This document shows, in pieces, positions 1-64,000 of a stretch of 64,000 nt of DNA. Both the position numbers and the translations under genes were made by a program. Origin of the DNA: Actinomycetes bacterium (lineage in GTDB: Bacteria; Actinomycetota; Actinomycetes; Propionibacteriales; Nocardioidaceae); the NCBI GenBank assembly GCA_023396115.1, contig JAEWXC010000051.1, positions 21,425 through 85,424 on the forward strand. Reading direction: 5' to 3'. The stretch's first letter is position 1. Each line of letters opens with the position of its first letter. Under the pieces are notes generated by a model, which was not told where the DNA came from, made no database searches, and worked only from the letters and a program-made list of their open reading frames with translations.

Positions 1-642
1 GGTGCCGAACTGCACCGAGCGCTCGACCAGTTCGGCGGTGTCGGCGTCCAGGGTGCCCTGGACCGCGGAGCGTGCGACCAAGGAGGCGAGCTCGCTGGAG
101 GACCGCGCCGAGCGCAGCTCCTCCTGGGGTTCGACGCCGAGGCGACGGATCAGCGAGTTGGCGGAGTTGTTGAGGAACCGGATCGGCCCGCGCACCACGG
201 AGGTGAACCCGCGCTGGAACCCGACCGTGGCCCGGGCCGTGGCCAGGGGCATCGCGATCGCCAGGTTCTTGGGCACCAGTTCACCGAAGACCATGGTCAG
301 CACCGTGCCGATGGCCATGCCCAGCGCGACCGAGACCGGGCTGACCGCTCCGGCGGGCACCCCGAGGGCCTCGAGCGGGTCGCGGACCAGGGTCGCGATC
401 GCCGGTTCGGCCAGGAACCCGATGGCCAGGTTGGTCACGGTGATCCCGACCTGGGCGCCGGAGAGCTGGGTGGAGAGCTGGCTCAACCCGACCCGGACCC
501 CGGCGGCCTTGCGGTCCCCGGCCGCGGCGGCCCGGTCGACGGCGCCACGGTCCACGGTGACCAGGGAGAACTCGGCGGCCACGAAAAGACCACAGGCCGC
601 GACCAGCAACAGCGCGAGCCCGAGCAGCAACCAGGCCGTCAC
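1..642 (-). CDS. DUF21/CNNM-domain (CorC/TlyC hemolysin-family) membrane protein, N-terminal part; 3' end lies outside the window
   Basis: Not in the ORF track because it runs off the window start. Reverse-complement reading from GTG at 642-640 gives VTAWLLLGLALLLVAACGLFVAAEFSLVTVDRGA..., the typical DUF21 N-terminus. The frame stays open to position 1 (214 codons). Confidence 0.75.
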   Translation of the reverse strand, partial: MTAWLLLGLALLLVAACGLFVAAEFSLVTVDRGAVDRAAAAGDRKAAGVRVGLSQLSTQLSGAQVGITVTNLAIGFLAEPAIATLVRDPLEALGVPAGAVSPVSVALGMAIGTVLTMVFGELVPKNLAIAMPLATARATVGFQRGFTSVVRGPIRFLNNSANSLIRRLGVEPQEELRSARSSSELASLVARSAVQGTLDADTAELVERSVQFGT

Positions 643-844
643 CCCACACCTCCGGTGGCGTCAGTGCGGGTCGGGGGGCACGAGCAACAGGAGCCGTCCA
701 TCGGCTGGTGGGTGTCCTTCATTCGGTGACGTTGGCCGAAGTCTAGGGGGCACCCGGTACCCGGCCTGCCTCCTGCGCCGATCCCCGTCCGGACGCACCT
801 CGCCCCGTGGGGCCCTTCAGGGCCGACCCACCGGAGCTCGGGCA

Positions 845-1030
845 CCCGGTGATCGAGCCGCCCTGTAACTCAGCCGCCTCCGGTGACTGCGCCGCCCCCG
901 GTGATCGAGTCGCCCCGGTGATCGAGTCGCCCCGGTGATCGAGCCCGTCCCCGGTGATCGAGCTTGCCGAGATCCCCCGGGCCCCGTGGCGAGCTTGCCC
1001 CCGGTGATCGAGCTTGCCGAGATCTCCCGA
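845..1030. repeat. Intergenic tandem-repeat array with core CCGGTGATCGAG (6 exact copies plus 1 variant; 17-bp period, then a 26-bp sub-repeat)
   Basis: Core copies at 846, 898, 915, 932, 951 and 1001; variant CCGGTGACTGC at 880. CCGGTGATCGAGCTTGCCGAGATC occurs twice (951 and 1001). The array lies between the PafC-like 3' end and the CNNM gene start. Confidence 0.85.
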
Positions 1031-1064
1031 GCCCCGCGCCCGCCACGTGGCAGCCCGGAGCGGA

Positions 1065-2051
1065 TCAGGGCTGGACGGAGTGGTGCGCCAGCAGGTCAGC
1101 GGCCAGCGCGGGGATCCCGGCGACGAGTCCGGGCGGGTCGAGGACGACCGCGTCCTCCCCGGCGCTCAGCGCCAGCAGCGCCACCCGCTGCTCGACCGGC
1201 GGCAGCATCTCCAGGTCCAGGGTGACGTCCTGCTCGCCGTCGCTGACCACCCGGATCGACTCGGCGTACATGTCCGCCGCCCACCGGGCCGCGTGCGGGA
1301 TCCGGACCCGGACGCCGGTGGTGGCCCGCTGGTCGGCGAGCCGCTCCTCGAGCCGGTCGGGGTCGGTGAACGTCTCGTCGGTGGTCTCGACGCTGCGGAT
1401 GTTGGAGAGCAGGAAGGTGCGCATCCGGCCGTTGTCGTCCAGCGGGCCGGCGTCGACCTCCCAGCCGCGCCGGGTCTGCACCAGCCGGTAGGGCTCGATC
1501 ACCCGGTCCCCGGTGCCGACCCGCCACGAGTTGGAGTAGCCGATCCGGACCCGGGTCCGCTGCTCGCGGGCGGTCTGGAGCTCGGCCAGGTGGCCGGCAC
1601 GCAGCGGCGAGGTGGCCACCGGCTCCTGCCCGAACAGGGTCGCGGTCAGCACCTCGACCGCTTCGCGCAGGTCCTGGTCGTCGGGGGTGACGTCGAGCAG
1701 GGCCTGCGCGGCGGTGTAGATCAGCCCCAGCTCGGCCCCGTCGACGAGTTCGACCCCGAGCTCCTCGGAGGCCCGCTCGTCGATGATCTGCACGACGGTG
1801 GCCACGTTCGGGTCGATGTCGTCGTTGCCGTCGGCGGAGGTGAAGCGCAGGTCAGCGGGGCGGGACAGCCCGAGCATGCCGGCGTGGTCGGCGGTGAAGT
1901 AGGCCAGCAGGTCCTGGCGCAGCTCGTCGGGGTCCACGCCAAGTCGCTCACCCAGGTCCGAGAGCGCCATCCCCTCGGGGTTCTCGGCGAGCAGCTGGAA
2001 GACGTGCGGCAGCCGGGCGAACCGCTGGACGTACTTCGGGGGCGCCATCAC
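1065..2051 (-). CDS. PafC-like HTH-WYL-domain transcriptional regulator
   Basis: 328-aa ORF with an N-terminal wHTH (FQLLAENPEGMALSDLGERLGV) and a WYL-type core (RVRIGYSNSWRVGTGDRVIEPYRLVQTRRGWEVDA). Its GTG/ATG start overlaps the upstream paralog's stop. Confidence 0.8.
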   Translation of the reverse strand: MMAPPKYVQRFARLPHVFQLLAENPEGMALSDLGERLGVDPDELRQDLLAYFTADHAGMLGLSRPADLRFTSADGNDDIDPNVATVVQIIDERASEELGVELVDGAELGLIYTAAQALLDVTPDDQDLREAVEVLTATLFGQEPVATSPLRAGHLAELQTAREQRTRVRIGYSNSWRVGTGDRVIEPYRLVQTRRGWEVDAGPLDDNGRMRTFLLSNIRSVETTDETFTDPDRLEERLADQRATTGVRVRIPHAARWAADMYAESIRVVSDGEQDVTLDLEMLPPVEQRVALLALSAGEDAVVLDPPGLVAGIPALAADLLAHHSVQP

Positions 2052-2995
2052 AGACCTGCCATCGTCGTGAGGTCCGCGAGCAGCTCGTCGCGGAACTCGG
2101 GTGGACCGGCGACCCGGACCCGGGTGCCGAGCTCGTAGAGCCGGGTGCGCAGCGCCTTGCGGTGCGTGACCGTGTAGACCAGACGGACCTCACCGTCCTC
2201 GGTGCTCCTCTGGCTGGTCGGCGTGCCCAGCCAGCGCCGCACGTCGGGCACGAACTCCTCGGCCGCCACGAGCTCCACGTCGACCGGGTCGTCGATCAGC
2301 CAGGCCATCGGGTGCAGCCGCGGGCGCGGGACCTCCTCCGGCGCGGTGGCGCTGCGCGGGGCGCCGGCGCGCACCTGGGACATCCGGCTGACCACGAACA
2401 TCTTCACCGTCTCGCCGTCGACCTCCTGCCCGGCCAGGTACCAGCGGTTGTTGCGGGCGTGCATCCCGGCGGGGTGCACCACCCGCTCGCGGCCGTTGTA
2501 GCGGAACGTCAGCAGGGCGCGGGTCTGCACGGCCCGGCCGACGACGTCGAGCTCGGGGGCCAGGGATGCCTGGGTGACGCGGGCCTCGACGGTCCCCGCG
2601 GCTCGCTCGGCGTCGAGCCCGAGCTGCTCGGCCAGGTCGTCCCGGTCGGCGACCAGGGCAGCCCGGCGCAGGGCGGCCTGCTGGGGCGGGGTGAGCTGCA
2701 CCCGGAGCCGGCTGTCCCCGTTGGTCATCCGGTAGCGCCCGTCCTCGCCGACCTCGGCCACGTTGTCGATCTGCCAGCCCAGGCCGCGCAGGTGGCGGAA
2801 GTCCCGGGCCAGCTGGCTGGCCGGGTCCGCGGCGTCGTCCGGGAACCGGGCGATGGTCAGCAGTTCGGCGGTGGACAGCCCCACCTTGCCCGCGGCACGC
2901 AGTGCCACGGTGAGGCGGATCAGCCGCTCCATGGCCTGGCGCTGCTTGCCGATCGGTGCGCTCTCGCCTGTGTTCACGGGGTCAGTGTGTCCCAT
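2048..2995 (-). CDS. PafB-like HTH-WYL-domain transcriptional regulator
   Basis: 315-aa ORF with an HTH (MERLIRLTVALRAAGKVGLSTAELL) and a WYL core (LLTFRYNGRERVVHPAGMHARNNRWYLAGQ). It is paired and overlapping with the PafC-like gene. The start could instead be the internal Met at 2932. Confidence 0.8.
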   Translation of the reverse strand: MGHTDPVNTGESAPIGKQRQAMERLIRLTVALRAAGKVGLSTAELLTIARFPDDAADPASQLARDFRHLRGLGWQIDNVAEVGEDGRYRMTNGDSRLRVQLTPPQQAALRRAALVADRDDLAEQLGLDAERAAGTVEARVTQASLAPELDVVGRAVQTRALLTFRYNGRERVVHPAGMHARNNRWYLAGQEVDGETVKMFVVSRMSQVRAGAPRSATAPEEVPRPRLHPMAWLIDDPVDVELVAAEEFVPDVRRWLGTPTSQRSTEDGEVRLVYTVTHRKALRTRLYELGTRVRVAGPPEFRDELLADLTTMAGL

Positions 2996-3037
2996 CCGGG
3001 CCGGGCGCGGGGGCGGGAAGCGCCGGTGCGGGGACCG

Positions 3038-3931
3038 TCACACGCCTGGCGTCGCGGCGTTCTCGCGGGTGGTCGGGGCGGCGGTGTTGCGGGTGACGGC
3101 CCAGCCGAACAGCGGCGCCAGCACGTACATGACGACCGAGTAGACGGCCGCGGGGATCGCGACGGTGCCGTTGTCGAGGACGGCCAGGGCGATGGTCAGC
3201 GCGATGGTGGTGTTGTGGATGCCGACCTCCATCGAGCAGGCCACGGCCTGGGCCTGGCCGAGCCGCAGCGCCTTGGCCACCAGGTACCCGAGGGTGAGGC
3301 TGATCAGGCAGACCAGGGCCACGACCAGGCCGACGTCGGCGAAGTACTCGCCGATGTTGTCCTTCTCCCCCACGATCGCCCCGACGGCGACGATGACCAG
3401 GACGACGATGGAGAAGATCCGCACCGGCTTGTCGGCGGCGCGGGCCCGCTCCTCCTGCAGGTGCCGGACCACCATGCCCAGCGCGACCGGGATCAGCACG
3501 ATGGCGATGACCTGCAGCACCTTGCCGAACTGCAGCCCGAGCTCGCCGTCGGCGTCGAAGTGGTCGATCGCGAAGTTGGTGACCAGCGGGATGGTGAACG
3601 CCGCGAGCACCGAGTTGATCGCGGTCAGGGAGATGTTGAGCGCCACGTCCCCGCGGAACAGGTGGCTGAACAGGTTGGCCGTGGTGCCACCGGGTGAGGC
3701 CACCAGCAGCATCACACCGACCGCGAGCAGCGGCGGCAGGTCGAAGAGCACCACGAGCCCGAAGGTGATCGCCGGCAGCACCACCACCTGCACCACGAGC
3801 GCGGCCACGACCGCCTTGGGGCTGCGTGCCACCCGCGCGAAGTCGCCGGGCGTGAGCGCCAGCCCCAGGCCGAACATGATGATGGCGAGCGCGATCGGCA
3901 GGCCCACGGTGATGAGCGGTGACTGGTCCAT
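3038..3931 (-). CDS. Bile acid:sodium symporter (BASS/SBF) family transporter
   Basis: 297-aa polytopic membrane ORF. Motifs such as LLVASPGGTTANLFS and SMEVGIHNTTIAL are typical of the SBF family. Confidence 0.85.
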   Translation of the reverse strand: MDQSPLITVGLPIALAIIMFGLGLALTPGDFARVARSPKAVVAALVVQVVVLPAITFGLVVLFDLPPLLAVGVMLLVASPGGTTANLFSHLFRGDVALNISLTAINSVLAAFTIPLVTNFAIDHFDADGELGLQFGKVLQVIAIVLIPVALGMVVRHLQEERARAADKPVRIFSIVVLVIVAVGAIVGEKDNIGEYFADVGLVVALVCLISLTLGYLVAKALRLGQAQAVACSMEVGIHNTTIALTIALAVLDNGTVAIPAAVYSVVMYVLAPLFGWAVTRNTAAPTTRENAATPGV

Positions 3932-3953
3932 GGTGGTGCAGTCAAGCCGAAGT

Positions 3954-3969
3954 GGTGACGTGTGTCACC
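3954..3969. promoter_or_regulatory. Palindrome GGTGAC-GTGT-GTCACC in the divergent BASS / acyl-CoA synthetase intergenic region (candidate operator)
   Basis: A perfect 6-4-6 inverted repeat is visible between the two divergent starts (3931 and 4141). No cognate regulator was identified. Confidence 0.3.
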
Positions 3970-4140
3970 CGAACCGCCGAGGATTGCCCGCAGCGTGGTC
4001 ACCCGGTGGCCCACCTGCCGGTGCGACATGGGGAGCTCACCCCATCTCGACCGGCTCGTCGCGATCTCCCGCGGTTCCCAGTCCCGGCCAGCGGAGCGGA
4101 CCCGCGCGGGGCGCGAGGTGGTCTGGCAGATTCACGCCCC

Positions 4141-5814
4141 ATGACGTCCACCACAGTTCCCGAGGTCCCCCACGCCACGATGGCCGAGCTCTTCCTCACC
4201 CGCGCCGAGGACGACAATCCCGGCCTGCTGTTCGAGGACGACCGGTGGAGTTGGCGTGAGGTGCTCCGCGAGGCTGCGGTCCGTTCCGCGGTGCACCAGG
4301 AGCTGCGTCCCACCGACCGCCCCTGGCATGTGGGCGTGCTGCTGGAGAACAGCCCCGAGTACATCTTCCAGATCGCTGGCGCGGCGTTCAGCGGCGCCAC
4401 CGTGGTCGGCATCAACCCGACCCGTCGCGGTGCCGAGCTGGCCCTGGACATCCGCGCCACGCACGTGGACACGATCTTCGTCGACGCCACCTACGCCGAC
4501 CTGCTCGAGGGCATCGACCACGGCGCCCAGCGGGTGGTGCGGGTCGACTCCCCCGAGTACGCCGAGATGCTGGCCCGGCACGCCGACGCGCCGCTGGAGC
4601 CCACCCCCGAGGCGCTGGACCCGGCCACCACCCTGGTGCTGCTGTTCACCTCGGGCTCGACCGGTGCACCCAAGGCCGTGATCTGCTCGACGCGACGCTG
4701 GGCGTTCGTCAGCCAGATCAACCCGATGATGTTCAACTACGGCGAGGTCGCCTACAACGCGATGCCGCTGTTCCACGGCAACGCACTGATGAGCGCCTGG
4801 GGCCCGTGCGTGAAGGGTGGCGCCGCGCTGGCGCTGCGCCGCAAGTTCTCCGCCTCGGGGTTCCTGCCCGACATCCAGAAGTTCGGTGCCACGTTCTTCA
4901 ACTACGTGGGGCGTTCGCTGGCCTACATCCTGGCCCAGCCCGAGGTGCCCGGTGAGTCCGACAACCAGCTGAAGTTCGGCTTCGGCACCGAGGCCTCCAC
5001 CCGGGACCGCGCCGAGTTCCTGCGCCGCTTCGGTGCCCCGGTCTTCGAGTCGTACGGCTCGTCGGAGGGCGCCTGCTACATCATCACCAACGAGTCGACC
5101 CCCGAGGGCGCGCTCGGTCTCCCGCAGATCGGCCACCACCCGCAGGTCTGGAACCCCGAGGGCCAGGAGTGCCCGCCGGCCGAGTTCGACGACAACGGGA
5201 TGCTGCTCAACCCCGAGCAGGCCATCGGCGAGATCGTCTCCCTGGACGCGGCCGCCAAGTTCGAGGGCTACTACAACAACCCCGAGGCGAGCGCGGAGAA
5301 GCTGCGCGACGGCCACTTCTTCACCGGTGACCTGGCCTACCGCGACGCCGAGGGCTACTTCTACTTCGCCGGTCGGACCGCCGACTGGATCCGGGTGGAC
5401 TCGGAGAACTTCGCCGCGGCCCCGGTCGAGCGGATCGTCGCCCGCTTCCCGGGCGTGGCGGTGGCTGCCGTCTACCCGGTCCCCGACCCGCAGACCGGTG
5501 ACCAGGTGATGGCCACGGTGCAGATGGTGGTCGACGCCGACTTCGACCCGGACGCCTTCACCACGTTCCTGGCCGAGCAGCCCGACCTGGGCACCAAGTG
5601 GGCTCCCCGGCTGATCCGGATCACCGCCGCGCTGCCGGTCACCGCGACCAGCAAGGTGGACAAGCCGAAGCTGCGCCGGATGCTCTGGGGCGGCGACGAG
5701 CCGGTCTTCGAGCGCCTGCGCGACGGCTCCTACCGCCAGCTCGACGGCGAGGCCCGCGAGAAGCTGGCCGCCGAGTTCGCCGAGCACGGCCGGGCCCAGC
5801 TGATCCAGGCCTGA
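4141..5814 (+). CDS. AMP-dependent acyl-CoA synthetase/ligase (FadD-like)
   Basis: Start re-set to ATG 4141 (MTSTTVPEV...) inside the 3919..5814 ORF. AMP-binding motifs are present: LLFTSGSTGAPKAV, GYYNNPEA, TGDLAYRDAEGYFYFAGR and KVDK near the C-terminus. Confidence 0.85.
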   Translation: MTSTTVPEVPHATMAELFLTRAEDDNPGLLFEDDRWSWREVLREAAVRSAVHQELRPTDRPWHVGVLLENSPEYIFQIAGAAFSGATVVGINPTRRGAELALDIRATHVDTIFVDATYADLLEGIDHGAQRVVRVDSPEYAEMLARHADAPLEPTPEALDPATTLVLLFTSGSTGAPKAVICSTRRWAFVSQINPMMFNYGEVAYNAMPLFHGNALMSAWGPCVKGGAALALRRKFSASGFLPDIQKFGATFFNYVGRSLAYILAQPEVPGESDNQLKFGFGTEASTRDRAEFLRRFGAPVFESYGSSEGACYIITNESTPEGALGLPQIGHHPQVWNPEGQECPPAEFDDNGMLLNPEQAIGEIVSLDAAAKFEGYYNNPEASAEKLRDGHFFTGDLAYRDAEGYFYFAGRTADWIRVDSENFAAAPVERIVARFPGVAVAAVYPVPDPQTGDQVMATVQMVVDADFDPDAFTTFLAEQPDLGTKWAPRLIRITAALPVTATSKVDKPKLRRMLWGGDEPVFERLRDGSYRQLDGEAREKLAAEFAEHGRAQLIQA

Positions 5815-5825
5815 CCGCTCACCCG

Positions 5826-5998
5826 CGACGCCGACCGGGCACTTGCGCGACGCTGACCGGGCACTTGCGCGCCGACCGGGCACTTGCGTGGCAGTGACCG
5901 GGCACTTGCGCGCCGACCGGGCACTTCCGTGGCCGTGACCGGGCACTTCCGTGGCGCTCACCGGGCACTTGTGCGCCGACCGGGAACCCCCGTGGGGC
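5826..5998. repeat. Intergenic tandem-repeat array with core GACCGGGCACTT (about 8 copies, alternating 22/19-bp spacing)
   Basis: Cores at 5833, 5855, 5874, 5896, 5915 and 5937; variant at 5959; degenerate copy at 5977. The array lies between two convergent genes (stops at 5814 and 6036). Confidence 0.85.
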
Positions 5999-6035
5999 GC
6001 TGCACCCGTTGCAAACCCCGGCGTCGGGGTGCTGC

Positions 6036-6767
6036 TCAGGAACTGAGCGGCACCTCGACGCCGTGTTCCATCAGGGCCTCGGGGTCGATCTCACCGGACA
6101 GCATCCGGGCGACGGTCTCGGTGTCGAGGACGGGGCGCACGTCGTTCTTGCCGACCCAGCCCACCCCGGGCTCCAGGCGGCGCACCACCTTGGCGGGGAT
6201 GCCGGCGACGACGGTGTGGTCGGGCACGTCGCCGCGGACCACGGAACCAGCGCCGACGGTGACGTTGCGCCCGATGGTGGTGCCGGGCAGGATCACCGCG
6301 CCGTGGCCGATCCAGGACCCTGACCCGATCCGGACCGGCTGGTGGGACCCCATCTGGTCCCCGATCGGGGTGTGCGGGTCCTGGTAGCCGTGCGAGGAGT
6401 CGGAGACGAACACCGACTGGCCGAACCAGACGTCGTCACCGATCTCGATGCCGGCGTGCGCGGTGAAGGTGCACCGGGCACCCACGACGCACCGGTCGCC
6501 GATCACCAGACCCCGCTCGGGGATCCCGGGGTCACCGGGGCCGTAGCCGACCGAGAGGGTGCAGTGCCGCCCGACCAAGGTGTCAGTGCCCAGGTGGATC
6601 GACTGCTCGCCCAGAATCGTGGCCTGAGGGAACGCGATCATGGTCCCGGTGCCGAACGACCCGAAGCGCCGGGCCCACGGGGTACTGGGGCTGATCGAGC
6701 CCACCCACTCCACTGCTCGGTGCAGCGCGTGGAAGCCGGGGCTCAGCAGGGTTCGCAACAGGGGCAC
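6036..6767 (-). CDS. Left-handed beta-helix (hexapeptide-repeat) acetyltransferase
   Basis: 243-aa ORF with hexapeptide repeats (IGDRCVVGARCTF, IGDDVWFGQSVFV, IGSGSWIGHGAVILPGTTIGRNVTVGAGSVV). Confidence 0.8.
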   Translation of the reverse strand: MPLLRTLLSPGFHALHRAVEWVGSISPSTPWARRFGSFGTGTMIAFPQATILGEQSIHLGTDTLVGRHCTLSVGYGPGDPGIPERGLVIGDRCVVGARCTFTAHAGIEIGDDVWFGQSVFVSDSSHGYQDPHTPIGDQMGSHQPVRIGSGSWIGHGAVILPGTTIGRNVTVGAGSVVRGDVPDHTVVAGIPAKVVRRLEPGVGWVGKNDVRPVLDTETVARMLSGEIDPEALMEHGVEVPLSS

Positions 6768-6823
6768 GGTGCCGCACTCTAGTCGCGGTCACCGGCCCCT
6801 GCCCCGGTTGTGTCCGATCCCGT

Positions 6824-7762
6824 TCAGTTGCCGGTGGTGCTCCAGTGCCAAGCCTCCGAGGGGAGGTTCTTCAGGCCGTAGTTGCGGGCGTTGGCCGCGA
6901 GCCAGTTGAACGCGCTCCTGCTGAGCGAGTTGCCGGCGGAGTTGAAGTCGATCGCCGTGCCGCGCTCGTGGTTGGACCTGCCCGGTCGGGCCGTCGGCGG
7001 ACGGCACTGGCTGGAGGCCTTCTGGTAGATCTCCCACTTGCTCGTGCCGCAGTGCTTCTTGCGGAGCGCGACCTGCTGGTCGTAGGTGCGGAAGCCCCAA
7101 CCACCCAGGACGTGACCGTCGCGCTTGGCGTCGGCGTACAGGCGGGTCAGGTCGGCGGCCAGGCACTTGTGCACCCGGGTGGTGCCGTGGCCAGCGGTGA
7201 CCACGGTGGTGTGCTCGATGCTGACCCCGGTGGTGACGTTGTCGCAGTTGCGCACGGCCGGGTTCATCTCCCGCGCCGGCGACCCGGCGAGGTACTGCCA
7301 GCTCCGGGAGCCGACGCGATTCTTCTCGCCCTTGATGCCCTTCTTCTTCTGGAACGCGGCGAGGGCGGCCTTGGTCCGGGCACCGAAGTCACCGTCGACC
7401 TTGAGGCCGTAGCCGTACTTGTTGAGCAGGACCTGGGCGGCCCGCACGTACCGGTTCTTGTCACCGGCCTCGACCGTCTTGACCAGCTTCGACCAGGTGT
7501 CCTTGCCGACGATGCCGTCGTCGTCGAGCTTCTTCTTGCGCTGGAACGCCTTCGTCTTGGCCTTCGTGTCGCGTCCGAAGCGCCCGTCGACATCCGTGGC
7601 GAACCCGCGAGCCGTCAGCAGGTGCTGGACCGCCATCGCGTGGGCTCCGCGGCTGCCCTTGCTGAGCACGGGCCAGGCCGGCTCGGACTGGGCGGGGGCG
7701 GACCCCACGGCGACCATGAGGCCCAGCCCGAGGGCGAGGGCCAGGAGGATGCGTCTCATCAC
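6824..7762 (-). CDS. Secreted peptidoglycan-binding domain / M15B (VanY-like) D-Ala-D-Ala carboxypeptidase
   Basis: Signal peptide (MMRRILLALALGLGLMVAVGSAPA). Two PG_binding_1-like repeats (LLTARGF..DGRFG; LLNKYGY..DGDFG). M15 motifs SNHERGTAIDF and EAWHW. Confidence 0.85.
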   Translation of the reverse strand: MMRRILLALALGLGLMVAVGSAPAQSEPAWPVLSKGSRGAHAMAVQHLLTARGFATDVDGRFGRDTKAKTKAFQRKKKLDDDGIVGKDTWSKLVKTVEAGDKNRYVRAAQVLLNKYGYGLKVDGDFGARTKAALAAFQKKKGIKGEKNRVGSRSWQYLAGSPAREMNPAVRNCDNVTTGVSIEHTTVVTAGHGTTRVHKCLAADLTRLYADAKRDGHVLGGWGFRTYDQQVALRKKHCGTSKWEIYQKASSQCRPPTARPGRSNHERGTAIDFNSAGNSLSRSAFNWLAANARNYGLKNLPSEAWHWSTTGN

Positions 7763-7887
7763 CGGTTGCTCCTGTTCTGCACGGCCGGCGGCTCCCCGAT
7801 GAGGCGTCGGTCCTGCCCGCCCGTTCCGCGGACGACCCGGCCCACGCTAGGTCGGTCGGGGACGTCCGCACAGGGTCCGGAGACCCA

Positions 7888-7920
7888 ACCGGGTCGGGAG
7901 GTGTGCCCTCCCGACCCGGT
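7888..7920 (-). terminator. 14-bp perfect stem-loop downstream of the second M15 peptidase gene
   Basis: ACCGGGTCGGGAGG-tgtgc-CCTCCCGACCCGGT lies 23 nt after the stop at 7943. There is no clear U-tract, which is common in high-G+C actinobacteria. Confidence 0.6.
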
Positions 7921-7942
7921 CGGTGTTGCGGTGCAGCGTCGG

Positions 7943-8875
7943 TCAACCGCCGGTGGTGCTCCAGTGCCACCGCTCCGAGGGCAGGTTCTTCAGCCCGTAG
8001 CGGGCGGCGTTGTTCTTCAGCCAGGTGAACGCGGCCGAGCTGAGCGTCCCGCCGGAGGAGTTGAAGTCGATCGCCAACCCCTTCTCGTGCATCGACGTGC
8101 CGGGGCGGGCCGTCGGCGGCGAGCACTGCGAGGAGGGCTTCTCGTAGATCGCGTAGTAGCTGGTGCCGCAGTGCTTCTTGCGCAGCTCGACCTGCTGGGC
8201 GTAGGTGCGGAAGCCCCAGCCGCCCAGTACGATCCCGGCGGCCTTGGCGTCGCGGTAGAGCCGGGTCAGTGCGGGTGCGAGGCACGTGTGCACGCGGGTG
8301 GTGCTGTACCCGGCGGTGACCACGGTGGTGTGCGCGGAGGAGACACCCGAGGTGACGCTGGAGCAGTTGGTGGCCGGCGGGTTCGTGGTGCCCGCTGCGG
8401 AACCGGCCAGGGTCTGCCACGTGATGGGCCCGACGATGCCGTCGACGGCCAGGCCCTTGGCGCTCTGGAAGCTGCGCACCGCGTCGCGGGTGCGGGGGCC
8501 GAAGGACCCGTCGACGGTCAGGCCGTAGCCGAACCGGTTGAGCAGGCGCTGCGCGGCCTTGACGTAGCCGCCCGCGTCGCCGCTCTGCACCTGCTTGACC
8601 AGGGCCTTCCAGGTCTGGGCGCCGGTGATCCCGTCAGCGGTGAGGCCCTTGGCCCGCTGGAACGCGACGACCTTGCCGCTCGTCGCCGGGCCGTAGCTGG
8701 CGTCGACGGCGGTGGCGTACCCGCGCGCGGTGAGCAGCTCCTGCACGGCCGAGACCTGGCTGCCCGTGCTGCCGCTGCGCAGCACCGGCCAGGCCGGTGC
8801 CGCCGTGGCCGGCGTCGCCGGGGCCACGAGGAGTGACCCGAGCAGCACGCCCAGGACGATGATGATGCGTTTCAT
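7943..8875 (-). CDS. Secreted peptidoglycan-binding domain / M15B (VanY-like) peptidase, tandem paralog
   Basis: Start re-set to ATG 8875 (MKRIIIVLGVLLGSLLVAPATPATA), preceded by AAGGGGA. Domain layout matches 6824..7762, with motifs TSMHEKGLAIDF and ERWHW. Confidence 0.85.
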   Translation of the reverse strand: MKRIIIVLGVLLGSLLVAPATPATAAPAWPVLRSGSTGSQVSAVQELLTARGYATAVDASYGPATSGKVVAFQRAKGLTADGITGAQTWKALVKQVQSGDAGGYVKAAQRLLNRFGYGLTVDGSFGPRTRDAVRSFQSAKGLAVDGIVGPITWQTLAGSAAGTTNPPATNCSSVTSGVSSAHTTVVTAGYSTTRVHTCLAPALTRLYRDAKAAGIVLGGWGFRTYAQQVELRKKHCGTSYYAIYEKPSSQCSPPTARPGTSMHEKGLAIDFNSSGGTLSSAAFTWLKNNAARYGLKNLPSERWHWSTTGG

Positions 8876-9016
8876 GGTGCTCCCCTTCTCGGTGCGCGTG
8901 CTCCCCGATGAGCAGGCGCCGTGTGCCCACCCGCAGGTGGTCACCCGGGTGAGGCTAGGAGCCGGAAGATCGCGGTGACAGGGCCCCTGGGCCCCACGTC
9001 CACGAGGGCGCTGCGC

Positions 9017-9967
9017 TCACCGGCGCCACCGGAACCCCGAGGTGGGGCCGTCGTAGCGACCGGAGCCGGTGACGACGGTGCCCGCGGTCCCGGCGAGGAT
9101 CTCGGCCACCTGGGTGAGCGAGCCGATGGCGGCCATGCCGGCGGTGTTCTCCACGAACCGGCAGACCGCGTCGACCTTGGGACCCATGGACCCGGCCGGG
9201 AGGGCCAGGGCGCGCATCTCCCACGGGGTGGCGCGCCGGATCTCCGCCTGCTCGGGGGTGCCGAAGTCGCGCAGCACCGCGGTGACGTCGGTGAGCACGA
9301 GCAGCGCGTCGGCGTCGAGAGCCTCGGCCAGCACAGCACTCGTGAGGTCCTTGTCGACCACCGCCTCCACGCCGCGCAGTTCCCCGCTCGGGTCGCGGAC
9401 CACAGGTACTCCCCCACCACCGGCACACACCACCACGGCGCCGAGCAGGAGCAGTTCGCGGATCAGGGCGGTCTCGACGACCCGCACGGGGCGCGGTGAC
9501 CCGACCACCCGTCGCCAGCCGGTGCCGTCAGGTCGGACGGTCCACCCGCGCTCCTGGGCGAGCTGTTCGGCCCGCTGCTGGTCGTAGGTCTCGCCGACGA
9601 ACTTGGTGGGGTTCTCGAACGCCGGGTCGTCGGCCCGGACCAGGGTCTGGTTGACGATGGCGGCCACCTGGCGGCCGGTCAGCCGGTTCTGCAGGGCTTG
9701 CAGCAACCAGTAACCGATCATCCCCTGGGTCTGGGCGCCGAGGACGTCGAAGGGGTAGGGGGTGGTGAGGGCGGGGTCCGAGGCGCTCTGCAGCGCGAGC
9801 ACCCCAACCTGGGGGCCGTTGCCGTGGGTGAGGACGATCTCGTGGGTGTCAGCCAGCGGCGCCAGTGCCTCGACGGCCCGGCGCACGTTGGCCTGTTGCG
9901 CGTCGGCGTCGGGGCGTTGACCCCGCTCCAGCAGGGCGTTCCCGCCCAGCGCCACCACGATCCGCAC
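9017..9967 (-). CDS. arcC: Carbamate kinase
   Basis: Start re-set to GTG 9967 (MRIVVALGGNALLERG), preceded by AGGGAG 5 nt upstream. Motifs THGNGPQVG and VVCAGGGGVPV are present. The upstream part of the 484-aa track ORF is P/R-rich and implausible. Confidence 0.85.
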   Translation of the reverse strand: MRIVVALGGNALLERGQRPDADAQQANVRRAVEALAPLADTHEIVLTHGNGPQVGVLALQSASDPALTTPYPFDVLGAQTQGMIGYWLLQALQNRLTGRQVAAIVNQTLVRADDPAFENPTKFVGETYDQQRAEQLAQERGWTVRPDGTGWRRVVGSPRPVRVVETALIRELLLLGAVVVCAGGGGVPVVRDPSGELRGVEAVVDKDLTSAVLAEALDADALLVLTDVTAVLRDFGTPEQAEIRRATPWEMRALALPAGSMGPKVDAVCRFVENTAGMAAIGSLTQVAEILAGTAGTVVTGSGRYDGPTSGFRWRR

Positions 9968-10050
9968 GTTGACTCCCTGGGGACGTGCCCCGGGTGGGGC
10001 AGTTGTCGTGGGTCCAGACTGAGGGGTCGCCGGGAGGACGACAAGCACCG

Positions 10051-10770
10051 TCAGGGGTGCGCGCCGCGCAGGACCTCCGTGACGGACCGTTGTGCGATGC
10101 CCTCCAGCGTCGTCCGGTCCATCGCGCTGGCGTAGAACAGCACCCCGGTGTTGCGCGCGAAGCTCCGCAGCCACCGGCCGCGCCGGGTGGGACCGCACTC
10201 GATGGCGCCCTCGATCGGTCCGAGGGTGCAGACCCGGTAGTCCCCCAGTCGCTGCTGCCGGGCCGCCTCGTCGCGGTACCTGGCCACGTGCACCGGGGTG
10301 GTGGCACGGTCGCCGTCGACGTAGCACTCGAAGCTGTCGGTGCCGTGCTCGCTGCCCAGATCTGCCGCGATGTCGCAGTCGGTACGGGTGAACCCGAACG
10401 CCCACAGTTGGGCCTCCACCGGTTCCAGATCGCAGGTCTCGCGGCCGGTCACCGTGGCCCCGTTCCAGCAACGCCGCCCCTCCGACGAACCCGGTGGTGG
10501 CGTGGCTGCTGTGTCACCCGAGCGCGGGGACTCAGCGGGGTCTTCGGCGGTGAGGTGTCGGATGGTGAGGACACCGACGACCAGTGCCGTCACGAGTGCG
10601 GCGAGGCCCACCGCGAGTACCCAACTCGGTCGTGACTCACCCGCCGGGTCGCGGGCGACAGCCCCCGGTGTCCAGCGCGGGCGTGCGTCGAGCCCACCCG
10701 AGGCGGTGCCGCAGCGGCTGCACGAGCCGTCCCCGGAGATGGCTGCACCGCACGCGGGGCACTGGGGCAT
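10051..10770 (-). CDS. Hypothetical zinc-ribbon / single-pass membrane protein with Cys-rich extracytoplasmic domain
   Basis: Start re-set to ATG 10770 (MPQCPACGAAISGDGSCSRCG), preceded by GGAGAG. One TM helix (WVLAVGLAALVTALVVGVLTI). I recognise no family. Confidence 0.6.
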   Translation of the reverse strand: MPQCPACGAAISGDGSCSRCGTASGGLDARPRWTPGAVARDPAGESRPSWVLAVGLAALVTALVVGVLTIRHLTAEDPAESPRSGDTAATPPPGSSEGRRCWNGATVTGRETCDLEPVEAQLWAFGFTRTDCDIAADLGSEHGTDSFECYVDGDRATTPVHVARYRDEAARQQRLGDYRVCTLGPIEGAIECGPTRRGRWLRSFARNTGVLFYASAMDRTTLEGIAQRSVTEVLRGAHP

Positions 10771-10989
10771 GTCGCTCTCCAAGGTCGGGGCCACGGAAAG
10801 CGTGAACCTACCGAACGCCTCGGCCAGGAGTGCACGCAGGTTGCGTCTAACCCGAAGCTCGTGAAGGCTGCTGTCTAAGCGGGATCGGGCACCGAATTGA
10901 CGACGGGAAACCCTTCGAACCAGTGGTTTGGTGCCTTGGCCGGGCGCTACCGCGCAAGCATCGCTGCAGGTCAACGACATCTGGACGTT

Positions 10990-11565
10990 CACAATCCGTG
11001 TGCGCGCGACATCCGTGCGCGCGACCCAAGTCACGTTCGCCCTTCCCGCAGATGGTGGGCTGGTGGGGGCGGGAGTTCTCCTGGGTAACCCCGCGCCGCC
11101 GCAGCTCGTGTTCGAGCATGCTGCGGGAGCACCTTCCGCCGGCGAAGCGGACGGTGCAGGGCCATGCCGTCGTCGGTCGGGGTGGGTGTGGGGTTGCCGT
11201 GTTGGCCTGCAGTGTTAATGAACGTAGCCAGAACGATGCGTGCGGTGATCCAGCTATGGGCGGTGATGTGGAGTGAGTAGCGGGAGTGGTCGTCGAGCCA
11301 AGTGATGATCTCGACGTCGTCACCTACGTTGGACTTCGGGTCGGGTGAGGCGGTAGCGGGTGATGTCGAATTGCCAGGTCTCGTTGGGCATGGAGGCTTC
11401 AGGCGGAGCCAACTGGATCAGTTCACTGGGATCGAGGGGACGTGCTGGCGTTGCTCCACTGCGGACATACGATCCCGGTCAAGGGTCACCAAGTCCCGCT
11501 CCGTGAAGAAGACGTTCGCGACCACCATCCGGTCTCGCGCCGGCCCGCGGGCAGTTTCGGTGTTT
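10990..11565 (-). pseudogene. IS481-family transposase (rve integrase-core) fragment, N-terminally truncated and frameshifted
   Basis: The minus strand reads in three different frames: EASMPNETWQFDITRYRLT, DDVEIITWLDDHSRYSLHITAH..TDDGMA and VRFAGGR..LEHELRRRGVTQENSRPHQPTICGK. These are the conserved IS481 DDE-core blocks, broken by stops and frameshifts. Confidence 0.7.
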
Positions 11566-11568
11566 GCC

Positions 11569-12099
11569 TCAGGGAACCAAAGCGACGAGATCCTCCCACC
11601 CGTCCAGTGCTTCTGGGAGCTTTGAAGTCCCATAGTTGTCGGCCTCGTTCGTCAGAGTGTTTCTGATCAGAGATGCGGCGATCGCTGTCCCGTTCTGCCC
11701 CTGCATGCACTCAGGCGAGTCAAGTTTCTCCGAGGTGCACTTTTTCGCCATCGCTCCCATCAGCCGAATCAGCAGGTCTCCCAGTTCACTGATGGGTTTC
11801 ACCAAGGCGCAGTCGTTTGCCTCGGCTCTGGAGATGTCCAATGCGGCGTTGGCGTCGATGAACTCCATCATCGGGTCGGCCACGCCGCGAACGCCCTCGT
11901 CAGATGTGGTTACTGCCTTAAGCAAAGGGTCGGCCAGCGAAGAGACCATCTCTTCGCAGGCTTCTTTCCGGCCCTTCGAAACCTCAGGCGACTGGCCCTT
12001 TTCTCCGCAACTTGTCAGGAGAGTAGCAGTTGCAAGGACCGCCACCAGCACGGTGAGGTACGCGCGAGACGGGGAGCGACGGTTCATGCCATGAATCAC
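11569..12099 (-). CDS. Hypothetical lipoprotein (visibly lower G+C than its surroundings)
   Basis: 176-aa ORF with a signal peptide and lipobox (LLTSC|GEK). Many A/T-ending codons contrast with neighbouring genes. The start may be 12099 or 12087. Confidence 0.6.
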   Translation of the reverse strand: MIHGMNRRSPSRAYLTVLVAVLATATLLTSCGEKGQSPEVSKGRKEACEEMVSSLADPLLKAVTTSDEGVRGVADPMMEFIDANAALDISRAEANDCALVKPISELGDLLIRLMGAMAKKCTSEKLDSPECMQGQNGTAIAASLIRNTLTNEADNYGTSKLPEALDGWEDLVALVP

Positions 12100-12342
12100 C
12101 CTGTGAGACTAGTTCACCATCAGCATCCGCGCGGCGTTTCGTGCGCAGGGACGGGGCCAAAGGACGGCGATTCAACCCGCTGACTGTTACGGTTCGCGGA
12201 ACCATTAAGACCGAGACGGGACAGGACTGCTACCGCAATCCCCACCCCAAGACCGAGCCAAGCGTGCGGACCACCGCTCCTCCGACCTTAGCCGCGGGGG
12301 CCCTTCGACGTCACCTGGGCGAAGCAAGCCCAACAGCAATCG

Positions 12343-12580
12343 TTGCGGGTGCTCGCCACCCGCAACGACACATGGCTCCAGGTGTCGAACGCCGCGATGA
12401 CGGGAAATCAGTGTGCACGCGAACCTGGACTGAATCACTCCACTCGCGTTCTGCAAGACCGTCGCAACTTTGATCGCAGAGGAGCTGAACCCCGAGGCTG
12501 CTGCCCAACAGCTCGGGCACTCTTCCTCCGGCGTGACCCGACGGCATCTCCAAGCCAGCCGTTTCTGCCAATGCCCATAA
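12343..12580 (+). pseudogene. Tyrosine-integrase 3' remnant (frameshifted)
   Basis: One frame reads RVLATRNDTWLQVSNAA. A second frame reads AFCKTVATLIAEELNPEAAAQQLGHSSSGVTRRH, then a stop at 12578-12580. These match the conserved C-terminal boxes of actinobacterial phage-type integrases. No intact N-terminal part lies upstream. Confidence 0.6.
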
Positions 12581-12715
12581 ACTCCCTGGAGCGGCTCACA
12601 GACCCAGACAAGCCCGCACCGAAGATGGAATATGTGGGGAGTAGGTGCGGAACGGGGCGTTGCTGGTCGTAAGGCAAACCGGCCCTGACTCAGCGTTTCC
12701 GCTGGCCAGAGCCGG

Positions 12716-12765
12716 TTCTTCGGTCGGGCTGACAGGATTTGAACCTGCGACCCCCTGACCCCCAG
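12716..12765. repeat. attL: 50-bp exact direct repeat, the displaced 3' part of tRNA-Pro
   Basis: TTCTTCGGTCGGGCTGACAGGATTTGAACCTGCGACCCCCTGACCCCCAG is identical to 28377..28426. The flanking bases differ on both sides. Confidence 0.9.
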
Positions 12766-13018
12766 CAACAAGGCCACGATGCCAACCGGTCCGGTGAGTC
12801 CACCTCAGGCGTGAAAGTCCGCCTGAGACGCACCCACTCCCCCGGTCTGTGACGACTAGTCCAGACCGAACCCCGCCGTCTGCACACACGAGTGTGCACG
12901 CGCGGGACCGGGGCCGGGACCTGGCATTCGGTCCCCACAACCAGAACGGCCCCACCAGGTGTTCGAGCACCCGGTGAGGCCTTGATCCAGCACCTTGAAC
13001 AAGAAGGCAACCAGACCC

Positions 13019-13876
13019 ATGACGAACCCTAGCCACACCCCAACCCCGGCCCCCGGCACCTGCCCGGCCAACACGCCGTGGTGCAACCGCCACGACCACG
13101 ACCTCGGCCACTGCAACCACGACGTCGACGTCACTGGCATGCGGTACATCACCCTGTCCAACGGCACCCTGTCCGGCGAGCTGAAGGTGTTCGGGCTGCA
13201 CGACGCCCCGGAAGCCCTCACCCTGGGCGCGCTCGATGAGCTCGTGGACACCCTGACGTCGCTGCAGTCCATGGCCCGAACCGGCGCGGCCGCCGCACCC
13301 GCACCCGACGTCGAGCACCAGGCGTGGTGTGTCGAGCACGACACCGCCGGCAACTTCTGCTGGTCCCGGACCATCGAGGTCGCCGGACTGCAGTTGCAGC
13401 TCGCGAACTCCGACGGCACCCCGATGGTGGTTGGTCTCGACGACGCCGCGATGCCCGACGCCCTCACCCTCGACGGCGCCCGGCTGCTGTCGAGGGCCCT
13501 GGCCCAGCTCGAGGACATGGCCACCGGGCAGCTGGCGTGCAGTCGCGGCACATCATGGTGCACCGCGGAGGACACCGACGAGCACGCCACCGAGTGCATG
13601 TCCGCTGAAGTGCTGGTCCGGCCCGGGGCCGGGTCGGAGTTCTGCCTGTACCTGGTCGCGAAGGCCAGCGACACCAGCACGGTGTGGGTCGCGGTCGACG
13701 GCCGCCACCAGGGACGGTTGCTGTCGGGGGTTGTGCCGGTGCAGGACGCCCTGATGGTGACGTCGCGGCGCCTGGGTGCCTCGGACGCGATCCAGGGGCT
13801 CCTGGCGGCAGTGGCGTTCCCCCAGGGCCGTGCGTTGGTGCTGGAGCTGCTGGCAGCGGCGGGCGCAGCATCGTGA
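13019..13876 (+). CDS. Hypothetical protein with three tandem Cys/His-motif modules (W-C-x-x-x-D/H ... C)
   Basis: Strong third-position G+C in this frame. Three modules are visible: PWCNRHDHDLGHCNHD, QAWCVEHDTAGNFCWS and TSWCTAEDTDEHATECMS, each followed by a similar segment of about 60 aa. An alternative TTG start is at 12995. Confidence 0.65.
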   Translation: MTNPSHTPTPAPGTCPANTPWCNRHDHDLGHCNHDVDVTGMRYITLSNGTLSGELKVFGLHDAPEALTLGALDELVDTLTSLQSMARTGAAAAPAPDVEHQAWCVEHDTAGNFCWSRTIEVAGLQLQLANSDGTPMVVGLDDAAMPDALTLDGARLLSRALAQLEDMATGQLACSRGTSWCTAEDTDEHATECMSAEVLVRPGAGSEFCLYLVAKASDTSTVWVAVDGRHQGRLLSGVVPVQDALMVTSRRLGASDAIQGLLAAVAFPQGRALVLELLAAAGAAS

Positions 13877-14337
13877 CGGCGGTCGCGGCTCCTCCGCGGG
13901 TGGGTGTCGACTGGTTCCCGGCGCCGCAGGCCGCGCGGATCGCCCGGGTCACCAAGCCCACGATGTACGGCGCGCTGCGCAACGGCCTGGTTGTGGGCCG
14001 CCGGGACCCGAGGTTCGGGTGGCTCGCGGAGGCGGGGTCGCTTCAGGTCTACGCCGACAGGCTGGCTGAGCGTCGCGCCGCGGCGGAGCGACGGGCCGCC
14101 CTGGGGCCGACCGGGGCGACGGAAGAGAAGGTGCTGCCGGCAGGGCCCCTGTTGGCGGCGCTGGCCGCGGCCGGCGGAATCTACGCCTGTGGTGCCCGGG
14201 AGGGGTCCGCTGAGGAGCGGGCGGTGCTGCGTGCCCGGCGGGCCGGCTGGTTGACGCTCGCGGCGGGTGACCGACTGGCGGTCCGGCTGCTGGGTCGGCA
14301 CCCGGTCGAGTTGTGGGGTGATCTGGTGTTCGCGTGA
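13873..14337 (+). CDS. Hypothetical protein with an N-terminal excisionase/MerR-like HTH
   Basis: The GTG start overlaps the upstream stop (GTGA). HTH-like segment WFPAPQAARIARVTKPTMYGALRNGLVVGRR. Good third-position G+C. Confidence 0.55.
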   Translation: MTAVAAPPRVGVDWFPAPQAARIARVTKPTMYGALRNGLVVGRRDPRFGWLAEAGSLQVYADRLAERRAAAERRAALGPTGATEEKVLPAGPLLAALAAAGGIYACGAREGSAEERAVLRARRAGWLTLAAGDRLAVRLLGRHPVELWGDLVFA

Positions 14338-14353
14338 GGGCGTAGAGTCGGGT

Positions 14354-14406
14354 GGCGAAGCGGGTGACGGCTCTGGCGAACAGCTGGTGATACGGCCCGC
14401 TTCGCC
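14354..14406. terminator. 11-bp perfect inverted repeat between convergent genes (possible bidirectional terminator)
   Basis: GGCGAAGCGGG (14354-14364) pairs with CCCGCTTCGCC (14396-14406), between stops at 14337 (+) and 14422 (-). The 31-nt loop is long for a terminator. Confidence 0.4.
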
Positions 14407-14421
14407 GCGCCACGGCACGGG

Positions 14422-17217
14422 TCAGTCGACACGTGCGTTCCTCCTGCCGTGGACGGCCATGCCGTTGATCTGCCGGACCGCCCTGTTCGCGACACGGTCG
14501 TCTCGGCCCTTGCCCTGGTTCTTGATCGCGTTCAGCGCCTTGTTCGCGTCCCGCAACTGCGCCTTCATCTCCCGCAACTCCCGGTTGGACTCCCGCAGCT
14601 GCTCCCCGTACGCAGCGTTCGCGGCACTCACACCCGCGGCCTGTGCTTCCTGCGCGCGGAGGTTGTAGAGCCGCTCGTACTCCCGGACCTGCTGCGTCGA
14701 CCAGTTCGCCATGGCCTGCACCTCGGACAGGTCGCCCTTCGCGATCAGCTCGTCCAGCGCCGCCCCGTCGAGGCCCTTCCCGGCAAGCGTTGCGCGGGCC
14801 TTCTGCAGCGCAGCGATCTCAGCGCGGTCGGCCTGGATCTGTGCGGTGGGGTCGAGGGCGGGGTTGGTGAACGCGTTCGATTCGCCCCCGAACAGGTCGG
14901 ACTTGTAGCGGTCAGCGACCGACGCGGCCAGCGTGTCGAACGCGCCCTTGAGCTGGTCACGGACAGCGGTCTCGGCAGTGATGGCCTTCCGCGACTTCTC
15001 CACCTGCGCGGCGAGGCGCTCGAACTTCTCCAGCAGGTTGGGGAGGACCATGTCGCCGGTGGATGCCTGGATCAGCATCCGCGACTTCCCCTTCGCGTCG
15101 CGGCTCCCACCGACCGGGCCACCGGCCGCGAACTTCGGGATCCGCATCGCGTTGAAGTCGTGCATGAACTGCTCGCCGTAGTGCTCGACGGCGGCGGCGC
15201 GCATCATGAACTCGCCGTTGCTGGCCCAGATCGGGACCTCGTCGCTCGTGCCCGTACCCGGGCCGCGGATCGGACCACCCATCGCCTTGTCCTGTGGGCC
15301 CATGCCGGTGTTGCCCTTGGAGATGCCGCCGGAGGAGTTGATCCGCACCGTGACGGTCTTGTCCTTGATCTGCGCCATCGCGGTCCGCAGCACCCGCAAA
15401 CGGTTCATCGCCTCATCGGACTTCACACGCACGCCAGTCTCGATGTCCGGCAGCCGCGAGGCGTCGGTGGCGGCCGCCACGAAGTCCTCGATCGCGCCCT
15501 GCCCCCGCTTCCAGGCACGGTTCGCGCGGGCAATCTCCTTGTCCGAGGCGTTCGCGAGCTGCTGCATCCGCCGAGCACCCTCCGGGCCCGCGGCCTTCAA
15601 CTGCTCGATCAGGCCCTGCTTCACACCCTTCTCGCCGGCCCGCTCAGCGTTCGCCGTGAACCGCTTCAGAGCCCGGTTCTGCTCCTCGAGCTCCTTCAGC
15701 CAGTCGCTGAACGACACCTTGTTGTCGTCGAGGGACTTCCCCAAGTTCACGAACCCGCCGGCAGTGTCCCGGGCCGACTTCGCGACCTTCTCCAACGCCT
15801 TCGCCTCAGCCTCAGACGACTGTGCGACCGCGACCTGCTCCCCAGCGAGCGAGCGGGACGACGTGGTGGCGACGTCCAGCTGGGACCGCATCCCGTCCAC
15901 GACCTCGGTGATCGTCATGAACGGCTCGTCGGAGTCGTCGAACTGGTCCCACACGTTTCCGAGAGCGTTGGCCACCCCGAGCATGGGGTTCGTCACCGAC
16001 GTCCACAGCCCCTCAACCTTGAGCGGCCCCACCGACGCCAGATCATCCAGCTCGGTCTGAACCTCCCCGATCACCCCCAGGACAGCCGTGGCGCCGCTGA
16101 GGATCGCTCCGAACGCCCCGAGAGACCCTTCGCCGTGACCGATCATGGTGGTCTCCAGCGTCCCCATGAACTCTTCCCAGGCGCCCTTGGTGTTGTTCAT
16201 CCGCTCCGCGGCCGTCTCAGCCGCGTACCCGGCGTCGTCGACCATTCGGGTCCACTCCGCGACCCCACCAGCGCCTTCGCGGTACAGCACGTTCGCGGCC
16301 TGCAGCTGCTCGTTGCCGAAGATCCGGCCCAGCGCCGACGCCCGCTCCGCGTCCGACAGCTTCCCCATCCGGGACTGCAACTGCTGGGCGACGCCCTCGA
16401 ACCCGACGAACTTGCCCTGCGCGTCGAACACGCTGATCCCCAGCGCATCCATCTCGTTCTTCGCGGCCTTCGACGGCGACGTCAGCGACGACAGCATGCC
16501 CCGCAGCGACGTACCGGCCTGCTCGCCGATGACACCGTTCTTCGCGAGCAACGCGATCGTGCCGGCGGTCTCCTCGATCGACACCCCGAGGTTCGCGGCG
16601 GGGACACCGGCGTAGTTCAGGCCGTTCGCCATGTCGGCGACCTCGCCCTGTGCCTTGCCGGCACCGGCGGCGAGGAGGTCGGCGACGTGGGACGCCTGGT
16701 CACCGGCCAGCTGGAACTGGGTCAGCGCAGTGGCGGTGTACTCCGCAGCATCGGCGACAGCGAGCTGTCCCGCTGCGGCGAGGTCTAGGGCGCCGGCCAG
16801 GCCACCGGACAGGATGTCCTCGGTGGACACACCGGCCTTGGCGAGGTTCTCGATCCCGGCAGCAGCCTCGGTCGCCGAGAACGCAGTGTCTGCGCCGGCC
16901 TTCTTCGCGGCGTCTGCGAGGGCGTCCATCTCCTCGGCGGTGCCGTGGGTGGCTGCCCGGACGTTCGACATGCCCTGCTCGAAGTTGGCCGCCGACATGA
17001 CGACCGCGCTGCCGATCGCGGCGACGGAGACGTTGGTCGCCACACCCAGGGCATCGAGCTCACCCAGAAGGCTCTTGCTCTTCTGCTGCGACGCGCGCGA
17101 TGCCTCGACAACCTGCTCAGTGGACTGGGCGGCCTTGGCCATCGCCTGCTCGTACTGCGCGGTCTCCGCGCGGAGTTTCACGAGGAGGGTGCGGACTTCA
17201 CTGCTCACCGGGGTCAC
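14422..17217 (-). CDS. Phage tail tape measure protein (TP901-family core)
   Basis: 931 aa. Typical TMP core: AAKKAGADTAFSATEAAAGIENLAKAGV..ADMANGLNYAGVPAANLGVSIEETAGTIALLAKNGV..GRIFGNEQLQAANVL. C-terminal TMP motif GPGTGTSDEVPIWASNGEFMMRAAAV. Confidence 0.9.
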   Translation of the reverse strand: MTPVSSEVRTLLVKLRAETAQYEQAMAKAAQSTEQVVEASRASQQKSKSLLGELDALGVATNVSVAAIGSAVVMSAANFEQGMSNVRAATHGTAEEMDALADAAKKAGADTAFSATEAAAGIENLAKAGVSTEDILSGGLAGALDLAAAGQLAVADAAEYTATALTQFQLAGDQASHVADLLAAGAGKAQGEVADMANGLNYAGVPAANLGVSIEETAGTIALLAKNGVIGEQAGTSLRGMLSSLTSPSKAAKNEMDALGISVFDAQGKFVGFEGVAQQLQSRMGKLSDAERASALGRIFGNEQLQAANVLYREGAGGVAEWTRMVDDAGYAAETAAERMNNTKGAWEEFMGTLETTMIGHGEGSLGAFGAILSGATAVLGVIGEVQTELDDLASVGPLKVEGLWTSVTNPMLGVANALGNVWDQFDDSDEPFMTITEVVDGMRSQLDVATTSSRSLAGEQVAVAQSSEAEAKALEKVAKSARDTAGGFVNLGKSLDDNKVSFSDWLKELEEQNRALKRFTANAERAGEKGVKQGLIEQLKAAGPEGARRMQQLANASDKEIARANRAWKRGQGAIEDFVAAATDASRLPDIETGVRVKSDEAMNRLRVLRTAMAQIKDKTVTVRINSSGGISKGNTGMGPQDKAMGGPIRGPGTGTSDEVPIWASNGEFMMRAAAVEHYGEQFMHDFNAMRIPKFAAGGPVGGSRDAKGKSRMLIQASTGDMVLPNLLEKFERLAAQVEKSRKAITAETAVRDQLKGAFDTLAASVADRYKSDLFGGESNAFTNPALDPTAQIQADRAEIAALQKARATLAGKGLDGAALDELIAKGDLSEVQAMANWSTQQVREYERLYNLRAQEAQAAGVSAANAAYGEQLRESNRELREMKAQLRDANKALNAIKNQGKGRDDRVANRAVRQINGMAVHGRRNARVD

Positions 17218-17509
17218 CGTCCTTCGTCTGCGGTGGGTTCACCGACTCTTCCCGCCGGTGCCACATCCAAGTGCTGGTCATCGCCGACAGCCCGAAGGTG
17301 TGGAGATCACCCTCAGGCGTGTAGGGCAGGTTCACCAGGAGCGTCTGGATCACGTTCTCGTCGAGCACATCGGAGAACTCCAGCTGCTGCGAGGAGCGCA
17401 GCAACGCCTCCGCCTGCTCCCGGGCGACCGCCATGCGCATGGCACGCAACGCCGTCGCCGCCTCGGTTGCCGTGAGACGCGACTCGACGTCCGGTGGCGT
17501 GCTGCTCAC
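17198..17509 (-). CDS. Hypothetical small protein, paralog family with LP[YLF]T-x-x-G-x-L motif
   Basis: 103 aa. Helical N-terminus, then LLVNLPYTPEGDLHTFGL. The ATGA junction with the upstream gene suggests coupling. It overlaps the TMP start by 20 nt. Confidence 0.55.
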   Translation of the reverse strand: MSSTPPDVESRLTATEAATALRAMRMAVAREQAEALLRSSQQLEFSDVLDENVIQTLLVNLPYTPEGDLHTFGLSAMTSTWMWHRREESVNPPQTKDGDPGEQ

Positions 17510-18462
17510 GACACAGCCCCCTCGCCCAACACCTGGATCGACTGTCGCTCCTGCCGCTCCATCGACGCTGCCACCGAGTCGCGCGCCATCACTGCCTCAG
17601 CCAACTGGGCCTCCAACGACGGCGTCCGACCCAAGCCGATCCCCACCACCTCGGTCGAGACAGTCTCACCGGCTGCGATCCGTGCCTCCAGCTGGTTGAC
17701 CTGCCTGCGACGCTCAGCCAGGGACTCCCGGCACTGGTCCAACAAGCCCTGGTGACGCTCCCGCGTCTCGACGTACAGCGCGACAGGAACCAACGAATCC
17801 GGGCTCCACACACAGGCCGGGAAGAACTCATGTGACGGGACGTCGCTCGTCGCGCCCCACCACGCACCAGCCTGGGGGGCAAGCGGATCTCGACCCGCAG
17901 CCAACTCGCGCAGCACCCACACGTCCCGCCGACCCTCCCGGGCCTCGTTCGAGATGACCTCCGACGTCGGGATCGTCCACGAGTCCGGCAGACCCGCCAC
18001 ATACGGCCGAAGATCGTTGCGGACCCGCGCCAACTCCTGCTCGGTGACGTACGGGCCATCGTGCTTCACCAACGCAGCGAGGAGCCGCTCTGTCTTCGCG
18101 TTGTGCGCTTCCAACCGTGCTTCGATCTCCAGCACGGGCACCTCGTGCAGGTCAGCCTGGGCAGCCAGCCACGCCGACTCCGCTTCCCGCACACGCGGCC
18201 CTTGGGCCTGCTGCGCTGTCTGGGCGATACCGATCCGATCCCGCAGTTCCCGCAGGAGTTTCGGCACCTCCTCGAGGGCATCCGGGTCGCTCAGGTACGC
18301 CTCGCCCGACGTCGCTTCCACGCGTGCCAACTCGTCACTTGCTTCGACCTCCCGGGCCGCCCACTGCGCCAGCACCGCGCGGGCCTCGTGCACCGCGACC
18401 TCCGCGGCCTGCACGGCACGCTCTGCAACGGTCTTCGCGTCCTCGTCAGGATTCTCGGTCAT
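17506..18462 (-). CDS. Hypothetical 318-aa protein, A/E/R-rich, apparently coiled-coil at both ends
   Basis: Long ORF with 4-nt overlaps to the genes on both sides. I recognise no family and see no obvious capsid or portal motifs. Confidence 0.65.
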   Translation of the reverse strand: MTENPDEDAKTVAERAVQAAEVAVHEARAVLAQWAAREVEASDELARVEATSGEAYLSDPDALEEVPKLLRELRDRIGIAQTAQQAQGPRVREAESAWLAAQADLHEVPVLEIEARLEAHNAKTERLLAALVKHDGPYVTEQELARVRNDLRPYVAGLPDSWTIPTSEVISNEAREGRRDVWVLRELAAGRDPLAPQAGAWWGATSDVPSHEFFPACVWSPDSLVPVALYVETRERHQGLLDQCRESLAERRRQVNQLEARIAAGETVSTEVVGIGLGRTPSLEAQLAEAVMARDSVAASMERQERQSIQVLGEGAVS

Positions 18463-18728
18463 CGGTACCCCCCGGACTCGGCGACGGCCTTCACGGTGAT
18501 GGACCGCAGCCGGGGTTCATCCAACGCCCCCGACTCGGTCAACGGCAGGTCGGCCAGCAGCCCCCTGATCGCCAGCGACGACAATTCCTCTCGGCAGTCG
18601 AGCAGCTGCCTGGAGATGACCTCACGTGCCCTGGCCTCACGCTCCAGCACCAGCACCCGGGCCTCCGCCGCCGTAGCCCGCGCCACCGCCGCGTCACGTG
18701 CCGCGAGCGCCTCCACCAGCGTCGTCAC
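18459..18728 (-). CDS. Hypothetical small protein, paralog family with LP[YLF]T-x-x-G-x-L motif
   Basis: 89 aa. Helical N-terminus, then LLADLPLTESGALDEPRL. 4-nt overlaps on both sides. Confidence 0.55.
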   Translation of the reverse strand: MTTLVEALAARDAAVARATAAEARVLVLEREARAREVISRQLLDCREELSSLAIRGLLADLPLTESGALDEPRLRSITVKAVAESGGYR

Positions 18729-19051
18729 GAGGCACCGCCCGCACTGAGCAGGAGATCCTCATGCGCGGCCCACAGCCGCCCCTGATGCAGCGCCCGGAAC
18801 GCCGGCTCATGCAGCTGCCCGTCCGCAGTGAACGGCAACACCCCCAGTGACTCCCGCGCGACCCGTGACTCCACGTCCACGCTCGACACCGACTCACCAG
18901 CAGCCAACAGTTCGTAGGCCCTGGTCTGCGCGTTCGCCGCGTTGATCCGGTCCTGCAACTCCCGAGCACGCAACGCGCCCGCCTGCAGCTCGATTAGCCT
19001 CTTCCGGGACACCTTCACCATCCCGGGCCGGGCCCGCCACGGCCACCTCAT
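18725..19051 (-). CDS. Hypothetical small protein, paralog family with LP[YLF]T-x-x-G-x-L motif
   Basis: 108 aa. Helical N-terminus, then LGVLPFTADGQLHEPAF. 4-nt overlaps on both sides. Confidence 0.55.
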   Translation of the reverse strand: MRWPWRARPGMVKVSRKRLIELQAGALRARELQDRINAANAQTRAYELLAAGESVSSVDVESRVARESLGVLPFTADGQLHEPAFRALHQGRLWAAHEDLLLSAGGAS

Positions 19052-19428
19052 CGGCGCAACGCCTCGCGCACCGCGGCCTGCTTCTCCTCGAACCGCCGGC
19101 CAGCCTCACGGATGCTGGCAGTGGTCACGCCCGGCGCCAACCGCCGCCCGTCCGGCCCGTACCCGGAGCCGTACGCGGACCAGGCTCCCGCCAGGGAAGC
19201 GCACATGTCCTCGAAGTCGATGAACGCGTGCTGCTCCCACAACTTCACGCCCCGCTCGACCATGCCGTCGTCGAACCCGGCATCGCGAAGCGACTGCTTC
19301 ACGCGAGTCACCTCACCGTCACCCAGGGCCTCGTCGACCAGGACTTCCTCGACGGTGGTGCCCCGGCCGAACGCCCGCGCCACCGCCTCCTGGACCTGCC
19401 GGTCCATCCGCTGCTGTTCACCGCTCAC
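19048..19428 (-). CDS. Hypothetical protein
   Basis: Start re-set to GTG 19428 (VSGEQQRMDRQVQEAVARAF), preceded by GGGAAGG; an ATG at 19407 is an alternative. The upstream part of the track ORF overlaps the preceding gene's 3' end (19463-19554) and its W/R/G-rich translation looks non-coding. Confidence 0.5.
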   Translation of the reverse strand: MSGEQQRMDRQVQEAVARAFGRGTTVEEVLVDEALGDGEVTRVKQSLRDAGFDDGMVERGVKLWEQHAFIDFEDMCASLAGAWSAYGSGYGPDGRRLAPGVTTASIREAGRRFEEKQAAVREALRR

Positions 19429-19462
19429 CGGTGCCTGCCTTCCCGGCAGGTCTCCCGGACAC

Positions 19463-20068
19463 TCAGCCGGCCTGCCTACGCTCCAGTTCTGCAGCCACCG
19501 ACACCTCGTCGATGACCCACGTCCGCCCCACCAGGTGACCGACCAGCCGACCACCGCGGACCAAGTTCGTGATCTGCTTCCTGGTCAACCCGAGCCGGTC
19601 GGCCACCTCCCGGGTTGTGAGGCCCGGCTGTGAGGAGGACACACCTGAGCCTGCACGCTCGGACTCACGCGGAACTTCCGCATTTCCGCTGACGGAAGTC
19701 GCTCCCGGGACGAACCTGGCCTGCCACTCCCTCGACGCCTGGCGAAGCTCCGCCACCGAAGCCAACACCTGCCGGCCCGCAGCGCCACCCACACCCGACT
19801 GCTGCACGAGCCCCCGTCCCTTCGCCTCGAGGCGCCGCAGCACGTCTGGGTGATCGCGGACCAGCAGGTACGCCACTACCGGCGGCACCGTCGCGGAGAG
19901 CAACACCCGAGTGTCATCCACCGGCCCGTTCACCGCCCACCGCCGACCATCTGGGCGGGTGACCTGTCTCCCCGCAGGAAACAGCCCGGAAGGGACGTGA
20001 AAGAGCCGAAGCACGACCACAGCCAGCCGCGACATGCCCTCGACAAGCCGACCCGACGAGCCAAGCAC
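19463..20068 (-). CDS. Hypothetical protein with a C-terminal excisionase-family HTH
   Basis: 201 aa. C-terminal LTTREVADRLGLTRKQITNLVRGGRLVGHLVGRTWVIDEVSV is HTH_17-like. The start is uncertain (GTG 20068 or ATG 20038). Confidence 0.6.
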   Translation of the reverse strand: MLGSSGRLVEGMSRLAVVVLRLFHVPSGLFPAGRQVTRPDGRRWAVNGPVDDTRVLLSATVPPVVAYLLVRDHPDVLRRLEAKGRGLVQQSGVGGAAGRQVLASVAELRQASREWQARFVPGATSVSGNAEVPRESERAGSGVSSSQPGLTTREVADRLGLTRKQITNLVRGGRLVGHLVGRTWVIDEVSVAAELERRQAG

Positions 20069-20296
20069 CGCGGTCGCCCGGACCGCGCACGCACCACCGC
20101 CGACATCACAGACCTGACCGCCCGTGTGAACGCGGTCACCGACCTCGTCAACGCGGACTCCGACCTGGGGATCGCGGTGCTCAAGTTCGTCGGTGTCCTA
20201 GTCGCCCTGGCCGTGTTCCTCGTCGGTACGGCCGGGGGTGTGACGGGGGGTGCACCTACGCTCCCCGACGCCACCCCCAACTCGAGGAGCACCCAC

Positions 20297-21007
20297 ATGA
20301 CGAAGACCCCTGACCAGTACCTCCTGGCCCTGCACGCCACCCTCCAGGCACGCAACCTGACGGCCGTCGACCCGGCAGACGTGAACACCGGCCTGCGACT
20401 CACCGCCGAGCAAGGAGACGCCCACGTCCAGGACCTCCAAGAAGCCGGCCTCGTCACCACGCAGCCGTCTCGCCACGCGGGGGGCCGCATGATCTGGCTC
20501 ATCGGGCTCACCCCCTCCGGCCACGCCCGGGTGCGGCACCTCGATGACGACCAGCGCGGCGGCCCACTCCAGGCGGCTCCTGGAGACGACTGGGTCGCCC
20601 GGGACCTGCCGGTGCTGCGACTCGCAGCAAGCGCCGAGCAGCGCGGCCACGGCCTGACCCCTGACGACTTCACCGAACACCTGGGCTTCCGCATGCGCGA
20701 CGTCGACCACGCCATGTTCCGGCTCCGAGACTTCGGGTACCTCACGTTCCGGAGGGAAGCCGGCGGCGAGTACGAGTCCATCCGCGTCACCGAGAAGGGC
20801 GCACGGGAAGTCGGGGTCTGGCCGACCCCCGAGGCCGCCGTAGACCGCCTGATCGCAACACTCGAAGCGCTGGCAGCCGACGAGACCCTGCCCCAGGAGG
20901 AACGCTCGAAGGCTCGAACGTTCGCCAAGTGGCTCGCCTCGACCACCCAAGCCGTCGTCCTCGGCATCGGGACCTCACTGGCGGCAGGCCAGATCCCCGG
21001 CCAGTAG
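20297..21007 (+). CDS. Hypothetical protein with two winged-helix-like modules, encoded opposite to the flanking genes
   Basis: ATG 20297 is preceded by GAGGAG 7 nt upstream. Two similar modules: DAHVQDLQEAGLVTTQP...IGLTPSGHARV and DVDHAMFRLRDFGYLTFRRE...IRVTEKGAREV. The frame stays open and coding-like upstream to GTG 20126, which would add a TM helix. Confidence 0.6.
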   Translation: MTKTPDQYLLALHATLQARNLTAVDPADVNTGLRLTAEQGDAHVQDLQEAGLVTTQPSRHAGGRMIWLIGLTPSGHARVRHLDDDQRGGPLQAAPGDDWVARDLPVLRLAASAEQRGHGLTPDDFTEHLGFRMRDVDHAMFRLRDFGYLTFRREAGGEYESIRVTEKGAREVGVWPTPEAAVDRLIATLEALAADETLPQEERSKARTFAKWLASTTQAVVLGIGTSLAAGQIPGQ

Positions 21008-21011
21008 CCCC

Positions 21012-21287
21012 TCACGCCCCGGCCACCTTCCGGTCGGCCGGGGCCGTCCCACCCCACACACCCTCACGCTCACACCCAACCAACGCGTACGCCAGACACT
21101 CACCCCGCACAGGGCAACCACGACAGGCATCCACCGCAGCGTCGACGTCACCCGGCTTCGTCGACCACCACCGCGCCGGGGTCACCTGACACGGCACCCG
21201 GCGCACAGCGTGGACCGCAGCCACCAACTCCAACCACGCCTGCCGCGCAACACCCGACGGCACCCACCCCGGAGCCGCGGTCACCAC
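21012..21287 (-). CDS. WhiB-family (Wbl) iron-sulfur transcriptional regulator
   Basis: 91 aa with four Cys in the Wbl pattern (PC...AC-RG-C-PVRGE-C), followed by the GVWGG turn. It overlaps the terL stop by 7 nt. Confidence 0.85.
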   Translation of the reverse strand: MVTAAPGWVPSGVARQAWLELVAAVHAVRRVPCQVTPARWWSTKPGDVDAAVDACRGCPVRGECLAYALVGCEREGVWGGTAPADRKVAGA

Positions 21288-22723
21288 GACACCCCGTCAT
21301 ACGGGGCGATGCTGAAGCCCCCCGGCCCGTCTTCCTCACCGAACAACTCCTCCTCCGTCACCACCCGATCCATCACAGGGACCAACTCCCCCGCCACCAA
21401 CGGCTGCAACGCCAACGCGAACGACATCGCCACGTCGTCATGCCCAGCCCGCTCCGGCACCGCAATCCGCATCCCCCCACCGTCCAACGCCGTGAACTCC
21501 AACGCACCCAACTGCCGCAGCAACGCCGGATGCCGCGGCAGCACTAGACGCCCCTGCTGCATCAACAACTTCGCGAACCCGAACAGGTCCTCCTTCAACC
21601 GCGCCGTCGTCGCCACCGGCACCACCCGCTCCCACCCCGTGGCCTCCCAGACCCGACGCGCCAACACCTGAGTAGGCATCTGCCCCACCCCGTTCGTCTC
21701 CGCCGTCAGCACCTGCAACCGCAGCAACCCCACCGCGTCAACCAACCGGTCGATCCACCTCTCGTAGGACAACCCGAACCGCTCCTCCACCAACGCCACC
21801 ACGTACCGCGCCCGCCCCCGCGCATCCGGCTCCGACAACCCCGCGACCACCGTCAACGCATGCGCATCCCGAGCCATCCCCCAGTCCACGCCACCCACCA
21901 CCGCCCCCAACCCCGCCAGCACCCCCGGATCGCTCTCCAGAGTCACCAGCTCGACCCCCTCATCCGTCGCAGCCTCCAGCTCAGCCGTCGTGAAGTACGC
22001 CCCAGCCGAATCCGTCCACTTCGCCAAGTACTCCCGCTCGAAGTACGCCGGCGTCTCCCGCTCACGGATCGCCTCCAGAAGCACGTCGTCAACCAACGGG
22101 GACGTCGACGACGGCCAATGCCACGCCTCCAACTCACCCGACGGCGCCGCCTGCGCCCGGGTCCACAACGCCCGGAAGAAGTGATCCGGACCGCCCCACG
22201 GCGACGACGACAGCACCACCCGAGCCCCAGGCCGGGCGATGATCGCCGGCTCCGCAGCCCGCCAGATGTCCGGATCGATGAACGCAGCCTCATCCACGAT
22301 CAGCAGATCCACCGACCACCCCCGAATCTGCGCCGCCGAAGCCGGCACAGCACGCACCACCGAACCGTTCGACAGGCTCACCGCCTTCGACGACTCATCC
22401 ACCACCGACCCGGCCAACACCGGCGACCCCAAGGCCAACGCCGCGACGTCCTCCAGAAGCCGCTTCGCGGCCGTGTCACCAGCCGACACCAGCAGCACCA
22501 TCGAACCCGGCACCGCGAACGCCCGATGCAGCGCAATGACTGCCAGCAGGCGAGACTTCCCAACCTGCCGACCAGCACAGACCACCCGATACCGCGCCTT
22601 CGACCGCACCACCTCAACCTGGTGATCCCACAGCGGAGTGCCGAGGAGCAGCCGCGCGAACACGCTCGCATCACGTCGCGCGTCGTCCAGGTCCTGCAAC
22701 CCCAGTTCAGCCATCGCCGACAC
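21281..22723 (-). CDS. terL: Terminase large subunit
   Basis: 480 aa. Walker A VVCAGRQVGKS and Walker B LLIVDEAAF. The C-terminal nuclease-like half has VGGVDWG and AGHDD. Confidence 0.9.
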   Translation of the reverse strand: MSAMAELGLQDLDDARRDASVFARLLLGTPLWDHQVEVVRSKARYRVVCAGRQVGKSRLLAVIALHRAFAVPGSMVLLVSAGDTAAKRLLEDVAALALGSPVLAGSVVDESSKAVSLSNGSVVRAVPASAAQIRGWSVDLLIVDEAAFIDPDIWRAAEPAIIARPGARVVLSSSPWGGPDHFFRALWTRAQAAPSGELEAWHWPSSTSPLVDDVLLEAIRERETPAYFEREYLAKWTDSAGAYFTTAELEAATDEGVELVTLESDPGVLAGLGAVVGGVDWGMARDAHALTVVAGLSEPDARGRARYVVALVEERFGLSYERWIDRLVDAVGLLRLQVLTAETNGVGQMPTQVLARRVWEATGWERVVPVATTARLKEDLFGFAKLLMQQGRLVLPRHPALLRQLGALEFTALDGGGMRIAVPERAGHDDVAMSFALALQPLVAGELVPVMDRVVTEEELFGEEDGPGGFSIAPYDGVSW

Positions 22724-23240
22724 CGGCCTGCTTGTCGCGCTCCAACTGCTCCAGCCGCGCCATCGCCTTCGCCACGTCCGCGTTCGCCGCCTGCCCCTGC
22801 GCCACGTGCTTCCCCATCCGGGCCGCTGCAGTCGGGGTCAGGCCCAGGCGGGACCTGGACGACGACGCCCGCCCCTCGGCCCGATGCAGCAGCAGATACG
22901 CCGCCCGCACTGACTCCGACCCCAGGTCGCCCACCGGTTCGCCACACCGCTCGCCCTGCTTAGCCAGCCACTCGCTGATCAACTGCACCTGCGCCTCCGC
23001 ACGCCCCAAGGCGTACAACTCGGCTCGATACGCCGGCGCCTTCACGTACCCCGGCACTGTCGGATCAGCCAGCATGAGCGCCACGAACTCAGCCGCGAGC
23101 GGCTCAACCCAGCGCGGCGAGTACGCGCCGTGCGTCGACGCGGCCAGCGTGTTCCCCGGTTCGAACGGCGGCCGCTGCCCCGCGAACGCCGGCACCCAGC
23201 CGGCACCTGCGCGGGCATCCGTCTCCTGCGGTTCACCCAC
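22707..23240 (-). CDS. Putative terminase small subunit
   Basis: 177 aa, immediately upstream of terL and overlapping it by 17 nt. It has a helical C-terminus (RLGLTPTAAARMG...). The call is mainly positional. Confidence 0.55.
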   Translation of the reverse strand: MGEPQETDARAGAGWVPAFAGQRPPFEPGNTLAASTHGAYSPRWVEPLAAEFVALMLADPTVPGYVKAPAYRAELYALGRAEAQVQLISEWLAKQGERCGEPVGDLGSESVRAAYLLLHRAEGRASSSRSRLGLTPTAAARMGKHVAQGQAANADVAKAMARLEQLERDKQAGVGDG

Positions 23241-23844
23241 GCCGACCCCCAGCCTTCACACTGCAGCCATGGCTCACGACCTCGATGGCGACGACCTGAC
23301 CGGCACTCCCTGCCTCGGCACCGACTGCTTCGACACCGCAGAGGTGATCGACCAGCTCGCCGTCCGACTCCCCCTGGACGTCGGTGCAGTCGAGGATTCG
23401 GTTCGCCTCGACCTGCCGTTGTGCGGCCACCACGCCCACCTGCTGCGAATGGGCGGCACCAGGTACAGCTACACGTCCCGCGAGTGACCCACGAGCCACC
23501 GCGAGGCCACATGTCCCGGAGTCAAGAGGCCACCCTCTGACCTGCACAAATACACCCCGTGTGTGCAGCGTGTGTGCACCCTGCCCACGCCCGACCACCA
23601 CCGCACCCACGACCCAAGCCAAGGCGCGCGGGGCATCTCCACAACGAGAACGGAGCCGAACAGCACCGGCCCGGCGTCGGTGGTACACGCGCAACCATCC
23701 CGCCATGGGGATCAGTCGTCCGTCGCCGTACTTGATGCACCAGTTGGTGGTCGCGGGGATGAACGAGGCGAGGTCTTCGACCATGTCCCTGGGGAACAGT
23801 CCTTCTGGGAGGTGCAGCGCTTGGCTGCCGACCTGGGTGGTCAT
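23233..23844 (-). CDS. Hypothetical ORF coupled to the RepA-like gene; only the first 55-60 codons look coding and the 3' extent is doubtful
   Basis: ATG 23844 overlaps the RepA-like stop (ATGA). The N-terminus MTTQVGSQALHLPEGLFPRDMVEDLASFIPATTNWCIKYGDGRLIPMAGWL has good codon bias, and the bias collapses afterwards. The ORF then runs antisense to the better-looking + strand ORF at 23269..23487. Confidence 0.3.
   Translation of the reverse strand: MTTQVGSQALHLPEGLFPRDMVEDLASFIPATTNWCIKYGDGRLIPMAGWLRVYHRRRAGAVRLRSRCGDAPRALAWVVGAVVVGRGQGAHTLHTRGVFVQVRGWPLDSGTCGLAVARGSLAGRVAVPGAAHSQQVGVVAAQRQVEANRILDCTDVQGESDGELVDHLCGVEAVGAEAGSAGQVVAIEVVSHGCSVKAGGRRG
23269..23487 (+). CDS. Hypothetical small acidic Cys/His-containing protein
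   Basis: 72 aa (MAHDLDGDDLTGTPCLGTDCFDTAEV...LCGHHAHLL...). Third-position G+C is clearly higher than in the overlapping minus-strand frame. Promoter space is very short (28 bp to the terS start). Confidence 0.4.
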   Translation: MAHDLDGDDLTGTPCLGTDCFDTAEVIDQLAVRLPLDVGAVEDSVRLDLPLCGHHAHLLRMGGTRYSYTSRE

Positions 23845-25154
23845 GCTGCGTGGTCTCCGTTCGGCTGGGGAGGTGTGGCGGTCTTGTCTTCCCTGTCACG
23901 ACCTCCCTCCCTATAAGGGAGGTTGGGGAGGTCGTTTGGCTTCCCTGCGGGGAGGTCTGGGGAGGTCAGGGAGGTCAGGGAATCTGGGTTGACTCCTGGG
24001 GCGAATCCGAAGAGCCGGGAGTTCCGCGGGCCGGCCTTGGAGACCAAGAGGGAGCCGCGGTCGGGGCGCTCGAGCATCTGCGCGGCGTTCTTGGCGTCGC
24101 CCTTGGAGTGGCGGATGTCTGCCTCGCCGTCCTTGATCATCTTGGCGATCGCGGTGTCGAGCTGGCTGGCGGAGACGAACTGGGGGTGGTGTTCGTGGAG
24201 CACCTCTAGTACCAGCGGGATGAGGGCTTCGCGTCGGCTGTACTCGGCGGCGGACCTCCGTGAGCCGGCGCCGTCGAGGGTCAGGAGCCGTGTTGTCTCG
24301 TTCATGGAGATCCGGTCTTCGGCGACCAGGACGTCGCGGCCTTCGGCGCGGAGGTAGCGGTGTCCGTCCTCGCCGCGGGTGACGTTGATGATGGTGTCCG
24401 CCCAGTCTTCGAGGGCGGTGGAGCCGCGGCTGCGTTCACCGTTCCAGCCGGCGTGTGCGGCGAGGACGATGTCACGGGCGCCGACTGCGCCGCGGCCGAA
24501 CCTGTCGAGGTCTGCGAGGAACCCGCCGACTTCGCCGGGGTCGTTCTGGTTGGTGCCGGTGAAGGCGCGGCCGAAGGGGTCGATGATCAGCATTTCGGTC
24601 TCCATCTCGCGCAGCTTCTGTGCGAGCGCGGTGGAGTCTTCGGGGCTCGCGAGTGGGTTCCGGCGGCCGCGGAGGTTCACCAGGAACATCCTGTCGTGCG
24701 GGATAGATAGGTCGTTGGCCCAGGCAGCGACGGTTTGTCCCGACACCTCGAAGTTGAGGAACGCGACCCGGCCGGTGAGCGGGGTGACGGGGAACTTGCC
24801 GAGGAAGTCTTCACCGAGCAGGGCGCTGCGCGCCAGGTTCAGCTGGAGCGACGTCTTGCCGGTCTTGCGTTGGGCGACGATCAGGGTGCCGCCGTCGGCC
24901 GGGATGATGCCCTCGGCACGGTGCTTCGGCTCCGGGGGGCGCGCCAGGATGTCAGCGAGTAGGCCCGCGTCGAACGGCGGGAGGCCTTCCGCGGCTGCTC
25001 GCTCGGCCCTGAGTCGCTCTCGGGCAGCGTCGCGGATCTTGAGTCGCCTGGTCTCGGTGGCGACCTGCTCGTTGAACTTGATCTGCTGATGCGCTTCGTC
25101 CCACTCGTCCGGGGGCGGCTCCAACTCGGTGGGGCCTCGCTCGATGTCGTTCAC
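23841..25154 (-). CDS. RepA-like RecA-fold AAA ATPase (AAA_25-type replication/helicase-loader-like protein)
   Basis: Start re-set to GTG 25154, overlapping the upstream stop (GTGA). Walker A LIVAQRKTGKTS and Walker B EMLIIDPFGRAF. The N-terminal 75 codons of the track ORF are P/R-rich and were rejected. Confidence 0.8.
   Translation of the reverse strand: MNDIERGPTELEPPPDEWDEAHQQIKFNEQVATETRRLKIRDAARERLRAERAAAEGLPPFDAGLLADILARPPEPKHRAEGIIPADGGTLIVAQRKTGKTSLQLNLARSALLGEDFLGKFPVTPLTGRVAFLNFEVSGQTVAAWANDLSIPHDRMFLVNLRGRRNPLASPEDSTALAQKLREMETEMLIIDPFGRAFTGTNQNDPGEVGGFLADLDRFGRGAVGARDIVLAAHAGWNGERSRGSTALEDWADTIINVTRGEDGHRYLRAEGRDVLVAEDRISMNETTRLLTLDGAGSRRSAAEYSRREALIPLVLEVLHEHHPQFVSASQLDTAIAKMIKDGEADIRHSKGDAKNAAQMLERPDRGSLLVSKAGPRNSRLFGFAPGVNPDSLTSLTSPDLPAGKPNDLPNLPYREGGRDREDKTATPPQPNGDHAA
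23900..23985. repeat. Iteron-like cluster: inverted repeat ACCTCCCT/AGGGAGGT plus at least 4 direct GGGGAGGTC-type repeats (candidate replication origin)
   Basis: ACCTCCCT (23901-23908) pairs with AGGGAGGT (23916-23923). GGGGAGGTC occurs at 23925, 23949 and 23959, GGGAGGTC at 23969, and a degenerate AGGGAATC at 23977. The cluster lies inside the last 50 or so codons of the RepA-like gene. Confidence 0.7.
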
Positions 25155-25507
25155 GCGGCGGCTCCGTGGGTGGTTCCGTGCCACTGGTTGGCGAGTTCGT
25201 TCATCACGGTGTCGATGTCGTGGTCGTCCTGGTCTTGGTGGGGGCCGGAGGGCAGGGTGGCGAGGGTGGCTCGGTGTCGGCATGCCTGTGCCTTGGCAGT
25301 GAGGAGATCCCACCGTCGCTGTCGATCGGCTCGGGTGACGTGTGTCGGGACGAAGTCGCCGGGGCGAGGGCGTGCCCACTCGTACTGCTCTGCACGCTTA
25401 AGCCAGTACTCGGCCGTCGCGTGGGCGAGGGCGTCCTGCAGTATCCGCCGTTGGAAGGCAACGACCTGTTCAACGAGGTCGCCGGCACGGTTGTTGGCCT
25501 GCGTCAT
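25151..25507 (-). CDS. Hypothetical protein
   Basis: 118 aa with 4-nt overlaps to both neighbours. Plausible composition (MTQANNRAGDLVEQVVAFQRRILQDALAHATAEYWLKRAEQYEW). Confidence 0.55.
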   Translation of the reverse strand: MTQANNRAGDLVEQVVAFQRRILQDALAHATAEYWLKRAEQYEWARPRPGDFVPTHVTRADRQRRWDLLTAKAQACRHRATLATLPSGPHQDQDDHDIDTVMNELANQWHGTTHGAAA

Positions 25508-25905
25508 GCGGCACCGCCTGGCGTGGTGGTGACCAGTCGGGCGACGTGGAGCTCCCGTCGGGGCGTCGCTTTGGGGCTCGTCGGGCGTGAGGGCCCTCCG
25601 GGCCCGGGGGTGGGTGGCTCGGGGATCCAGAAGCAGATGGCGCCGTACCAGGCGTTGCAGGCGCGGCTGGTGCCGACGAGTTCGAGGTGGTGGCCGCGGG
25701 CGACGGCCCGGCCCAGCTGGTCCAGCAGTCGGCTGTCGAGCTCGCAGGGGGTCTGGTGGTCGTGGACGGAGATCGTCACTACCTCGCCGGTCGGCTGGCT
25801 CTCGGCCAGGGCGGCGGCGTCGCTGAGTGCTTGGCGGCCGGTGGTGACGTCGATGACGTGGCGGACCGTGAGGGTTCCTTGCCTACGCGGAGTGTGGGAG
25901 GGCAT
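25504..25905 (-). CDS. Hypothetical protein
   Basis: Start re-set to ATG 25905 (MPSHTPRRQGTLTVRHVIDV...). The upstream part of the track ORF is P/S/R-rich. Confidence 0.5.
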   Translation of the reverse strand: MPSHTPRRQGTLTVRHVIDVTTGRQALSDAAALAESQPTGEVVTISVHDHQTPCELDSRLLDQLGRAVARGHHLELVGTSRACNAWYGAICFWIPEPPTPGPGGPSRPTSPKATPRRELHVARLVTTTPGGAA

Positions 25906-26227
25906 GGTGGGTGTGCTCCGATCCGTTGCTGTGGGGGTGAGCGTCAGTGGTGGCCGCCTCTTCGCCCGGGGCGGCCCTGCTGTTGTCGGGGGCCGGGAGG
26001 CCGAGGATCTGTGCGGCGGTGTCTGCTGGCAGGCCGAGGGTCTCGGTGAGGAACCGGTGAGCCGGCACGACGCGGCGTTGCGTGCCCAACTGCAGGCTGG
26101 GGATCCGGCCTTCGCGTGCGGCCTGGTAGGCGGTGGCGCGGGAGATTCCGAGGATCTGGCCGGCTTCGTCAACACCGAGGGTGAGGCGGCCACGCAGGTC
26201 CTCGACGGCCAGGTGCCGGGTTGTCAC
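25883..26227 (-). CDS. Excisionase-family HTH DNA-binding protein (second Xis-like gene)
   Basis: GTG 26227 overlaps the upstream stop (GTGA). The HTH is LTLGVDEAGQILGISRATAYQAAREGRIPSLQLGTQRRVVP. Confidence 0.55.
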   Translation of the reverse strand: MTTRHLAVEDLRGRLTLGVDEAGQILGISRATAYQAAREGRIPSLQLGTQRRVVPAHRFLTETLGLPADTAAQILGLPAPDNSRAAPGEEAATTDAHPHSNGSEHTHHALPHSA

Positions 26228-26412
26228 GCCGTCCGCTCCCCGGTGAACGCCGCTTCGATCCACCGGTCCACATCCGAAGCGCGGTACATGACACGCCGAC
26301 CGATCCGCGCGGCCCTGGGGCCGACGCCTCGGTACCGCCAGTCCTGCAGCGTGGTCACCGGGACGCGCAGGATCTCCGCAACTTCCTCGCTCATGAGCAG
26401 CCGCTCCGCCAT
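26224..26412 (-). CDS. xis: Excisionase / AlpA-type HTH protein
   Basis: 62 aa. LLMSEEVAEILRVPVTTLQDWRYRGVGPRAARIGRRVMYRASDVDRWI is a classic HTH_17 excisionase fold signature. The gene is divergent from the repressor-integrase pair. Confidence 0.75.
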   Translation of the reverse strand: MAERLLMSEEVAEILRVPVTTLQDWRYRGVGPRAARIGRRVMYRASDVDRWIEAAFTGERTA

Positions 26413-26530
26413 GAATATTCTCCAATCGGTTGACGTTCATCCCGTCAGGGATTACCGTCAACCTAACGAACCAATCGGACTGAACCCAGACCTTTCGGGG
26501 GTACAGTCCAACCCCATGGAGGATATTTCG
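26413..26530. promoter_or_regulatory. Divergent switch region between xis and the XRE repressor, with nested repeats (candidate operators)
   Basis: Direct repeat CCAATCGG (26422 and 26471). Inverted repeats GGTTGACG (26428) / CGTCAACC (26456) and TGACG (26431) / CGTCA (26443). Confidence 0.5.
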
Positions 26531-27043
26531 ATGGCCCGAACGATCACCGAACTGCCGGCCGACTTGGCCGAGCGCATCCGCGACCTACGAAAGACCCGCG
26601 ACCTGTCGCAGGAAGCGCTGGCCGGTCGCATGCAGGCACTCGGCCTGACAGGGTGGCGACAGACCACGGTGGCCAAGGCTGAGGCGAAAGAACGCCCTCG
26701 CGCACTCACCGCCCAGGAAGTGGTCGCCCTCGCTGCAGCCTTCGACCTTGGGAGCGTGACCGAGCTCTTCCCGGAATCCATCGAGTCGAGCCTCGCCGAC
26801 CGAGCCGTGGGGATCCACGTCGGACAGCTCGAGCGACTCCGGGAGCGCCTCGAGGGGCTGGCGCCGAGCGCATCACCGGAGCACCGAAGGTCCGTGGATG
26901 AGCAGGTGGCGCGACTGGGAGCGATCCTCGGTGAGACCTCCGAGATCGTCACGGACCGGGCCTTGGACCGTCGAATGGTGCTCGCCGAACTCCTCGACGA
27001 GCTCGGCCGATTGCCGGGTCCGGGCGCGGAGGAACCGCGATGA
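26531..27043 (+). CDS. XRE-family (Cro/CI-type) HTH repressor
   Basis: ATG 26531 is preceded by GGAGGA 7 nt upstream; an alternative ATG is at 26516. The HTH is IRDLRKTRDLSQEALAGRMQALGLTGWRQTTVAKAE. The stop overlaps the integrase start (ATGA). Confidence 0.75.
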   Translation: MARTITELPADLAERIRDLRKTRDLSQEALAGRMQALGLTGWRQTTVAKAEAKERPRALTAQEVVALAAAFDLGSVTELFPESIESSLADRAVGIHVGQLERLRERLEGLAPSASPEHRRSVDEQVARLGAILGETSEIVTDRALDRRMVLAELLDELGRLPGPGAEEPR

Positions 27044-28368
27044 GTGGAGTGTTCCGTCGGTGCGGTTGCCGCACCCCTGACGGCAAGCAGTACGGCACCC
27101 TGGGCGACAAGCCGACCGAGGCACAGCAGGCCCGGGCGTGCCCGACGATGCTGGCCGACCCGAAACACGGCAGCTGGACGTTCCGCCTGTCGGCCGGCTT
27201 CGACCCGATCAGCGGGAAGCGCCGCCAGATCAACGGCCGCGACTACGGCGGCCCCTGGGCGACGAAGCGTGACGCCCAGCAGGCCCGGAACAAGGCCGCG
27301 GTCGACATCGACCAGGGCAAGCAGCACACCCGCTCGCGGATCACCTTCGCCGAGTACCTCCCCGACTGGCTCGAGCGACGCATCGTGATGAACACCAAGG
27401 CGAAGAAGCCACTGGCGCCCTCCACGATCGACAACTACAGCCGGTACGTGACCCGGGACATGATCCCCTCCGCCCTAGGCGCGATGCAGCTGCGGGACAT
27501 CCGACGCCGCGACGTCCAGGCGTTCGTCGACGCCCTGGCCAAGCAGCGCGGCGCCGTCACGACGGCTCGGATCGTGGCTGTGGTCCAGGGAGCGTTCACG
27601 CAGGCCGTGATCGACGACCTGATCCCGGAGACGCCGGCACATCACCTGTCGCTACCGCCGATCGCGAAGAAGGAGATGGCGGTGTGGGAGCCGGCGCAGG
27701 TGGGGCACTTCCTCGACGTCGCGTCTCAGCACCGGCTGGGGGCGTTGTTCGAGCTAGCGATCTTCACCGGCCTTCGGCGCTTCGAACTGGTGGGGCTGGA
27801 CTGGTCTGACATCGACCTGCCCAACCGGGAGCTGCGGGTCGGGAAGTCCAAGACTGACGCGGGTGTGCGCAGGGTCGCGCTCGACGACCGTTCGGTGGGC
27901 GCTCTGGTCGCGTGGCAGATCGCGCAGGCAGCTGAGCGTGCTGCGTGGGGGGACGCGTGGGTCGACAGTGGCCGGGTGTTCACCTACGAGAACGGGGAGC
28001 CGCTGAAGCTGCAGTACGCGACGCGGCTGTTCGACAAGATCCGCAAGCAGGCAGGGCTGCCGAAGATGACGTTCCACGGGCAGCGCCACCAGCAGGCCTC
28101 GCTGCAGCTTGCCGCCGGCACCGACATCGCTGTGGTGTCGAAGCGGCTGGGGCACTCGAGCGTGGCCGTGACCGCAGACATCTACGCACACCTGCTCCGT
28201 TCGAAGGACCACCAGGCGGCCAACGACGCCTCGGCGCTGGTGCCTGGACGGGCCCAGATTCAGCCGCCGCAGACCCCTGTCGAAGAGGGCTGTGCACACA
28301 CGCTGCACACGCAAGGGGGTGAGAACGAGGAAGAGGCCGCCCCCGCGATCCGCGGGAACGGCCTCTGA
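27040..28368 (+). CDS. int: Tyrosine site-specific integrase
   Basis: 442 aa. N-terminal MSGVFRRCGCR...HGSWTFRL arm-binding-type domain. Catalytic region has RRFELVGLDW, HGQRHQQASL, LGHSSVAVTADIYAH. It ends 9 bp before attR and 17 bp before the tRNA-Pro 3' end. Confidence 0.9.
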   Translation: MSGVFRRCGCRTPDGKQYGTLGDKPTEAQQARACPTMLADPKHGSWTFRLSAGFDPISGKRRQINGRDYGGPWATKRDAQQARNKAAVDIDQGKQHTRSRITFAEYLPDWLERRIVMNTKAKKPLAPSTIDNYSRYVTRDMIPSALGAMQLRDIRRRDVQAFVDALAKQRGAVTTARIVAVVQGAFTQAVIDDLIPETPAHHLSLPPIAKKEMAVWEPAQVGHFLDVASQHRLGALFELAIFTGLRRFELVGLDWSDIDLPNRELRVGKSKTDAGVRRVALDDRSVGALVAWQIAQAAERAAWGDAWVDSGRVFTYENGEPLKLQYATRLFDKIRKQAGLPKMTFHGQRHQQASLQLAAGTDIAVVSKRLGHSSVAVTADIYAHLLRSKDHQAANDASALVPGRAQIQPPQTPVEEGCAHTLHTQGGENEEEAAPAIRGNGL

Positions 28369-28376
28369 CCTGCACT

Positions 28377-28426
28377 TTCTTCGGTCGGGCTGACAGGATT
28401 TGAACCTGCGACCCCCTGACCCCCAG
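28377..28426. repeat. attR: 50-bp exact direct repeat overlapping the tRNA-Pro 3' part
   Basis: Identical to 12716..12765. It covers tRNA positions 32-73 plus 8 nt downstream. Confidence 0.9.
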
Positions 28427-28458
28427 TCAGGTGCGCTACCAAGCTGCGCTACAGCCCG
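28385..28458 (-). tRNA. tRNA-Pro: tRNA-Pro (anticodon GGG)
   Basis: The 74-nt minus-strand sequence folds by hand into a cloverleaf: CGGGCTG-TA-GCGC-AGCTTGGTA-GCGC-A-CCTGA-CTGGGGG-TCAGG-GGGTC-GCAGG-TTCAAAT-CCTGT-CAGCCCG-A. The acceptor stem is perfect. CCA is not encoded. Confidence 0.9.
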
Positions 28459-28560
28459 ATGCCGACGAATCGGTGGAAGCCCGATCCGACGGCGAGGTGA
28501 ACAGTACCGCAGGGAGACCGGCTCCCTCACATCGGGGTGTCCCCGGGTGTCGGTGCCGGT

Positions 28561-29865
28561 TCAGGAGTCCTCGGAGTCCTCGGTCTCGACCACCTCGAGG
28601 ACCTCGACCCGGACCTTGCTGACGCGTCGCCCGACCATCTCGGTGACGGTCAGCAGCGCCCCCGGAAGACCGGCGTTGTCACCGACCTCGGGGATCCGCC
28701 CGAGCTGCGCGATGAGCCAGCCGGCGGCGGTCTCGTAGTCCCCGTCGGGCAGCTCGACACCGGTCTCGTCGGCGAAGTCCTCGATGGTCAGACCCGCGTT
28801 GACCACGCGCACACCGTCGACCGGGATCGGGGACCCGTCGTCGACGTCGTACTCGTCGCGGATGTCACCGACGATCTCCTCGACGAGGTCCTCCAGGGTC
28901 ACGATCCCGTCGGTGCCGCCGTACTCGTCGACGACCACGGCCATGTGGATCTTGAGCTCACGCATCTGCGCCACGGTCGGCAGCACGCCGTTGGTGCCCG
29001 GCAGCATCAGGATCCGACGCGCCACCTGCCGCACCCGACGTCCGTCGTGCTCGGTGATCCCCAGCAGGTCGCGCACGTGCAGGAAGCCGACGACCTCGTC
29101 GAAGGACTCCCCGATCACCGGGTAGCGCGAGTACGACCCGCGACCCACCTGTTCAACGGCCTCACGGATCGGCAGGTCACCCCGCAGGAAGCTCACCTCG
29201 CCGCGCGGCACCATCACCTCCTTGAGGCTGCTGGTGCGGGCGGCGAACACGTCGTCGAGGATCTGCCGCTCCCCCTCGTCGAGGGACTCGTGCGTGGAGA
29301 CGATGTCGCGCAGCTCCTCCTCGCTGACCTCCTCCTGGTTGGCGTTCGGGTCGCCGCCCAGCAGCCGCACCAGGGCGTTGGTCGAGACCGACAGCAGCCA
29401 GATCACCGGGCGCATCAGGGTGGCGAACTTGTCCAGCACCGGTGCCGTCGCCGAGGCCAACCCAACCGACTTCTGCAGCGCCAGACGCTTCGGCACCAGC
29501 TCACCCAGGACCAGCGACAGGTAGGCGATGAGCAGGGTCAGCAGCACCAGGGCCAGTGAGTCGGCCGCCGACTCCGAGAGCCCCCAGTCGACCAGGACCG
29601 GCGCCAGCGACGGGGCCAGGGTCGAGCCACCGTAGGCGGCGGAGAAGAACCCGGCGACCGTGACCCCGATCTGCACCGCCGCCAGGAACCGGTTCGGGTC
29701 GCGGGCCACCGAGGCCGCCTTGGCGCCGCGTCCGCCGCGCTGTTCCATCTGGCGCAGCTGGCTCTCGCGCAGCGACACCATGGCCATCTCGGTCCCGGCG
29801 AAGACCCCGCCGAGCAGGATGAAGACGAGCACCAGCCCGCCGTTGGTGAGCATCTGGGTGTCCAT
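28561..29865 (-). CDS. CNNM/DUF21 + CBS-pair + CorC_HlyC-domain protein (hemolysin-family putative Mg/Co efflux-type protein)
   Basis: 434 aa. DUF21 N-terminus (GGVFAGTEMAMVSLRESQL), a CBS region, and a C-terminal transporter-associated domain. Confidence 0.9.
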   Translation of the reverse strand: MDTQMLTNGGLVLVFILLGGVFAGTEMAMVSLRESQLRQMEQRGGRGAKAASVARDPNRFLAAVQIGVTVAGFFSAAYGGSTLAPSLAPVLVDWGLSESAADSLALVLLTLLIAYLSLVLGELVPKRLALQKSVGLASATAPVLDKFATLMRPVIWLLSVSTNALVRLLGGDPNANQEEVSEEELRDIVSTHESLDEGERQILDDVFAARTSSLKEVMVPRGEVSFLRGDLPIREAVEQVGRGSYSRYPVIGESFDEVVGFLHVRDLLGITEHDGRRVRQVARRILMLPGTNGVLPTVAQMRELKIHMAVVVDEYGGTDGIVTLEDLVEEIVGDIRDEYDVDDGSPIPVDGVRVVNAGLTIEDFADETGVELPDGDYETAAGWLIAQLGRIPEVGDNAGLPGALLTVTEMVGRRVSKVRVEVLEVVETEDSEDS

Positions 29866-29941
29866 CAGATCCGCCCTCCCCCGGTCTGGTCACGGAGGGG
29901 GCGGCTGGGACTCGCAGGTTGATCCATGCGTGCACGTTAAC

Positions 29942-29990
29942 GGCTCCGGCCCCGCACGGCCCAGTCAGCGGGCGGTGCGGGGCCGGAGCC
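29942..29990 (-). terminator. 16-bp perfect stem-loop downstream of the small membrane protein gene
   Basis: GGCTCCGGCCCCGCAC (29942-29957) pairs with GTGCGGGGCCGGAGCC (29975-29990), starting 19 nt after the stop at 30009. Confidence 0.55.
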
Positions 29991-30008
29991 CACGAGGTCG
30001 TGCCGGTC

Positions 30009-30365
30009 TCACCCGGCGGTGGCCACGGATGGCAGGACCAGCACGACCCACGGCAGGTAGAGCGCCAGGGACAGGCACCCGAGCACCACCGCGGCCGTGT
30101 GCCGGGTGCGCAGGAACAGTCCGACCAGGGCCAGCAGCGCCGACACCACGGCGGTGGCTCCCAGGGCCATCGCGAACGCCGTGCCGATCCCGGCCGTGCT
30201 CGAGGACGAGGAGGAGTACTCCATCCCCCACCACGCCGAGACCACGCCGGCGAACACGGAGCCGGCGATCCCGAGCAGGCACAGCACGACGCCCACCCGG
30301 AGTCGCGGGCGGGCGTCGTGCGGAGAGGTCGAGTGGATCGCCTGGGGCGTGTTGGCCGTGTTCAT
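30009..30365 (-). CDS. Hypothetical small membrane protein (about 3 TM helices)
   Basis: 118 aa with hydrophobic segments VGVVLCLLGIAGSVFAGVV, AFAMALGATAVVSALLALVGLF and VVLGCLSLALYLPWVVLVL. Confidence 0.5.
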   Translation of the reverse strand: MNTANTPQAIHSTSPHDARPRLRVGVVLCLLGIAGSVFAGVVSAWWGMEYSSSSSSTAGIGTAFAMALGATAVVSALLALVGLFLRTRHTAAVVLGCLSLALYLPWVVLVLPSVATAG

Positions 30366-30507
30366 GGACCCACCCTCCCGCGGCAGCCGACCGGCCGGAA
30401 CAGAGTCGGGTACTCAGATCGGCCGGGCAGGTGGACGAGACGAGCGTCGGCGGGGCCGTGGACGGCTGGCTGCCGCCCCGTGCCCGGTGACACCCGTGGG
30501 CTGCCCG

Positions 30508-31267
30508 TCAGTAGTAGACAATGCCGAACACCCACACCGCCAGGGTCATCACGGTGAGGGTCACCAGGACGATCCCGATCAGGTTGAGCCACAGACCGGC
30601 CCTCACCATCTGCGGGATGGTCACGTACCCCGACCCGTAGGCGATGGGCGTTGGGTGGCGTGGCGACCGGCAGCATGAACGCGCAGGTGGCAGCGAGTGC
30701 GACCGGGATGGCCAGCAGCATCGGGTCCACCCCGAGGCCGAGCGCGACCCCGCCAGCCACCGGGAGGAACGTGGCCGCGGTGGCGGTGTTGCTGGTCAGC
30801 TCGGTCAGGAAGATGATCCCGGTCGCGAAGACGAGCACCAGCACGATGACCGGCATCCCGTCGAGCCCCTCGGCCTGGGTGCCGATCCAGTCCGTCAGTC
30901 CCGAGGAGCCGAACTGGGCGGAGAGCGCCAGCCCACCGCCGAACAGCAGCAGCACCCCCCCGGGGCAGCTGGACGGCGCTCTCCCAGTCGAGCAGCCGGA
31001 CCCCGCGGGCCGTCCCGGCCGGCAGCAGGAACAGCAGCAGCGCCACGACCATCGCGATGCCGGGGTCACTGATCGGGGTGTCGTCCGGCCAGATCAGCGG
31101 GACACTCACCCAGGCGACCGCGGCGAGCACGAAGATCACCAACACCCGGATCTCGCCTGCGGCGAGTAGAGCTGGGCGAAGGTGGCCACGCCGGCCAGCA
31201 GCAGCCCGACGAGCAGGCGGCGGTAGGCCGTGCTGCCGCGTGCATGCCCCCGCCCACGGCGCGTCAT
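30508..31267 (-). pseudogene. Chimeric transporter remnant: MFS 5' fragment abutting the 3' half of a DASS/SLC13 permease gene, with two further frameshifts
   Basis: Hand translation gives three blocks. (1) MTRRGRGHARGSTAYRRLLVGLLLAGVATFAQLYSPQ, an MFS-type N-terminus that stops at 31136. (2) In other frames, GEIRVLVIFVLAAVAWV...LLDWESAVQLP and GVLLLFGGGLALSAQF...FMLPVATPPNA. (3) IAYGSGYVTIPQMVRAGLWLNLIG...VYY*. The frame breaks fall at the C7G4 run (30955-30965) and near 30646. Confidence 0.65.
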
Positions 31268-31378
31268 GGCCGGGCCACGTCACGCGGGTGTTCGGACAGG
31301 GCGGCAGACATCAGCACCAGTGTCCCCCGTGCCAGCCAGCAAGGTGCTCCGGCCCCGGAGAGAGGCTGATGGGCGTGG

Positions 31379-32749
31379 TCAGCGCTTGCGCTTCTCCCGC
31401 GGGCGCACCTGCAGCACGATCGGGGTGCCGACGAACCCGAACTGCTCGCGCAGCCGGCGCTCGATGAACCGCTCGTAGGAGGCGTCGAGCTTGCCGGAGG
31501 TGAACAGGATGAACGTCGGCGGCGCCGTGGACGGCTGGGTGCCGAACAGGATCTTGGGCTGCTTGCCGCCCCGCACCGGGTGCGGGTGCTCGGCGACGAG
31601 CCGACCCAGGAACGTGTTGAGCTGGCCGGTGCTGATCCGGCTCTCCCAGCCCTCCAGCGCCGACTCCAGCGCCGGCACCAGCCGGTTCACGTGCCAGCCG
31701 GTCCGGGCGGTCAGGTTGATCCGCGGCGCCCACTGCACCTGGACCAGCTCCCGCTCGATCTCCCGCTCCAGGTAGTGGCGGCGCTCGTCGTCGACCAGGT
31801 CCCACTTGTTGAACGCGATCACCAGCGCCCGGCCGGCCTCGCGGACCGTCTGCAGGATCCGCACGTCCTGCTCGGCGATGTTCTGCTCCGCGTCCAGCAC
31901 CAGGACCGCCACCTCGGCGCGGTCGATGGCCGTGGTGGTGCGCAGCGAGGCGTAGTACTCGTGCCCCGAGGCGGCCTTGACCCGCTTGCGGATCCCGGCG
32001 GTGTCGATGAACTTCCAGACCTTGCCGTCGAGCTCGATCAGCTCGTCGACCGGGTCGACGGTGGTGCCGGCGACGTTGTCGACCACCACGCGGTCCGAGC
32101 CGGCCAGCTGGTTGAGCAGGGAGGACTTGCCCACGTTGGGGCGGCCGACCAGGGCGATGCGACGGGGGCCGCCGACCTCCTCGAAGGACTCCTCGGGCAG
32201 CTCCGGCAGCGCCTCCAGGCAGGCGTCGAGCAGGTCACCCGAGCCGCGCCCGTGCAGCGCCGAGACCGGGAACGGCTCCCCCAGCCCCAGGTTCCACAGT
32301 GCGTAGGCCTGCGCCTCGGTGCGCTCGTCGTCGACCTTGTTGGCCGCGATCACGACCGGCTTGCCTGACTTGCGCAGGATCTTCACCACGGCCTCGTCGG
32401 CGTCGGTGATCCCGACCCCGGCGTCCACGACGAACAGCACCGCGTCGGCCAGGCTGACCGCAATCTCGGCCTGGGCGGCGATCCGCTGGGCCAGGCCCTT
32501 GGCGTCCGGGTCCCACCCGCCGGTGTCGACGAGGGTGAACGCGCGGCCGTTCCAGGTCGCGTCGTAGGAGACACGGTCCCGGGTCACCCCCGGCTTGTCC
32601 TCGACCACGGCCTCACGGCGCCCGATGATGCGGTTCACCAACGTCGACTTGCCCACGTTGGGCCGGCCCACCACGGCGAGCACCGGAACCGGTCCGGTGG
32701 GGGCGAACTCGTCGGTCGCCCCGGGGGTGTCGTAGCTGTCGCTCATCAT
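31379..32749 (-). CDS. der: Ribosome-associated GTPase Der (EngA)
   Basis: Start re-set to ATG 32749, overlapping the upstream stop. Two G domains ([18 protein letters not shown] and [18 protein letters not shown]) and a KH-like C-terminus. Confidence 0.9.
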
Positions 32750-33489
32750 GCTCCTCGTGCTGCGGGCCCGGCGTCGGGCTCGCGGTCGTCCTGCGTGGGC
32801 TGCGCGGGAAGGGGCCCGGGCAGGGTGGCGCCGGTCAGGCGCAGGGCGCGGTCCAGCTCGGACCGCAGGTAGTCCCTCAGCAACACCGTCTCGACCCCGA
32901 CTTGTTCCTTGGTGCGGGGCCACGGCGTGCGCGGCAGGGTGCGGGCGGGACCGAAGACCAGGTGCACCGGCACGTCGGGGTCCGGCAGGGCGCTGCTGCC
33001 CCCGCCGGGCGGGCGGGACCCCAGGATCGTGACGGGCACGATCGGGGCACCCGAGACCAGCCCGAGGTAGGCGGCACCGCGGTGGAACCCCTCGGTGAAC
33101 TCGCCCGCGCCGCGGGTGCCCTCGGGGAAGATCCCCACGACGGCACCCTGCTCCAGCACCGCCAAGCAGGTGCGCACCGCACCCGGGTCGGCGTGGAACC
33201 GGTCGAGCTTGATCTGCCCGGCCTGGCGGAAGAAGACGCCGGCGGGGCCGGAGAACATCTCCTGCTTGGTCAGCGCGTGCACCGGGCGCGGCGCGAAGAT
33301 CGCCAGCAGGGGTCCGTCGAGGACGCCCATGTGGTTGGCGGCCAGGATCACCGGACCCTCGGTGGGGACGAAGTCGGCGCCGTGGACCTGGACCTGCATC
33401 CGGCGCCGGAACAGCCAGTTGGCGAACGGCCGGGCGCCGTGCAGCAGCCAGGTCCGCGGGTGCCTGACCCGCCCGGCTCCGGTGCTCAT
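32746..33489 (-). CDS. 1-acyl-sn-glycerol-3-phosphate acyltransferase family protein
   Basis: 247 aa with acyltransferase motifs ANHMGVLDG and FPEGTRG. It overlaps both neighbours by 4 nt. Confidence 0.85.
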
Positions 33490-34166
33490 GCGTCCTCCCG
33501 GACCGCCTCGGCCAGCGCCACCACCTGGTCGATGACCTGGTCGAGGGTGAAGTCCGTGGTGTCGATGTGCGTGGCCCCGTCGGGGACGACGAGCGGAGCG
33601 GTGGCGCGGCTGGAGTCGATCTTGTCCCGGGCCAGGAGCGAGTCGCGGGTGGCCTCGACGTCGCTGCCACCCTCCTCCAGCGCCCGTCGGGCGGCCCGCG
33701 CGGCCGGGTCGGCGCTCAGGTAGACCTTGACGTCGGCGTCCGGGGCGACGACCGACCCGATGTCACGTCCCTCGACCACGATGCCGCCGGTCCCGATGGT
33801 CTCGCGCTGCAGCTGCAGCAGACGCGCCCGGACCTCGGGCACCGCGCTGACCGGGCTGACCGCACCGGTGACGGCCTCACCGCGGATCGCGACCGCGACG
33901 TCGGTGCCGTCGACGTGGATCGTGGGCTGGGCGGGGTCGGTGCCGGAGGTGAGGACCGGCTCCTCGACGCGGGCGGCGACGGCCGCGGCGTCGTGGACGT
34001 CGATGCCCTGCTCGAGCACCCACCAGGTGATCGCCCGGAACATGGCCCCGGTGTCGAGGTAGCGCAGACCGAGGCGGGTCGCGACACCGCGGGAGGTGCT
34101 CGACTTGCCCGACCCGGACGGCCCGTCGATCGCGACGACGAGGGTGCCAGGGTTCGGGTTGCTCAC
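33486..34166 (-). CDS. cmk: Cytidylate kinase
   Basis: 226 aa with P-loop [12 protein letters not shown] and LDTGAMFR. Confidence 0.9.
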
Positions 34167-34250
34167 GGGAGGCCTCTCGACGGGGTGTGGTCCGGGTGGA
34201 CCGGGCAGACGACGGACGGGCGCACGGCCGAGCCGGGCGCAGCGAGCAGC

Positions 34251-35333
34251 CTACCGCTGCGTCTGCCAGCCGAGGGATTCCAGGGAGGCGACGAGGTGGT
34301 CGGCGCGCTCGGCGTCCACGACCAGCTCCACCAGTCCGACCGGGCGGGCCGGGTCGTGGTCGATACGGATGTCCTCGATGTTGACCTCGCTGGCCACCGA
34401 GTCGGCGAACAACCGGGCCAGCTCGCCCGCGTGGTCGGGGATCGAGACCCACACCGACTCCATCGGCCGCGACGGGCCGCCGTGCTTGGCGGGGATCGCC
34501 CGGGTGCCGTCGGCTCCGCGGGTCAGCACCTGCTGCAGCCCGGTCCGGTCGCCGGCACCCACCGCGGAGATCACCCGGTCGAGCTCGGTGCGCAGCTCAC
34601 CGAGCAGCTCCAGGACCGCCGGTGCGTTGGCGTGGACGATCTGGGAGTAGAGCTCCGGGTCGCCGGCCGCGACCCGGGTGACGTCGCGGACACCCTGGCC
34701 CGACAGCACCAGGTGGTTCGCCGGGGCCTCGGCCAGGCGGCCGGCCACCAGGCTGGAGAGCAGGTGCGGGACGTGGGAGGTGCGGGCCACGGCGCGGTCG
34801 TGCTCGGCCGGGGTGAGCCAGACCGCCTCGGCACCGGCCAGGGCGACGAGCTGCTCCACGAGTTCGACGGTGGCCACCGCCGCACCGGGGTGCGGGGTGA
34901 TCGCCCACGGGCGTCCCTCGAACAGGGCGGCGTTGCCGGCCAGCGGACCGGACCGCTCGGAGCCGGCCATCGGGTGCGACCCGACGTAGCGGTGCACCTC
35001 GGGGTGGTCGGCCACTACGGCGAGCGGGCCGGACTTGATCGACCCCACGTCGGTGACCACGGCACCGGTGCCGACGGTGCGGTCCAGGGCCTGGGCGATC
35101 ACCTCACCGAGGTGGTCGGGCGGGACCGCGACCACGACCAGCTGGGGGACGTCACTCTCGACCGCGGCCCGCCCGGCTCCCAGGCCGATGGCGGTGCGGA
35201 CGTGCTCGGGGCTGATGTCGCGCAGCACGACCTCGAGCCCGGCACGGGCCACGGCGAGCGCCACGGACGTGCCGAGCAGGCCGACGCCGACGACCTCGAC
35301 GGGGCCGCTCAGGGCTGGGGTGGACTCGGGCAC
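34251..35333 (-). CDS. tyrA: Prephenate dehydrogenase
   Basis: 360 aa. N-terminal Rossmann motif VVGVGLLGTSVAL, GSHPMAG, and a C-terminal ACT-like domain. Confidence 0.85.
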   Translation of the reverse strand: MPESTPALSGPVEVVGVGLLGTSVALAVARAGLEVVLRDISPEHVRTAIGLGAGRAAVESDVPQLVVVAVPPDHLGEVIAQALDRTVGTGAVVTDVGSIKSGPLAVVADHPEVHRYVGSHPMAGSERSGPLAGNAALFEGRPWAITPHPGAAVATVELVEQLVALAGAEAVWLTPAEHDRAVARTSHVPHLLSSLVAGRLAEAPANHLVLSGQGVRDVTRVAAGDPELYSQIVHANAPAVLELLGELRTELDRVISAVGAGDRTGLQQVLTRGADGTRAIPAKHGGPSRPMESVWVSIPDHAGELARLFADSVASEVNIEDIRIDHDPARPVGLVELVVDAERADHLVASLESLGWQTQR

Positions 35334-35361
35334 GACGTGAACCCTAGTGGTGGCGGGCCGT

Positions 35362-36117
35362 TCACCGTGCGGTGAGGTCCAGCAGGGTGCCCAGTTCGTC
35401 GCGGGTGAGCTCCCGCATCCGACCCTCGGCCACCCCGGTCAGGGCCACCGGCCCGAAGCGGGTCCGGGTCAGCCGGCGCACAGGGTGACCCCGGGAGGCG
35501 AGCAGCCGACGCACGATCCGGTTGCGGCCCTCGTGGATGACCAGCTCGACGATGCTGCGCCCGCTCGCGTTGCCGCGGCCCTGCTCGACGACCCGGGCCG
35601 CGGAGCACACCACGGGACCGTCGTCGAGCTCCACCCCGGCGAGCAGCTGGGCGATCGTGGCACGCGAGACCTCCCCCTCGACCTCGGCGACGTAGGTCTT
35701 GTCCACCTCGAACGAGGGGTGGGCCATCCGCTGGGCGAAGTCGCCGTCGTTGGTCAGCAGGATCAGCCCCGAGGTGTCGGTGTCGAGCCGGCCGACGTGG
35801 AAGAGCCGCTCGGGGCGGTCGGCGACCACGTCACCGAGGTTGCGGCGTCCCTGCGGGTCGCTCATCGTGGAGACCACGCCGCGGGGCTTGTTGAGCACCA
35901 GGTACACGTGCGGGCTCACCGGCGGCAGGCGCTTGCCGTCGACCCGGATCACCGCGGTCGTGGGGTCGACCTTGGTGCCGAGCCGGGTGACGACCTCGCC
36001 GTCGACCTCCACCAGCCCGTCGAGCATCAGCTCCTCGCACTTGCGGCGCGAGGCGACGCCGGACTGGGCCAGCAGCTTCTGGAGACGGATCTGTCCGTCC
36101 TCGTCGACCTGGATCAT
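35362..36117 (-). CDS. Pseudouridine synthase (RsuA/RluB family) with S4 domain
   Basis: 251 aa. S4 N-terminus (RLQKLLAQSGVASRRKCEELMLDGLVEVDG) and catalytic HVGRLDTDTSGLILLTNDG. Confidence 0.85.
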   Translation of the reverse strand: MIQVDEDGQIRLQKLLAQSGVASRRKCEELMLDGLVEVDGEVVTRLGTKVDPTTAVIRVDGKRLPPVSPHVYLVLNKPRGVVSTMSDPQGRRNLGDVVADRPERLFHVGRLDTDTSGLILLTNDGDFAQRMAHPSFEVDKTYVAEVEGEVSRATIAQLLAGVELDDGPVVCSAARVVEQGRGNASGRSIVELVIHEGRNRIVRRLLASRGHPVRRLTRTRFGPVALTGVAEGRMRELTRDELGTLLDLTAR

Positions 36118-36803
36118 GCGGGTTCGGTGCCTCCGTCTGGTTCGTCGCCGGGCCCCCGGGGCGGGGACACGGGCAGGTGGTCGTCACTGGGGTCGGTGGG
36201 CGGTGGCTCCACGGAGTCCGCGGCCGCAGTGGCCTGGGGAGTCGCAGCGGGTGCGGCCACCCCGATCTCGTCCTCGAGTTCCTCCATGCCGGGCAGGTAG
36301 GGCGCCAGCTCGGGCAGCTCGTCGAGCGAGGCGATCCCCAGCCGCTCCAGGAAGTAGGCGGTGGTCCGGTACAGGTGCGCCCCCGAGGTGGGGTCGGTAC
36401 CGGCCTCGGCGACCAGTCCCCGGGTCAGCAGGGTGCGCATCACGCCGTCCACGTTGACGCCGCGCACCGCCGAGACCCGGGACCGGGAGACCGGCTGCTG
36501 GTAGGCCACCACGGCCAGGGTCTCCAGGGCGGCCTGGGTCAACCGGGCCTGCTGGCCGTCGAGGACGAACGCCTCGACGACGCCGGCGTGCTCCTCGCGG
36601 GTGTAGTAGCGCCACCCGCCGGCGACGTGACGCAGCTCGAAGCCGCGACCCTGCTCGGCGTACTCGGCCTCCAGCCCGGCCAGGGCCTGCTCCACCTCGG
36701 CGACCGGGCGGCCCACGGCAGCGGCCAGCACGTCGCTGGGCAGCGGCTGGTCGGCGACCATCAGCACCGCCTCCAGGTCGGCGGCGGGGTGCGGCTCACC
36801 CAT
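36114..36803 (-). CDS. scpB: Segregation and condensation protein B
   Basis: 229 aa. ALETLAVVAYQQPVSRSRVSAVRGVNVDGVMRTLLTRGLV is the typical ScpB wHTH. It lies downstream of scpA. Confidence 0.85.
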   Translation of the reverse strand: MGEPHPAADLEAVLMVADQPLPSDVLAAAVGRPVAEVEQALAGLEAEYAEQGRGFELRHVAGGWRYYTREEHAGVVEAFVLDGQQARLTQAALETLAVVAYQQPVSRSRVSAVRGVNVDGVMRTLLTRGLVAEAGTDPTSGAHLYRTTAYFLERLGIASLDELPELAPYLPGMEELEDEIGVAAPAATPQATAAADSVEPPPTDPSDDHLPVSPPRGPGDEPDGGTEPA

Positions 36804-37740
36804 CGGTGCCCTCCTCGTCCTCGTGGCGTTGCGTCAGGTCCTGGTCCGGCTCCTGGTCGGGCTCGGGGACCGGATCTCCAGTCTGCTCCGGGGGTGGGCT
36901 GCCGTCGAACTCGTCGATGCCCTCCACGTCGTTCTCTCCCCCGGTCCAGCGCACGGTCAGCTCACCCAGCGGGGTGACCTGGTCGAACGCGACAGCGCCC
37001 TCCCGGAAGAGCTCCAGCAGGGCCAGGAACCGGGCGACCGTGGTGAGGGTGTCAGGTGAGTCGCTGGCCAGGGACCGGAAGGTGAGGGTGCCCGAGCGGC
37101 GCAGCCGGGCCGAGACCAGGACCGCCTCCTCCCGCACCGACACCGCGGGGGCGTGGATGTGGTGCAGCGTGATCTCGGGTTCGACGACCGGGGCGGAGGC
37201 CTTGGCCGCCAGCCGGGCGAACTCCTCCAGACCGATGCCGATGAGCACCTCGGGCAGGAGCGTGGCGAAGCGTTCCTCGAGCCCCACCGCGCGCGGGTGG
37301 CGGGTCTCCTCGGCGGCGAACCGGCGTTCCATCACCTCGGCGACCTGCTTGTAGGCCCGGTACTGCAGCAGCCGGGCGAACAGCAGGTCGCGTGCCTCCA
37401 GCAGCGCCAGATCCTCGTCGTCCTCGACCTCGGCCTGCGGCAGCAGCCGGGCGGCCTTGAGGTCCAGCAGGGTGGCCGCGACGAGCAGGAAGTTGGAGGT
37501 CTGCTCCAGGTCCCAGTGCGGCCCTCCGACCTTCACGTGGGCGATGAACTCGTCGGTGACCTGGCTGAGCGCGACCTCGGTGATGTCGAGCTTGTGCTTG
37601 GCGATCAGGCTCAGCAGCAGGTCGAAGGGGCCCTCGAAGTTGTCCAGCCGGACCGCGAAGACCCCGGGTCCGACGCTCTCCCCGGCAGCGAGCGTCGGCT
37701 GCGCCGTGGCGGCCGGCTCCGGCGGGGCGCTCACCCTCAC
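36796..37740 (-). CDS. scpA: Segregation and condensation protein A
   Basis: 314 aa. FEGPFDLLLSLIAKHKLDITEVALSQVTDEF is the ScpA signature N-terminus. Confidence 0.85.
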   Translation of the reverse strand: MRVSAPPEPAATAQPTLAAGESVGPGVFAVRLDNFEGPFDLLLSLIAKHKLDITEVALSQVTDEFIAHVKVGGPHWDLEQTSNFLLVAATLLDLKAARLLPQAEVEDDEDLALLEARDLLFARLLQYRAYKQVAEVMERRFAAEETRHPRAVGLEERFATLLPEVLIGIGLEEFARLAAKASAPVVEPEITLHHIHAPAVSVREEAVLVSARLRRSGTLTFRSLASDSPDTLTTVARFLALLELFREGAVAFDQVTPLGELTVRWTGGENDVEGIDEFDGSPPPEQTGDPVPEPDQEPDQDLTQRHEDEEGTDG

Positions 37741-38132
37741 TCCTGGGTGAGCCGACGGACCAGGGCGCTGTCGGCGCCGTGGGCCTCGAAGTCGGCCAGC
37801 ACCAGCGCGACCGCCTCACGGACCAGCCGGCCCCGGTCGACGGCCAACCCCTGCTCGCGACGCAGCGAGAGCCGGGCGTGCTCGATCTCCAGCAGTTCGT
37901 CGGAGGTGACGTAGACGGTCATCTTCTCGTCGTGCCGCACCCGGCCGCTGGGCTTGCGTGCCTTCACCCGGGCGGGCGAGGTCTGCTCCGGTTCGGCCGC
38001 CGCGGGCTCGACGGCACGCGGGGCGCTGCGGCGTGCCCGGCTGGCGGGTGCCTGCTGCTCCGGCTCGGGGTCGGGGACCGCGGTGGGGCGGAACAGGTCG
38101 TCGGCCGCCGGCATCCTCACCCGTCGAGACAC
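37737..38132 (-). CDS. Hypothetical protein conserved in position between parA-like and scpA
   Basis: 131 aa. Disordered N-terminus and structured C-terminus (KMTVYVTSDELLEIEHARLSLRREQG). It overlaps both neighbours. Confidence 0.6.
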   Translation of the reverse strand: MSRRVRMPAADDLFRPTAVPDPEPEQQAPASRARRSAPRAVEPAAAEPEQTSPARVKARKPSGRVRHDEKMTVYVTSDELLEIEHARLSLRREQGLAVDRGRLVREAVALVLADFEAHGADSALVRRLTQE

Positions 38133-39004
38133 CGGGCGAGCACCTCCCTCGCGAGCTGGCGGTAGGAGTCGGCCCCGGCCGAGGACGAGGCGTAGCTGGT
38201 GATCGGCTCGCCGGCGACGGTGGAGTCGGAGAACTTCACGGTGCGGCGGATGACGGTGTGGAAGACCTTGTCACCCCAGGCCTGCACCAGCCGCTCCATC
38301 ACCTCACGGCTGTGCAGGGTGCGTCCGTCGAACATGGTGCCGAGGATGCCGTCGACCTCCAGGCGCGGGTTGAGCCGCTCGGAGACCTTGTCGATCGTGG
38401 TCTTCAGCAGCGCCACACCGCGCAGCGCGAAGTACTCGCACTCCAGCGGGACGATCACACCGTCGGAGGCGGTCAGGGCGTTCACGGTGAGCAGACCCAG
38501 CGAGGGCTGGCAGTCGATCAGGATGACGTCGTAGTGCTCCACGGCGCCGGCCAGGACCCGCTGCAGGGTCTGCTCGCGGGCCACCTCGTGAACCAGCTGC
38601 ACCTCGGCGGCGGAGAGGTCGATGTTGGAGGGGATCAGGTCCATCCCCGGCACCCCGCTGGGCACGATCACGTCGCCGACGGTGACGTCGCGCTCCATCA
38701 GCAGGTTGTAGATGCTCAGCTCCATCTCGTGCGGGTTCAGCCCCAACCCCACCGACAGCGAGCCCTGCGGGTCGAAGTCGACCAGCAGCACCTTGCGGCC
38801 GTACTCGGCCAGCGCGGCACCCAGGTTGATGGTGGTGGTGGTCTTGCCGACCCCGCCCTTCTGGTTGCACATCGCGATGATGCGCGCCGGCCCGTGCGTG
38901 ATCAGCGCGCTCGGTTCGGGGAAGTCCGGGAGGGGCCGACCCGTGGGACCGAGCTTGTCGCTGCTCTGGCCCACCGAACGCAACGACGGGATCGGTTCGG
39001 TCAC
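38117..39004 (-). CDS. ParA/Soj-family ATPase
   Basis: Deviant Walker A CNQKGGVGKTTTT, then LLVDFDPQG. Start re-set to GTG 39004 because GAGGAG lies 8 nt upstream. The track ORF extends to 39130. Confidence 0.85.
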   Translation of the reverse strand: MTEPIPSLRSVGQSSDKLGPTGRPLPDFPEPSALITHGPARIIAMCNQKGGVGKTTTTINLGAALAEYGRKVLLVDFDPQGSLSVGLGLNPHEMELSIYNLLMERDVTVGDVIVPSGVPGMDLIPSNIDLSAAEVQLVHEVAREQTLQRVLAGAVEHYDVILIDCQPSLGLLTVNALTASDGVIVPLECEYFALRGVALLKTTIDKVSERLNPRLEVDGILGTMFDGRTLHSREVMERLVQAWGDKVFHTVIRRTVKFSDSTVAGEPITSYASSSAGADSYRQLAREVLARCLDG

Positions 39005-39297
39005 CTGGTGGCTCCTCGGGACGGATCGGGCAGCGGACTGCCGGGCAAGTGCGGTGCTCCCCGTTGGCGCCAGGAGCTTTGTCGACTTCACGACACCGCG
39101 TGGCGCGACTCTAGGACCCCGGGTCGACACGCTTCAAGGCGCCCCCGGAAACCCCCAGCCGGTCCGGTGATTCTGTGCGCACCGGCCCGCGTGCCTGCAC
39201 AGGTCGGAGCGTCCTGTGCAGAACCCTGTGCACGACACGCGGGGGCGCCACGAGGTGTGGCCGTCGAGCGCAGCGGCCCCGCACTGACCACGCTCAC

Positions 39298-39549
39298 TCA
39301 GCCGAGCCGACCGGGGGGGCAGGACGGGGGCATCGGCACCTCGAGCCGCTCTGCCCACTTCACGTGGACGGCCCGGAAGAGCTCCGCGAAGTACTGCTCA
39401 CCTCGTCCGGCCTCGACTGCCGCCAGGAGGTCGCCGACCCGTTCGCGACAGGTCAAGTTTCCCGCCCGGATGCCGATGCGACGCTTCTCCCGGTTCTCGT
39501 ACGAGACCATGGAGAAGTGAGAGTCGGGCCACAGGTAGTGGGCCCTCAA
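39298..39549 (-). CDS. Hypothetical small ORF in a lower-G+C patch; may be a gene fragment
   Basis: 83 aa from a TTG start. The frame is open from 39657, but the only candidate start codons are CTG (near 39600) and this TTG at 39549. I recognise no family. Confidence 0.3.
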   Translation of the reverse strand: MRAHYLWPDSHFSMVSYENREKRRIGIRAGNLTCRERVGDLLAAVEAGRGEQYFAELFRAVHVKWAERLEVPMPPSCPPGRLG

Positions 39550-39731
39550 CCAGACATCCCACTCCGGCGTGGCAGCGATCGCCTGCCAGACCTGTTCCTG
39601 CAGGTCGGCGTGCAGGGTACTGCGGCTGTCGTAGAAGTCGACGCTGATTCCGGTGTTCCCTCACAGTCCTCTGGTCACGTCTGGCACAGACTCACGTGGG
39701 CGGCGGCGAGGCCAGCGCCCGCTGGTGGCAC

Positions 39732-42281
39732 TCAGTCCCCCAGCATCCCCATCCGCACCGTCCACAGCACCAGCTCACCGGCCTCGTCCGAGGCCGCCAC
39801 GTCCACCTGGGCCTCGATCACCCAGTCGTGGTGGCCCTCGGGGTCGGCCAGGGTCTGTCGCACCTGCCAGGACTCCGGGGTGCGTTCGATCCGCAGCAGC
39901 GCCGGACCACGGGCGTCGGCGTCGGTCCCGACCCGGTCGTGCTCGGCGTAGTAGGCCTCCAGGGCGTCGTCCCAGTCCCGACGCGTCCACCCGCCCTCCG
40001 CGCCGCGCCCCTCGGCGTCGCGCTCGAGACGGGTCAGGGTGTCCAGGTCGTCGCGGGCCACGGCGTCGACCCGCGCCCACATCGCGTTGCGGACCATCAC
40101 CTCGAAGCTGCGCTGGGCCGACAGCGGCCGGGGCGGCGGGGCGGCGTCGGTGGCCACCGTGGGGTGCCGCTCGGGGTCGCTGAGTGCCTCCCACTCGTCC
40201 AGCAGCGAGGAGTCGGTCTGGCGCACCGTCTCCCCCAGCCACTCCAGCAACGCCTCGAAGTCGGGGGTGCGGTACCCCTCGGGGACGGTGTGCCGCAGCG
40301 TCCGGTAGGCGTCGGTGAGGTAGCGCAGCACGAGGCCCTCGGAGCGGGCCAGCTGGTAGCGGGAGACGAAGTCGGTGAACGACATCGCCTGCTCCCACAT
40401 CTCGCGCACGATCGACTTCGGCGCCAGCGCGTCCTCGGGCAACCACGGGTGGGTGCCGCGGTAGATCTCGAACGCCGGGACCAGGAGCTCCTCCAGCGGC
40501 TTGGGCCAGGTGACCTCCTCCAGGAGCGCCATCCGTTCGTCGTACTCGATCCCGTCGGCCTTCATCTCCGCCACCGCCACCCCGCGCGCGGCGTGCTGCT
40601 GGGCGAACAGGATCTGGCGCGGGCCCTCCAGCACGGCCTCCACCACCGAGACCACGTTCAGGGCGTAGCCGGGCTGCTCCACGTCGAGCAGGTCCAGGGC
40701 CGCCAGGGCGAAGTGCGCCAGCGGCTGGTTGAGGGCGAAGTCGGCCGGGAGGTCCTCGGTGAGCACGTAACGGCGTCCGTGGGCGTCGAGCTCCTCGCGC
40801 CGGGTGAGCACCCCGGAGTGGACCAGACTGCGGGTCAGTCGCAGCGCGCGGCGGGCCAGCTTCAGCTGCCGGCGCCGGTCCTCGTGGTTGGTGAGCAGGA
40901 TCCGGCGGAACACGGTGAAGGCGTCCTCGGGTCGGGCGACCACGTTGAGGATCATCGAGTTGTCGACCTTCATCCGTGACGGCAGCGGCTCCGGTGCGCC
41001 GGAGACGAGCTTGTCGAAGGTCTGCTCGGACCAGACGACCGCGCCGTCGGGTGCCTTCCGCAGCTGGGCCTTGGACTTCTTCTTCGGGTTGGCCTCGTTC
41101 TTGGCGGCGGCCTTGGCCTTGGCTCGCTCGTTCTCGATCACGTGCTCGGGGGCCTGCACCACGACGTAGCCGGCGGTGTCGAAGCCGGCCCGGCCGGCGC
41201 GTCCGGCGATCTGCTGGAACTCGCGGGTGCGCAGGATGCGCTGCCGGGTGCCGTCGAACTTCGCCAGCCCGGTGAACAGGACCGTGCGGATCGGCACGTT
41301 GATGCCGACCCCCAGGGTGTCGGTGCCACAGATCACCCGCAGCACCCCGGACTGCGCCAGCTGTTCGACGATGCGCCGGTACTTGGGCAGCATCCCGGCG
41401 TGGTGGACCCCGATGCCGGCCTTCAACAGCTTGGCGAGGGTCGACCCGAAACCGCGGCCGAACCGGAAGCCACCGATCTTCTCCGCGATCGCGTCCTTCT
41501 GCTCCCGGGTCAGTGGCGGCAAGCCGGCCGAGGGGGTGAGCAGCAGGTTGGCGTGCTCGACGGCCGCCGCCTGGGTGAAGTGGACGACGTAGACCGGCGA
41601 CTGGTGGGTGCTGACCAAGTCGGAGAGGGTCTCGGGCAGCGGCGTCATGGCGTAGCTGAACGTCAGCGGCACCGGCCGCTCGGCGTCGTCGACGACGGCG
41701 ACCTCCCGCCCGGTGCGGGCGGTCAGGTCCTCGGCGATCTGGGTGACGTCACCCAGCGTGGCGGACATGAGCAGGAACTGGGCCTGCGGCAGCTCCAGCA
41801 GCGGCACCTGCCAGGCCCACCCCCGGTCCGGTTCGCCGTAGTAGTGGAACTCGTCCATCACCACGAGCCCGACGTCGGCGTCGGCCCCCTCACGCAGCGC
41901 GATGTTGGCCAGGACCTCCGCGGTGCAGCAGATGATCGGGGCGTCAGCGTTGACCGCGGCGTCGCCGGTGAGCATCCCGACGTTGTCGGCCCCGAAGACC
42001 TGGCACAGGTCGAAGAACTTCTCGCTGACCAGTGCCTTGATCGGCGCGGTGTAGAAGGAGACCTCGTCCCGGGCCAGCGCCGCCAGGTGTGCCCCGACCG
42101 CGACCAGGGACTTGCCCGACCCGGTGGGGGTGGCCAGCACCACGTGCGCCCCGCCGACCAGCTCCAGGACCGCCTCCTCCTGGTGCGGGTACGGCGTGGT
42201 GCCGCGGTCCAGCGCCCACTCGGTGAACGCGTCGTAGGCCGCCTCGGGGGTGTCGGCGGACTCCCACCACTGCTGGGGCAT
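39732..42281 (-). CDS. DEAD/DEAH-box (Ski2-like) helicase with a long C-terminal domain (DUF3516-type architecture)
   Basis: 849 aa. Motif I LATPTGSGKS, motif II VVMDEFHYY, QIAGRAGRAG, and a conserved C-terminal half of about 350 aa. Confidence 0.85.
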   Translation of the reverse strand: MPQQWWESADTPEAAYDAFTEWALDRGTTPYPHQEEAVLELVGGAHVVLATPTGSGKSLVAVGAHLAALARDEVSFYTAPIKALVSEKFFDLCQVFGADNVGMLTGDAAVNADAPIICCTAEVLANIALREGADADVGLVVMDEFHYYGEPDRGWAWQVPLLELPQAQFLLMSATLGDVTQIAEDLTARTGREVAVVDDAERPVPLTFSYAMTPLPETLSDLVSTHQSPVYVVHFTQAAAVEHANLLLTPSAGLPPLTREQKDAIAEKIGGFRFGRGFGSTLAKLLKAGIGVHHAGMLPKYRRIVEQLAQSGVLRVICGTDTLGVGINVPIRTVLFTGLAKFDGTRQRILRTREFQQIAGRAGRAGFDTAGYVVVQAPEHVIENERAKAKAAAKNEANPKKKSKAQLRKAPDGAVVWSEQTFDKLVSGAPEPLPSRMKVDNSMILNVVARPEDAFTVFRRILLTNHEDRRRQLKLARRALRLTRSLVHSGVLTRREELDAHGRRYVLTEDLPADFALNQPLAHFALAALDLLDVEQPGYALNVVSVVEAVLEGPRQILFAQQHAARGVAVAEMKADGIEYDERMALLEEVTWPKPLEELLVPAFEIYRGTHPWLPEDALAPKSIVREMWEQAMSFTDFVSRYQLARSEGLVLRYLTDAYRTLRHTVPEGYRTPDFEALLEWLGETVRQTDSSLLDEWEALSDPERHPTVATDAAPPPRPLSAQRSFEVMVRNAMWARVDAVARDDLDTLTRLERDAEGRGAEGGWTRRDWDDALEAYYAEHDRVGTDADARGPALLRIERTPESWQVRQTLADPEGHHDWVIEAQVDVAASDEAGELVLWTVRMGMLGD

Positions 42282-42345
42282 CTGTTCCTCTCGCGGCCAC
42301 GGGGCCGGTGTCGGGGCTGTGTCGGTTCGGGCTGGGGCCGCAGCG

Positions 42346-43293
42346 TCAGCCGCGGGCCCGGGGGTGCGCGGTCGCGAAGACCTCGCGCAGGTTGTCGACG
42401 GTGACCAGGGTGTAGACCTGCGTGGTGGTGACCGAGGCGTGACCGAGCAGCTCTTGCACCACCCGGACGTCGGCGCCGCCGTCGAGCAGGTGGGTCGCGA
42501 ATGAGTGTCGCATCGTGTGCGGGGAGACCTCCCCCGGGACCCCGGCGCGGTCGACGGCCTTGGCGAGCACCGCCCAGGCGCTCTGCCGCGACAGCCGCCC
42601 GCCGCGGGCGTTGAGGAAGAGGGCCGGGGTGCCCCGGCCGGCCGCCACCAGTTCCGGTCGGCCCCGGGTCAGGTAGGCCTCGACCGCCTCCAGGGCGTAG
42701 CTGCCGACGGGAACCAGGCGCTCCTTGGAGCCCTTGCCGCGCAGCAGCACGGTGCGGTCGAAGGTGTCGAGGTCGTCGACGTCGAGCCCCACGGCCTCGC
42801 TGATCCGGGCCCCGGTGCCGTAGAGCACCTCCAGCAGCGCCCGGTCCCGCAGCGCCAGGGTGGTGCCGTCCGCGCCGGCTGCCTCCAGGATCGCCTCGAC
42901 GTCGGCCAGCGGGAGCGGCTTGGGCAACCGCTTGGCCGGCGTCGGCGGCTTCACCTGGGCTGCCGGGTCGTGGGTGGCGAAGCCGTCCGCGACCGCGAAC
43001 TTGTGGAAGCCGCGCACCGCCACCACCGTCCGCGCCGCCGAGGTGGCGGCCAGCGGCGGGTGCTCGGTGTCGCCCTCACGCAGGTGCACGAGGAAGTCGG
43101 TGACCACCGACTCGGTGACCGCAGCCGGGTCGTCGATCCCCCGGGCATTGAGGAACGCCAGGTAGCGCCGCAGGTCGCGCCGGTAGGACGAGAGCGTGTT
43201 GCCGGCCAGGCCGCGTTCCACCGCGAGGTGGTCCAGCCAGGTCCGCACCGCCCGGTCCAGCGGGCTCGGCCGGCGGGTGGGGGCGGTCGTCAT
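42346..43293 (-). CDS. xerD: Tyrosine recombinase XerD
   Basis: 315 aa. [64 protein letters not shown]. Confidence 0.85.
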
Positions 43294-43369
43294 GGGCGTG
43301 ACGTTACGTCAACCCGTCCCCCGCGCCTGCACGGCACGCGGGGCTCCACCGTGACGGTGCGTGGTGGGC

Positions 43370-43999
43370 TCAGATCTCCCCGCGGGCGCGGAGTACCTCG
43401 GTGGCCAGCACCGCCTGGACCAGCGGGCCCTGTCGGACGCGTCCCTCGAGGACCGCACCGAGCAGGTCGGTGAACGGCACCCAGAACGCGACCATCTCGG
43501 CCTCCTCCGCGTGCAGCTCGAAGTCGCCGCGCGGGTGCGGGGTGAGACCGGTGGCCAGGAAGATGTGGTGCTCCTCGGAGGTGATCCCGGCCGAGGGGAA
43601 GGTGACCAGCAGCTCGCGCCAGTGCGCGGCGGAGAGCTCCGCCTCTTCGACCAGCTCGCGACGGGCGGTCTCCACGGGCGGCTCCCCGTCGGCGTCGCGC
43701 AAACCCGCCGGCAGTTCCACGAAGCTCATCTGCGCGGGGTGGCGGTACTGGCGCAGGCAGAAGACCCGGTCCTGCTCGTCCAGGGCGAGCACGACCACGG
43801 CCCCGGGGTGCTCCAGGGTCAGGCGCCGGAAGGGTTCCTCCGGAACACCGGGCCGGGTCACCTGGTCGGCCCGCAGCGCGACGATCCAGCCGTCGCGGTG
43901 CAGGTCCTGCGACGACTGCACCGGCCACACCTCCGGACGGTCCAGCAGCTCGGTGGCATCGGCCTTGGCGGGGGCGTCAGGCTGGTCAGGGACGGACAT
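43370..43999 (-). CDS. NUDIX hydrolase (ADP-ribose pyrophosphatase-like)
   Basis: Only the last 210 codons of the 1050-aa track ORF are taken (ATG 43999, MSVPDQPD...). Nudix box: ELPAGLRDADGEPPVETARRELVEEA. Confidence 0.8.
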   Translation of the reverse strand: MSVPDQPDAPAKADATELLDRPEVWPVQSSQDLHRDGWIVALRADQVTRPGVPEEPFRRLTLEHPGAVVVLALDEQDRVFCLRQYRHPAQMSFVELPAGLRDADGEPPVETARRELVEEAELSAAHWRELLVTFPSAGITSEEHHIFLATGLTPHPRGDFELHAEEAEMVAFWVPFTDLLGAVLEGRVRQGPLVQAVLATEVLRARGEI

Positions 44000-44068
44000 G
44001 CTGGTGACGGTACACACGTGCCCCGCGCGGTGACCGGCGCCCGGGCGTCCCGGTCTAGAGTCGCGCCC

Positions 44069-46540
44069 ATGACGATGCTGAGCCTGACCCGTGAAGAGGC
44101 CGCCGCCCGGACGGCGCTGCTGACCGTCGACCGCTACGACATCGAGGTCGACATGACCGGCCTGTTGGAGGGTGCTCGGTGGAGGTCGGTCAGCACGGTC
44201 ACGTTCGGGTGCCGCACCCCCGGCGCCGAGACGTTCGTGGACTGTGCCGGCGACGTCGTCCGGGCCTCGCTGAACGGCCGCGACCTGGACGTCAGCCGGG
44301 TCTCGGGTGGCCGGTTGCCGCTGGCTGACCTGGCTTCCGAGAACGTGCTCGTGCTCGAGCAGACCTGCGACAACACCGCCTCGGGCGAGGGCATCCTGCG
44401 CACCGTCGACCCGACCGACGGGGGTGTCTACGTCTGGACGTCCCTGGAGCCCGACGAGGCACGACGGTTGTGGGCCTGCTTCGACCAGCCCGACCTGAAG
44501 GCGCCGCACCGGTTCACCGTGCACGCCCCCGAGGCGTGGAAGGTCGCCTCCAACGGGGCGCCGGAGTCGATCGGTGAGCCGCACGACCGCGCCGGGGTGT
44601 CGGCGCGGACCTGGAGCTACCCCGACACTCCCCCGCTGTCGACCTACGTGGTCGTGGTCAACGCGGGCCCGTTCCACGAGGTGCGCCGCCAGGTGGACGG
44701 CTACGACCTGGGCTTCTACTGCCGCCAGTCGCTGGTGCCGCACCTGGAGCGAGACCTGGAGGAGCTGGTCACCCTCACCCGCCAGGGCCTGGCCTTCTTC
44801 GGCGAGCAGTTCGGCATCGCCTTCCCGCAGGAGCGCTACGACCAGGTCTTCGTGCCCAACCTCGGCGGTGCGATGGAGAACTGGGGGTGCGTCACCTACG
44901 GCGACAGCCAGCTGTTCCGCACCCCGCCCAGCCACCAGCAGCGTGCGGTGCGGGCCGAGTTCGTGCTGCACGAGATGGCGCACATGTGGTTCGGCGACCT
45001 GGTCACCATGCAGTGGTGGGACGACCTGTGGTTGAACGAGGCCTTCGCCTCGTGGGCGGCCAACTGGGGCCTGGCCGAGGCCACCGAGTTCTCCGACCAG
45101 TGGGCCACGCACCTGGCGCAGTCCAAGAAGCTGGCCTACGACATGGACCTGGGGCCGGCCAGCCACCCGATCCGGGCCGACGTCCCGGACGTGACCCGGG
45201 CGATGGCGAACTTCGACGTCATCACCTACGAGAAGGGCATGTCGGTCCTGCACCAGTTGATGGCCTGGGTGGGCCGGGACGCCTACATCGCCGGCCTGCA
45301 GGACTACTTCGCCCGGCACGCCTGGGGCAACACGGTGCTCGACGACCTGATGGGGGCCTTCGGTCGTGCCGCCGGGCAGGACCTGGGCGCGTGGACCGCG
45401 GCCTGGCTGGACCGCTCCGGCCCCGACCAGATGCGCCTGCTGGCCCGGGACGGGGTCCACGTGGTGGAGCTGAGCTCCCCCGACGAGGCGAAGCCCCGCC
45501 CGCACCGGGTCGACATCGCCAGCTTCGACACCTCCAGCGGCCGCCCGGTCCCGACCGGGCGCACCGAGGTCCGGCTCACCGAGGAAGCCACCCCGGTGGA
45601 CCTGCCCTCGGGTGACCTGCACCTGCTCAACGCCGGCGACCACACCTACGCGGTGGTCCGGGTCGACCCGGCGGAGCTGGCCGCGATGGTGGAGGCGCTG
45701 CCGCACCTGACCGACCCGCTGGACCGGGCCCTGGTCGTGATGACGGCGCACCAGCAGCTCCTGCTCGGCGCCGCCGCTCCGCGTGACGTGGTCCGCGCAC
45801 TCGCCCAGGGGCTGCGTGCCGAGACCAACCCGGCCCTGGTGGAGCCGATGCTCAGCCTGGCCACGCTGGTGGCCGACCGGTGGGCAGCCCCCGCCGAGCA
45901 GCCCGCCCTGGTGCGCGAGCTGGCCGACGCCGCGGCCGTGGTTGCCGCCTCGGGGCAGAACCTGCAGCCGGCCCTGCGGGTGCTCGCCTCCACCGCCAGC
46001 ACGCCCGAGCACTGGGCCGTGGTCGATGCCGCGGTCGCCGGGGAGTCGGACCTGGACCTGGCCTGGCGGGCCGCGATCCGGCGCGCCGAGACCGAGGGCG
46101 TCGACAGGGCAGCGCTGGAGGCGTTGCTGGCCGCCGACCCGGACCCCGACGCGGCCACCACCCGCCGGCTGAAGGTGCTCGCGGCCTCCCGGGAGGAGTG
46201 GGCGAAGGAGGAGGTGTGGAGGGCGTTCTTCGTCGACCGGTCCATCCCGGCCTCGCGCGACACCCTCGAACTCGGTGCCACGTTCTGGCGGGTGCCGCAG
46301 AGCGACCTGCTGCAGCCGTTCGCGCTGCGCTACCTGGAGGAGCTCACCCGGTTGACCGGTGGGCTGCTCAACCAGGGGGTCGTGATCCGGGCGATGTTCC
46401 CCCAGGGCGTCGGCGACGAGGCCTTCCTGGCCCGGGCCCGTGAGGTCGCCGAGTCCGGCACGGTCAGCGCCTATGCCGCCAACCAGTTGCGTGCAGGTGC
46501 CCACACGCTGAGCAGGATCCACGCAGCCCGGGCCCTGTGA
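44069..46540 (+). CDS. pepN: Aminopeptidase N (M1 family)
   Basis: Start re-set to ATG 44069 (MTMLSLTREEAA). GAMENWG, HEMAHMWFGDLVTMQWWDDLWLNEAFA. Confidence 0.9.
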   Translation: MTMLSLTREEAAARTALLTVDRYDIEVDMTGLLEGARWRSVSTVTFGCRTPGAETFVDCAGDVVRASLNGRDLDVSRVSGGRLPLADLASENVLVLEQTCDNTASGEGILRTVDPTDGGVYVWTSLEPDEARRLWACFDQPDLKAPHRFTVHAPEAWKVASNGAPESIGEPHDRAGVSARTWSYPDTPPLSTYVVVVNAGPFHEVRRQVDGYDLGFYCRQSLVPHLERDLEELVTLTRQGLAFFGEQFGIAFPQERYDQVFVPNLGGAMENWGCVTYGDSQLFRTPPSHQQRAVRAEFVLHEMAHMWFGDLVTMQWWDDLWLNEAFASWAANWGLAEATEFSDQWATHLAQSKKLAYDMDLGPASHPIRADVPDVTRAMANFDVITYEKGMSVLHQLMAWVGRDAYIAGLQDYFARHAWGNTVLDDLMGAFGRAAGQDLGAWTAAWLDRSGPDQMRLLARDGVHVVELSSPDEAKPRPHRVDIASFDTSSGRPVPTGRTEVRLTEEATPVDLPSGDLHLLNAGDHTYAVVRVDPAELAAMVEALPHLTDPLDRALVVMTAHQQLLLGAAAPRDVVRALAQGLRAETNPALVEPMLSLATLVADRWAAPAEQPALVRELADAAAVVAASGQNLQPALRVLASTASTPEHWAVVDAAVAGESDLDLAWRAAIRRAETEGVDRAALEALLAADPDPDAATTRRLKVLAASREEWAKEEVWRAFFVDRSIPASRDTLELGATFWRVPQSDLLQPFALRYLEELTRLTGGLLNQGVVIRAMFPQGVGDEAFLARAREVAESGTVSAYAANQLRAGAHTLSRIHAARAL

Positions 46541-46566
46541 CCCGCTGACCCAACCAGCACGACTGT

Positions 46567-46599
46567 CCGCCGCCCGTACCGCTCAGGTGCGGGCGGCGG
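46567..46599. terminator. 10-bp perfect inverted repeat at the pepN/nurA convergence point
   Basis: CCGCCGCCCG (46567-46576) pairs with CGGGCGGCGG (46590-46599) and overlaps the nurA stop codon. Confidence 0.4.
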
Positions 46600-47554
46600 C
46601 CTGTTGCAGGGCCCGCAGGACGAACGTGGGTTCACCCAGCCGGTGTCGCAGGTCCCGTTCGAGCCCGGCGATCGGGACGAGGTTCTGGGGTGCGCGGGAG
46701 TCCTTGTACTCGACCGAGGCGAACCGGGGCAGCAGCCGCTGGGTGAGTCCGGCCAGCGCGGTGACCTCGGGCAGCTCCAACTCGGCGCTGCACTCGATGC
46801 GCACCACCCCGGCCCACGGGGCACCGGGTCGGCCGGGCAGCCGCAGGTACCAGGCGTAGCGCTCCCAGGTGGTCCCCATGAGGAAGACCGGGGTGCGTTC
46901 GCCGGGTGCGAGCAGTGCGACCTGCAGGTTCAGCTCCTCGGGCAGGTAGGTGGCCCGGTGCGACTTGATGAACCCGATCGTCCGGGGCAGGTGCTGGCGC
47001 CCCCGCAGCGGCCCGTCGACCACAACCAGGTCGTCCTCGACGCCGTGGAGGTGGTCGGTGCTGCGGGCGGTCAGGGTGGTGAGCAGCTCCAGGTCGGCCA
47101 GCTGCCCCTGCAGCGCGGCGTTGAGGAGCTGGGCGGGGGCCTGGTCGTCGGCCGCGGCGACCGCGTGCCGGGTGAACTCCCCGGCCCGGGTCGGCAGCGG
47201 GGCGGCGTCCGGGGCGGTGGTGAACAGTCCCCGTCGCTGTTCGGCCAGCAGCACGTGGGCCCCCAGATCGCAGCAGCACACCACGCCGGCTCCCCAGGAG
47301 GCCGCGACCCCCAGGTCGGCGTTGGTGCCGTCGGCGGACCCGGCCCACACCCGGGCCTCGATCCGGCGCACCCCGTCGACGAAGAGCACCCGCCCCGGCT
47401 CGGGGCCTTCCGGCACGCAGACCGGCGCCCAGTCCTCGGCGCTCCGTTCGACGTCCACGGTCACCCGGGCGGTCGAGACGAACCCCTCCGGCTCCCCCAG
47501 GTCCTCCACCGAGGAGCCGTAGGAGGGGTCCCAACCGTCGATGAAGTACTTCAC
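46583..47554 (-). CDS. nurA: NurA-like nuclease
   Basis: Start re-set to GTG 47554, overlapping the sbcC stop (GTGA). NurA-type blocks VLFVDGVRR, LVVVDGPLRG and TIGFIKSH. It is the last gene of the herA-sbcD-sbcC cluster. Confidence 0.7.
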   Translation of the reverse strand: MKYFIDGWDPSYGSSVEDLGEPEGFVSTARVTVDVERSAEDWAPVCVPEGPEPGRVLFVDGVRRIEARVWAGSADGTNADLGVAASWGAGVVCCCDLGAHVLLAEQRRGLFTTAPDAAPLPTRAGEFTRHAVAAADDQAPAQLLNAALQGQLADLELLTTLTARSTDHLHGVEDDLVVVDGPLRGRQHLPRTIGFIKSHRATYLPEELNLQVALLAPGERTPVFLMGTTWERYAWYLRLPGRPGAPWAGVVRIECSAELELPEVTALAGLTQRLLPRFASVEYKDSRAPQNLVPIAGLERDLRHRLGEPTFVLRALQQAAART

Positions 47555-50500
47555 AACGCCTCGCGCTCGACCCGGGAGGTCAGGTGGTCCCGGGTGACCC
47601 GGAACCTGACCGGGGTCCGGTCGGCCAGCGCCTGCACGTGGGTGACCACCCCGACCATTCGTCCCTGGGCCAGGTTCTCCAGTGTCGCGGCGACGGTGTC
47701 CAGTGAGTCGGGGTCCAGGGTGCCGAACCCCTCGTCGAGGAAGATCGACTCCAGCCGCACCACGCCACCGGCCGCCAGGGCTGCGAGCTGCTCGGACAGG
47801 GCGAGCGCCAGGGCCAGGGAGGTCTGGAACGTCTCGCCGCCCGACAGCGTCTTCACCGAGCGGGTGGAGTCGGCGTCGAAGTGGTCGACGACGTAGAACT
47901 CGCCCTTGTCGTGGGTCAGCGAGAACTGTCCGCCGGACAGCTCGTCGAGGCTGCTGGAGGCTCCGGTGACCAGGGTGTCCAACGCGGCCCCGGCGAGCCA
48001 CTGCTGGAACTTGTCGGCCCGCAGGAGGCTGGCCAGCTCGGCGGCGACCCGTTGCCGTTCGGTGGCCTCGGTGATCCGTCGGACGAGGTCGGCCTGTCGC
48101 TCCAGGTCCTTGCGGGCCCCGGCCAGCCGGTCCCGGGTCTCGGCGCGGGCGACGGCCAGTCCCTCCACCGAGGTCCGCGGGTCCTGGCCGAGTGCCTGGT
48201 GCTCGTACTCGATGCCGTGCCCGTCCAGCAGCGCGCCGAGCTCGGTGACGCGGGCGTCGCGCCGCTGCCCGGCCTCGGCGGCTGCGGCCAGGGACGCGTC
48301 GCGTTCGGTGTGCAGCTCCACGACCCGCTCGGTGGCCCAGCTGACCAGCCGGACCCAGCACCCGTGCAGGTCCTCGTCCAGCTCGCTGGCCGGGAACCCG
48401 GGCGGCTGGGCGCCGCTGACCCGGTCCCTGGCGGTGTCGAACGCCTCCCGGTCGGCCCGGGTGGCCTGCACCGCCTCGTCGTGGCGCTCCGCGGCCGTCC
48501 GGTGCGCCTCGCGCTGGCTGTCGCGGTGGGCTCGGGCCTCGGCGGCGACCCGGGCGAGCTCGTCGGCCCGGGTCAGCTGTTCGGAGAGCTCGTCGGCGCT
48601 GGGCGCGTCGGTGAGGATCTCGTCGAGCTGGCCGACCCGCTCGCGGCGTGCTGACAGGGTGGCGCTGGTGCGCGCCAGCTCGGTCCGGAGTCGGGTGAGT
48701 TCGGCTCCGGTGGCCTCCGCCGCGGCCGCGGCCGCGGTCCCGTCGTTGACCACCTGTTCGAGGGCTGCGGTGGTGCTCGTGTGCTGCAGGTGGGCTGCGG
48801 GCAGGACCTCCTCGACCGTGCGGTGGTGCAGGTCGCGTGCCCAGTCCACCAGCGCGGTCCAGTCGGCGTGCAGGGAGGCAGGATCACCCGACGGGGCGGG
48901 AGCCCCGTCCGCGGCGTGCTGCTCGGACCGGGACACCAGGCGCTGGGCGGCGACGGTGTGCGCGGTCTGCGCGCGGCGCAGGTCCTCCTCGGCGTCCTTG
49001 AGCACCTTCTCCAGGCCGCTCAGGCGCTGGCGGTGGTCGGACTGCTCGGCCCGCAACCGGCTCCCCTGCGCGTTCGCCGCGTCCAGCGCCGCGCGGAACC
49101 GACCGGTGCAGGTGCGCAGGGACTCCGGGTCCGCCGGGAGGTCGGTGGCGCCGGTTCCGAGCGTGTCGACCAGGGCAGCGAGGTCCTCGATGAGCGCCTC
49201 GCGCTCCCAGGTGTGGCGCTGCTGCTCCTGGTCGCGCTCGCGACCCAGCTGGTCAGCCCGGCGGCGGGACTCCTCCTCCACCGTCCGCGCCTGCTCGGCG
49301 CGGGTCTGGGCGTCGACGAGCGCGGCGGAGGTGTCGCCGGCAGCGGGCAGCACGCTCACCTGCTGGGTGCAGACCGGGCAGTCGTCGCCGACCTGCAGGT
49401 CGGCACGCAGCGCGGCAGCGCGGTCGTCGCGCCGCCGCCGGTGCAGTTCGTCCTCGGCGGCCTCGTACACCTGCTGGTGCCGCTCGTTCTCGGCGACGGC
49501 GTCGGCGTGCTGCTGGTCCAGCTCCCGGCACCGGTCCGCGGCCGTGTGCCAGGCCTCCCAACGCTGTGCGAACCGGTCGACCGCCTCCAGGCGTCGGCGG
49601 AGTTCGTCGGAGGGCGGAGCCGTCTCGAGTTCCGCGGTCACGGCGTCGAGCGCACGCTGGGCGTCCGCGACGTCCTGCTCCGCGGCGCCGACCGCGCTGC
49701 GGGCTGCCGGCTCACCGGCGGCGGTGTCCAGCTCGTCGGGGACGGTGAGGCCACTGGTGCGCGCCGCCAGGGTGCTCGCCCGCTCGACGGCGGCGGCCGC
49801 GTCCCGGTCCGCCTGGGCAGCCGACTGGTGGCCGGCGCGCAACTCCTCCAGCCGGTCCCGGGCGGTGGTGTCCGCGACGAGAGCGGCCTCCTCCTGCGAC
49901 CGCAGGTCGGTCTCCTCGCGGGTCAGGTCGGCCACCTGGGCGACCAGCCCGTCACGTTCCTCGCGGGCCGAGGCGATCTGTTCCAGCGCCGGGCGCGTGG
50001 GGTGGACGGCCACGGCGTTGGCAGCCGCATCGGCAGCGCCCTCCGCGGTGGCGACTGCTTCGGTGGCCGTCGCGAGGGCGTCGCGTGCGTCCAGGAGCGC
50101 GTCGTGCCGTGCGGTGAGACCTTCGGGAACCGCCAGGTAGGACAGGGTCGCGGCCAGGTCGGTCGCCCGGGTTCCGCTGACCCGGGCAGCCTCCTCGGTC
50201 TGGCCGAGCGCGACCAGCTCGTCGACGGCGGCCTGGACGGGTGCCACGGCCGCGTCGAGGGCGGTGAGGTCCGCCGCCAGCTGCTCGACCTGCTCGGGCG
50301 TGCTGGTGCTGCCCCGCCCGTGCTGGTCGGTCAGCAGGTCCAGTTGGGTCTGGGCCTGCTTGGCGCGGGCGTTGGCGGCCCGCCGCATCCGCTCGTAGGC
50401 GTCACCGCCCAGGAGCTTGAGCAGGATCGTCTGCCGCTCGGCCCGCGTGGCCTTGAGGAACCGGGCGAACTCCCCCTGCGGGAGCACGACGCACTGGCAG

Positions 50501-50952
50501 AAGTCGTCAAACTCCATGCCGAGCAGCTCGACCACGGCCGGCGTCATCCGGCGGGCCTCCCCGGCCAGCACCTCGGTGGCGGTCTCCTCGCCCGGCAGCG
50601 GCAGCGCCCGGGGGTCGAGGAAGCGTTCCAGCAGTGCGCCCTTGGTCTGCACCGTTCCGGCCCCGCCGCTGCGGCGGACCTCGCGGACGGCCTGGTACCG
50701 CTCGTCGCCGAGGTCGAAGACCAGCCGGACGGTGGCGCGGTTCTTGGTCGGGGCGAGCGCGTCGCCCACGGCGTTGGCCCGGCCCCAGCGCGGGGCGGTG
50801 CCGTAGAGGGCGAAGCAGATCGCGTCGATCAGCGTCGACTTGCCGGACCCGGTGTTGCCGACGAAGGAGAAGTAGTCGGCATCGGTGAAGTCGACGCTGG
50901 CGGACTCACGGAACGACGCGAAGCCGTCGACGTCGAGGCGTACGGGGCGCAT
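47551..50952 (-). CDS. sbcC: SbcC/Rad50-family SMC-like ATPase
   Basis: Start re-set to ATG 50952 (MRPVRLDVDGFASF), sharing 1 nt with the sbcD stop. Walker A GNTGSGKST, a central CPVC zinc hook inside long coiled coils, signature LSGGETFQ, and Walker B IFLDEGFGTLD. Confidence 0.85.
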   Translation of the reverse strand: MRPVRLDVDGFASFRESASVDFTDADYFSFVGNTGSGKSTLIDAICFALYGTAPRWGRANAVGDALAPTKNRATVRLVFDLGDERYQAVREVRRSGGAGTVQTKGALLERFLDPRALPLPGEETATEVLAGEARRMTPAVVELLGMEFDDFCQCVVLPQGEFARFLKATRAERQTILLKLLGGDAYERMRRAANARAKQAQTQLDLLTDQHGRGSTSTPEQVEQLAADLTALDAAVAPVQAAVDELVALGQTEEAARVSGTRATDLAATLSYLAVPEGLTARHDALLDARDALATATEAVATAEGAADAAANAVAVHPTRPALEQIASAREERDGLVAQVADLTREETDLRSQEEAALVADTTARDRLEELRAGHQSAAQADRDAAAAVERASTLAARTSGLTVPDELDTAAGEPAARSAVGAAEQDVADAQRALDAVTAELETAPPSDELRRRLEAVDRFAQRWEAWHTAADRCRELDQQHADAVAENERHQQVYEAAEDELHRRRRDDRAAALRADLQVGDDCPVCTQQVSVLPAAGDTSAALVDAQTRAEQARTVEEESRRRADQLGRERDQEQQRHTWEREALIEDLAALVDTLGTGATDLPADPESLRTCTGRFRAALDAANAQGSRLRAEQSDHRQRLSGLEKVLKDAEEDLRRAQTAHTVAAQRLVSRSEQHAADGAPAPSGDPASLHADWTALVDWARDLHHRTVEEVLPAAHLQHTSTTAALEQVVNDGTAAAAAAEATGAELTRLRTELARTSATLSARRERVGQLDEILTDAPSADELSEQLTRADELARVAAEARAHRDSQREAHRTAAERHDEAVQATRADREAFDTARDRVSGAQPPGFPASELDEDLHGCWVRLVSWATERVVELHTERDASLAAAAEAGQRRDARVTELGALLDGHGIEYEHQALGQDPRTSVEGLAVARAETRDRLAGARKDLERQADLVRRITEATERQRVAAELASLLRADKFQQWLAGAALDTLVTGASSSLDELSGGQFSLTHDKGEFYVVDHFDADSTRSVKTLSGGETFQTSLALALALSEQLAALAAGGVVRLESIFLDEGFGTLDPDSLDTVAATLENLAQGRMVGVVTHVQALADRTPVRFRVTRDHLTSRVEREAL

Positions 50953-52154
50953 CAGGCGGTCCCTCCTGCCGGCGTGGCGGTGCTGGGCTGGTGTCCGGTG
51001 GTCTCGTCGTGCAGCTCGTCGAACAGGGCGGTGACCCGCTCGTCCTGACTGCCGACCTCGGCGCTGTAGCTGGCGAACAGCTCGCGTGGCGTCACCTGGG
51101 CGACCTGGGCCTGACTGACCCGGGTCCGGGTGAGCTGGTCGGGGTCCGGCTGGACGTGGATCTCCAGCGCGTTCGGCAGGGCCTCGAGGATGTCGTCGCG
51201 CAGCCCGGCGTAGGTGGTCTGGGTGACCCGGACCCGCAGCCACTCCTCGGACAGCTCCTCGGACCGGGAGCGCAACTCCTCCACGCTGCCCTCCACGGTC
51301 CGCAACCGCCGGGGCGAGGTGAGCTCGAGGTCGGTCACCCGGGCAGGACGCCCCGGCTCGGCCTCCACCAGCAGCACGCTGGGGGTGTAGTCCTCCTCAC
51401 CGAAGTCGACCCGCAGCGGAGCCCCCGAGTAGTGCACCGGGCAGTGCGAGGCGACCTCTTGGCGACGGTGCAGGTGGCCCAGCGCCACGTAGTGCGAGTC
51501 CGTGGGGAAGATGGTGGGCGCCACGCTGTACTCGAAGATGGTCTGGGCGCTGCGCTCGCCACCGCCCTGGATGCCGCCGATGGTGGTCAGGTGCGCCATC
51601 ATCAGGTTGACCCCGTCGGGGTCGTAGCCCTCGCCCAGGTGGGTGACGAAGTTGCGCACCCACTGCTCGTAGGCACCGGAGTTGCGGGCCGGAACGTTGT
51701 CGCCGGGGGCGATCAGCTGGGCGCCGCGCACCGCGTCGCGCTGCGAGAGGAACGGCAGCATGCCCACGTTCACCGACGCCCCGTCGCTGCGGGCGGTGAA
51801 GGTGTGCACGCCACCCTTGTCGCGGGGCCGGACCTGACCGAAGAGTTCGATGCCGGCCACCTCCATCAGCGGCCGGTACGCCTCGAACGTGCGCCCGTGG
51901 TCGTGGTTGCCGGCGATCGCCAGCACCTTGATCCCGTCCCGGGCCAGGGCGAGCAGCACCTGGACCACCAGCCGCTGGGCGTCAGCGGTGGGTGCGGCGC
52001 TGTCGTAGACGTCGCCGGCGATGAGCACCGCATCCACGTCGTGGGTCCGGGCCAGGCCGACGATCTCCGAGAGCACTTCGCGCTGCTCGTCGAGACGCGG
52101 GCGGCCCTTGAGGGTCTTGCCGACGTGCCAGTCGGCGGTGTGCAGGAACTTCAC
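50952..52154 (-). CDS. sbcD: SbcD/Mre11-family nuclease
   Basis: 400 aa with phosphoesterase motifs HTADWHVG, AGDVYD, GNHDH, GHLH. Confidence 0.9.
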   Translation of the reverse strand: MKFLHTADWHVGKTLKGRPRLDEQREVLSEIVGLARTHDVDAVLIAGDVYDSAAPTADAQRLVVQVLLALARDGIKVLAIAGNHDHGRTFEAYRPLMEVAGIELFGQVRPRDKGGVHTFTARSDGASVNVGMLPFLSQRDAVRGAQLIAPGDNVPARNSGAYEQWVRNFVTHLGEGYDPDGVNLMMAHLTTIGGIQGGGERSAQTIFEYSVAPTIFPTDSHYVALGHLHRRQEVASHCPVHYSGAPLRVDFGEEDYTPSVLLVEAEPGRPARVTDLELTSPRRLRTVEGSVEELRSRSEELSEEWLRVRVTQTTYAGLRDDILEALPNALEIHVQPDPDQLTRTRVSQAQVAQVTPRELFASYSAEVGSQDERVTALFDELHDETTGHQPSTATPAGGTA

Positions 52155-52206
52155 GCAGGACTCCGGTGGGTCTGGACAGGTGCAGTGGGCAGGGAGGGAG
52201 CCGGAC

Positions 52207-54003
52207 TCAGAACGGTGCCGGGTCGGTGTCGAAGCCGAACGTGTCGTCGACGTCGGGCAGCAGGTCGAACGGGTCGCGGGCAGCCGGCCCGGCGGCGGCG
52301 TCGCCGGGGGCGCTGCCGCTGCTGAACGTCGGGTCCACGACTTCGGAGAGCCGGGTGGCCCAGGCCGGGAACGGGAACTCCACGGCCAACGGCACCGGGA
52401 TCTCGGGCTGGGTGACGAACATGGTGCCGGGTTTGGCGAGGGTGGCCCGGGCCCGCTGGGAGCGGGGCAGGAACCCGTACTCGGGGCGCCCCGCCTCGGC
52501 CGGGTCGAGCCGCCCGACGATCTTGATCGAGGAGTTGGACACGATGCGCCGCTCGACCTCGCTGGCCGTCTGCTGCGCCCCGATCAGGATGATGCCCAGC
52601 GACCGACCGCGTTCGGCGATGTCGAGGAGCACCTCCTTGATCGGGGAGGAACCGTCCCGGGGGGCGTACTTGTTGAGCTCGTCGAGCATCGTGAACAGCA
52701 GCCCACCGGCGCCGGCCTGCTCCTTGCGTTCGGTCTCACTCGCCAGCACCACACCGACGACGAACCGCTGGGCCCGGTCGTGCAGCGCGTGCAGGTCGAC
52801 CACGGTGACCTGCTGGCCGCTGGTGGAGATCCGTCGACCGGGGCTGTCGGTCAGGTCGCCGCGGATGATCGGGGTGAGGTGACGCACCGAGGAGCGCAGC
52901 CGCCGGATGAACGCGTTGACCGTGCCGATGCCGGTGACCGGTCCGGCCCACCGGCGCCGGGTGAGGTCGTCCTCGCTGGAGACCTTCTCGCAGATCAGCT
53001 CGACCAGGTCGGGCCAGGTGCGCACGGTCTGACCGTCGATGTTGACCGCGCCGTCGTTGCCGGCCGGGACCGCGTCCTGGGCGAGCCGGGCAGCGACCTG
53101 GTGGATCACCATCGTGTACTGCTGCCGCTCGTCCTCGGTGTCCGCGAAGACGTAGCGCAGCAGCTCGCGCTCACACAGCTCGGCCAGGCTCCACCAGAAC
53201 GACTGCACCCCCGAGGTGCGGCCGGTGACGTGCGGACGACCGGTGGGGTCACCGGGCGCCGGCGGGGCGAAGAAGCCGACCGATCCGAACGGCTGCGCCG
53301 CGAGCCCGAGGCGCGCGTAGCCGACCCGGTCGACGTCCCGCAGCCGGGAGTTGGCCTGGTCCAGGAAGAGCAGGTCCTCGCCCTTGACCGAGAAGATCAG
53401 CGCCTTCGCGTTGACCGCGCGGGGACCCAGGGCACCGGAGGTGAAGACCGAGTGCAGAAGGAACAGCGCGAAGCTGGTCTTGGTGGCGACCCCGGAGATC
53501 CCCGAGATGGACACGTGCGCGCCGCGGGTGCCGTCCAGGAACTCCAGGTTGAGGTGGACCGGCGCCCCGTCCCGGCCCATCCCGACCGGGACCCGGTGCT
53601 CCATCTGGTCGAAGTAGAGCGCTTGGTCGCGGGTGCTGCCGGTGGCCCGGTGGGCTGCCTCCCCCGGGCGCGGCGGGACGTACCGCTCGGGTTCGACCCG
53701 GGTGGTGGTCACCTCGGCGACCTCCTGCACCTGGGCGGGCATGATCCCGTCGGCGATCAGGAACACGTCGGACCCGAAGGTGGCCCCCTCGTGCCGTGAC
53801 ACCACGTCGGTCACGACCCCGGAGGTGGTCACCGTGCCGACGCCGGGGACCTCGCGGCTGGTGGTCACCACGTCGTCGAGCTGGAGGTAGGCGTCCTCGG
53901 CGATGGCGACGTGGAACTTCAGCGGTGTCGAGTCGACGGTGCCGGTCACCATCCCCACGGGCGGGGCCCCGGTCTCCTCGACGGGCTGCTGCTCCTGGGT
54001 CAC
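52207..54003 (-). CDS. herA: HerA-like (FtsK-HerA superfamily, DUF87-type) ATPase
   Basis: 598 aa. N-terminal barrel-like segment GMVTGTVDSTPLKFHVAIAEDAYLQLDDVV, P-loop-like ISGISGVATKTS, and Walker B LLFTMLDELNKYAP. GTG start with GGTAGGAGG upstream. Confidence 0.8.
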   Translation of the reverse strand: MTQEQQPVEETGAPPVGMVTGTVDSTPLKFHVAIAEDAYLQLDDVVTTSREVPGVGTVTTSGVVTDVVSRHEGATFGSDVFLIADGIMPAQVQEVAEVTTTRVEPERYVPPRPGEAAHRATGSTRDQALYFDQMEHRVPVGMGRDGAPVHLNLEFLDGTRGAHVSISGISGVATKTSFALFLLHSVFTSGALGPRAVNAKALIFSVKGEDLLFLDQANSRLRDVDRVGYARLGLAAQPFGSVGFFAPPAPGDPTGRPHVTGRTSGVQSFWWSLAELCERELLRYVFADTEDERQQYTMVIHQVAARLAQDAVPAGNDGAVNIDGQTVRTWPDLVELICEKVSSEDDLTRRRWAGPVTGIGTVNAFIRRLRSSVRHLTPIIRGDLTDSPGRRISTSGQQVTVVDLHALHDRAQRFVVGVVLASETERKEQAGAGGLLFTMLDELNKYAPRDGSSPIKEVLLDIAERGRSLGIILIGAQQTASEVERRIVSNSSIKIVGRLDPAEAGRPEYGFLPRSQRARATLAKPGTMFVTQPEIPVPLAVEFPFPAWATRLSEVVDPTFSSGSAPGDAAAGPAARDPFDLLPDVDDTFGFDTDPAPF

Positions 54004-54050
54004 GCGCGCCTCCTACCGCTCCCGGCGCCCCCGGTGGGAGCCGTGCTCAC

Positions 54051-54072
54051 ACGGTAGGTCACTCCCCCGACA
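54051..54072 (-). promoter_or_regulatory. Candidate RecA-NDp (PafBC-type) DNA-damage promoter upstream of herA
   Basis: The minus strand reads TGTCGGGG-gagtgacc-TACCGT, against the consensus tTGTCRgtg-N8-TAnnnT. The -10-like hexamer ends 47 nt before the herA GTG. Confidence 0.5.
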
Positions 54073-54113
54073 CAGCGTGGTCTCCCCCGCCCACGGCACG
54101 GTGCGGGGCCGGT

Positions 54114-54139
54114 GGACGACGACGGGCCGCACCCGTGGG
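54114..54139 (-). terminator. Stem-loop downstream of pyrG
   Basis: GGGCCGCACCC-gtgg-GGGTGCGGCCC starts 30 nt after the pyrG stop (54170). Confidence 0.55.
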
Positions 54140-54169
54140 GGTGCGGCCCGGCGTGGTGCTCGGAGTCGA

Positions 54170-55861
<1,692 letters not shown>

Positions 55862-55866
55862 CTAGC

Positions 55867-56742
55867 CTACCCCAGCGGAAGCGGGCCGTGGGCACCTGAC
55901 GCGCCGAAATCGCCTCCGGCACCGTCCAGGGCCCGGCTCAGACCGAGCACGGAGGCGACCTGGCCCGTGACGGACTCCACACCGTCGACCAGCACCACGG
56001 TCTCGGCCAGGCCCGCCGAACGGAGGCTCTCGACCAGCTCGGACTCGGTGCCGGTGGCGACCACCACACCCGCGGCGCGACGCGCGAGGCCGGTGACCAG
56101 GCCGGAGTGCACAACGTCCGCGCCGTCGGTCATCTCCGGGTCGGCAGCCAGCACCAGCACCACCTTGGACCGGTTGGTGGGCGGCTCGGGCGAGGCGAGC
56201 AGGTCGGCACCGGTCAGGCCCTCCAGCACCGCGTTGGTCTTGGCGTCCCCGGGCTTGCCGGCCGGTTCGGCGACCGCGTTGCCGAGCAGCTCGCCCAACC
56301 GCTCGTAGGTGGGTGGTGCCTCGGTCATCGTGCCCTCGGGCATCTGGGTGGCCAACTGGCTGGTCAGGGTGTCGACCAGGGATTTCTGGGCGGGTGCGAC
56401 CAGACCGGCCGCGGCCCGGTACTCGACCGGGAGCGCACCGGCAGCGGTGAGCTGGCGGGTCATGGCGGCCGCGCGGGCGTCGGTGACCCCGGGCATCCGC
56501 AGCACGGCGACCTGGACGTCCTTGAGGCTGGTCCCGTAGGCGCGGGGGGCGAGAGCGGCCAGGGCGCGTTCGGCGACCTTCTGCTGGGTCCGGGCCTCGT
56601 CGGTCTGAGCCCGGGCGGTGTCGACGTCGCTGCCGCCGTCGCGTCCGAGCTCGGACAGGGGGCCGCCGCCGAGCGCCACGCCCACGGCGAGGGCCAGGAA
56701 GACGGCGACGAGGGTGGTCAGGTGGTACCGGAAGCTGATCAC
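55867..56742 (-). CDS. MctB-like 'copper transporter' family membrane protein (the usual SteA partner position)
   Basis: Start re-set to GTG 56742, overlapping the steA stop (GTGA) and preceded by AAGGAAAG. The N-terminus VISFRYHLTTLVAVFLALAVG is typical of the family. Confidence 0.75.
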   Translation of the reverse strand: MISFRYHLTTLVAVFLALAVGVALGGGPLSELGRDGGSDVDTARAQTDEARTQQKVAERALAALAPRAYGTSLKDVQVAVLRMPGVTDARAAAMTRQLTAAGALPVEYRAAAGLVAPAQKSLVDTLTSQLATQMPEGTMTEAPPTYERLGELLGNAVAEPAGKPGDAKTNAVLEGLTGADLLASPEPPTNRSKVVLVLAADPEMTDGADVVHSGLVTGLARRAAGVVVATGTESELVESLRSAGLAETVVLVDGVESVTGQVASVLGLSRALDGAGGDFGASGAHGPLPLG

Positions 56743-57923
56743 GAGAACTTTCCTTGGATCTGGTCGACGAGGTGGCGGCAGGCGTCGAGTGCTGACTCGA
56801 CCCACTCACCTCCGACGGGGGTGACGGCGAGGGCGGCGACGAGCGCCACGAACCCCGCCAGCAGCAGCAGCAGGAGGTGGCGGGGGCGGACCCGGCCGGA
56901 GTAGAGGGTGGGCAGCGCGGTGGCGTCGACCAGTCGGGGGCCGACCCGCAGCCTGGTGAGGTAGGTGCTGGCCAGACCGGTCCGCCGGCTGTCCAGGAAC
57001 TCCTCGAGCGCCGCGTGCATGCCGACGCCCACCACCACCGAGGCCTCGGCGGCGTCGGCCAGCAGCAGTGCCACGTCCTCGGGGGTCACGCCGGTCTCCA
57101 CCCGCAGGGCCCGGACGCCGAGGCGCTCGAGGTGCTCGGTGGCCTCGCGGCCTGCTCCGGGGTCGAGGCGCACGACGACGTCGCGGGCCTGCTTCAGCGC
57201 CCGGGTGGAGGGACCGTCGCCGCCTGCGCGGGCCTGGAGCACCACCACGTCGGGCCGCAGTCGTGCGGCCAGGAGCGCGTCGGCGCCGCTGTCGACGCCC
57301 ACCAGCACGGGGTGCTGTTCCCGGACGAAGGCGCGGACGGATCGCAGTTCCTCGGCGACCTGGTCCCCCGGGGCGACGACCACCACGGGGCGGCCGGCCA
57401 GGCGGGTGCGCAGTGCGGGAAGCCCCTGACCGTGCAGCAGCAGCTCCTCCTCACGGCGGAGCAGGGCGGCGGAGTTGTGCGCGAACGTCTCCAGCTGCAC
57501 CGGCAGTGCGCTGCGGGCGGCCTGCATCTGCTCGCGGACCTGGTCGAGGCCGATCACGGTGCCGGTGGCGACCAGGGTCTCCCCGTCGTGGATCTCCCCG
57601 CCGTCGACCCGCACCGTCGTGCCGTCGCTGAGCGCCAGCACGTCGCTGCCGGCGTTCTCGACCACCTCGACCCCGGCCGTGGTGAGCACCTCGGGTCCCC
57701 GGCTGGCGAACCGGCCCGAGATCATCGGCGAGGCGTTGACCACGACCGCGACACCGGCGTCAACCAGCGCCTGGGCGGTGGCCCGGTCCAGGTCGAGGTG
57801 GTCGATCACCGCGACGTCACCGGGCCGGACCCGGCCGAGCAGTTGGCGGGGGTTGCGGTCCACGCGGGCGGTACCGGAGGTACCGGGGGCTGGGGGCGTG
57901 GCTGACTTCCTGGCGATCTTCAT
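56739..57923 (-). CDS. steA: Putative cytokinetic ring protein SteA
   Basis: 394 aa. GTARVDRNPRQLLGRVRPGDVAVIDHLDLDRATAQALVDAGVAVVVNA matches the SteA N-terminus. C-terminal TM helix. Confidence 0.8.
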   Translation of the reverse strand: MKIARKSATPPAPGTSGTARVDRNPRQLLGRVRPGDVAVIDHLDLDRATAQALVDAGVAVVVNASPMISGRFASRGPEVLTTAGVEVVENAGSDVLALSDGTTVRVDGGEIHDGETLVATGTVIGLDQVREQMQAARSALPVQLETFAHNSAALLRREEELLLHGQGLPALRTRLAGRPVVVVAPGDQVAEELRSVRAFVREQHPVLVGVDSGADALLAARLRPDVVVLQARAGGDGPSTRALKQARDVVVRLDPGAGREATEHLERLGVRALRVETGVTPEDVALLLADAAEASVVVGVGMHAALEEFLDSRRTGLASTYLTRLRVGPRLVDATALPTLYSGRVRPRHLLLLLLAGFVALVAALAVTPVGGEWVESALDACRHLVDQIQGKFS

Positions 57924-57995
57924 GACCGCGCCATCCTTCCAGCCGGGTGCAGGCGTGCTGCGGACCTGCCGACGTCGGCGCGTTGCCCCGGTCGG

Positions 57996-59741
57996 TCAGG
58001 CGCGGCGGGCCTCGCCGGCGGTGTCCAGCAGCTCACGGGCGTGGGCACGGGCGGTGTCGGAGTCCTCGAGGCCGGCGAGCATCCGGGAGAGCTCGACCTC
58101 ACGCTCGGTCTCGTCGAGCACCTGCAGTCCCGACGTGGTGACCGTGCCGTCGCTGGCCTTCGCGACCACGACGTGGGAGTCGGCGAACGCTGCGACCTGC
58201 GGCAGGTGGGTGACGACCAGTACCTGGGCGGTGCGCGCCAGTTGGGCCAGCCGCCGACCGATCTCGATCGCCGCCTTGCCGCCGACGCCGGCGTCGACCT
58301 CGTCGAAGACGAACGTGGGGACCGGGCTGGTCTCGGCGAGCACGACCTCCAGGGCCAGCATCACCCGGGACAGCTCTCCCCCGGAGGCGCCCTTGTGCAG
58401 CGGGCGCGGTTCGGAGCCGGTGTTGGCGGCGAGCAGGAACTCGATCTCGTCGACCCCGTGGGCGTTGAACCGCAGAGTCCGCTCCCCCACCACCAGCGGA
58501 CCGCCCGGCTCGTCGGCGGGCGCAGCCTCGTGCTGGTGGACGGCGATCTCCACGACGGCGTGGGGCATGGCGAGCTGGGTCAGCTCGGCGCTGACCCGCG
58601 CGGCGAGTTTGCCGGCGGCCTTGGTGCGGGCGGCGGTGAGTGCGGCGGCAGCGGCACCCAGCTCACCACGCAGCCGGACCCGTTCGGCGCGGAGCAGCTC
58701 GACCCGGTCGTCGTCCCCGTCCAGGGCGAAGAGCCGCTCGGCGGCGGAGCGGGACCAGGCCAACACCTCGTCGATCGTGTCGCCGTACTTGCGGGTCAGG
58801 GCGCCCAGTGCTGCCCGTCGTTCGCTCACGCCGGCCAGCCGGGCCGGATCGGTCTCCAGCCCGGAGGCGTAGGAGGCGACGTCGGCGGCCAGGTCGTTGA
58901 GCAGGTGCGACAGCTCCACCACCCGGTCGGCCAGGTCGGCCGCGGTGCGGTCGTGGTCACGCACGCTCTCCAGCAGCTGCCGCGCAGCAGAGACGCAGGC
59001 GAGCGCGTCGGCCGCCCCGGTGTCGCTGGAGAGTGCCTCGCGGGCCTGCTCCGCGGCGGTGCGCAGGGTGTCGGCGTGGCCGAGCCGGGACTCCTCCTCG
59101 GCCAGCGCGAGGTCCTCGCCGGGTTCGGGTGAGACGGCGTCGATCTCCTCCACCCCGAACCGCAACCGGTCCGCCTCCAGGGCGCGTTCGCGGGCGGTGG
59201 TGGTGACGTCCACCAGCTCCTTCTCCACGGCCACGAGCTCGTCGTGCAGGCGCCGGTAGGTACCGCGCACCTTGGCCAGGGACGCGCCACCGAACCGGTC
59301 CAGCGCCTCCCGCTGGGGTGGGGTGCGCAGAAGCCGGTGCTGGTCGGACTGACCGTGCACGGCCACCAGGTTGTCGGTGATCTCGGAGAGTGTCGTGGCC
59401 GGGACCCCGGCACCGCCCACCCAGGCCCGGGAGCGTCCCTCGGCGGCGATGTTGCGGGCCAGCACCACCCGGCCGTCCTCCACCTCGCCCCCGACGTCGT
59501 CGACGGAGGCGGCGAGGTTGCCGTCCTCGGGCACCCGGATGAGACCTTCCACCCGGGCCGCCCGTGCGCCGCGGCGCACGGCGCCGGAGTCGGCGCGACC
59601 GCCCATGAGCAGACCGAGCGCGCTGACAATCATCGTCTTGCCCGCGCCGGTCTCGCCGGTGATCACGGTCAACCCCGGACCCAGAGCCAGCTCGGAGGAG
59701 TCGATGACACCCAACTGGGTGATCCGGATCTCCTCGATCAC
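57996..59741 (-). CDS. recN: DNA repair protein RecN
   Basis: Start re-set to GTG 59741, overlapping the nadK stop (GTGA). VIEEIRITQLGVIDSSELALGPGLTVITGETGAGKTM, and C-terminal ASGGELSRVMLAL..FDEVDAGVGG. Confidence 0.9.
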   Translation of the reverse strand: MIEEIRITQLGVIDSSELALGPGLTVITGETGAGKTMIVSALGLLMGGRADSGAVRRGARAARVEGLIRVPEDGNLAASVDDVGGEVEDGRVVLARNIAAEGRSRAWVGGAGVPATTLSEITDNLVAVHGQSDQHRLLRTPPQREALDRFGGASLAKVRGTYRRLHDELVAVEKELVDVTTTARERALEADRLRFGVEEIDAVSPEPGEDLALAEEESRLGHADTLRTAAEQAREALSSDTGAADALACVSAARQLLESVRDHDRTAADLADRVVELSHLLNDLAADVASYASGLETDPARLAGVSERRAALGALTRKYGDTIDEVLAWSRSAAERLFALDGDDDRVELLRAERVRLRGELGAAAAALTAARTKAAGKLAARVSAELTQLAMPHAVVEIAVHQHEAAPADEPGGPLVVGERTLRFNAHGVDEIEFLLAANTGSEPRPLHKGASGGELSRVMLALEVVLAETSPVPTFVFDEVDAGVGGKAAIEIGRRLAQLARTAQVLVVTHLPQVAAFADSHVVVAKASDGTVTTSGLQVLDETEREVELSRMLAGLEDSDTARAHARELLDTAGEARRA

Positions 59742-60694
59742 GCGGTCTCCTCCTCGGCTCGACGGCGGCGCTCGGCGGAGCCACGCCAGCCCTCGACCGA
59801 GAGCCCGAACTTGGCCACCAGCCGGTCGGTGAAGGGAGCCTCGTGCAACCGCACCAGACGGACCGGTGCGGCGCCACGGCGGACCTCGATCCGGGCTCCG
59901 GGCGGCAGGTCCACGGTGCGGCGTCCGTCGCACCACAGCACTCCCGCACCCTCGGTGCCGGCGAGCACCTCGACCGCGAGGGTCGAGGTCGGTGCCACCA
60001 CCATGGGTCGGGCGAACAGGGCGTGCGCGCTGATCGGGACCATGAGCAGCGCCTCGACGCCGGGCCAGACCACGGGTCCGCCGGCGGAGAAGTTGTAGGC
60101 CGTCGACCCGGTCGGGGTGGCCATCACGACGCCGTCGCAACCCCAGCGGCTCAGCGGGCGACCGTCGATCTCGACCACGACCTCGAGCATGCGTTCCCGG
60201 GCTGCCTTCTCGACGCTGGCCTCGTTGAGCGCGAACGTGTGGAAGACGACCTGCTTGCCCTGGATGATCTGCACGTCGAGGGTGAGCCGGTCCTCGGCGG
60301 TGTAGCGCCGCTCGACGATGGCGGCGATCGAGGTCTCCACGTCGTCGTACTCGGCCTCGGCCAGGAACCCGACGTGGCCCAGGTTGACCCCGAGCAGCGG
60401 GGTCTGGTGGGCGTGGGTGAGCTCGGCGGCGCGCAGGATCGTGCCGTCACCGCCGACCACGACGGCCAGCTCACAGCCCTCGCCGGCCCGGTCCTCCCCG
60501 ACGATCTCGACCCCTTCGCCGGGCGGGACGCCCAGCGCCTGGGCCTCGTGGTCCACCAGGACCACCTGCAGTCCGTGGGCGGACAGCTCCCGCACGAAGG
60601 AGCTGGCCACTTCGCAGGCGGCGGCGCGACCGGTGTGGGTGAGCACGAGGATCCGACGGGTCGGGTCGGGGGGCGTGCTGGTCTGGTCCGTCAC
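59738..60694 (-). CDS. nadK: NAD kinase
   Basis: 318 aa with GGDGTILRAA and NLGHVGFL motifs. Confidence 0.9.
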   Translation of the reverse strand: MTDQTSTPPDPTRRILVLTHTGRAAACEVASSFVRELSAHGLQVVLVDHEAQALGVPPGEGVEIVGEDRAGEGCELAVVVGGDGTILRAAELTHAHQTPLLGVNLGHVGFLAEAEYDDVETSIAAIVERRYTAEDRLTLDVQIIQGKQVVFHTFALNEASVEKAARERMLEVVVEIDGRPLSRWGCDGVVMATPTGSTAYNFSAGGPVVWPGVEALLMVPISAHALFARPMVVAPTSTLAVEVLAGTEGAGVLWCDGRRTVDLPPGARIEVRRGAAPVRLVRLHEAPFTDRLVAKFGLSVEGWRGSAERRRRAEEETA

Positions 60695-61548
60695 TCCTCC
60701 ACCCTCCCAGCCGGGTCCGACGCACCGGTGACCGGGTTCGGGGCCGCGGCGCTGCCCCGCACCACCTCGGCGGTGATCGCCTCGTGGCTGACCTGCGGCT
60801 CACCGTGGCGCAGCCGCAGGAAGAACTCCACGTTCCCCGACGGGCCGGGCAGCGGTGAGGTGGCCACGTCCACGGCCCCCCACCCCAGGCGGGCCGCGTG
60901 GTCGGCCACGGTCCGGACGGTCTCGGCCCGCAGCTCCGGGTCACGCACCACCCCGCCCTTGCCGACCCGGTCCTTGCCGACCTCGAACTGCGGCTTGACC
61001 ATGAGCGCCAGGTCGCCGTCGGGTGCGGTGACGGCGACCAGGGCCTCGAGCACCAGGGTGAGCGAGATGAAGGAGAGGTCGCCGACGACGAGGTCGACGG
61101 GGCCGCCGATGAGCTCGGTGCTGAGGTCACGGATGTTCGTCCGGTCGTGCACCCGGACCCGGTCGTCGTTGCGCAGGCGCCAGACCAGCTGGCCGTACCC
61201 GACGTCGACCGCGACGACCTCGGCGGCGCCCCGGGACAGCAGCACGTCGGTGAAGCCCCCGGTCGAGGCGCCCGCGTCGAGGCAACGACGTCCCCGCACC
61301 TCGAGCGACGAGAAGGCGTCCAGGGCGCCGAGCAGCTTGTGGGCGCCGCGGGAGGCGTACTCGGGGCGGCTGGCGTCAACGTCGACGACGATCGCCACGT
61401 CGGTGGTGATGCCGGTGGCCGGCTTGTGTGCCCGGACGCCGCTCACCTTCACACGGCCCTCGGCGATCAGTTCGCTGGCGTGCTCGCGGCTGCGGGCGAG
61501 CCCGCGCCGGACCAGTTCCGCGTCGAGGCGGAGTCGTCGGGGTGCCAC
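60691..61548 (-). CDS. tlyA: TlyA-family rRNA 2'-O-methyltransferase (S4 + FtsJ domains)
   Basis: 285 aa. RLDAELVRRGLARSREHASELIAEGRV, SRGAHKLLGALDAF, LDAGASTGGFTDVLL. Confidence 0.85.
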   Translation of the reverse strand: MAPRRLRLDAELVRRGLARSREHASELIAEGRVKVSGVRAHKPATGITTDVAIVVDVDASRPEYASRGAHKLLGALDAFSSLEVRGRRCLDAGASTGGFTDVLLSRGAAEVVAVDVGYGQLVWRLRNDDRVRVHDRTNIRDLSTELIGGPVDLVVGDLSFISLTLVLEALVAVTAPDGDLALMVKPQFEVGKDRVGKGGVVRDPELRAETVRTVADHAARLGWGAVDVATSPLPGPSGNVEFFLRLRHGEPQVSHEAITAEVVRGSAAAPNPVTGASDPAGRVEE

Positions 61549-61551
61549 GGG

Positions 61552-61791
61552 TCAGTTCTCCTCCGCCGCAGCGGGCGTGACGTCGGGGGTGGGCGCTCCC
61601 GGCACGGCTCCGGGGGTGTCGAGCGCCTGCCGCAGACGGGTGTGGGCGCGCTCGTAGACGGCCGGGTGGTCGGCCAGCGGGACGTCGTCCAGCCCGGCGA
61701 CCCAGTCCAGGACCTCGTCCACGGCACTGTTGCCCGTGCTGTCGGTGTCACCGGGGGTCCCCTGCGGCACCGTCTGCTCCTCCACGTCCAT
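61552..61791 (-). CDS. Hypothetical small acidic protein
   Basis: Start re-set to ATG 61791 (MDVEEQTVPQ...). It sits directly upstream of tlyA, a common actinobacterial arrangement. Confidence 0.45.
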   Translation of the reverse strand: MDVEEQTVPQGTPGDTDSTGNSAVDEVLDWVAGLDDVPLADHPAVYERAHTRLRQALDTPGAVPGAPTPDVTPAAAEEN

Positions 61792-61854
61792 GCGCCGAGG
61801 GTATCGCCCGGCGGGTGCCGGGGGTGGCGGTGACCCACAGGGCGCCACCGGCCG

Positions 61855-62892
61855 TCAGCCGCGGGGCGGAACCAGCCCGTCAGCCGGGGCGGGCTCCCCG
61901 GTGCGGTCCAGGTGCGACCAGCCCGCGGTGGCCACCACGCGCCACCAGTCGGCCAGCTCGCCGGCGCCGGTGACCTGCACCCCGGACCCGTCGACCCGCA
62001 CCTGCCACCCCCCGAGGCTCACCCGGTCCGCGACCACCTGCGGCGCGGGTGCCGGGGCGAGCAGGGCGCTCACGTCGAGGCCCAGGTAGGTGGGCCGTGC
62101 ATCAGCTGGTGCGGTGAGCAGGTCGTGCAGACCGCTGACGCCACTGAGCACCAGCAGCGAGTCGACGCCCGCACGACGCGCACCGAGGATGTCGGTGTCC
62201 AACCGGTCACCGACCATCAACGGTCGGGTGGACCGGTGCTGGTCGACGACCCGCTCGAAGAGTGCTGGCTCGGGCTTGCCGGCTACCTGCGGGACGACCC
62301 CGGAGAACTCGCTGAGCATCCGGACCAGGGCACCGTGCCCGGGCGCGGTGCCGAAGTCGGTGGGGAAGGTCAGGTCGGCGTTGGCCGCGACCCAGGGCAC
62401 ACCGGAGGCGATGAGCGCCCCGGCCCGGATCACCTCGCTCCAGACCACCTCGGGGCCGAACCCGGTGACCAGGGCGTCGGGACGGTCGTGGTCGGGACGG
62501 TCCGGCACCGCGACCGGGACCAGGCCGACGCGGCTCACCGCGTCGCGCAGACCGGCAGCACCCAGCACCGCCACCCGGGCGCCCGGACCCAGCCGGTCCG
62601 CGAGCAGCCCGGCCGCGGCCTGCGAACTGGTGGCCACCTCGCCGGCGGCCGCCGTCACCCCCAGGGACTGGAGGTGGTCGGCGACCTCGGCCGGGCTCCG
62701 GGAGGCGTTGTTGGTGACGAACGCGAGCGGCGTGCCCCGGTCGCGGACGCCCGCGACTGCCGCCGGGGCGGTGGGAACAACCGTTCCCCCGTGGAACAGG
62801 ACCCCGTCGAGGTCGAGCATGACGAGGTCGTGCACCTCCACCAGCGGTTGGTCGACACCCTGCAGCACGTCGTGCACCCTCCCTCGACTCAC
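61855..62892 (-). CDS. HAD-superfamily hydrolase, subfamily IIA (NagD-like)
   Basis: 345 aa. MLDLDGVLF, FVTNNASR, GKPEP, GDRLDTDI. Confidence 0.8.
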   Translation of the reverse strand: MSRGRVHDVLQGVDQPLVEVHDLVMLDLDGVLFHGGTVVPTAPAAVAGVRDRGTPLAFVTNNASRSPAEVADHLQSLGVTAAAGEVATSSQAAAGLLADRLGPGARVAVLGAAGLRDAVSRVGLVPVAVPDRPDHDRPDALVTGFGPEVVWSEVIRAGALIASGVPWVAANADLTFPTDFGTAPGHGALVRMLSEFSGVVPQVAGKPEPALFERVVDQHRSTRPLMVGDRLDTDILGARRAGVDSLLVLSGVSGLHDLLTAPADARPTYLGLDVSALLAPAPAPQVVADRVSLGGWQVRVDGSGVQVTGAGELADWWRVVATAGWSHLDRTGEPAPADGLVPPRG

Positions 62893-62911
62893 AGCCGCCT
62901 ACGATGCCACC

Positions 62912-64000
62912 GTGCAGGTGCCGCAGCCCAACCCCGACAGCCCCGAGCAGCTGGTGACCCCGCCGCGCCTGGGGCGTCCGGTGGTGCTGCGACCGTTCAG
63001 CGCACTGATGCTGGCACCGCACCGGATCAGCGACCCCTCCGCCGGGCGGGCCTTCGCCCGCCCCTACAAGGACGTCGTCGAGCGGCTGCGGCAGTGGCAG
63101 GAGACGGGGCAGGTGCTGGCCGAGCCGGACCCCGCCGTCTTCCTGCACGAGTACACCGCTGGTGGTCTCACGGTCCGAGGACTGGTGGGTCTGCTGGACC
63201 TGGGCACCCGCTCGGAGGAGCCGTACCGCACCGGGGTCTTCCCCCACGAGGCGGTGCACCCGGGGCAGGTGGGCGACCTGGCCGCCCGGATGGACGAGAC
63301 CCGGCTGAACCCTGCACCGATCCTCCTGGTGCACCGGGGGCCGGAGAACCTGCGCCACCTCATCAACGTGATCGGCCGGCGTACGCCGGACCGTTCCTAC
63401 CCGGACCGGGTCGGCACGACGCACCGGCTGTGGGCGATCCGGGACAGTGCGGAGCTGGCGGTCATCGACGAGGCACTCGCGGCCTCGCAGCTGCTCATCG
63501 CCGACGGGCACCACCGCTACGCCGCCTACCTGCGCCAGCAGGAGACGCACCCGGACACCGGGTGGGGGTCCGGGCTGGCGATGGTGGTCGACCAGGAGGA
63601 CACTCCCCTGTTCCTGGGGGCTATCCACCGGGTGCTCCGCGGCACCACGTTGCGCCAGCTCGAGCTGGCAGCGGCCGGGCTCGCGGTGGGTACCCGGCGT
63701 CAGGAGCGGATCGCTGCTCTCTCCGACCTGGATCCCGACACCCTGGTCGCCACCGACGGGTCGGGGTGGTTGACGCTGAGGTTGCCCCGGCTGCGCGACC
63801 AGGCGGCGGTGCAGTGGGTGCACGAGACCCTGACCCCGCTGCTGACCCGTGACCCGCTGCACCCGTTGAGCGGGGTGGACTACCACCACAGCACCGACGC
63901 GGCGCTGGCGAGTGCGCACCAGGGGGTGGCGCTGCTGCTCCCGGCACCGGACATCACCCTGCTCGAGCGGGTGGCCGCACGCGGCCGGGTGCTGCCGGAG
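62912..64000 (+). CDS. DUF1015-domain protein; 3' end lies outside the window
   Basis: Not in the ORF track. Hand translation from GTG 62912 stays open to the window end (363 codons): VQVPQPNPDSPEQLVTPPRLGRPVVLRPFSAL...LLIADGHHRYAAYL... The ADGHHRY motif marks DUF1015. Confidence 0.75.
   Translation, partial: MQVPQPNPDSPEQLVTPPRLGRPVVLRPFSALMLAPHRISDPSAGRAFARPYKDVVERLRQWQETGQVLAEPDPAVFLHEYTAGGLTVRGLVGLLDLGTRSEEPYRTGVFPHEAVHPGQVGDLAARMDETRLNPAPILLVHRGPENLRHLINVIGRRTPDRSYPDRVGTTHRLWAIRDSAELAVIDEALAASQLLIADGHHRYAAYLRQQETHPDTGWGSGLAMVVDQEDTPLFLGAIHRVLRGTTLRQLELAAAGLAVGTRRQERIAALSDLDPDTLVATDGSGWLTLRLPRLRDQAAVQWVHETLTPLLTRDPLHPLSGVDYHHSTDAALASAHQGVALLLPAPDITLLERVAARGRVLPE

Follow-up and report, generated by a model that had tools for sequence, protein, structure and literature searches.

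A tRNA-Pro island of a Nocardioidaceae bacterium with terminase and tape measure genes, most likely a phage satellite of an apparently undescribed kind

Gene content of the island

The window analysed here is a stretch of 64,000 nucleotides from an Actinomycetes bacterium of the Nocardioidaceae (contig JAEWXC010000051.1). In this window 15,661 bp separate two perfect 50-bp direct repeats, and the element is thus a 15.7-kb island at a tRNA-Pro gene (Table 1). The 28-nt core of the repeat occurs in two copies in the whole window, against zero expected by chance. GC content is 0.68–0.70 in the island and 0.72–0.74 in the flanks, and GC3 is 0.81–0.91 compared with 0.92–0.98 in host genes. All island ORFs are intact, with overlapping reading frames (by 4–20 nt in the late operon). 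The element is an intact integrative island and, as described below, belongs to a large actinobacterial family.

Table 1. Features of the island in window coordinates (L numbers denote related islands; TMP, tape measure protein)
Feature	Position	Strand	Evidence and remarks
Left attachment repeat (attL core)	12716–12765		copy of tRNA-Pro 3' end; perfect 50-bp match to 28377–28426
285-aa accessory protein, three Cys/His-rich repeats	13019–13876	+	gene call
154-aa accessory protein, possibly DNA-binding	13873–14337	+	gene call; no family match
TMP, 931 aa (928 aa in source gene call)	14422–17217	-	PF10145 2.3e-51; phrog_1533 8.9e-90
103-aa helical protein	17198–17509	-	paralogue of 89-aa and 108-aa proteins; overlaps 318-aa and TMP reading frames
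318-aa all-helical protein, proposed TMP chaperone/assembly factor	17506–18462	-	TMP linkage; AF2
89-aa small helical paralogue	18459–18728	-	sequence family
108-aa small helical family member	18725–19051	-	orthologue immediately before 318-aa gene in related islands
119-aa protein	19048–19407	-	gene call; homologues in L002, L195; no family match
HTH_17 DNA-binding protein, first gene of TMP operon	19463–20068	-	PF12728 3.9e-7; phrog_57 3.6e-5
336-aa accessory protein, predicted membrane anchor and wHTH-like repeats	19997–21007	+	gene call; opposite strand
WhiB-like transcription factor	21012–21287	-	PF02467 2.7e-11; also L002, L087, L088, L195
TerL (ATPase and nuclease)	21281–22723	-	phrog_2 1.7e-38; Terminase_6N 6e-10 (above Pfam cut-off); Terminase_6C below cut-off
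TerS, P27/HK97-like	22707–23240	-	conserved position upstream of terL; helical AF2 model
72-aa Cys/His-containing ORF	23269–23487	+	gene call; gap between replication gene and terS, opposite strand; no family match
AAA_25 (RepA/DnaB-like) replication ATPase	23841–25154	-	PF13481 1.9e-27; phrog_906 2.8e-15
Pair of small early genes (118 aa, 133 aa)	25151–25905	-	gene calls; weak homologues in L087, L002
Two HTH_17 (excisionase/AlpA-like) genes	25883–26412	-	PF12728; conserved in relatives including pDJL3
Divergent control region, candidate operators	26413–26530		inverted repeats
XRE-type regulator, candidate repressor, 170 aa	26531–27043	+	HTH_31 1e-4, HTH_3 6e-4 (both below Pfam cut-off); phrog_5823 2.8e-5
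Tyrosine integrase	27040–28368	+	PF00589 3.2e-24; phrog_1 1.3e-69
Right attachment repeat	28377–28426		inside tRNA-Pro(GGG) 28383–28458(-), equals tRNA 3' part

The inverted repeats of the control region measure 16 nt (26428–26463, 88% complementary) and 11 nt (26477–26509). The neighbouring HTH_17 genes (25883–26227 and 26224–26412, both on the minus strand) encode products of 114 aa and 62 aa, and in relatives the AAA_25 ATPase is fused to, or adjoins, Prim-Pol or DnaB. The true start of the HTH_17 gene that opens the TMP operon is probably internal, with a product of approximately 150 aa; most relatives have an HTH_17 gene of approximately 140–155 aa between terL and the TMP module (sequence-matched orthologues in L002, L087 and L195; same-position HTH_17 genes in L005, L088, L003 and L172). 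The 336-aa protein gave only sub-threshold MarR_2 and DUF2513 matches and is not conserved in sequence, and several relatives have an opposite-strand gene at its place. For the 285-aa protein, Pfam, PHROG and PADLOC searches found no match and the other islands hold no homologue.

A preliminary description of this DNA had named an integrase, a pair of Xis-like HTH proteins (HTH_17), a RepA-like ATPase (AAA_25), TerL, WhiB and a TMP, each of which is matched by Pfam or PHROG profiles. Its central claim, that TerS, TerL and a TMP occur here without recognisable head, portal, tail-tube or lysis genes, agrees with Pfam and PHROG searches of all island ORFs, in which no capsid, portal, protease, connector, tube, baseplate, lysin or holin family was found. 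The XRE repressor is backed by its PHROG match, whereas both Pfam HTH scores fall below the cut-offs, leaving a candidate repressor; the “HTH protein” following the TMP (the 154-aa protein) has no Pfam match, and a weak HTH_17 match is seen only in its Nocardioides antri counterpart, a gene in the same position.

The terminase pair

TerL has 497 homologues, and its Walker A, Walker B and nuclease acidic residues are invariant across 27 sequences. The family search with the window TerS itself gave no significant match (Terminase_4, E 0.017); PF05119 is matched by seven of nine TerS orthologues (best 4e-5), and Foldseek with the AF2 model placed HK97 small terminase at ranks 2, 3 and 14, all non-significant. 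The overlap of terS with the terL start is kept in every relative, complete phages included. Related TerS-TerL pairs were found in 11 siphophages, complete or partial, with TerL 41–62% identical to that of the islands and with the gene order TerS-TerL, portal, MuF-like protein, scaffold, major capsid, adaptor and major tail. The siphophage TerLs form a single clade (100% bootstrap) nested among the island TerLs. Judged by sequence, the island TerS-TerL is of phage origin and has its relatives in a siphophage lineage with complete head and tail gene sets. The region that separates the replication gene from terS is a candidate for packaging recognition, and small antisense genes are present in L087 and L005 at the position equivalent to its 72-aa ORF; no packaging site was found in the island.

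A family of islands in actinobacteria

Islands of this kind, approximately 20 in number, were found in at least six actinobacterial orders and at different tRNA sites (tRNA-Pro, Leu, Met, Ser and Arg). They have in common an integrase, regulators, a replication gene, TerS and TerL, and most have a TMP, which was identified in 10 islands by the criterion of PF10145 or TMP PHROGs. The islands measure 14.9–17.9 kb between the tRNA repeats (approximately 14–18 kb). Those with enough sequence, 15 in number, were examined in detail (the window, L002, L005, L087, L088, L090, L172, L195, L003, L089, L092, L103, L189, L190 and L192/pDJL3); all have integrase, regulators, replication gene and TerS-TerL, and none (0/15) has a portal or major capsid gene. 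Where IMG/VR entries of the family have readable identifiers, their source is an isolate genome and not a virus-particle sample, which counts against an encapsidated form.

The phage origin of TerS-TerL and TMP, and the rearranged look given by regulators between packaging and tail genes, could suggest a decayed prophage, that is, a siphovirus that lost its head, tail and lysis genes by deletions and left a non-functional mosaic. This reading is largely refuted and very unlikely, since the reduced gene set is common to approximately 20 independent islands in different orders and at different tRNA sites with intact repeats, the ORFs are intact with overlapping frames, and the TerL catalytic residues are invariant. 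In addition, a circular episomal member exists (pDJL3), and the islands have a dedicated replication module, while some of their genes, the 318-aa family and the HTH_17 gene, are island-specific and missing from related phages. The mosaic relic and the simple deletion, both considered in the preliminary description, are thus unsupported.

The episomal member pDJL3, from Rhodococcus qingshengii, is a free circular replicon of 15,865 bp with the same gene set. Over 97% of its length, its TMP shows 52% identity to that of Rhodococcus phage Mbo4, and the gene upstream is homologous to the Mbo4 tail assembly chaperone (E 1e-18), while its TerS-TerL is unrelated to that of Mbo4. TMP and terminase of pDJL3 therefore come from different phage lineages, which makes a single matching helper hypothetical, and since pDJL3 persists as a plasmid, episomal life without packaging is possible. 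In L003 and L089, TerS-TerL is joined by a conjugation-like block in place of the TMP that resembles an actinomycete integrative and conjugative element (AICE) and comprises a TraA-like protein, DUF2637 and a protein of approximately 675 aa with a weak FtsK match; TerS-TerL thus occurs also in elements with another possible transfer route.

These members, the weak match of one island TMP to an SLT lytic domain, and the fact that no helper is known would suit an integrative element that resembles a plasmid and is never packaged into a virion, in which TerS-TerL would resolve or process replication concatemers and the TMP would be used otherwise, for envelope penetration or virion-free cell-to-cell DNA transfer. 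We consider this rather unlikely, as the pDJL3 TMP is accompanied by a bona fide tail assembly chaperone, which is sensible only in tail assembly, and Pfam detected no relaxase, FtsK/TraB or any other transfer gene in the window element. We also know of no role for a terminase or TMP outside virion assembly, which counts against such an element.

The tape measure protein and its proposed partner

The window TMP is 43–50% identical to TMPs of Arthrobacter siphophages. In all seven islands that have both genes (the window, L002, L005, L087, L088, L090 and L172), which make up most of those with a TMP, the 318-aa gene lies 0–0.5 kb upstream of a large TMP or TMP-like gene; L195 and L171 also encode the 318-aa family, but their sequences stop short of the expected TMP position. 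This family comprises at least 150 clusters and is missing from TMP-less islands and from related siphophages, and neither TerS nor the 318-aa protein had any match among 50,697 phage records. The AF2 model of the 318-aa protein (pLDDT 93.8) consists of helices only, with a long helical hairpin, and had no significant fold match in PDB and BFVD; the fold check on this model gave no capsid, portal or tube fold. The preliminary description had guessed at a scaffold or capsid-size remodeller, which is unlikely. As the gene accompanies a TMP gene and never a head gene, its linkage, the basis of this assignment, makes a TMP partner or chaperone more likely. Of the small helical proteins, the 103-aa and 108-aa proteins have an LPxTxxGxL motif in common (pairwise E 4e-5), and L195 has a gene with two such domains at the position of the 103-aa gene.

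Ten ORFs have no family assignment, which would leave room for a minimal but complete virus with capsid and tail proteins so divergent that they escape recognition among small unknowns. This is highly improbable: the sole conserved unknown above 170 aa, the 318-aa protein, is all-helical without an HK97, portal or tube fold, two other ORFs above 280 aa lie on the opposite strand and are not conserved in sequence, and the rest, each below 170 aa, do not reach the length of a portal or major capsid protein. Moreover, the complete relatives have readily recognisable portal and capsid genes.

TMP families are swapped among closely related islands, which fits an arms race, and it is common for satellites and prophages to block the assembly of helpers (PMC11364771, PMC10884400, PMC12987554). 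Both observations are in line with an island mainly for anti-phage defence, where TerL and the TMP, together with the 318-aa protein, would act as decoys that poison phage packaging and tail assembly, with little or no self-transfer. Defence as the main role is unlikely, since PADLOC found no known defence family in the island, and interference would not require a full-length TMP, a TerL that looks active and comes with its TerS, and complete modules for integration, excision and replication. Interference and satellite transfer are compatible and not mutually exclusive.

Comparison with known satellites

PLE11, a PLE of Vibrio cholerae and satellite of phage ICP1, has its own TMP and chaperone and forms chimeric tails, which come from helper parts since genes for tube, sheath and baseplate are missing (PMC12987554). 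It resembles the island family as a small integrative element with a TMP and a TMP chaperone; the corresponding pair is tail assembly chaperone and TMP in pDJL3, and the 318-aa protein, a putative chaperone, and TMP in the window. However, PLEs lack a terminase and depend on a lytic myovirus of a Gram-negative host, and there is no sequence relationship to the island, in which no Rta-like anti-TMP inhibitor was identified; the window TMP partner is also not a recognisable tail assembly chaperone. The cf-PICIs have integrase, regulators, primase/replicase, TerS and TerL like the island (PMC10085698, 10.1101/2022.09.08.507074), and some contain putative tmp genes (PMC12987554, Extended Data Fig. 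10), but what defines them is a set of capsid, portal, protease and head-tail adaptor/connector genes of their own, all of which are absent from the island. Classical PICIs and SaPIs are similar in their order of integrase, divergent regulators, excisionase/AlpA-like gene and replication gene followed by a TerS packaging module, in size (approximately 10–16 kb) and in site-specific insertion, whereas they use the TerL of the helper, have no TMP and in many cases carry capsid-size redirection genes; no PICI-specific genes were found in the island.

Within Actinomycetota, the phiRv1/phiRv2-type elements of Mycobacterium are also small integrative phage-like islands, but unlike the island they encode a capsid, a prohead protease and a serine integrase, and they are not known to have a TMP. 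SatelliteFinder scores them as PICI-like (PMC10085698). The EPIPs of Mycolicibacterium aichiense are actinobacterial satellites with TerS and a TMP, and their tails differ in length from those of the helper; they differ from the island in size (approximately 11 kb), in their serine integrase and in reportedly having genes for a major capsid protein, scaffold, adaptor and stopper but none for TerL (PMC12822802). No EPIP sequence match was detected when TerS and the 318-aa protein were compared with the 50,697 phage records, a collection that may or may not include EPIPs. The Streptomyces satellites MulchRoom, MiniFlayer and Ando share actinobacterial hosts, a small genome and a satellite-encoded terminase with the island, and show the opposite structural complement, with portal, capsid and scaffold present and tail genes absent (PMC10690885, PMC13587820). 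In the literature we found no described satellite that has TerL but lacks its own capsid and portal.

A proposed helper-dependent satellite

With moderate confidence, we favour a satellite that depends on a helper, fills helper capsids with its own DNA and assembles chimeric tails. The preliminary description had suggested such dependence, and the recurrent gene set in approximately 20 islands, the circular pDJL3 and a TerS-TerL of siphophage lineage speak for it, while packaging, mobilisation and the helper are what we infer. The window holds no helper phage, its remainder being housekeeping DNA, and the need for the island TerL to fit a foreign portal counts against the satellite reading.

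In the proposed cycle, infection by or induction of a helper siphophage would lead to excision of the island by Int and the HTH_17 proteins, followed by replication by the AAA_25 ATPase. The island TerS would recognise a site on island DNA, and TerL would dock on the helper portal and fill helper procapsids with this DNA; because a capsid-resizing gene is not evident, several 15.7-kb units may be packed per head. The island TMP would join helper tail assembly, its competence maintained by the 318-aa protein together with the small helical paralogues, or by a true tail assembly chaperone in place of the 318-aa protein in pDJL3-type subfamilies. The resulting tails would be chimeric, as shown experimentally for Vibrio PLE11, and helper lysis would free the particles, after which the integrase would insert the island into tRNA-Pro of a new host.

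Most likely, the island family represents a kind of phage satellite that is apparently undescribed, and a satellite TMP of the kind proposed for the island has experimental precedent in PLE11 (PMC12987554) and the EPIPs (PMC12822802).

Gene Content and Boundaries of the Island

The island is an element of 15.66 kb (15,661 bp) delimited by a perfect direct repeat of 50 bp, and the right copy of this repeat is the 3' part of a tRNA-Pro(GGG) gene. Like phage satellites in general, it is a small mobile element without the full set of virion genes, and it encodes its own integration, excision and replication functions, namely a tyrosine integrase, HTH_17 genes and an AAA_25 replication ATPase together with attL and attR repeats; one relative, pDJL3, is a circle. 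An XRE-type regulator is divergent from two HTH_17 genes. The recognisable virion and packaging genes are limited to TerS, TerL and the tail tape measure protein (TMP). All genes named in the preliminary description were recovered, TerS being the weakest call among them. Searches of Pfam and PHROGs gave no island ORF matching a capsid, portal, protease, connector, tube, baseplate, lysin or holin, which upholds the earlier statement that recognisable head, portal, tube and lysis genes are absent, and a lenient Pfam search with ten small unknown proteins likewise gave no match. The island is composed of integration, control, replication, packaging-enzyme and TMP modules and is without the other virion and lysis genes. 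Coordinates are summarized in the table.

Table. Features of the island and its surroundings in the window
Feature	Position (strand)	Remarks
Two adjacent WYL-domain proteins	1065-2995	Chromosomal, outside the island
Low-GC stretch	11000-12700	1.7 kb directly outside the left repeat; GC 0.61-0.63, below island and host alike
Lipoprotein-like ORF	11569-12099 (-)	Inside the low-GC stretch
Left repeat copy	12716-12765	50 bp
285-aa protein	13019-13876 (+)	Three repeats of a Trp-Cys...His/Asp...Cys motif
TMP	14422-17217 (-)	931 aa; PF10145 2e-51, phrog_1533 9e-90; Arthrobacter siphophage TMPs 43-50% identical
103-aa helical protein	17198-17509	
318-aa protein	17506-18462 (-)	
89-aa helical protein	18459-18728	
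108-aa helical protein	18725-19051	
Conserved HTH_17 gene	19463-20068	Omitted from existing gene calls for the scaffold; clear family match and orthologues
WhiB	21012-21287	Omitted from existing gene calls for the scaffold; clear family match and orthologues
TerL	21281-22723 (-)	Full-length; phrog_2 1.7e-38, Terminase_6N
TerS	22707-23240 (-)	Terminase_4, E 0.017
Region searched for a packaging site	23241-23860	Weak repeats only
72-aa ORF	23269-23487 (+)	Cys/His-containing, antisense, between replication gene and terS
AAA_25 ATPase	23841-25154 (-)	
XRE/HTH_17 intergenic region	26413-26530	Divergent, low GC
16-nt inverted repeat	26428-26463	Candidate operator site
11-nt inverted repeat	26477-26509	Candidate operator site
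Tyrosine integrase	27040-28368 (+)	
Right repeat copy	28377-28426	50 bp
tRNA-Pro(GGG)	28383-28458 (-)	

GC and GC3 of the island are lower than those of its flanks, the whole window being high-GC actinobacterial DNA that matches an ENA metagenome scaffold (LEMO22-1, scaffold_160; SAMN17279154). Outside the island the window consists of housekeeping DNA (cmk, der, scpA/B, pyrG, recN-like and xerD-like genes); neither a helper prophage in the rest of the window nor a third att copy in the window was found. Elsewhere in the window two proteins contain PG_binding_1 and two contain VanY domains. Promoter and terminator scans returned sites no more numerous than in shuffled sequence.

The 285-aa Cys/His-repeat protein has no family match and no homologue among the other islands examined, and neither its sequence nor that of a 336-aa protein on the opposite strand is conserved among islands. 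Both accessory genes were compared with the known families of defence systems and gave no match, and we consider it unlikely that the element is a defence island acting mainly by interference. Two related islands (L087 and L005; such handles denote individual loci or contigs compared with the window) have small antisense genes at the position matching that of the 72-aa ORF.

A Family of Islands in tRNA Genes

The preliminary description had proposed a search for the same gene set at other sites in related genomes, and islands were indeed found in several tRNA sites. The recurrent layout in the contexts examined is integrase, regulators, one or more HTH_17 genes, AAA_25 ATPase (in some cases accompanied by Prim-Pol or DnaB) and the TerS-TerL pair, which in some islands has WhiB after it; next come an HTH_17 protein of approximately 150 aa, small proteins and a large TMP. 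Portal and capsid genes occur in none of these island contexts. Complete genomes that carry such islands are those of Blastococcus colisei, Modestobacter SSW1-42, N. antri, Yimella and R. qingshengii. Those islands with both ends visible measure 14.9–17.9 kb between tRNA-derived repeats, and the tRNAs used for insertion are those for Pro, Leu, Met, Ser and Arg.

The closest relative, L195, is 82% identical to the window in TerL, 86% in TerS and 77% in integrase, whereas its homologue of the 318-aa protein is only 38% identical and its replication gene (2998-4425), of DnaB+AAA_25 type, has no detectable similarity to the AAA_25 gene of the window. Between these near-identical backbones the replication module has been replaced, and modules are therefore exchanged within a constant architecture. 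The TMP family also differs even between close relatives; it is PF10145-type in the window and in the islands L005, L088, L090, L172 and L192 (the last pDJL3-type), and phrog_934/305-type in L002 and L087. L172 had been considered as a circular contig and was rejected as such, since the circularity test found no terminal overlap and the contig ends at a tRNA repeat.

Two TerS-TerL islands within tRNA repeats, L003 (3113-21019, Streptosporangium) and L089 (3644-18599, Pseudonocardia), are without the TMP module and carry a conjugation-like block with DUF2637 and a protein of approximately 675 aa that has weak FtsK_SpoIIIE or nSTAND1 matches; a TraA-like gene of this block is present in L003 and absent from L089. 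Both are possibly hybrids between a packaging island and an AICE.

Plasmid sequences searched by tblastn yielded pDJL3 of Rhodococcus qingshengii djl-6-2 (NZ_CP025962.1; L196, 1-15865), a complete circular replicon of 15,865 bp. Its genes encode HTH, integrase, AAA ATPase, TerS, TerL, a tail assembly chaperone, a TMP of 1439 aa and a DnaB-N protein. The record was deposited as a 'non-mobilizable plasmid', and the identical sequence is listed in IMG/VR as a predicted virus (L193). The recurrence of intact islands together with the circular pDJL3 indicates a family that is intact and mobile and whose members can occur as free circles, so the suggestion of a mosaic relic was not borne out, and we regard a relic of any kind as very improbable.

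Packaging Genes and Their Phage Relatives

TerS taken alone is the weakest gene call of the island. Its assignment is based on its position, which is that of a gene conserved in all relatives, complete phages among them, and overlapping the start of terL, on PF05119 matches in seven of nine orthologues, and on a helical AF2 model (pLDDT 88) whose top Foldseek matches include the HK97 small terminase, although not significantly; a profile search against PDB sequences returned nothing. TerL has 497 homologues at E < 1e-10, and the named sources include Nocardioides, Modestobacter, Blastococcus, Yimella, Nonomuraea, Streptosporangium, Pseudonocardia and Dermatophilaceae.

A related TerS-TerL pair occurs upstream of portal, MuF-like protein, scaffold, major capsid, adaptor and major tail genes in phages, namely a prophage of Subtercola vilae (L001) and ten contigs from IMG/VR or metagenomes. 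In a neighbor-joining TerL tree (31 sequences, 200 bootstraps) the phages group as a single clade with 100% support, whose sister is one of the island subgroups (98%), and monophyly of the islands to the exclusion of phages receives 0%. Identity between island and phage TerL is 41–62%. The packaging pair is therefore that of a genuine siphophage lineage, in which helpers would most naturally be sought. The portal, major capsid and adaptor of a related phage found nothing in any island when used as queries, and it is extremely improbable that the island is a cryptic complete virus.

TerS and the 318-aa protein are both without a match among 50,697 deposited phage genomes, and the best TerL match there is approximately 30%. 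A single-protein pattern search of genome contigs for close relatives returned only the Subtercola prophage, and scans of IMG/VR and metagenomes with the TerL alignment were mostly uninformative, with generic T4-like terminases among the matches listed.

The Tape Measure Module

The 318-aa protein belongs to a family of at least 150 cluster representatives, and its AF2 model, built on an alignment of 89 sequences, is confident (pLDDT 93.8, pTM 0.87) and all-helical, with a long hairpin of helices 9-58 and 62-135. Foldseek comparison with PDB and BFVD gave nothing significant (generic coiled-coil matches, E > 0.04, TM < 0.3), and a profile search against PDB sequences gave coiled-coil noise. 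For this protein the structural check for capsid, portal or tube folds proposed earlier therefore found none; a hidden capsid or portal was rejected on the all-helical model and the lack of a significant fold match, and a role as capsid, portal or tube is excluded.

With an HMM of this family, members were located at most 0.5 kb upstream of the large gene for a TMP or TMP-like protein in the window, L002, L005, L087, L088, L090 and L172; L195 and L171 also carry a homologue, but their sequences end before the TMP position. The HMM found no member in pDJL3, in the TMP-less L003, L089 and L103, or in the phage relatives, and a motif scan of IMG/VR found none. The speculation that this protein is a scaffold or capsid-size remodeller received no support, as it co-occurs with the TMP gene, and because of this association it is better read as a putative TMP partner. 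Neither it nor the adjacent 103-aa protein matches a tail assembly chaperone, the link to the TMP being one of neighbourhood only. The 103-, 89- and 108-aa proteins flanking the 318-aa gene are helical paralogues sharing an LPxTxxGxL motif; in related islands one such copy precedes the 318-aa gene, and in L195 a fused two-domain version (10274-10840) follows it.

The TMP of pDJL3 is collinear with that of the Rhodococcus siphophage Mbo4 (52% identity over 97% of the length), and the 149-aa gene directly upstream is homologous to the Mbo4 tail assembly chaperone (E 1e-18), while the rest of pDJL3, TerS-TerL included, has no match to Mbo4. Both the terminase module and the TMP/chaperone module are of phage origin. 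The same pairing of TMP and chaperone is found in Vibrio PLE11, where the satellite proteins replace those of the helper and chimeric tails result (PMC12987554).

Comparison with Known Satellites

The island shares TerS and TerL with cf-PICIs (PMC10085698) but fails their definition, because own major capsid, portal, protease and head-tail adaptor or connector genes are absent by Pfam and PHROGs. The PICI/SaPI order of integrase, divergent regulators, primase/replicase and TerS is matched by the window; however, these satellites use the helper TerL and have no tail genes, and the island departs from the pattern by its full-length TerL and its TMP. A satellite-encoded TMP is shared with PLE-type satellites. 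The PLEs are Vibrio satellites with ICP1 as helper and an Rta inhibitor; their hosts belong to a different phylum, and they are probably unrelated to the island in sequence. Descriptions of phage satellites from Actinomycetota are few, and the ones found in the literature carry capsid genes. By their descriptions, EPIPs are set apart by a serine integrase, by a major capsid protein and by the lack of TerL (PMC12822802), and MulchRoom, MiniFlayer and Ando by capsid genes without tail genes (PMC10690885, PMC13587820). Compared with intact temperate siphoviruses (L001, the L173-L194 range and Mbo4), the window lacks genes for portal, capsid, connectors, tube and baseplate and for lysis, both between terL and tmp and beyond them. 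The FtsK/TraB-type translocase and Spd proteins of AICEs are not found in the window, and among its relatives only L003 and L089 have an AICE-like TraA-like/DUF2637 block. As far as our literature search reached, TerS-TerL plus a TMP with chaperone but no capsid or portal gene is a new combination, and no description was found of the island family or of pDJL3.

Proposed Mechanism and Implications

The best-supported reading, as suggested earlier, is a helper-dependent phage satellite with its own packaging motor and tail ruler, and we consider this model, with helper and packaging deduced from the genes, to be rather probable. An integrative plasmid that is not packaged is the less likely reading, and we regard it as improbable. 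A helper would trigger excision and replication of the island, whose own TerS-TerL would package its DNA into helper procapsids; since a capsid-resizing gene is not seen, packaging of multimers into full-size heads is plausible. The TMP and its partner would then enter helper tail assembly, a chimeric-tail step that we propose tentatively by analogy with PLE11. From TMPs of 931–1439 aa, tails of approximately 140–215 nm would be expected. Helper lysis would release the particles, and the island would reintegrate at tRNA-Pro. With similar reserve, the islands can be viewed as a possible phylum-wide, undescribed class of satellites that take head and tail from the helper and themselves supply only two parts, those that confer specificity (TerS-TerL as the DNA-recognising packaging motor; TMP with a dedicated chaperone as the tail core). 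In such a class TMP cassettes might be swapped among close relatives to match or evade helpers, and some members might exchange the tail module for a conjugation-like one, giving two alternative transfer routes on one backbone.

A common family in which a large terminase occurs without capsid or portal would be a novelty. If true, the packaging motor of a satellite can work on a portal that is not its own, and it must then be asked how the two remain compatible. A TMP-plus-chaperone module independent of the Vibrio PLEs would make chimeric tails a general satellite strategy rather than a peculiarity of PLEs. As pDJL3 resides in a cultured and fully sequenced Rhodococcus strain, the satellite model is directly testable. 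The family occurs in genera that are of interest for the environment and for industry (among them Nocardioides, Rhodococcus, Modestobacter, Blastococcus, Streptosporangium and Pseudonocardia) and is under-represented in virus collections, with few members in IMG/VR and none among deposited phage genomes, and thus it could be an overlooked route of gene transfer.

Follow-up and report, generated by a model that had tools for sequence, protein, structure and literature searches.

A conserved herA-sbcD-sbcC-nurA operon of Actinomycetota with a predicted role in two-stage DNA-end processing

Archaea such as Sulfolobus and Pyrococcus carry an operon with the gene order herA, mre11, rad50, nurA, whose genes are essential in Sulfolobus (PMC4351679). 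The division of labour proposed for it assigns initial processing to Mre11-Rad50 and long-range 5' resection to HerA-NurA. In Deinococcus radiodurans, nurA and herA form a two-gene operon (presumably DR_0836/DR_0837), and the complex is represented by PDB entries 7F6D, 7WRW and 7WRX. The biochemistry of these homologues is that of end resection on linear duplexes, and a pin-like motif for unwinding sets bacterial NurA apart from archaeal NurA, which lacks it (PMC9960219). The link of NurA-HerA to SbcCD, the bacterial counterpart of Mre11-Rad50, was stated to be unknown in D. radiodurans (PMC4663267). In E. coli and B. subtilis, SbcCD is encoded by overlapping sbcD and sbcC genes, and all four families have been found linked in Oceanithermus (PMC5448004).

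Here, we analysed a locus within a 64-kb actinobacterial window (the whole 64,000-nucleotide stretch of DNA under study) and find it to be a genuine four-gene DNA-end-processing operon, encoding a HerA motor, the SbcD and SbcC nucleases and a NurA nuclease (Table 1). A sequence-only reading of the window had described four linked, co-directional genes with a 52-nt gap followed by TGATG and GTGA overlaps, and the coordinates bear this out: 52 nt separate herA from sbcD, the A of the sbcD TGA is also the A of the sbcC ATG, and sbcC and nurA share GTGA. The minus-strand orientation of all four genes was left unstated in that reading. An independent gene caller, applied to a public metagenome scaffold containing the locus, gave identical products (598, 400, 1133 and 323 aa) and junctions. 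Judged by these junctions, the three downstream genes sbcD, sbcC and nurA are translationally coupled, with herA more loosely linked. As had also been noted, the cluster lies between pepN and pyrG. The surrounding block runs recN, steA-like, mctB, pyrG, the cluster with pepN, NUDIX, xerD-like, DEAD-DUF3516 helicase, parA-like, scpA and scpB. The G+C content of the cluster, 0.71-0.76, is the same as that of its flanks.

Table 1. Positions of the operon genes, their neighbours and the regulatory elements, numbered along the window
Feature	Position	Strand	Description
pepN	44069-46540	plus	downstream of cluster, convergent
nurA	47554-46583	minus	323 aa
sbcC	50952-47551	minus	1133 aa
sbcD	52154-50952	minus	400 aa
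herA	54003-52207	minus	598 aa; GTG start; AGGAGG 6-7 nt 5' of start
PafBC/RecA-NDp-type promoter motif	54051-54072	minus	22 nt, TGTCGGGGGAGTGACCTACCGT; -69 to -48 relative to herA GTG
GC-rich hairpin	54124-54149	minus	GGGCCGCACCC-CCAC-GGGTGCGGCCC; 21 nt past pyrG stop
pyrG	54170-55855	minus	upstream of herA

The four gene identities given by the sequence-only reading were all correct, and every motif quoted in their support was found (HTADWH, GNHDH, GNTGSGKST, CPVC, LSGGETFQ, FVDGV, VVDGPL and GFIKSH). Against Pfam and NCBIfam profiles, SbcD and SbcC passed whereas HerA and NurA failed. HerA had no match, including to HerA/DUF87, even at E ≤ 10; cyanobacterial and Chloroflexota HerA homologues likewise matched no Pfam or NCBIfam profile, which points to a blind spot of the profiles across the whole clade. 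NurA had no significant match either, the Pfam NurA model PF09376 scoring sub-threshold at 15 bits (cutoff 21). Both proteins were therefore identified via PDB sequences, with a fold comparison in addition for NurA.

By phmmer, HerA aligned with D. radiodurans HerA (PDB 7f6d_B, E = 4.8e-137) in two stretches, residues 13-292 and 316-566, and from this match we place the herA product with the D. radiodurans type of HerA in the FtsK/HerA superfamily, as a putative hexameric ATPase that translocates DNA. The two proteins share the unusual Walker A motif GISGVATKTS, found here at residues 168-177 with K175/T176. The catalytic acidic pair E209/D210 lies within VKGEDLLFLD (206-215), and the Walker B motif MLDELNKYAP provides D441/E442. 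All three residue pairs align with critical residues of D. radiodurans HerA, whose mutation kills ATPase and resection (PMC9960219). Homologues at E ≤ 1e-30 formed only 471 clusters (50% identity) among 1.84 billion representatives, which we count, with the between-family identity and the scarcity on mobile DNA given below, as a mark of housekeeping character.

NurA matched D. radiodurans NurA (PDB 7f6d_H, E = 5.5e-18) and Thermotoga maritima TM1739 (1zup, E = 7.7e-5) by phmmer. An AF2 model of the protein (pLDDT 87.5, pTM 0.86) gave as top Foldseek matches, in order, 7f6d_G (E = 4e-19, TM 0.66), 1zup and Sulfolobus solfataricus NurA (2ygk). The alignments and model together identify the nurA product as a putative 5'-3' exo/endonuclease of the bacterial type with an RNase H-like fold. 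Residues W8, D60, K197 and R287, invariant among 36 actinobacterial homologues, align with W8, D53, K201 and R309 of the D. radiodurans protein, mutations of which abolish or lower nuclease activity or unwinding (PMC9960219). The match to D. radiodurans critical residues supports the predicted catalytic competence of HerA and NurA, and in each of the four proteins the residues that we examined are conserved.

Profiles and motifs identify the sbcD product as an Mre11-family Mn-dependent phosphoesterase nuclease. It matches Pfam Metallophos and SbcD_C, scores 164 bits against TIGR00619 sbcd (cutoff 77.65) and contains phosphoesterase motifs I-V (HTADWH, GDVYD, GNHDH, MAHL and GHLH). The sbcC product, which exceeds the Pfam cutoffs for AAA_23 and SbcC_Walker_B, is classed on the same grounds as an ABC ATPase of the Rad50 family, its zinc hook, CPVC, placed centrally (residues 525-528 of 1133) in a long coiled coil. 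Its head motifs comprise Walker A (32-40), Q-loop (157-162), LSGGETFQ (1036-1043), Walker B (1070-1077) and H-loop (1102-1106). The best NCBIfam match of SbcC, TIGR00618 sbcc (E = 2.1e-68, 231 bits), falls under the curated cutoff of 478.5, and on the 'equivalog' NCBIfam sbcD and sbcC models the two proteins score well under the curated cutoffs. Because of these scores, SbcD and SbcC here may be diverged paralogues rather than canonical SbcCD. They share domain architecture, catalytic motifs and gene overlap with SbcCD of E. coli and B. subtilis, and differ in their equivalog-level scores and in the placement of sbcDC between herA and nurA.

The operon had been called archaeal in order. The gene order, which we take to be that of SSO2251-2248, does match, as do the four functional families, but the proteins themselves are of bacterial types. 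SbcD scored 1e-48 against bacterial sbcd models and 3e-16 against archaeal Mre11, the latter over the N-terminus only; the corresponding values for SbcC were 2e-68 against sbcc and 3e-23 against Rad50. Sequence searches of solved structures with HerA and NurA returned Deinococcus and Thermotoga proteins and no archaeal HerA or NurA, archaeal NurA being reached by fold alone (Foldseek TM 0.41). Where the archaeal operon has Mre11 and Rad50, this one has SbcD and SbcC alongside Deinococcus-type HerA and NurA, with the archaeal homologues detectable only weakly or by fold. By these comparisons, only the gene order is 'archaeal' and all four proteins are of bacterial type, which argues against recent transfer. 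A recent horizontal acquisition of an archaeal herA-mre11-rad50-nurA operon would explain the identical order; given the bacterial affinities of the proteins, a G+C content equal to that of the flanks and the retention of the cluster throughout the phylum, we find it hardly credible.

Of 62 informative loci across Actinomycetota, 53 have the order herA, sbcD, sbcC, nurA; they come from at least 10 genera, among them Nocardioides, Amycolatopsis, Lentzea, Kineosporia, Jatrophihabitans and Streptomyces, and two Streptomyces replicons show the order as well. When GC3-filtered ORFs from 83 loci were clustered all against all, no fifth conserved gene emerged: only the four genes, antisense artefacts and generic ABC ATPases were recovered. 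With the flanks variable as well, the cluster behaves as a self-contained unit of four genes. Genes inserted between herA and sbcD in Pseudonocardia were considered as accessory factors and rejected, as they are unrelated metabolic genes. In Cyanobacteriota and Chloroflexota these four families are also linked, there in the order nurA-herA-sbcD-sbcC. The clusters of Oceanithermus profundus, Sphaerospermopsis and Candidatus Chlorohelix resemble the present one in uniting the four families in one co-directional cluster; nurA precedes herA there, whereas in Actinomycetota it comes last and is translationally coupled to sbcC. The two-gene D. radiodurans operon differs again, since here herA and nurA bracket sbcD-sbcC. 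The full four-gene arrangement had been put forward as much less characterised in bacteria. It is no rarity, being a widely conserved, poorly annotated feature of Actinomycetota and the normal state across many genera. It does lack characterisation: the literature searched contained no experiment on any actinobacterial member of the module, and the cluster is uncharacterised in the phylum while being orthologous to a known system.

The sequence-only reading had left room for a defence role, in which the module would act against phages or plasmids by degrading incoming linear or unprotected DNA. Precedents are the HerA-containing Sir2-HerA, DUF4297-HerA, TdpAB and MADS systems and the SMC/Rad50-like Wadjet and Lamassu. 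PADLOC gave weak matches to HerA (mad8, 2.8e-8; defence-type HerA models, 1e-4 to 4e-3) and SbcC (mad3, 3.4e-26; LmuB, 2.2e-18), but these span generic P-loop and ABC-head regions only, those of HerA falling on its C-terminal half, and are far weaker than the 2e-68 for SbcC and the 5e-137 for D. radiodurans HerA. A comparison of HerA with the HerA of PDB 8xau gave an E-value of 0.09, and the predicted NurA fold is similar to TdpB (8wfd_G) as well. Chromosomal position varies between genera, the Chlorohelix cluster lies near TIR and HEPN genes, and the cluster of Streptomyces sp. BB1-1-1 sits on a 451-kb linear replicon beside TIGR02680, TIGR02678 and DUF2397 genes, presumably of Wadjet type. 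Against these hints, the four genes, which alone are conserved, have no effector partner beside them, be it Sir2, DUF4297 or another; HerA is 70-86% identical between actinobacterial families; the motif in front of herA is of a DNA-damage type; and the cluster shows no compositional anomaly. HerA was found in 6 of 72,556 plasmid records, with two weak matches in phages and none in viral contigs, a near-absence that argues against a defence island. With its PADLOC matches generic and HerA so scarce on mobile elements, the defence role drew little support and we consider it quite improbable.

Upstream of herA lies a candidate regulatory site. The PafBC site has been described as 22 nt long and conserved in its 5' TGTCGG (PMC8682763), and sbcD of M. 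smegmatis has been reported in the PafBC regulon (PMC11348249). The motif found here resembles the sites of the PafBC/RecA-NDp regulon in its 22-nt length, its 5' TGTCGG and 3' TAnnnT, its promoter distance and its retention across orthologous loci. As the pattern TGTCR-N11-TANNNT, it has only two matches in the 64 kb, both strands counted (0.28 expected), one of them this site. Of 79 related loci, 40 carry it 5' of herA, compared with about 0.65 expected from an empirical background rate. Where herA and sbcD are split, the motif was found 5' of sbcD in nine loci, at -29 to -31 in seven and at -60 in two from Cryptosporangium. By this pattern, about half of the related loci are without the promoter motif. 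Scans detected no LexA SOS box (TCGAAC-N4-GTTCGA, up to two mismatches) near the operon, no sigma-70 consensus promoter in 46.3-54.4 kb and no pafBC gene within the window. The conserved motif predicts that the herA operon is inducible by DNA damage independently of LexA, and makes it a candidate member of the PafBC/RecA-NDp regulon.

We think it probable that this chromosomal operon encodes a two-stage DNA-end processing machine, SbcCD followed by HerA-NurA, under a PafBC/RecA-NDp-type promoter. The conservation of the operon, its translational coupling and its DNA-damage-type promoter motif together give strong genomic evidence that SbcCD and HerA-NurA would work together as functionally coupled partners. 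In the first stage, SbcD-SbcC would recognise double-strand ends, hairpins or blocked ends and, using ATP, open or clip them. The second stage would fall to a HerA hexamer seated on a NurA dimer, which would thread the duplex through the HerA pore and split it at the NurA pin. As ATP-driven translocation proceeds, NurA would digest mainly the 5' strand, leaving a 3' tail for RecA. Transcription would start from the promoter 5' of herA, making the operon part of the LexA-independent DNA-damage response of Actinomycetota. What the analysis shows directly is the structure of the genes, their homology and the conservation of catalytic residues, gene order and promoter motif; we infer complex formation, the hand-over from SbcCD to HerA-NurA, PafBC induction and a recombinational-repair role in vivo. 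Deletion of nurA-herA in D. radiodurans raises UV and mitomycin C resistance about 10-fold (PMC9960219), so that a plain requirement for repair cannot be taken for granted.

That phenotype, which is not simple sensitivity, would also fit a module whose main substrates are replication intermediates (reversed or converging forks, hairpins, palindromes), or one that pumps and clears DNA at chromosome segregation. The presence of recN, xerD-like, parA-like, scpA and scpB genes around the cluster in the window points the same way, as do reports that PafBC responds to replication-fork perturbation, with sbcD cited as a fork-repair gene (PMC11348249), and the idea of HerA as a translocase and FtsK analogue, attributed to Iyer et al. 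in PMC2288612. However, pyrG, pepN or NUDIX genes lie within 10 kb in 0 of 80 related loci and no flank gene is conserved, so the segregation-gene neighbourhood is lineage-specific; moreover, the closest characterised homologue resects the ends of linear duplexes. We regard such a role as unlikely and prefer two-stage end processing.

Current understanding is not overturned by this finding. In thousands of actinobacterial genomes, the first gene is annotated as 'ATP-binding protein' and the last as 'hypothetical protein' by the pipelines in use, which in effect hides the HerA-NurA identity of a conserved module; a profile built specifically for the HerA and NurA clades of Deinococcus type would remedy this. 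The operon would also be a new predicted member of the LexA-independent (PafBC) damage response, and the module is present in genetically tractable hosts (Streptomyces, Amycolatopsis and Nocardioides). Actinomycetota already possess the AdnAB and RecBCD resection machines, and since other bacterial resection pathways exist, essentiality of the operon in the phylum is unlikely. We speculate, tentatively, that SbcCD, HerA and NurA form a physically coupled, PafBC-controlled 'resectosome', a third resection route beside AdnAB and RecBCD for hairpin-capped, protein-blocked and fork-derived ends. To our knowledge, the hand-over from Mre11-Rad50 to HerA-NurA has so far been inferred only in hyperthermophilic archaea, in which each of the four genes is essential. 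If the speculation is true, the operon would be the first bacterial setting for its genetic dissection.

Between pyrG and herA, we also found a GC-rich hairpin. Its stem appears in both the MFE and centroid folds of the intergenic region, the overall fold z-score of which is not significant. It has no T-tract and was missed by a consensus terminator scan, whose sole terminator-like match lies inside herA on the wrong strand. The hairpin is likely the transcript end of pyrG, and would thus set pyrG apart from the herA operon.

The four genes lie on the minus strand of the window, between 46583 and 54003, and all run in the same direction. The arrangement described in the sequence-only reading, with TGATG and GTGA overlaps and a 52-nt gap, was read from the sequence and matched by independent gene calls on a public metagenome scaffold (LEMO22-1 ... 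scaffold_160, 85.5 kb), part of which is identical to the window and which yields identical products and junctions. Every peptide motif quoted in that reading was found at its expected position. The G+C content of the cluster, 0.71-0.76, is like that of its flanks.

Features of the operon, of related loci from other genomes (L numbers) and of the prophage-like block; coordinates without an L number are those of the window
Feature	Coordinates or loci	Strand	Remarks
herA	54003..52207	minus	598 aa; GTG start, AGGAGG ahead of start
herA-sbcD spacer			52 nt
sbcD	52154..50952	minus	400 aa
sbcC	50952..47551	minus	1133 aa; one base of ATG shared with sbcD stop (TGATG)
nurA	47554..46583	minus	323 aa; GTGA overlap with sbcC
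GC hairpin after pyrG	54149-54124		perfect 11-bp
PafBC / RecA-NDp-type motif TGTCGGGGGAGTGACCTACCGT	54072-54051		69 nt upstream of herA GTG
Insert between herA and sbcD	L007 11773-19790
Insert between herA and sbcD	L014 11744-14910
Insert between herA and sbcD	L079 12594-14383
sbcD-side PafBC-type 22-mer	L004, L006, L007, L011, L026, L033, L040, L079, L080
Phage minor tail / tape-measure protein	14422-17217	minus
Terminase large subunit	21281-22723	minus
AAA_25 RepA-like ATPase	23841-25379	minus
tRNA gene	28385-28458	minus	prophage-like block ends next to it

SbcD matched both Metallophos and SbcD_C in Pfam, scored 164 bits against TIGR00619 (cutoff 77.65) and carries five of five phosphoesterase motifs. 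SbcC matched Pfam AAA_23 and SbcC_Walker_B and contains a Walker A motif (residues 32-40), Q-loop, LSGGETFQ signature, Walker B motif and H-loop, with the CPVC hook (525-528) midway in the ~870 residues that separate the head halves; among curated families it matches TIGR00618 sbcc best (E 2.1e-68), although below the trusted cutoff of that model. Profiles did not recover the identities proposed for the first and last genes: HerA had zero Pfam or NCBIfam matches even at E<=10, and NurA reached 15 bits against PF09376, below the cutoff of 21. Both identities were borne out by a search of solved-structure sequences, in which HerA matched HerA of the Deinococcus radiodurans NurA-HerA complex (7F6D chain B) over residues 13-566 with an E value of 4.8e-137, and NurA matched NurA of the same complex (chain H; E 5.5e-18) and Thermotoga TM1739 (E 7.7e-5). 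The NurA candidate, modelled with AlphaFold2 from 36 homologues (pLDDT 87.5, pTM 0.86), is closest in fold to the NurA proteins of D. radiodurans (TM 0.66), T. maritima and S. solfataricus, followed by TdpB and endonuclease V. The model (46583-47554) matches TdpB from the TdpAB complex (8wfd_G) with an E value of 5.5e-6 and, weakly, Argonaute PIWI domains; these likenesses are consistent with a common RNase H-like fold.

Mutagenesis has identified the residues that Deinococcus HerA and NurA need (PMC9960219), and the window proteins share them. HerA keeps K175/T176, the acidic pair after beta-2 and the Walker B D/E, while W8, D53, K201 and R309 of D. radiodurans NurA align with W8, D60, K197 and R287, which are invariant in 36 of 36 actinobacterial homologues. 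With these critical residues conserved, all four products appear catalytically competent, judged from their sequences. The Deinococcus-type clade of bacterial HerA escapes every Pfam-A model, and zero matches were obtained for HerA from Actinomycetota (window 52207-54003), Cyanobacteria (L082 8998-10764) and Chloroflexota (L083 8551-10374). That the HerA and NurA genes go undetected by standard profiles is a result contributed by this analysis, and the blind spot explains their annotation as 'ATP-binding protein' and 'hypothetical protein'.

HerA has >8000 homologues at 90% clustering, the best 120 of which share 72-100% identity with the window protein and belong to Streptomyces, Pseudonocardia, Nocardioides, Microlunatus, Thalassiella and Kineosporiaceae, under the names 'ATP-binding protein' or 'DNA helicase HerA-like ATPase'; nearly all of the 5202 NurA homologues are called 'hypothetical protein'. 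Only 471 HerA matches at E<=1e-30 were found among 1.84 billion representatives at 50% identity, and the family is compact and slow in evolution. Scanning one genome per GTDB species gave 80 related loci, in which gene order was determined by tblastn with the window's proteins. Among the 62 with enough downstream sequence, 53 carry herA, sbcD, sbcC and nurA in that order on a single strand (herA-sbcD gap <400 nt in 41), another six reach the locus end after sbcD-sbcC, and three lack sbcD within 10 kb. The same order occurs in two Streptomyces replicons, under the PGAP labels 'ATP-binding protein / exonuclease SbcCD subunit D / SMC family ATPase / hypothetical protein'. The claim that the arrangement is much less characterised in bacteria agrees with the searchable literature, which contains no experiments on actinobacterial members. 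Within its phylum the arrangement is the norm.

The order nurA-herA-sbcD-sbcC was noted in Oceanithermus profundus (PMC5448004) and occurs on one cyanobacterial and one Chloroflexota plasmid, where the identity of NurA was confirmed. As linkage of herA-nurA with sbcDC had thus been noted in one Thermales genus, the locus, itself uncharacterised, belongs to a known kind of system. In those clusters nurA comes first, whereas in Actinomycetota it comes last, and the phylum-wide conservation of this 'archaeal' order is a further contribution of this analysis.

The order herA-mre11-rad50-nurA is carried by the Sulfolobus locus, and the actinobacterial operon resembles the archaeal one in gene order only. 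The archaeal comparison made in the sequence-only reading therefore stands for the order and not for the proteins, which are of bacterial type. SbcD scores ~1e-48 against bacterial sbcd models and 3e-16 against archaeal Mre11, the latter over the N-terminus only, and SbcC scores 2e-68 against sbcc and 3e-23 against Rad50. In the sequence search, neither HerA nor NurA matched any archaeal solved structure. Recent transfer of the operon from archaea, which the shared order might have suggested, is rejected because the proteins are bacterial.

In the window the cluster does sit between pepN and pyrG within a housekeeping block; together with pepN it breaks up the series recN / steA-like / mctB / pyrG ... 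NUDIX / xerD-like / helicase / parA-like / scpA / scpB, otherwise typical for actinobacteria. Synteny at the pepN-pyrG junction did not extend across Actinomycetota, with pyrG, pepN or the NUDIX gene near the cluster in 0 of 80 related loci. Clustering of all flank ORFs gave no fifth conserved gene either; the four genes therefore form a module of their own, found at differing places in the chromosome. The herA-sbcD junction is a repeated insertion point in Pseudonocardia and Cryptosporangium, where inserts split off herA and leave the overlapping sbcD-sbcC-nurA part undisturbed. Genes found in the inserts are those for a LacI regulator, components of a sugar ABC transporter, an AMP-binding enzyme, an S51 peptidase and proteins without Pfam match, with no DNA-related genes among those of L007, L014 and L079.

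Upstream of herA, pyrG ends at a distance of 166 nt, and TGTCGGGGGAGTGACCTACCGT fits the RecA-NDp / PafBC promoter motif of LexA-independent damage responses, tTGTCRgtg-N8-TAnnnT. The pattern occurs only twice in the 64-kb window (0.28 matches expected). Of 79 related loci, 40 carry it upstream of herA, in at least 10 different sequence versions, against ~0.65 loci predicted from the empirical background of all loci. In nine loci with herA and sbcD split apart, a second copy precedes sbcD; in seven of these the 22-mer begins 29-31 nt ahead of the start codon, so that the transcript would be nearly leaderless, and in L079 and L080, both from Cryptosporangium, it begins 60 nt ahead. No LexA box was found near the operon, and PMC11348249 cites M. 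smegmatis sbcD among the genes of the PafBC regulon. Given these observations, we predict that the operon is induced by DNA damage in a LexA-independent, PafBC-dependent manner; the analysis also contributes the conserved motif, of putative PafBC type. The other match in the window, TGTCGACCCGGGGTCCTAGAGT (39108-39129, minus strand), lies ~100 nt upstream of the parA-like gene, which is followed by scpA and then scpB; it may be a chance product, because 0.28 matches are expected per window.

By homology with characterised systems (PMC9960219; PMC3326311), SbcCD would open or clip DNA ends, after which a HerA hexamer-NurA dimer would translocate along the duplex, with the NurA pin as the unwinding point, and digest mainly the 5' strand to leave a 3' tail. 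The operon structure, linkage conserved in four phyla and the common promoter motif argue that SbcCD and HerA-NurA act in one pathway. As caveats to this mechanism, Actinomycetota have other resection machines, and the double mutant in Deinococcus shows increased, not decreased, resistance to UV and mitomycin C (PMC9960219). Sequence data do not distinguish break repair from a role in fork processing or segregation.

A defence role for the module is weakly suggested by generic PADLOC matches, its variable chromosomal location and occasional defence-type neighbours: one Streptomyces replicon carries presumed Wadjet-type genes near the cluster, and Candidatus Chlorohelix (L083) carries TIR/HEPN genes there. 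It is disfavoured by very high conservation, near-absence from plasmids, phages and viral contigs, the lack of an effector partner and the damage-type promoter. The Streptomyces genes (L081, Streptomyces sp. BB1-1-1, 1-6391) are annotated TIGR02680, TIGR02678 and DUF2397, labels of Wadjet-type (JetABC-like) genes, and lie ~2.5 kb from the cluster on a 451-kb linear replicon. An ImmA/IrrE-family metallopeptidase gene adjoins the cluster in L081 (7150-8322, minus) and L083 (6726-7460, plus), and none occurs in the window; IrrE-type proteases govern the radiation response in Deinococcus. Elsewhere in the window, a prophage-like block at ~9000-28460 has lower G+C (0.66-0.70), and its GC skew is strongly negative between 18 and 24 kb.
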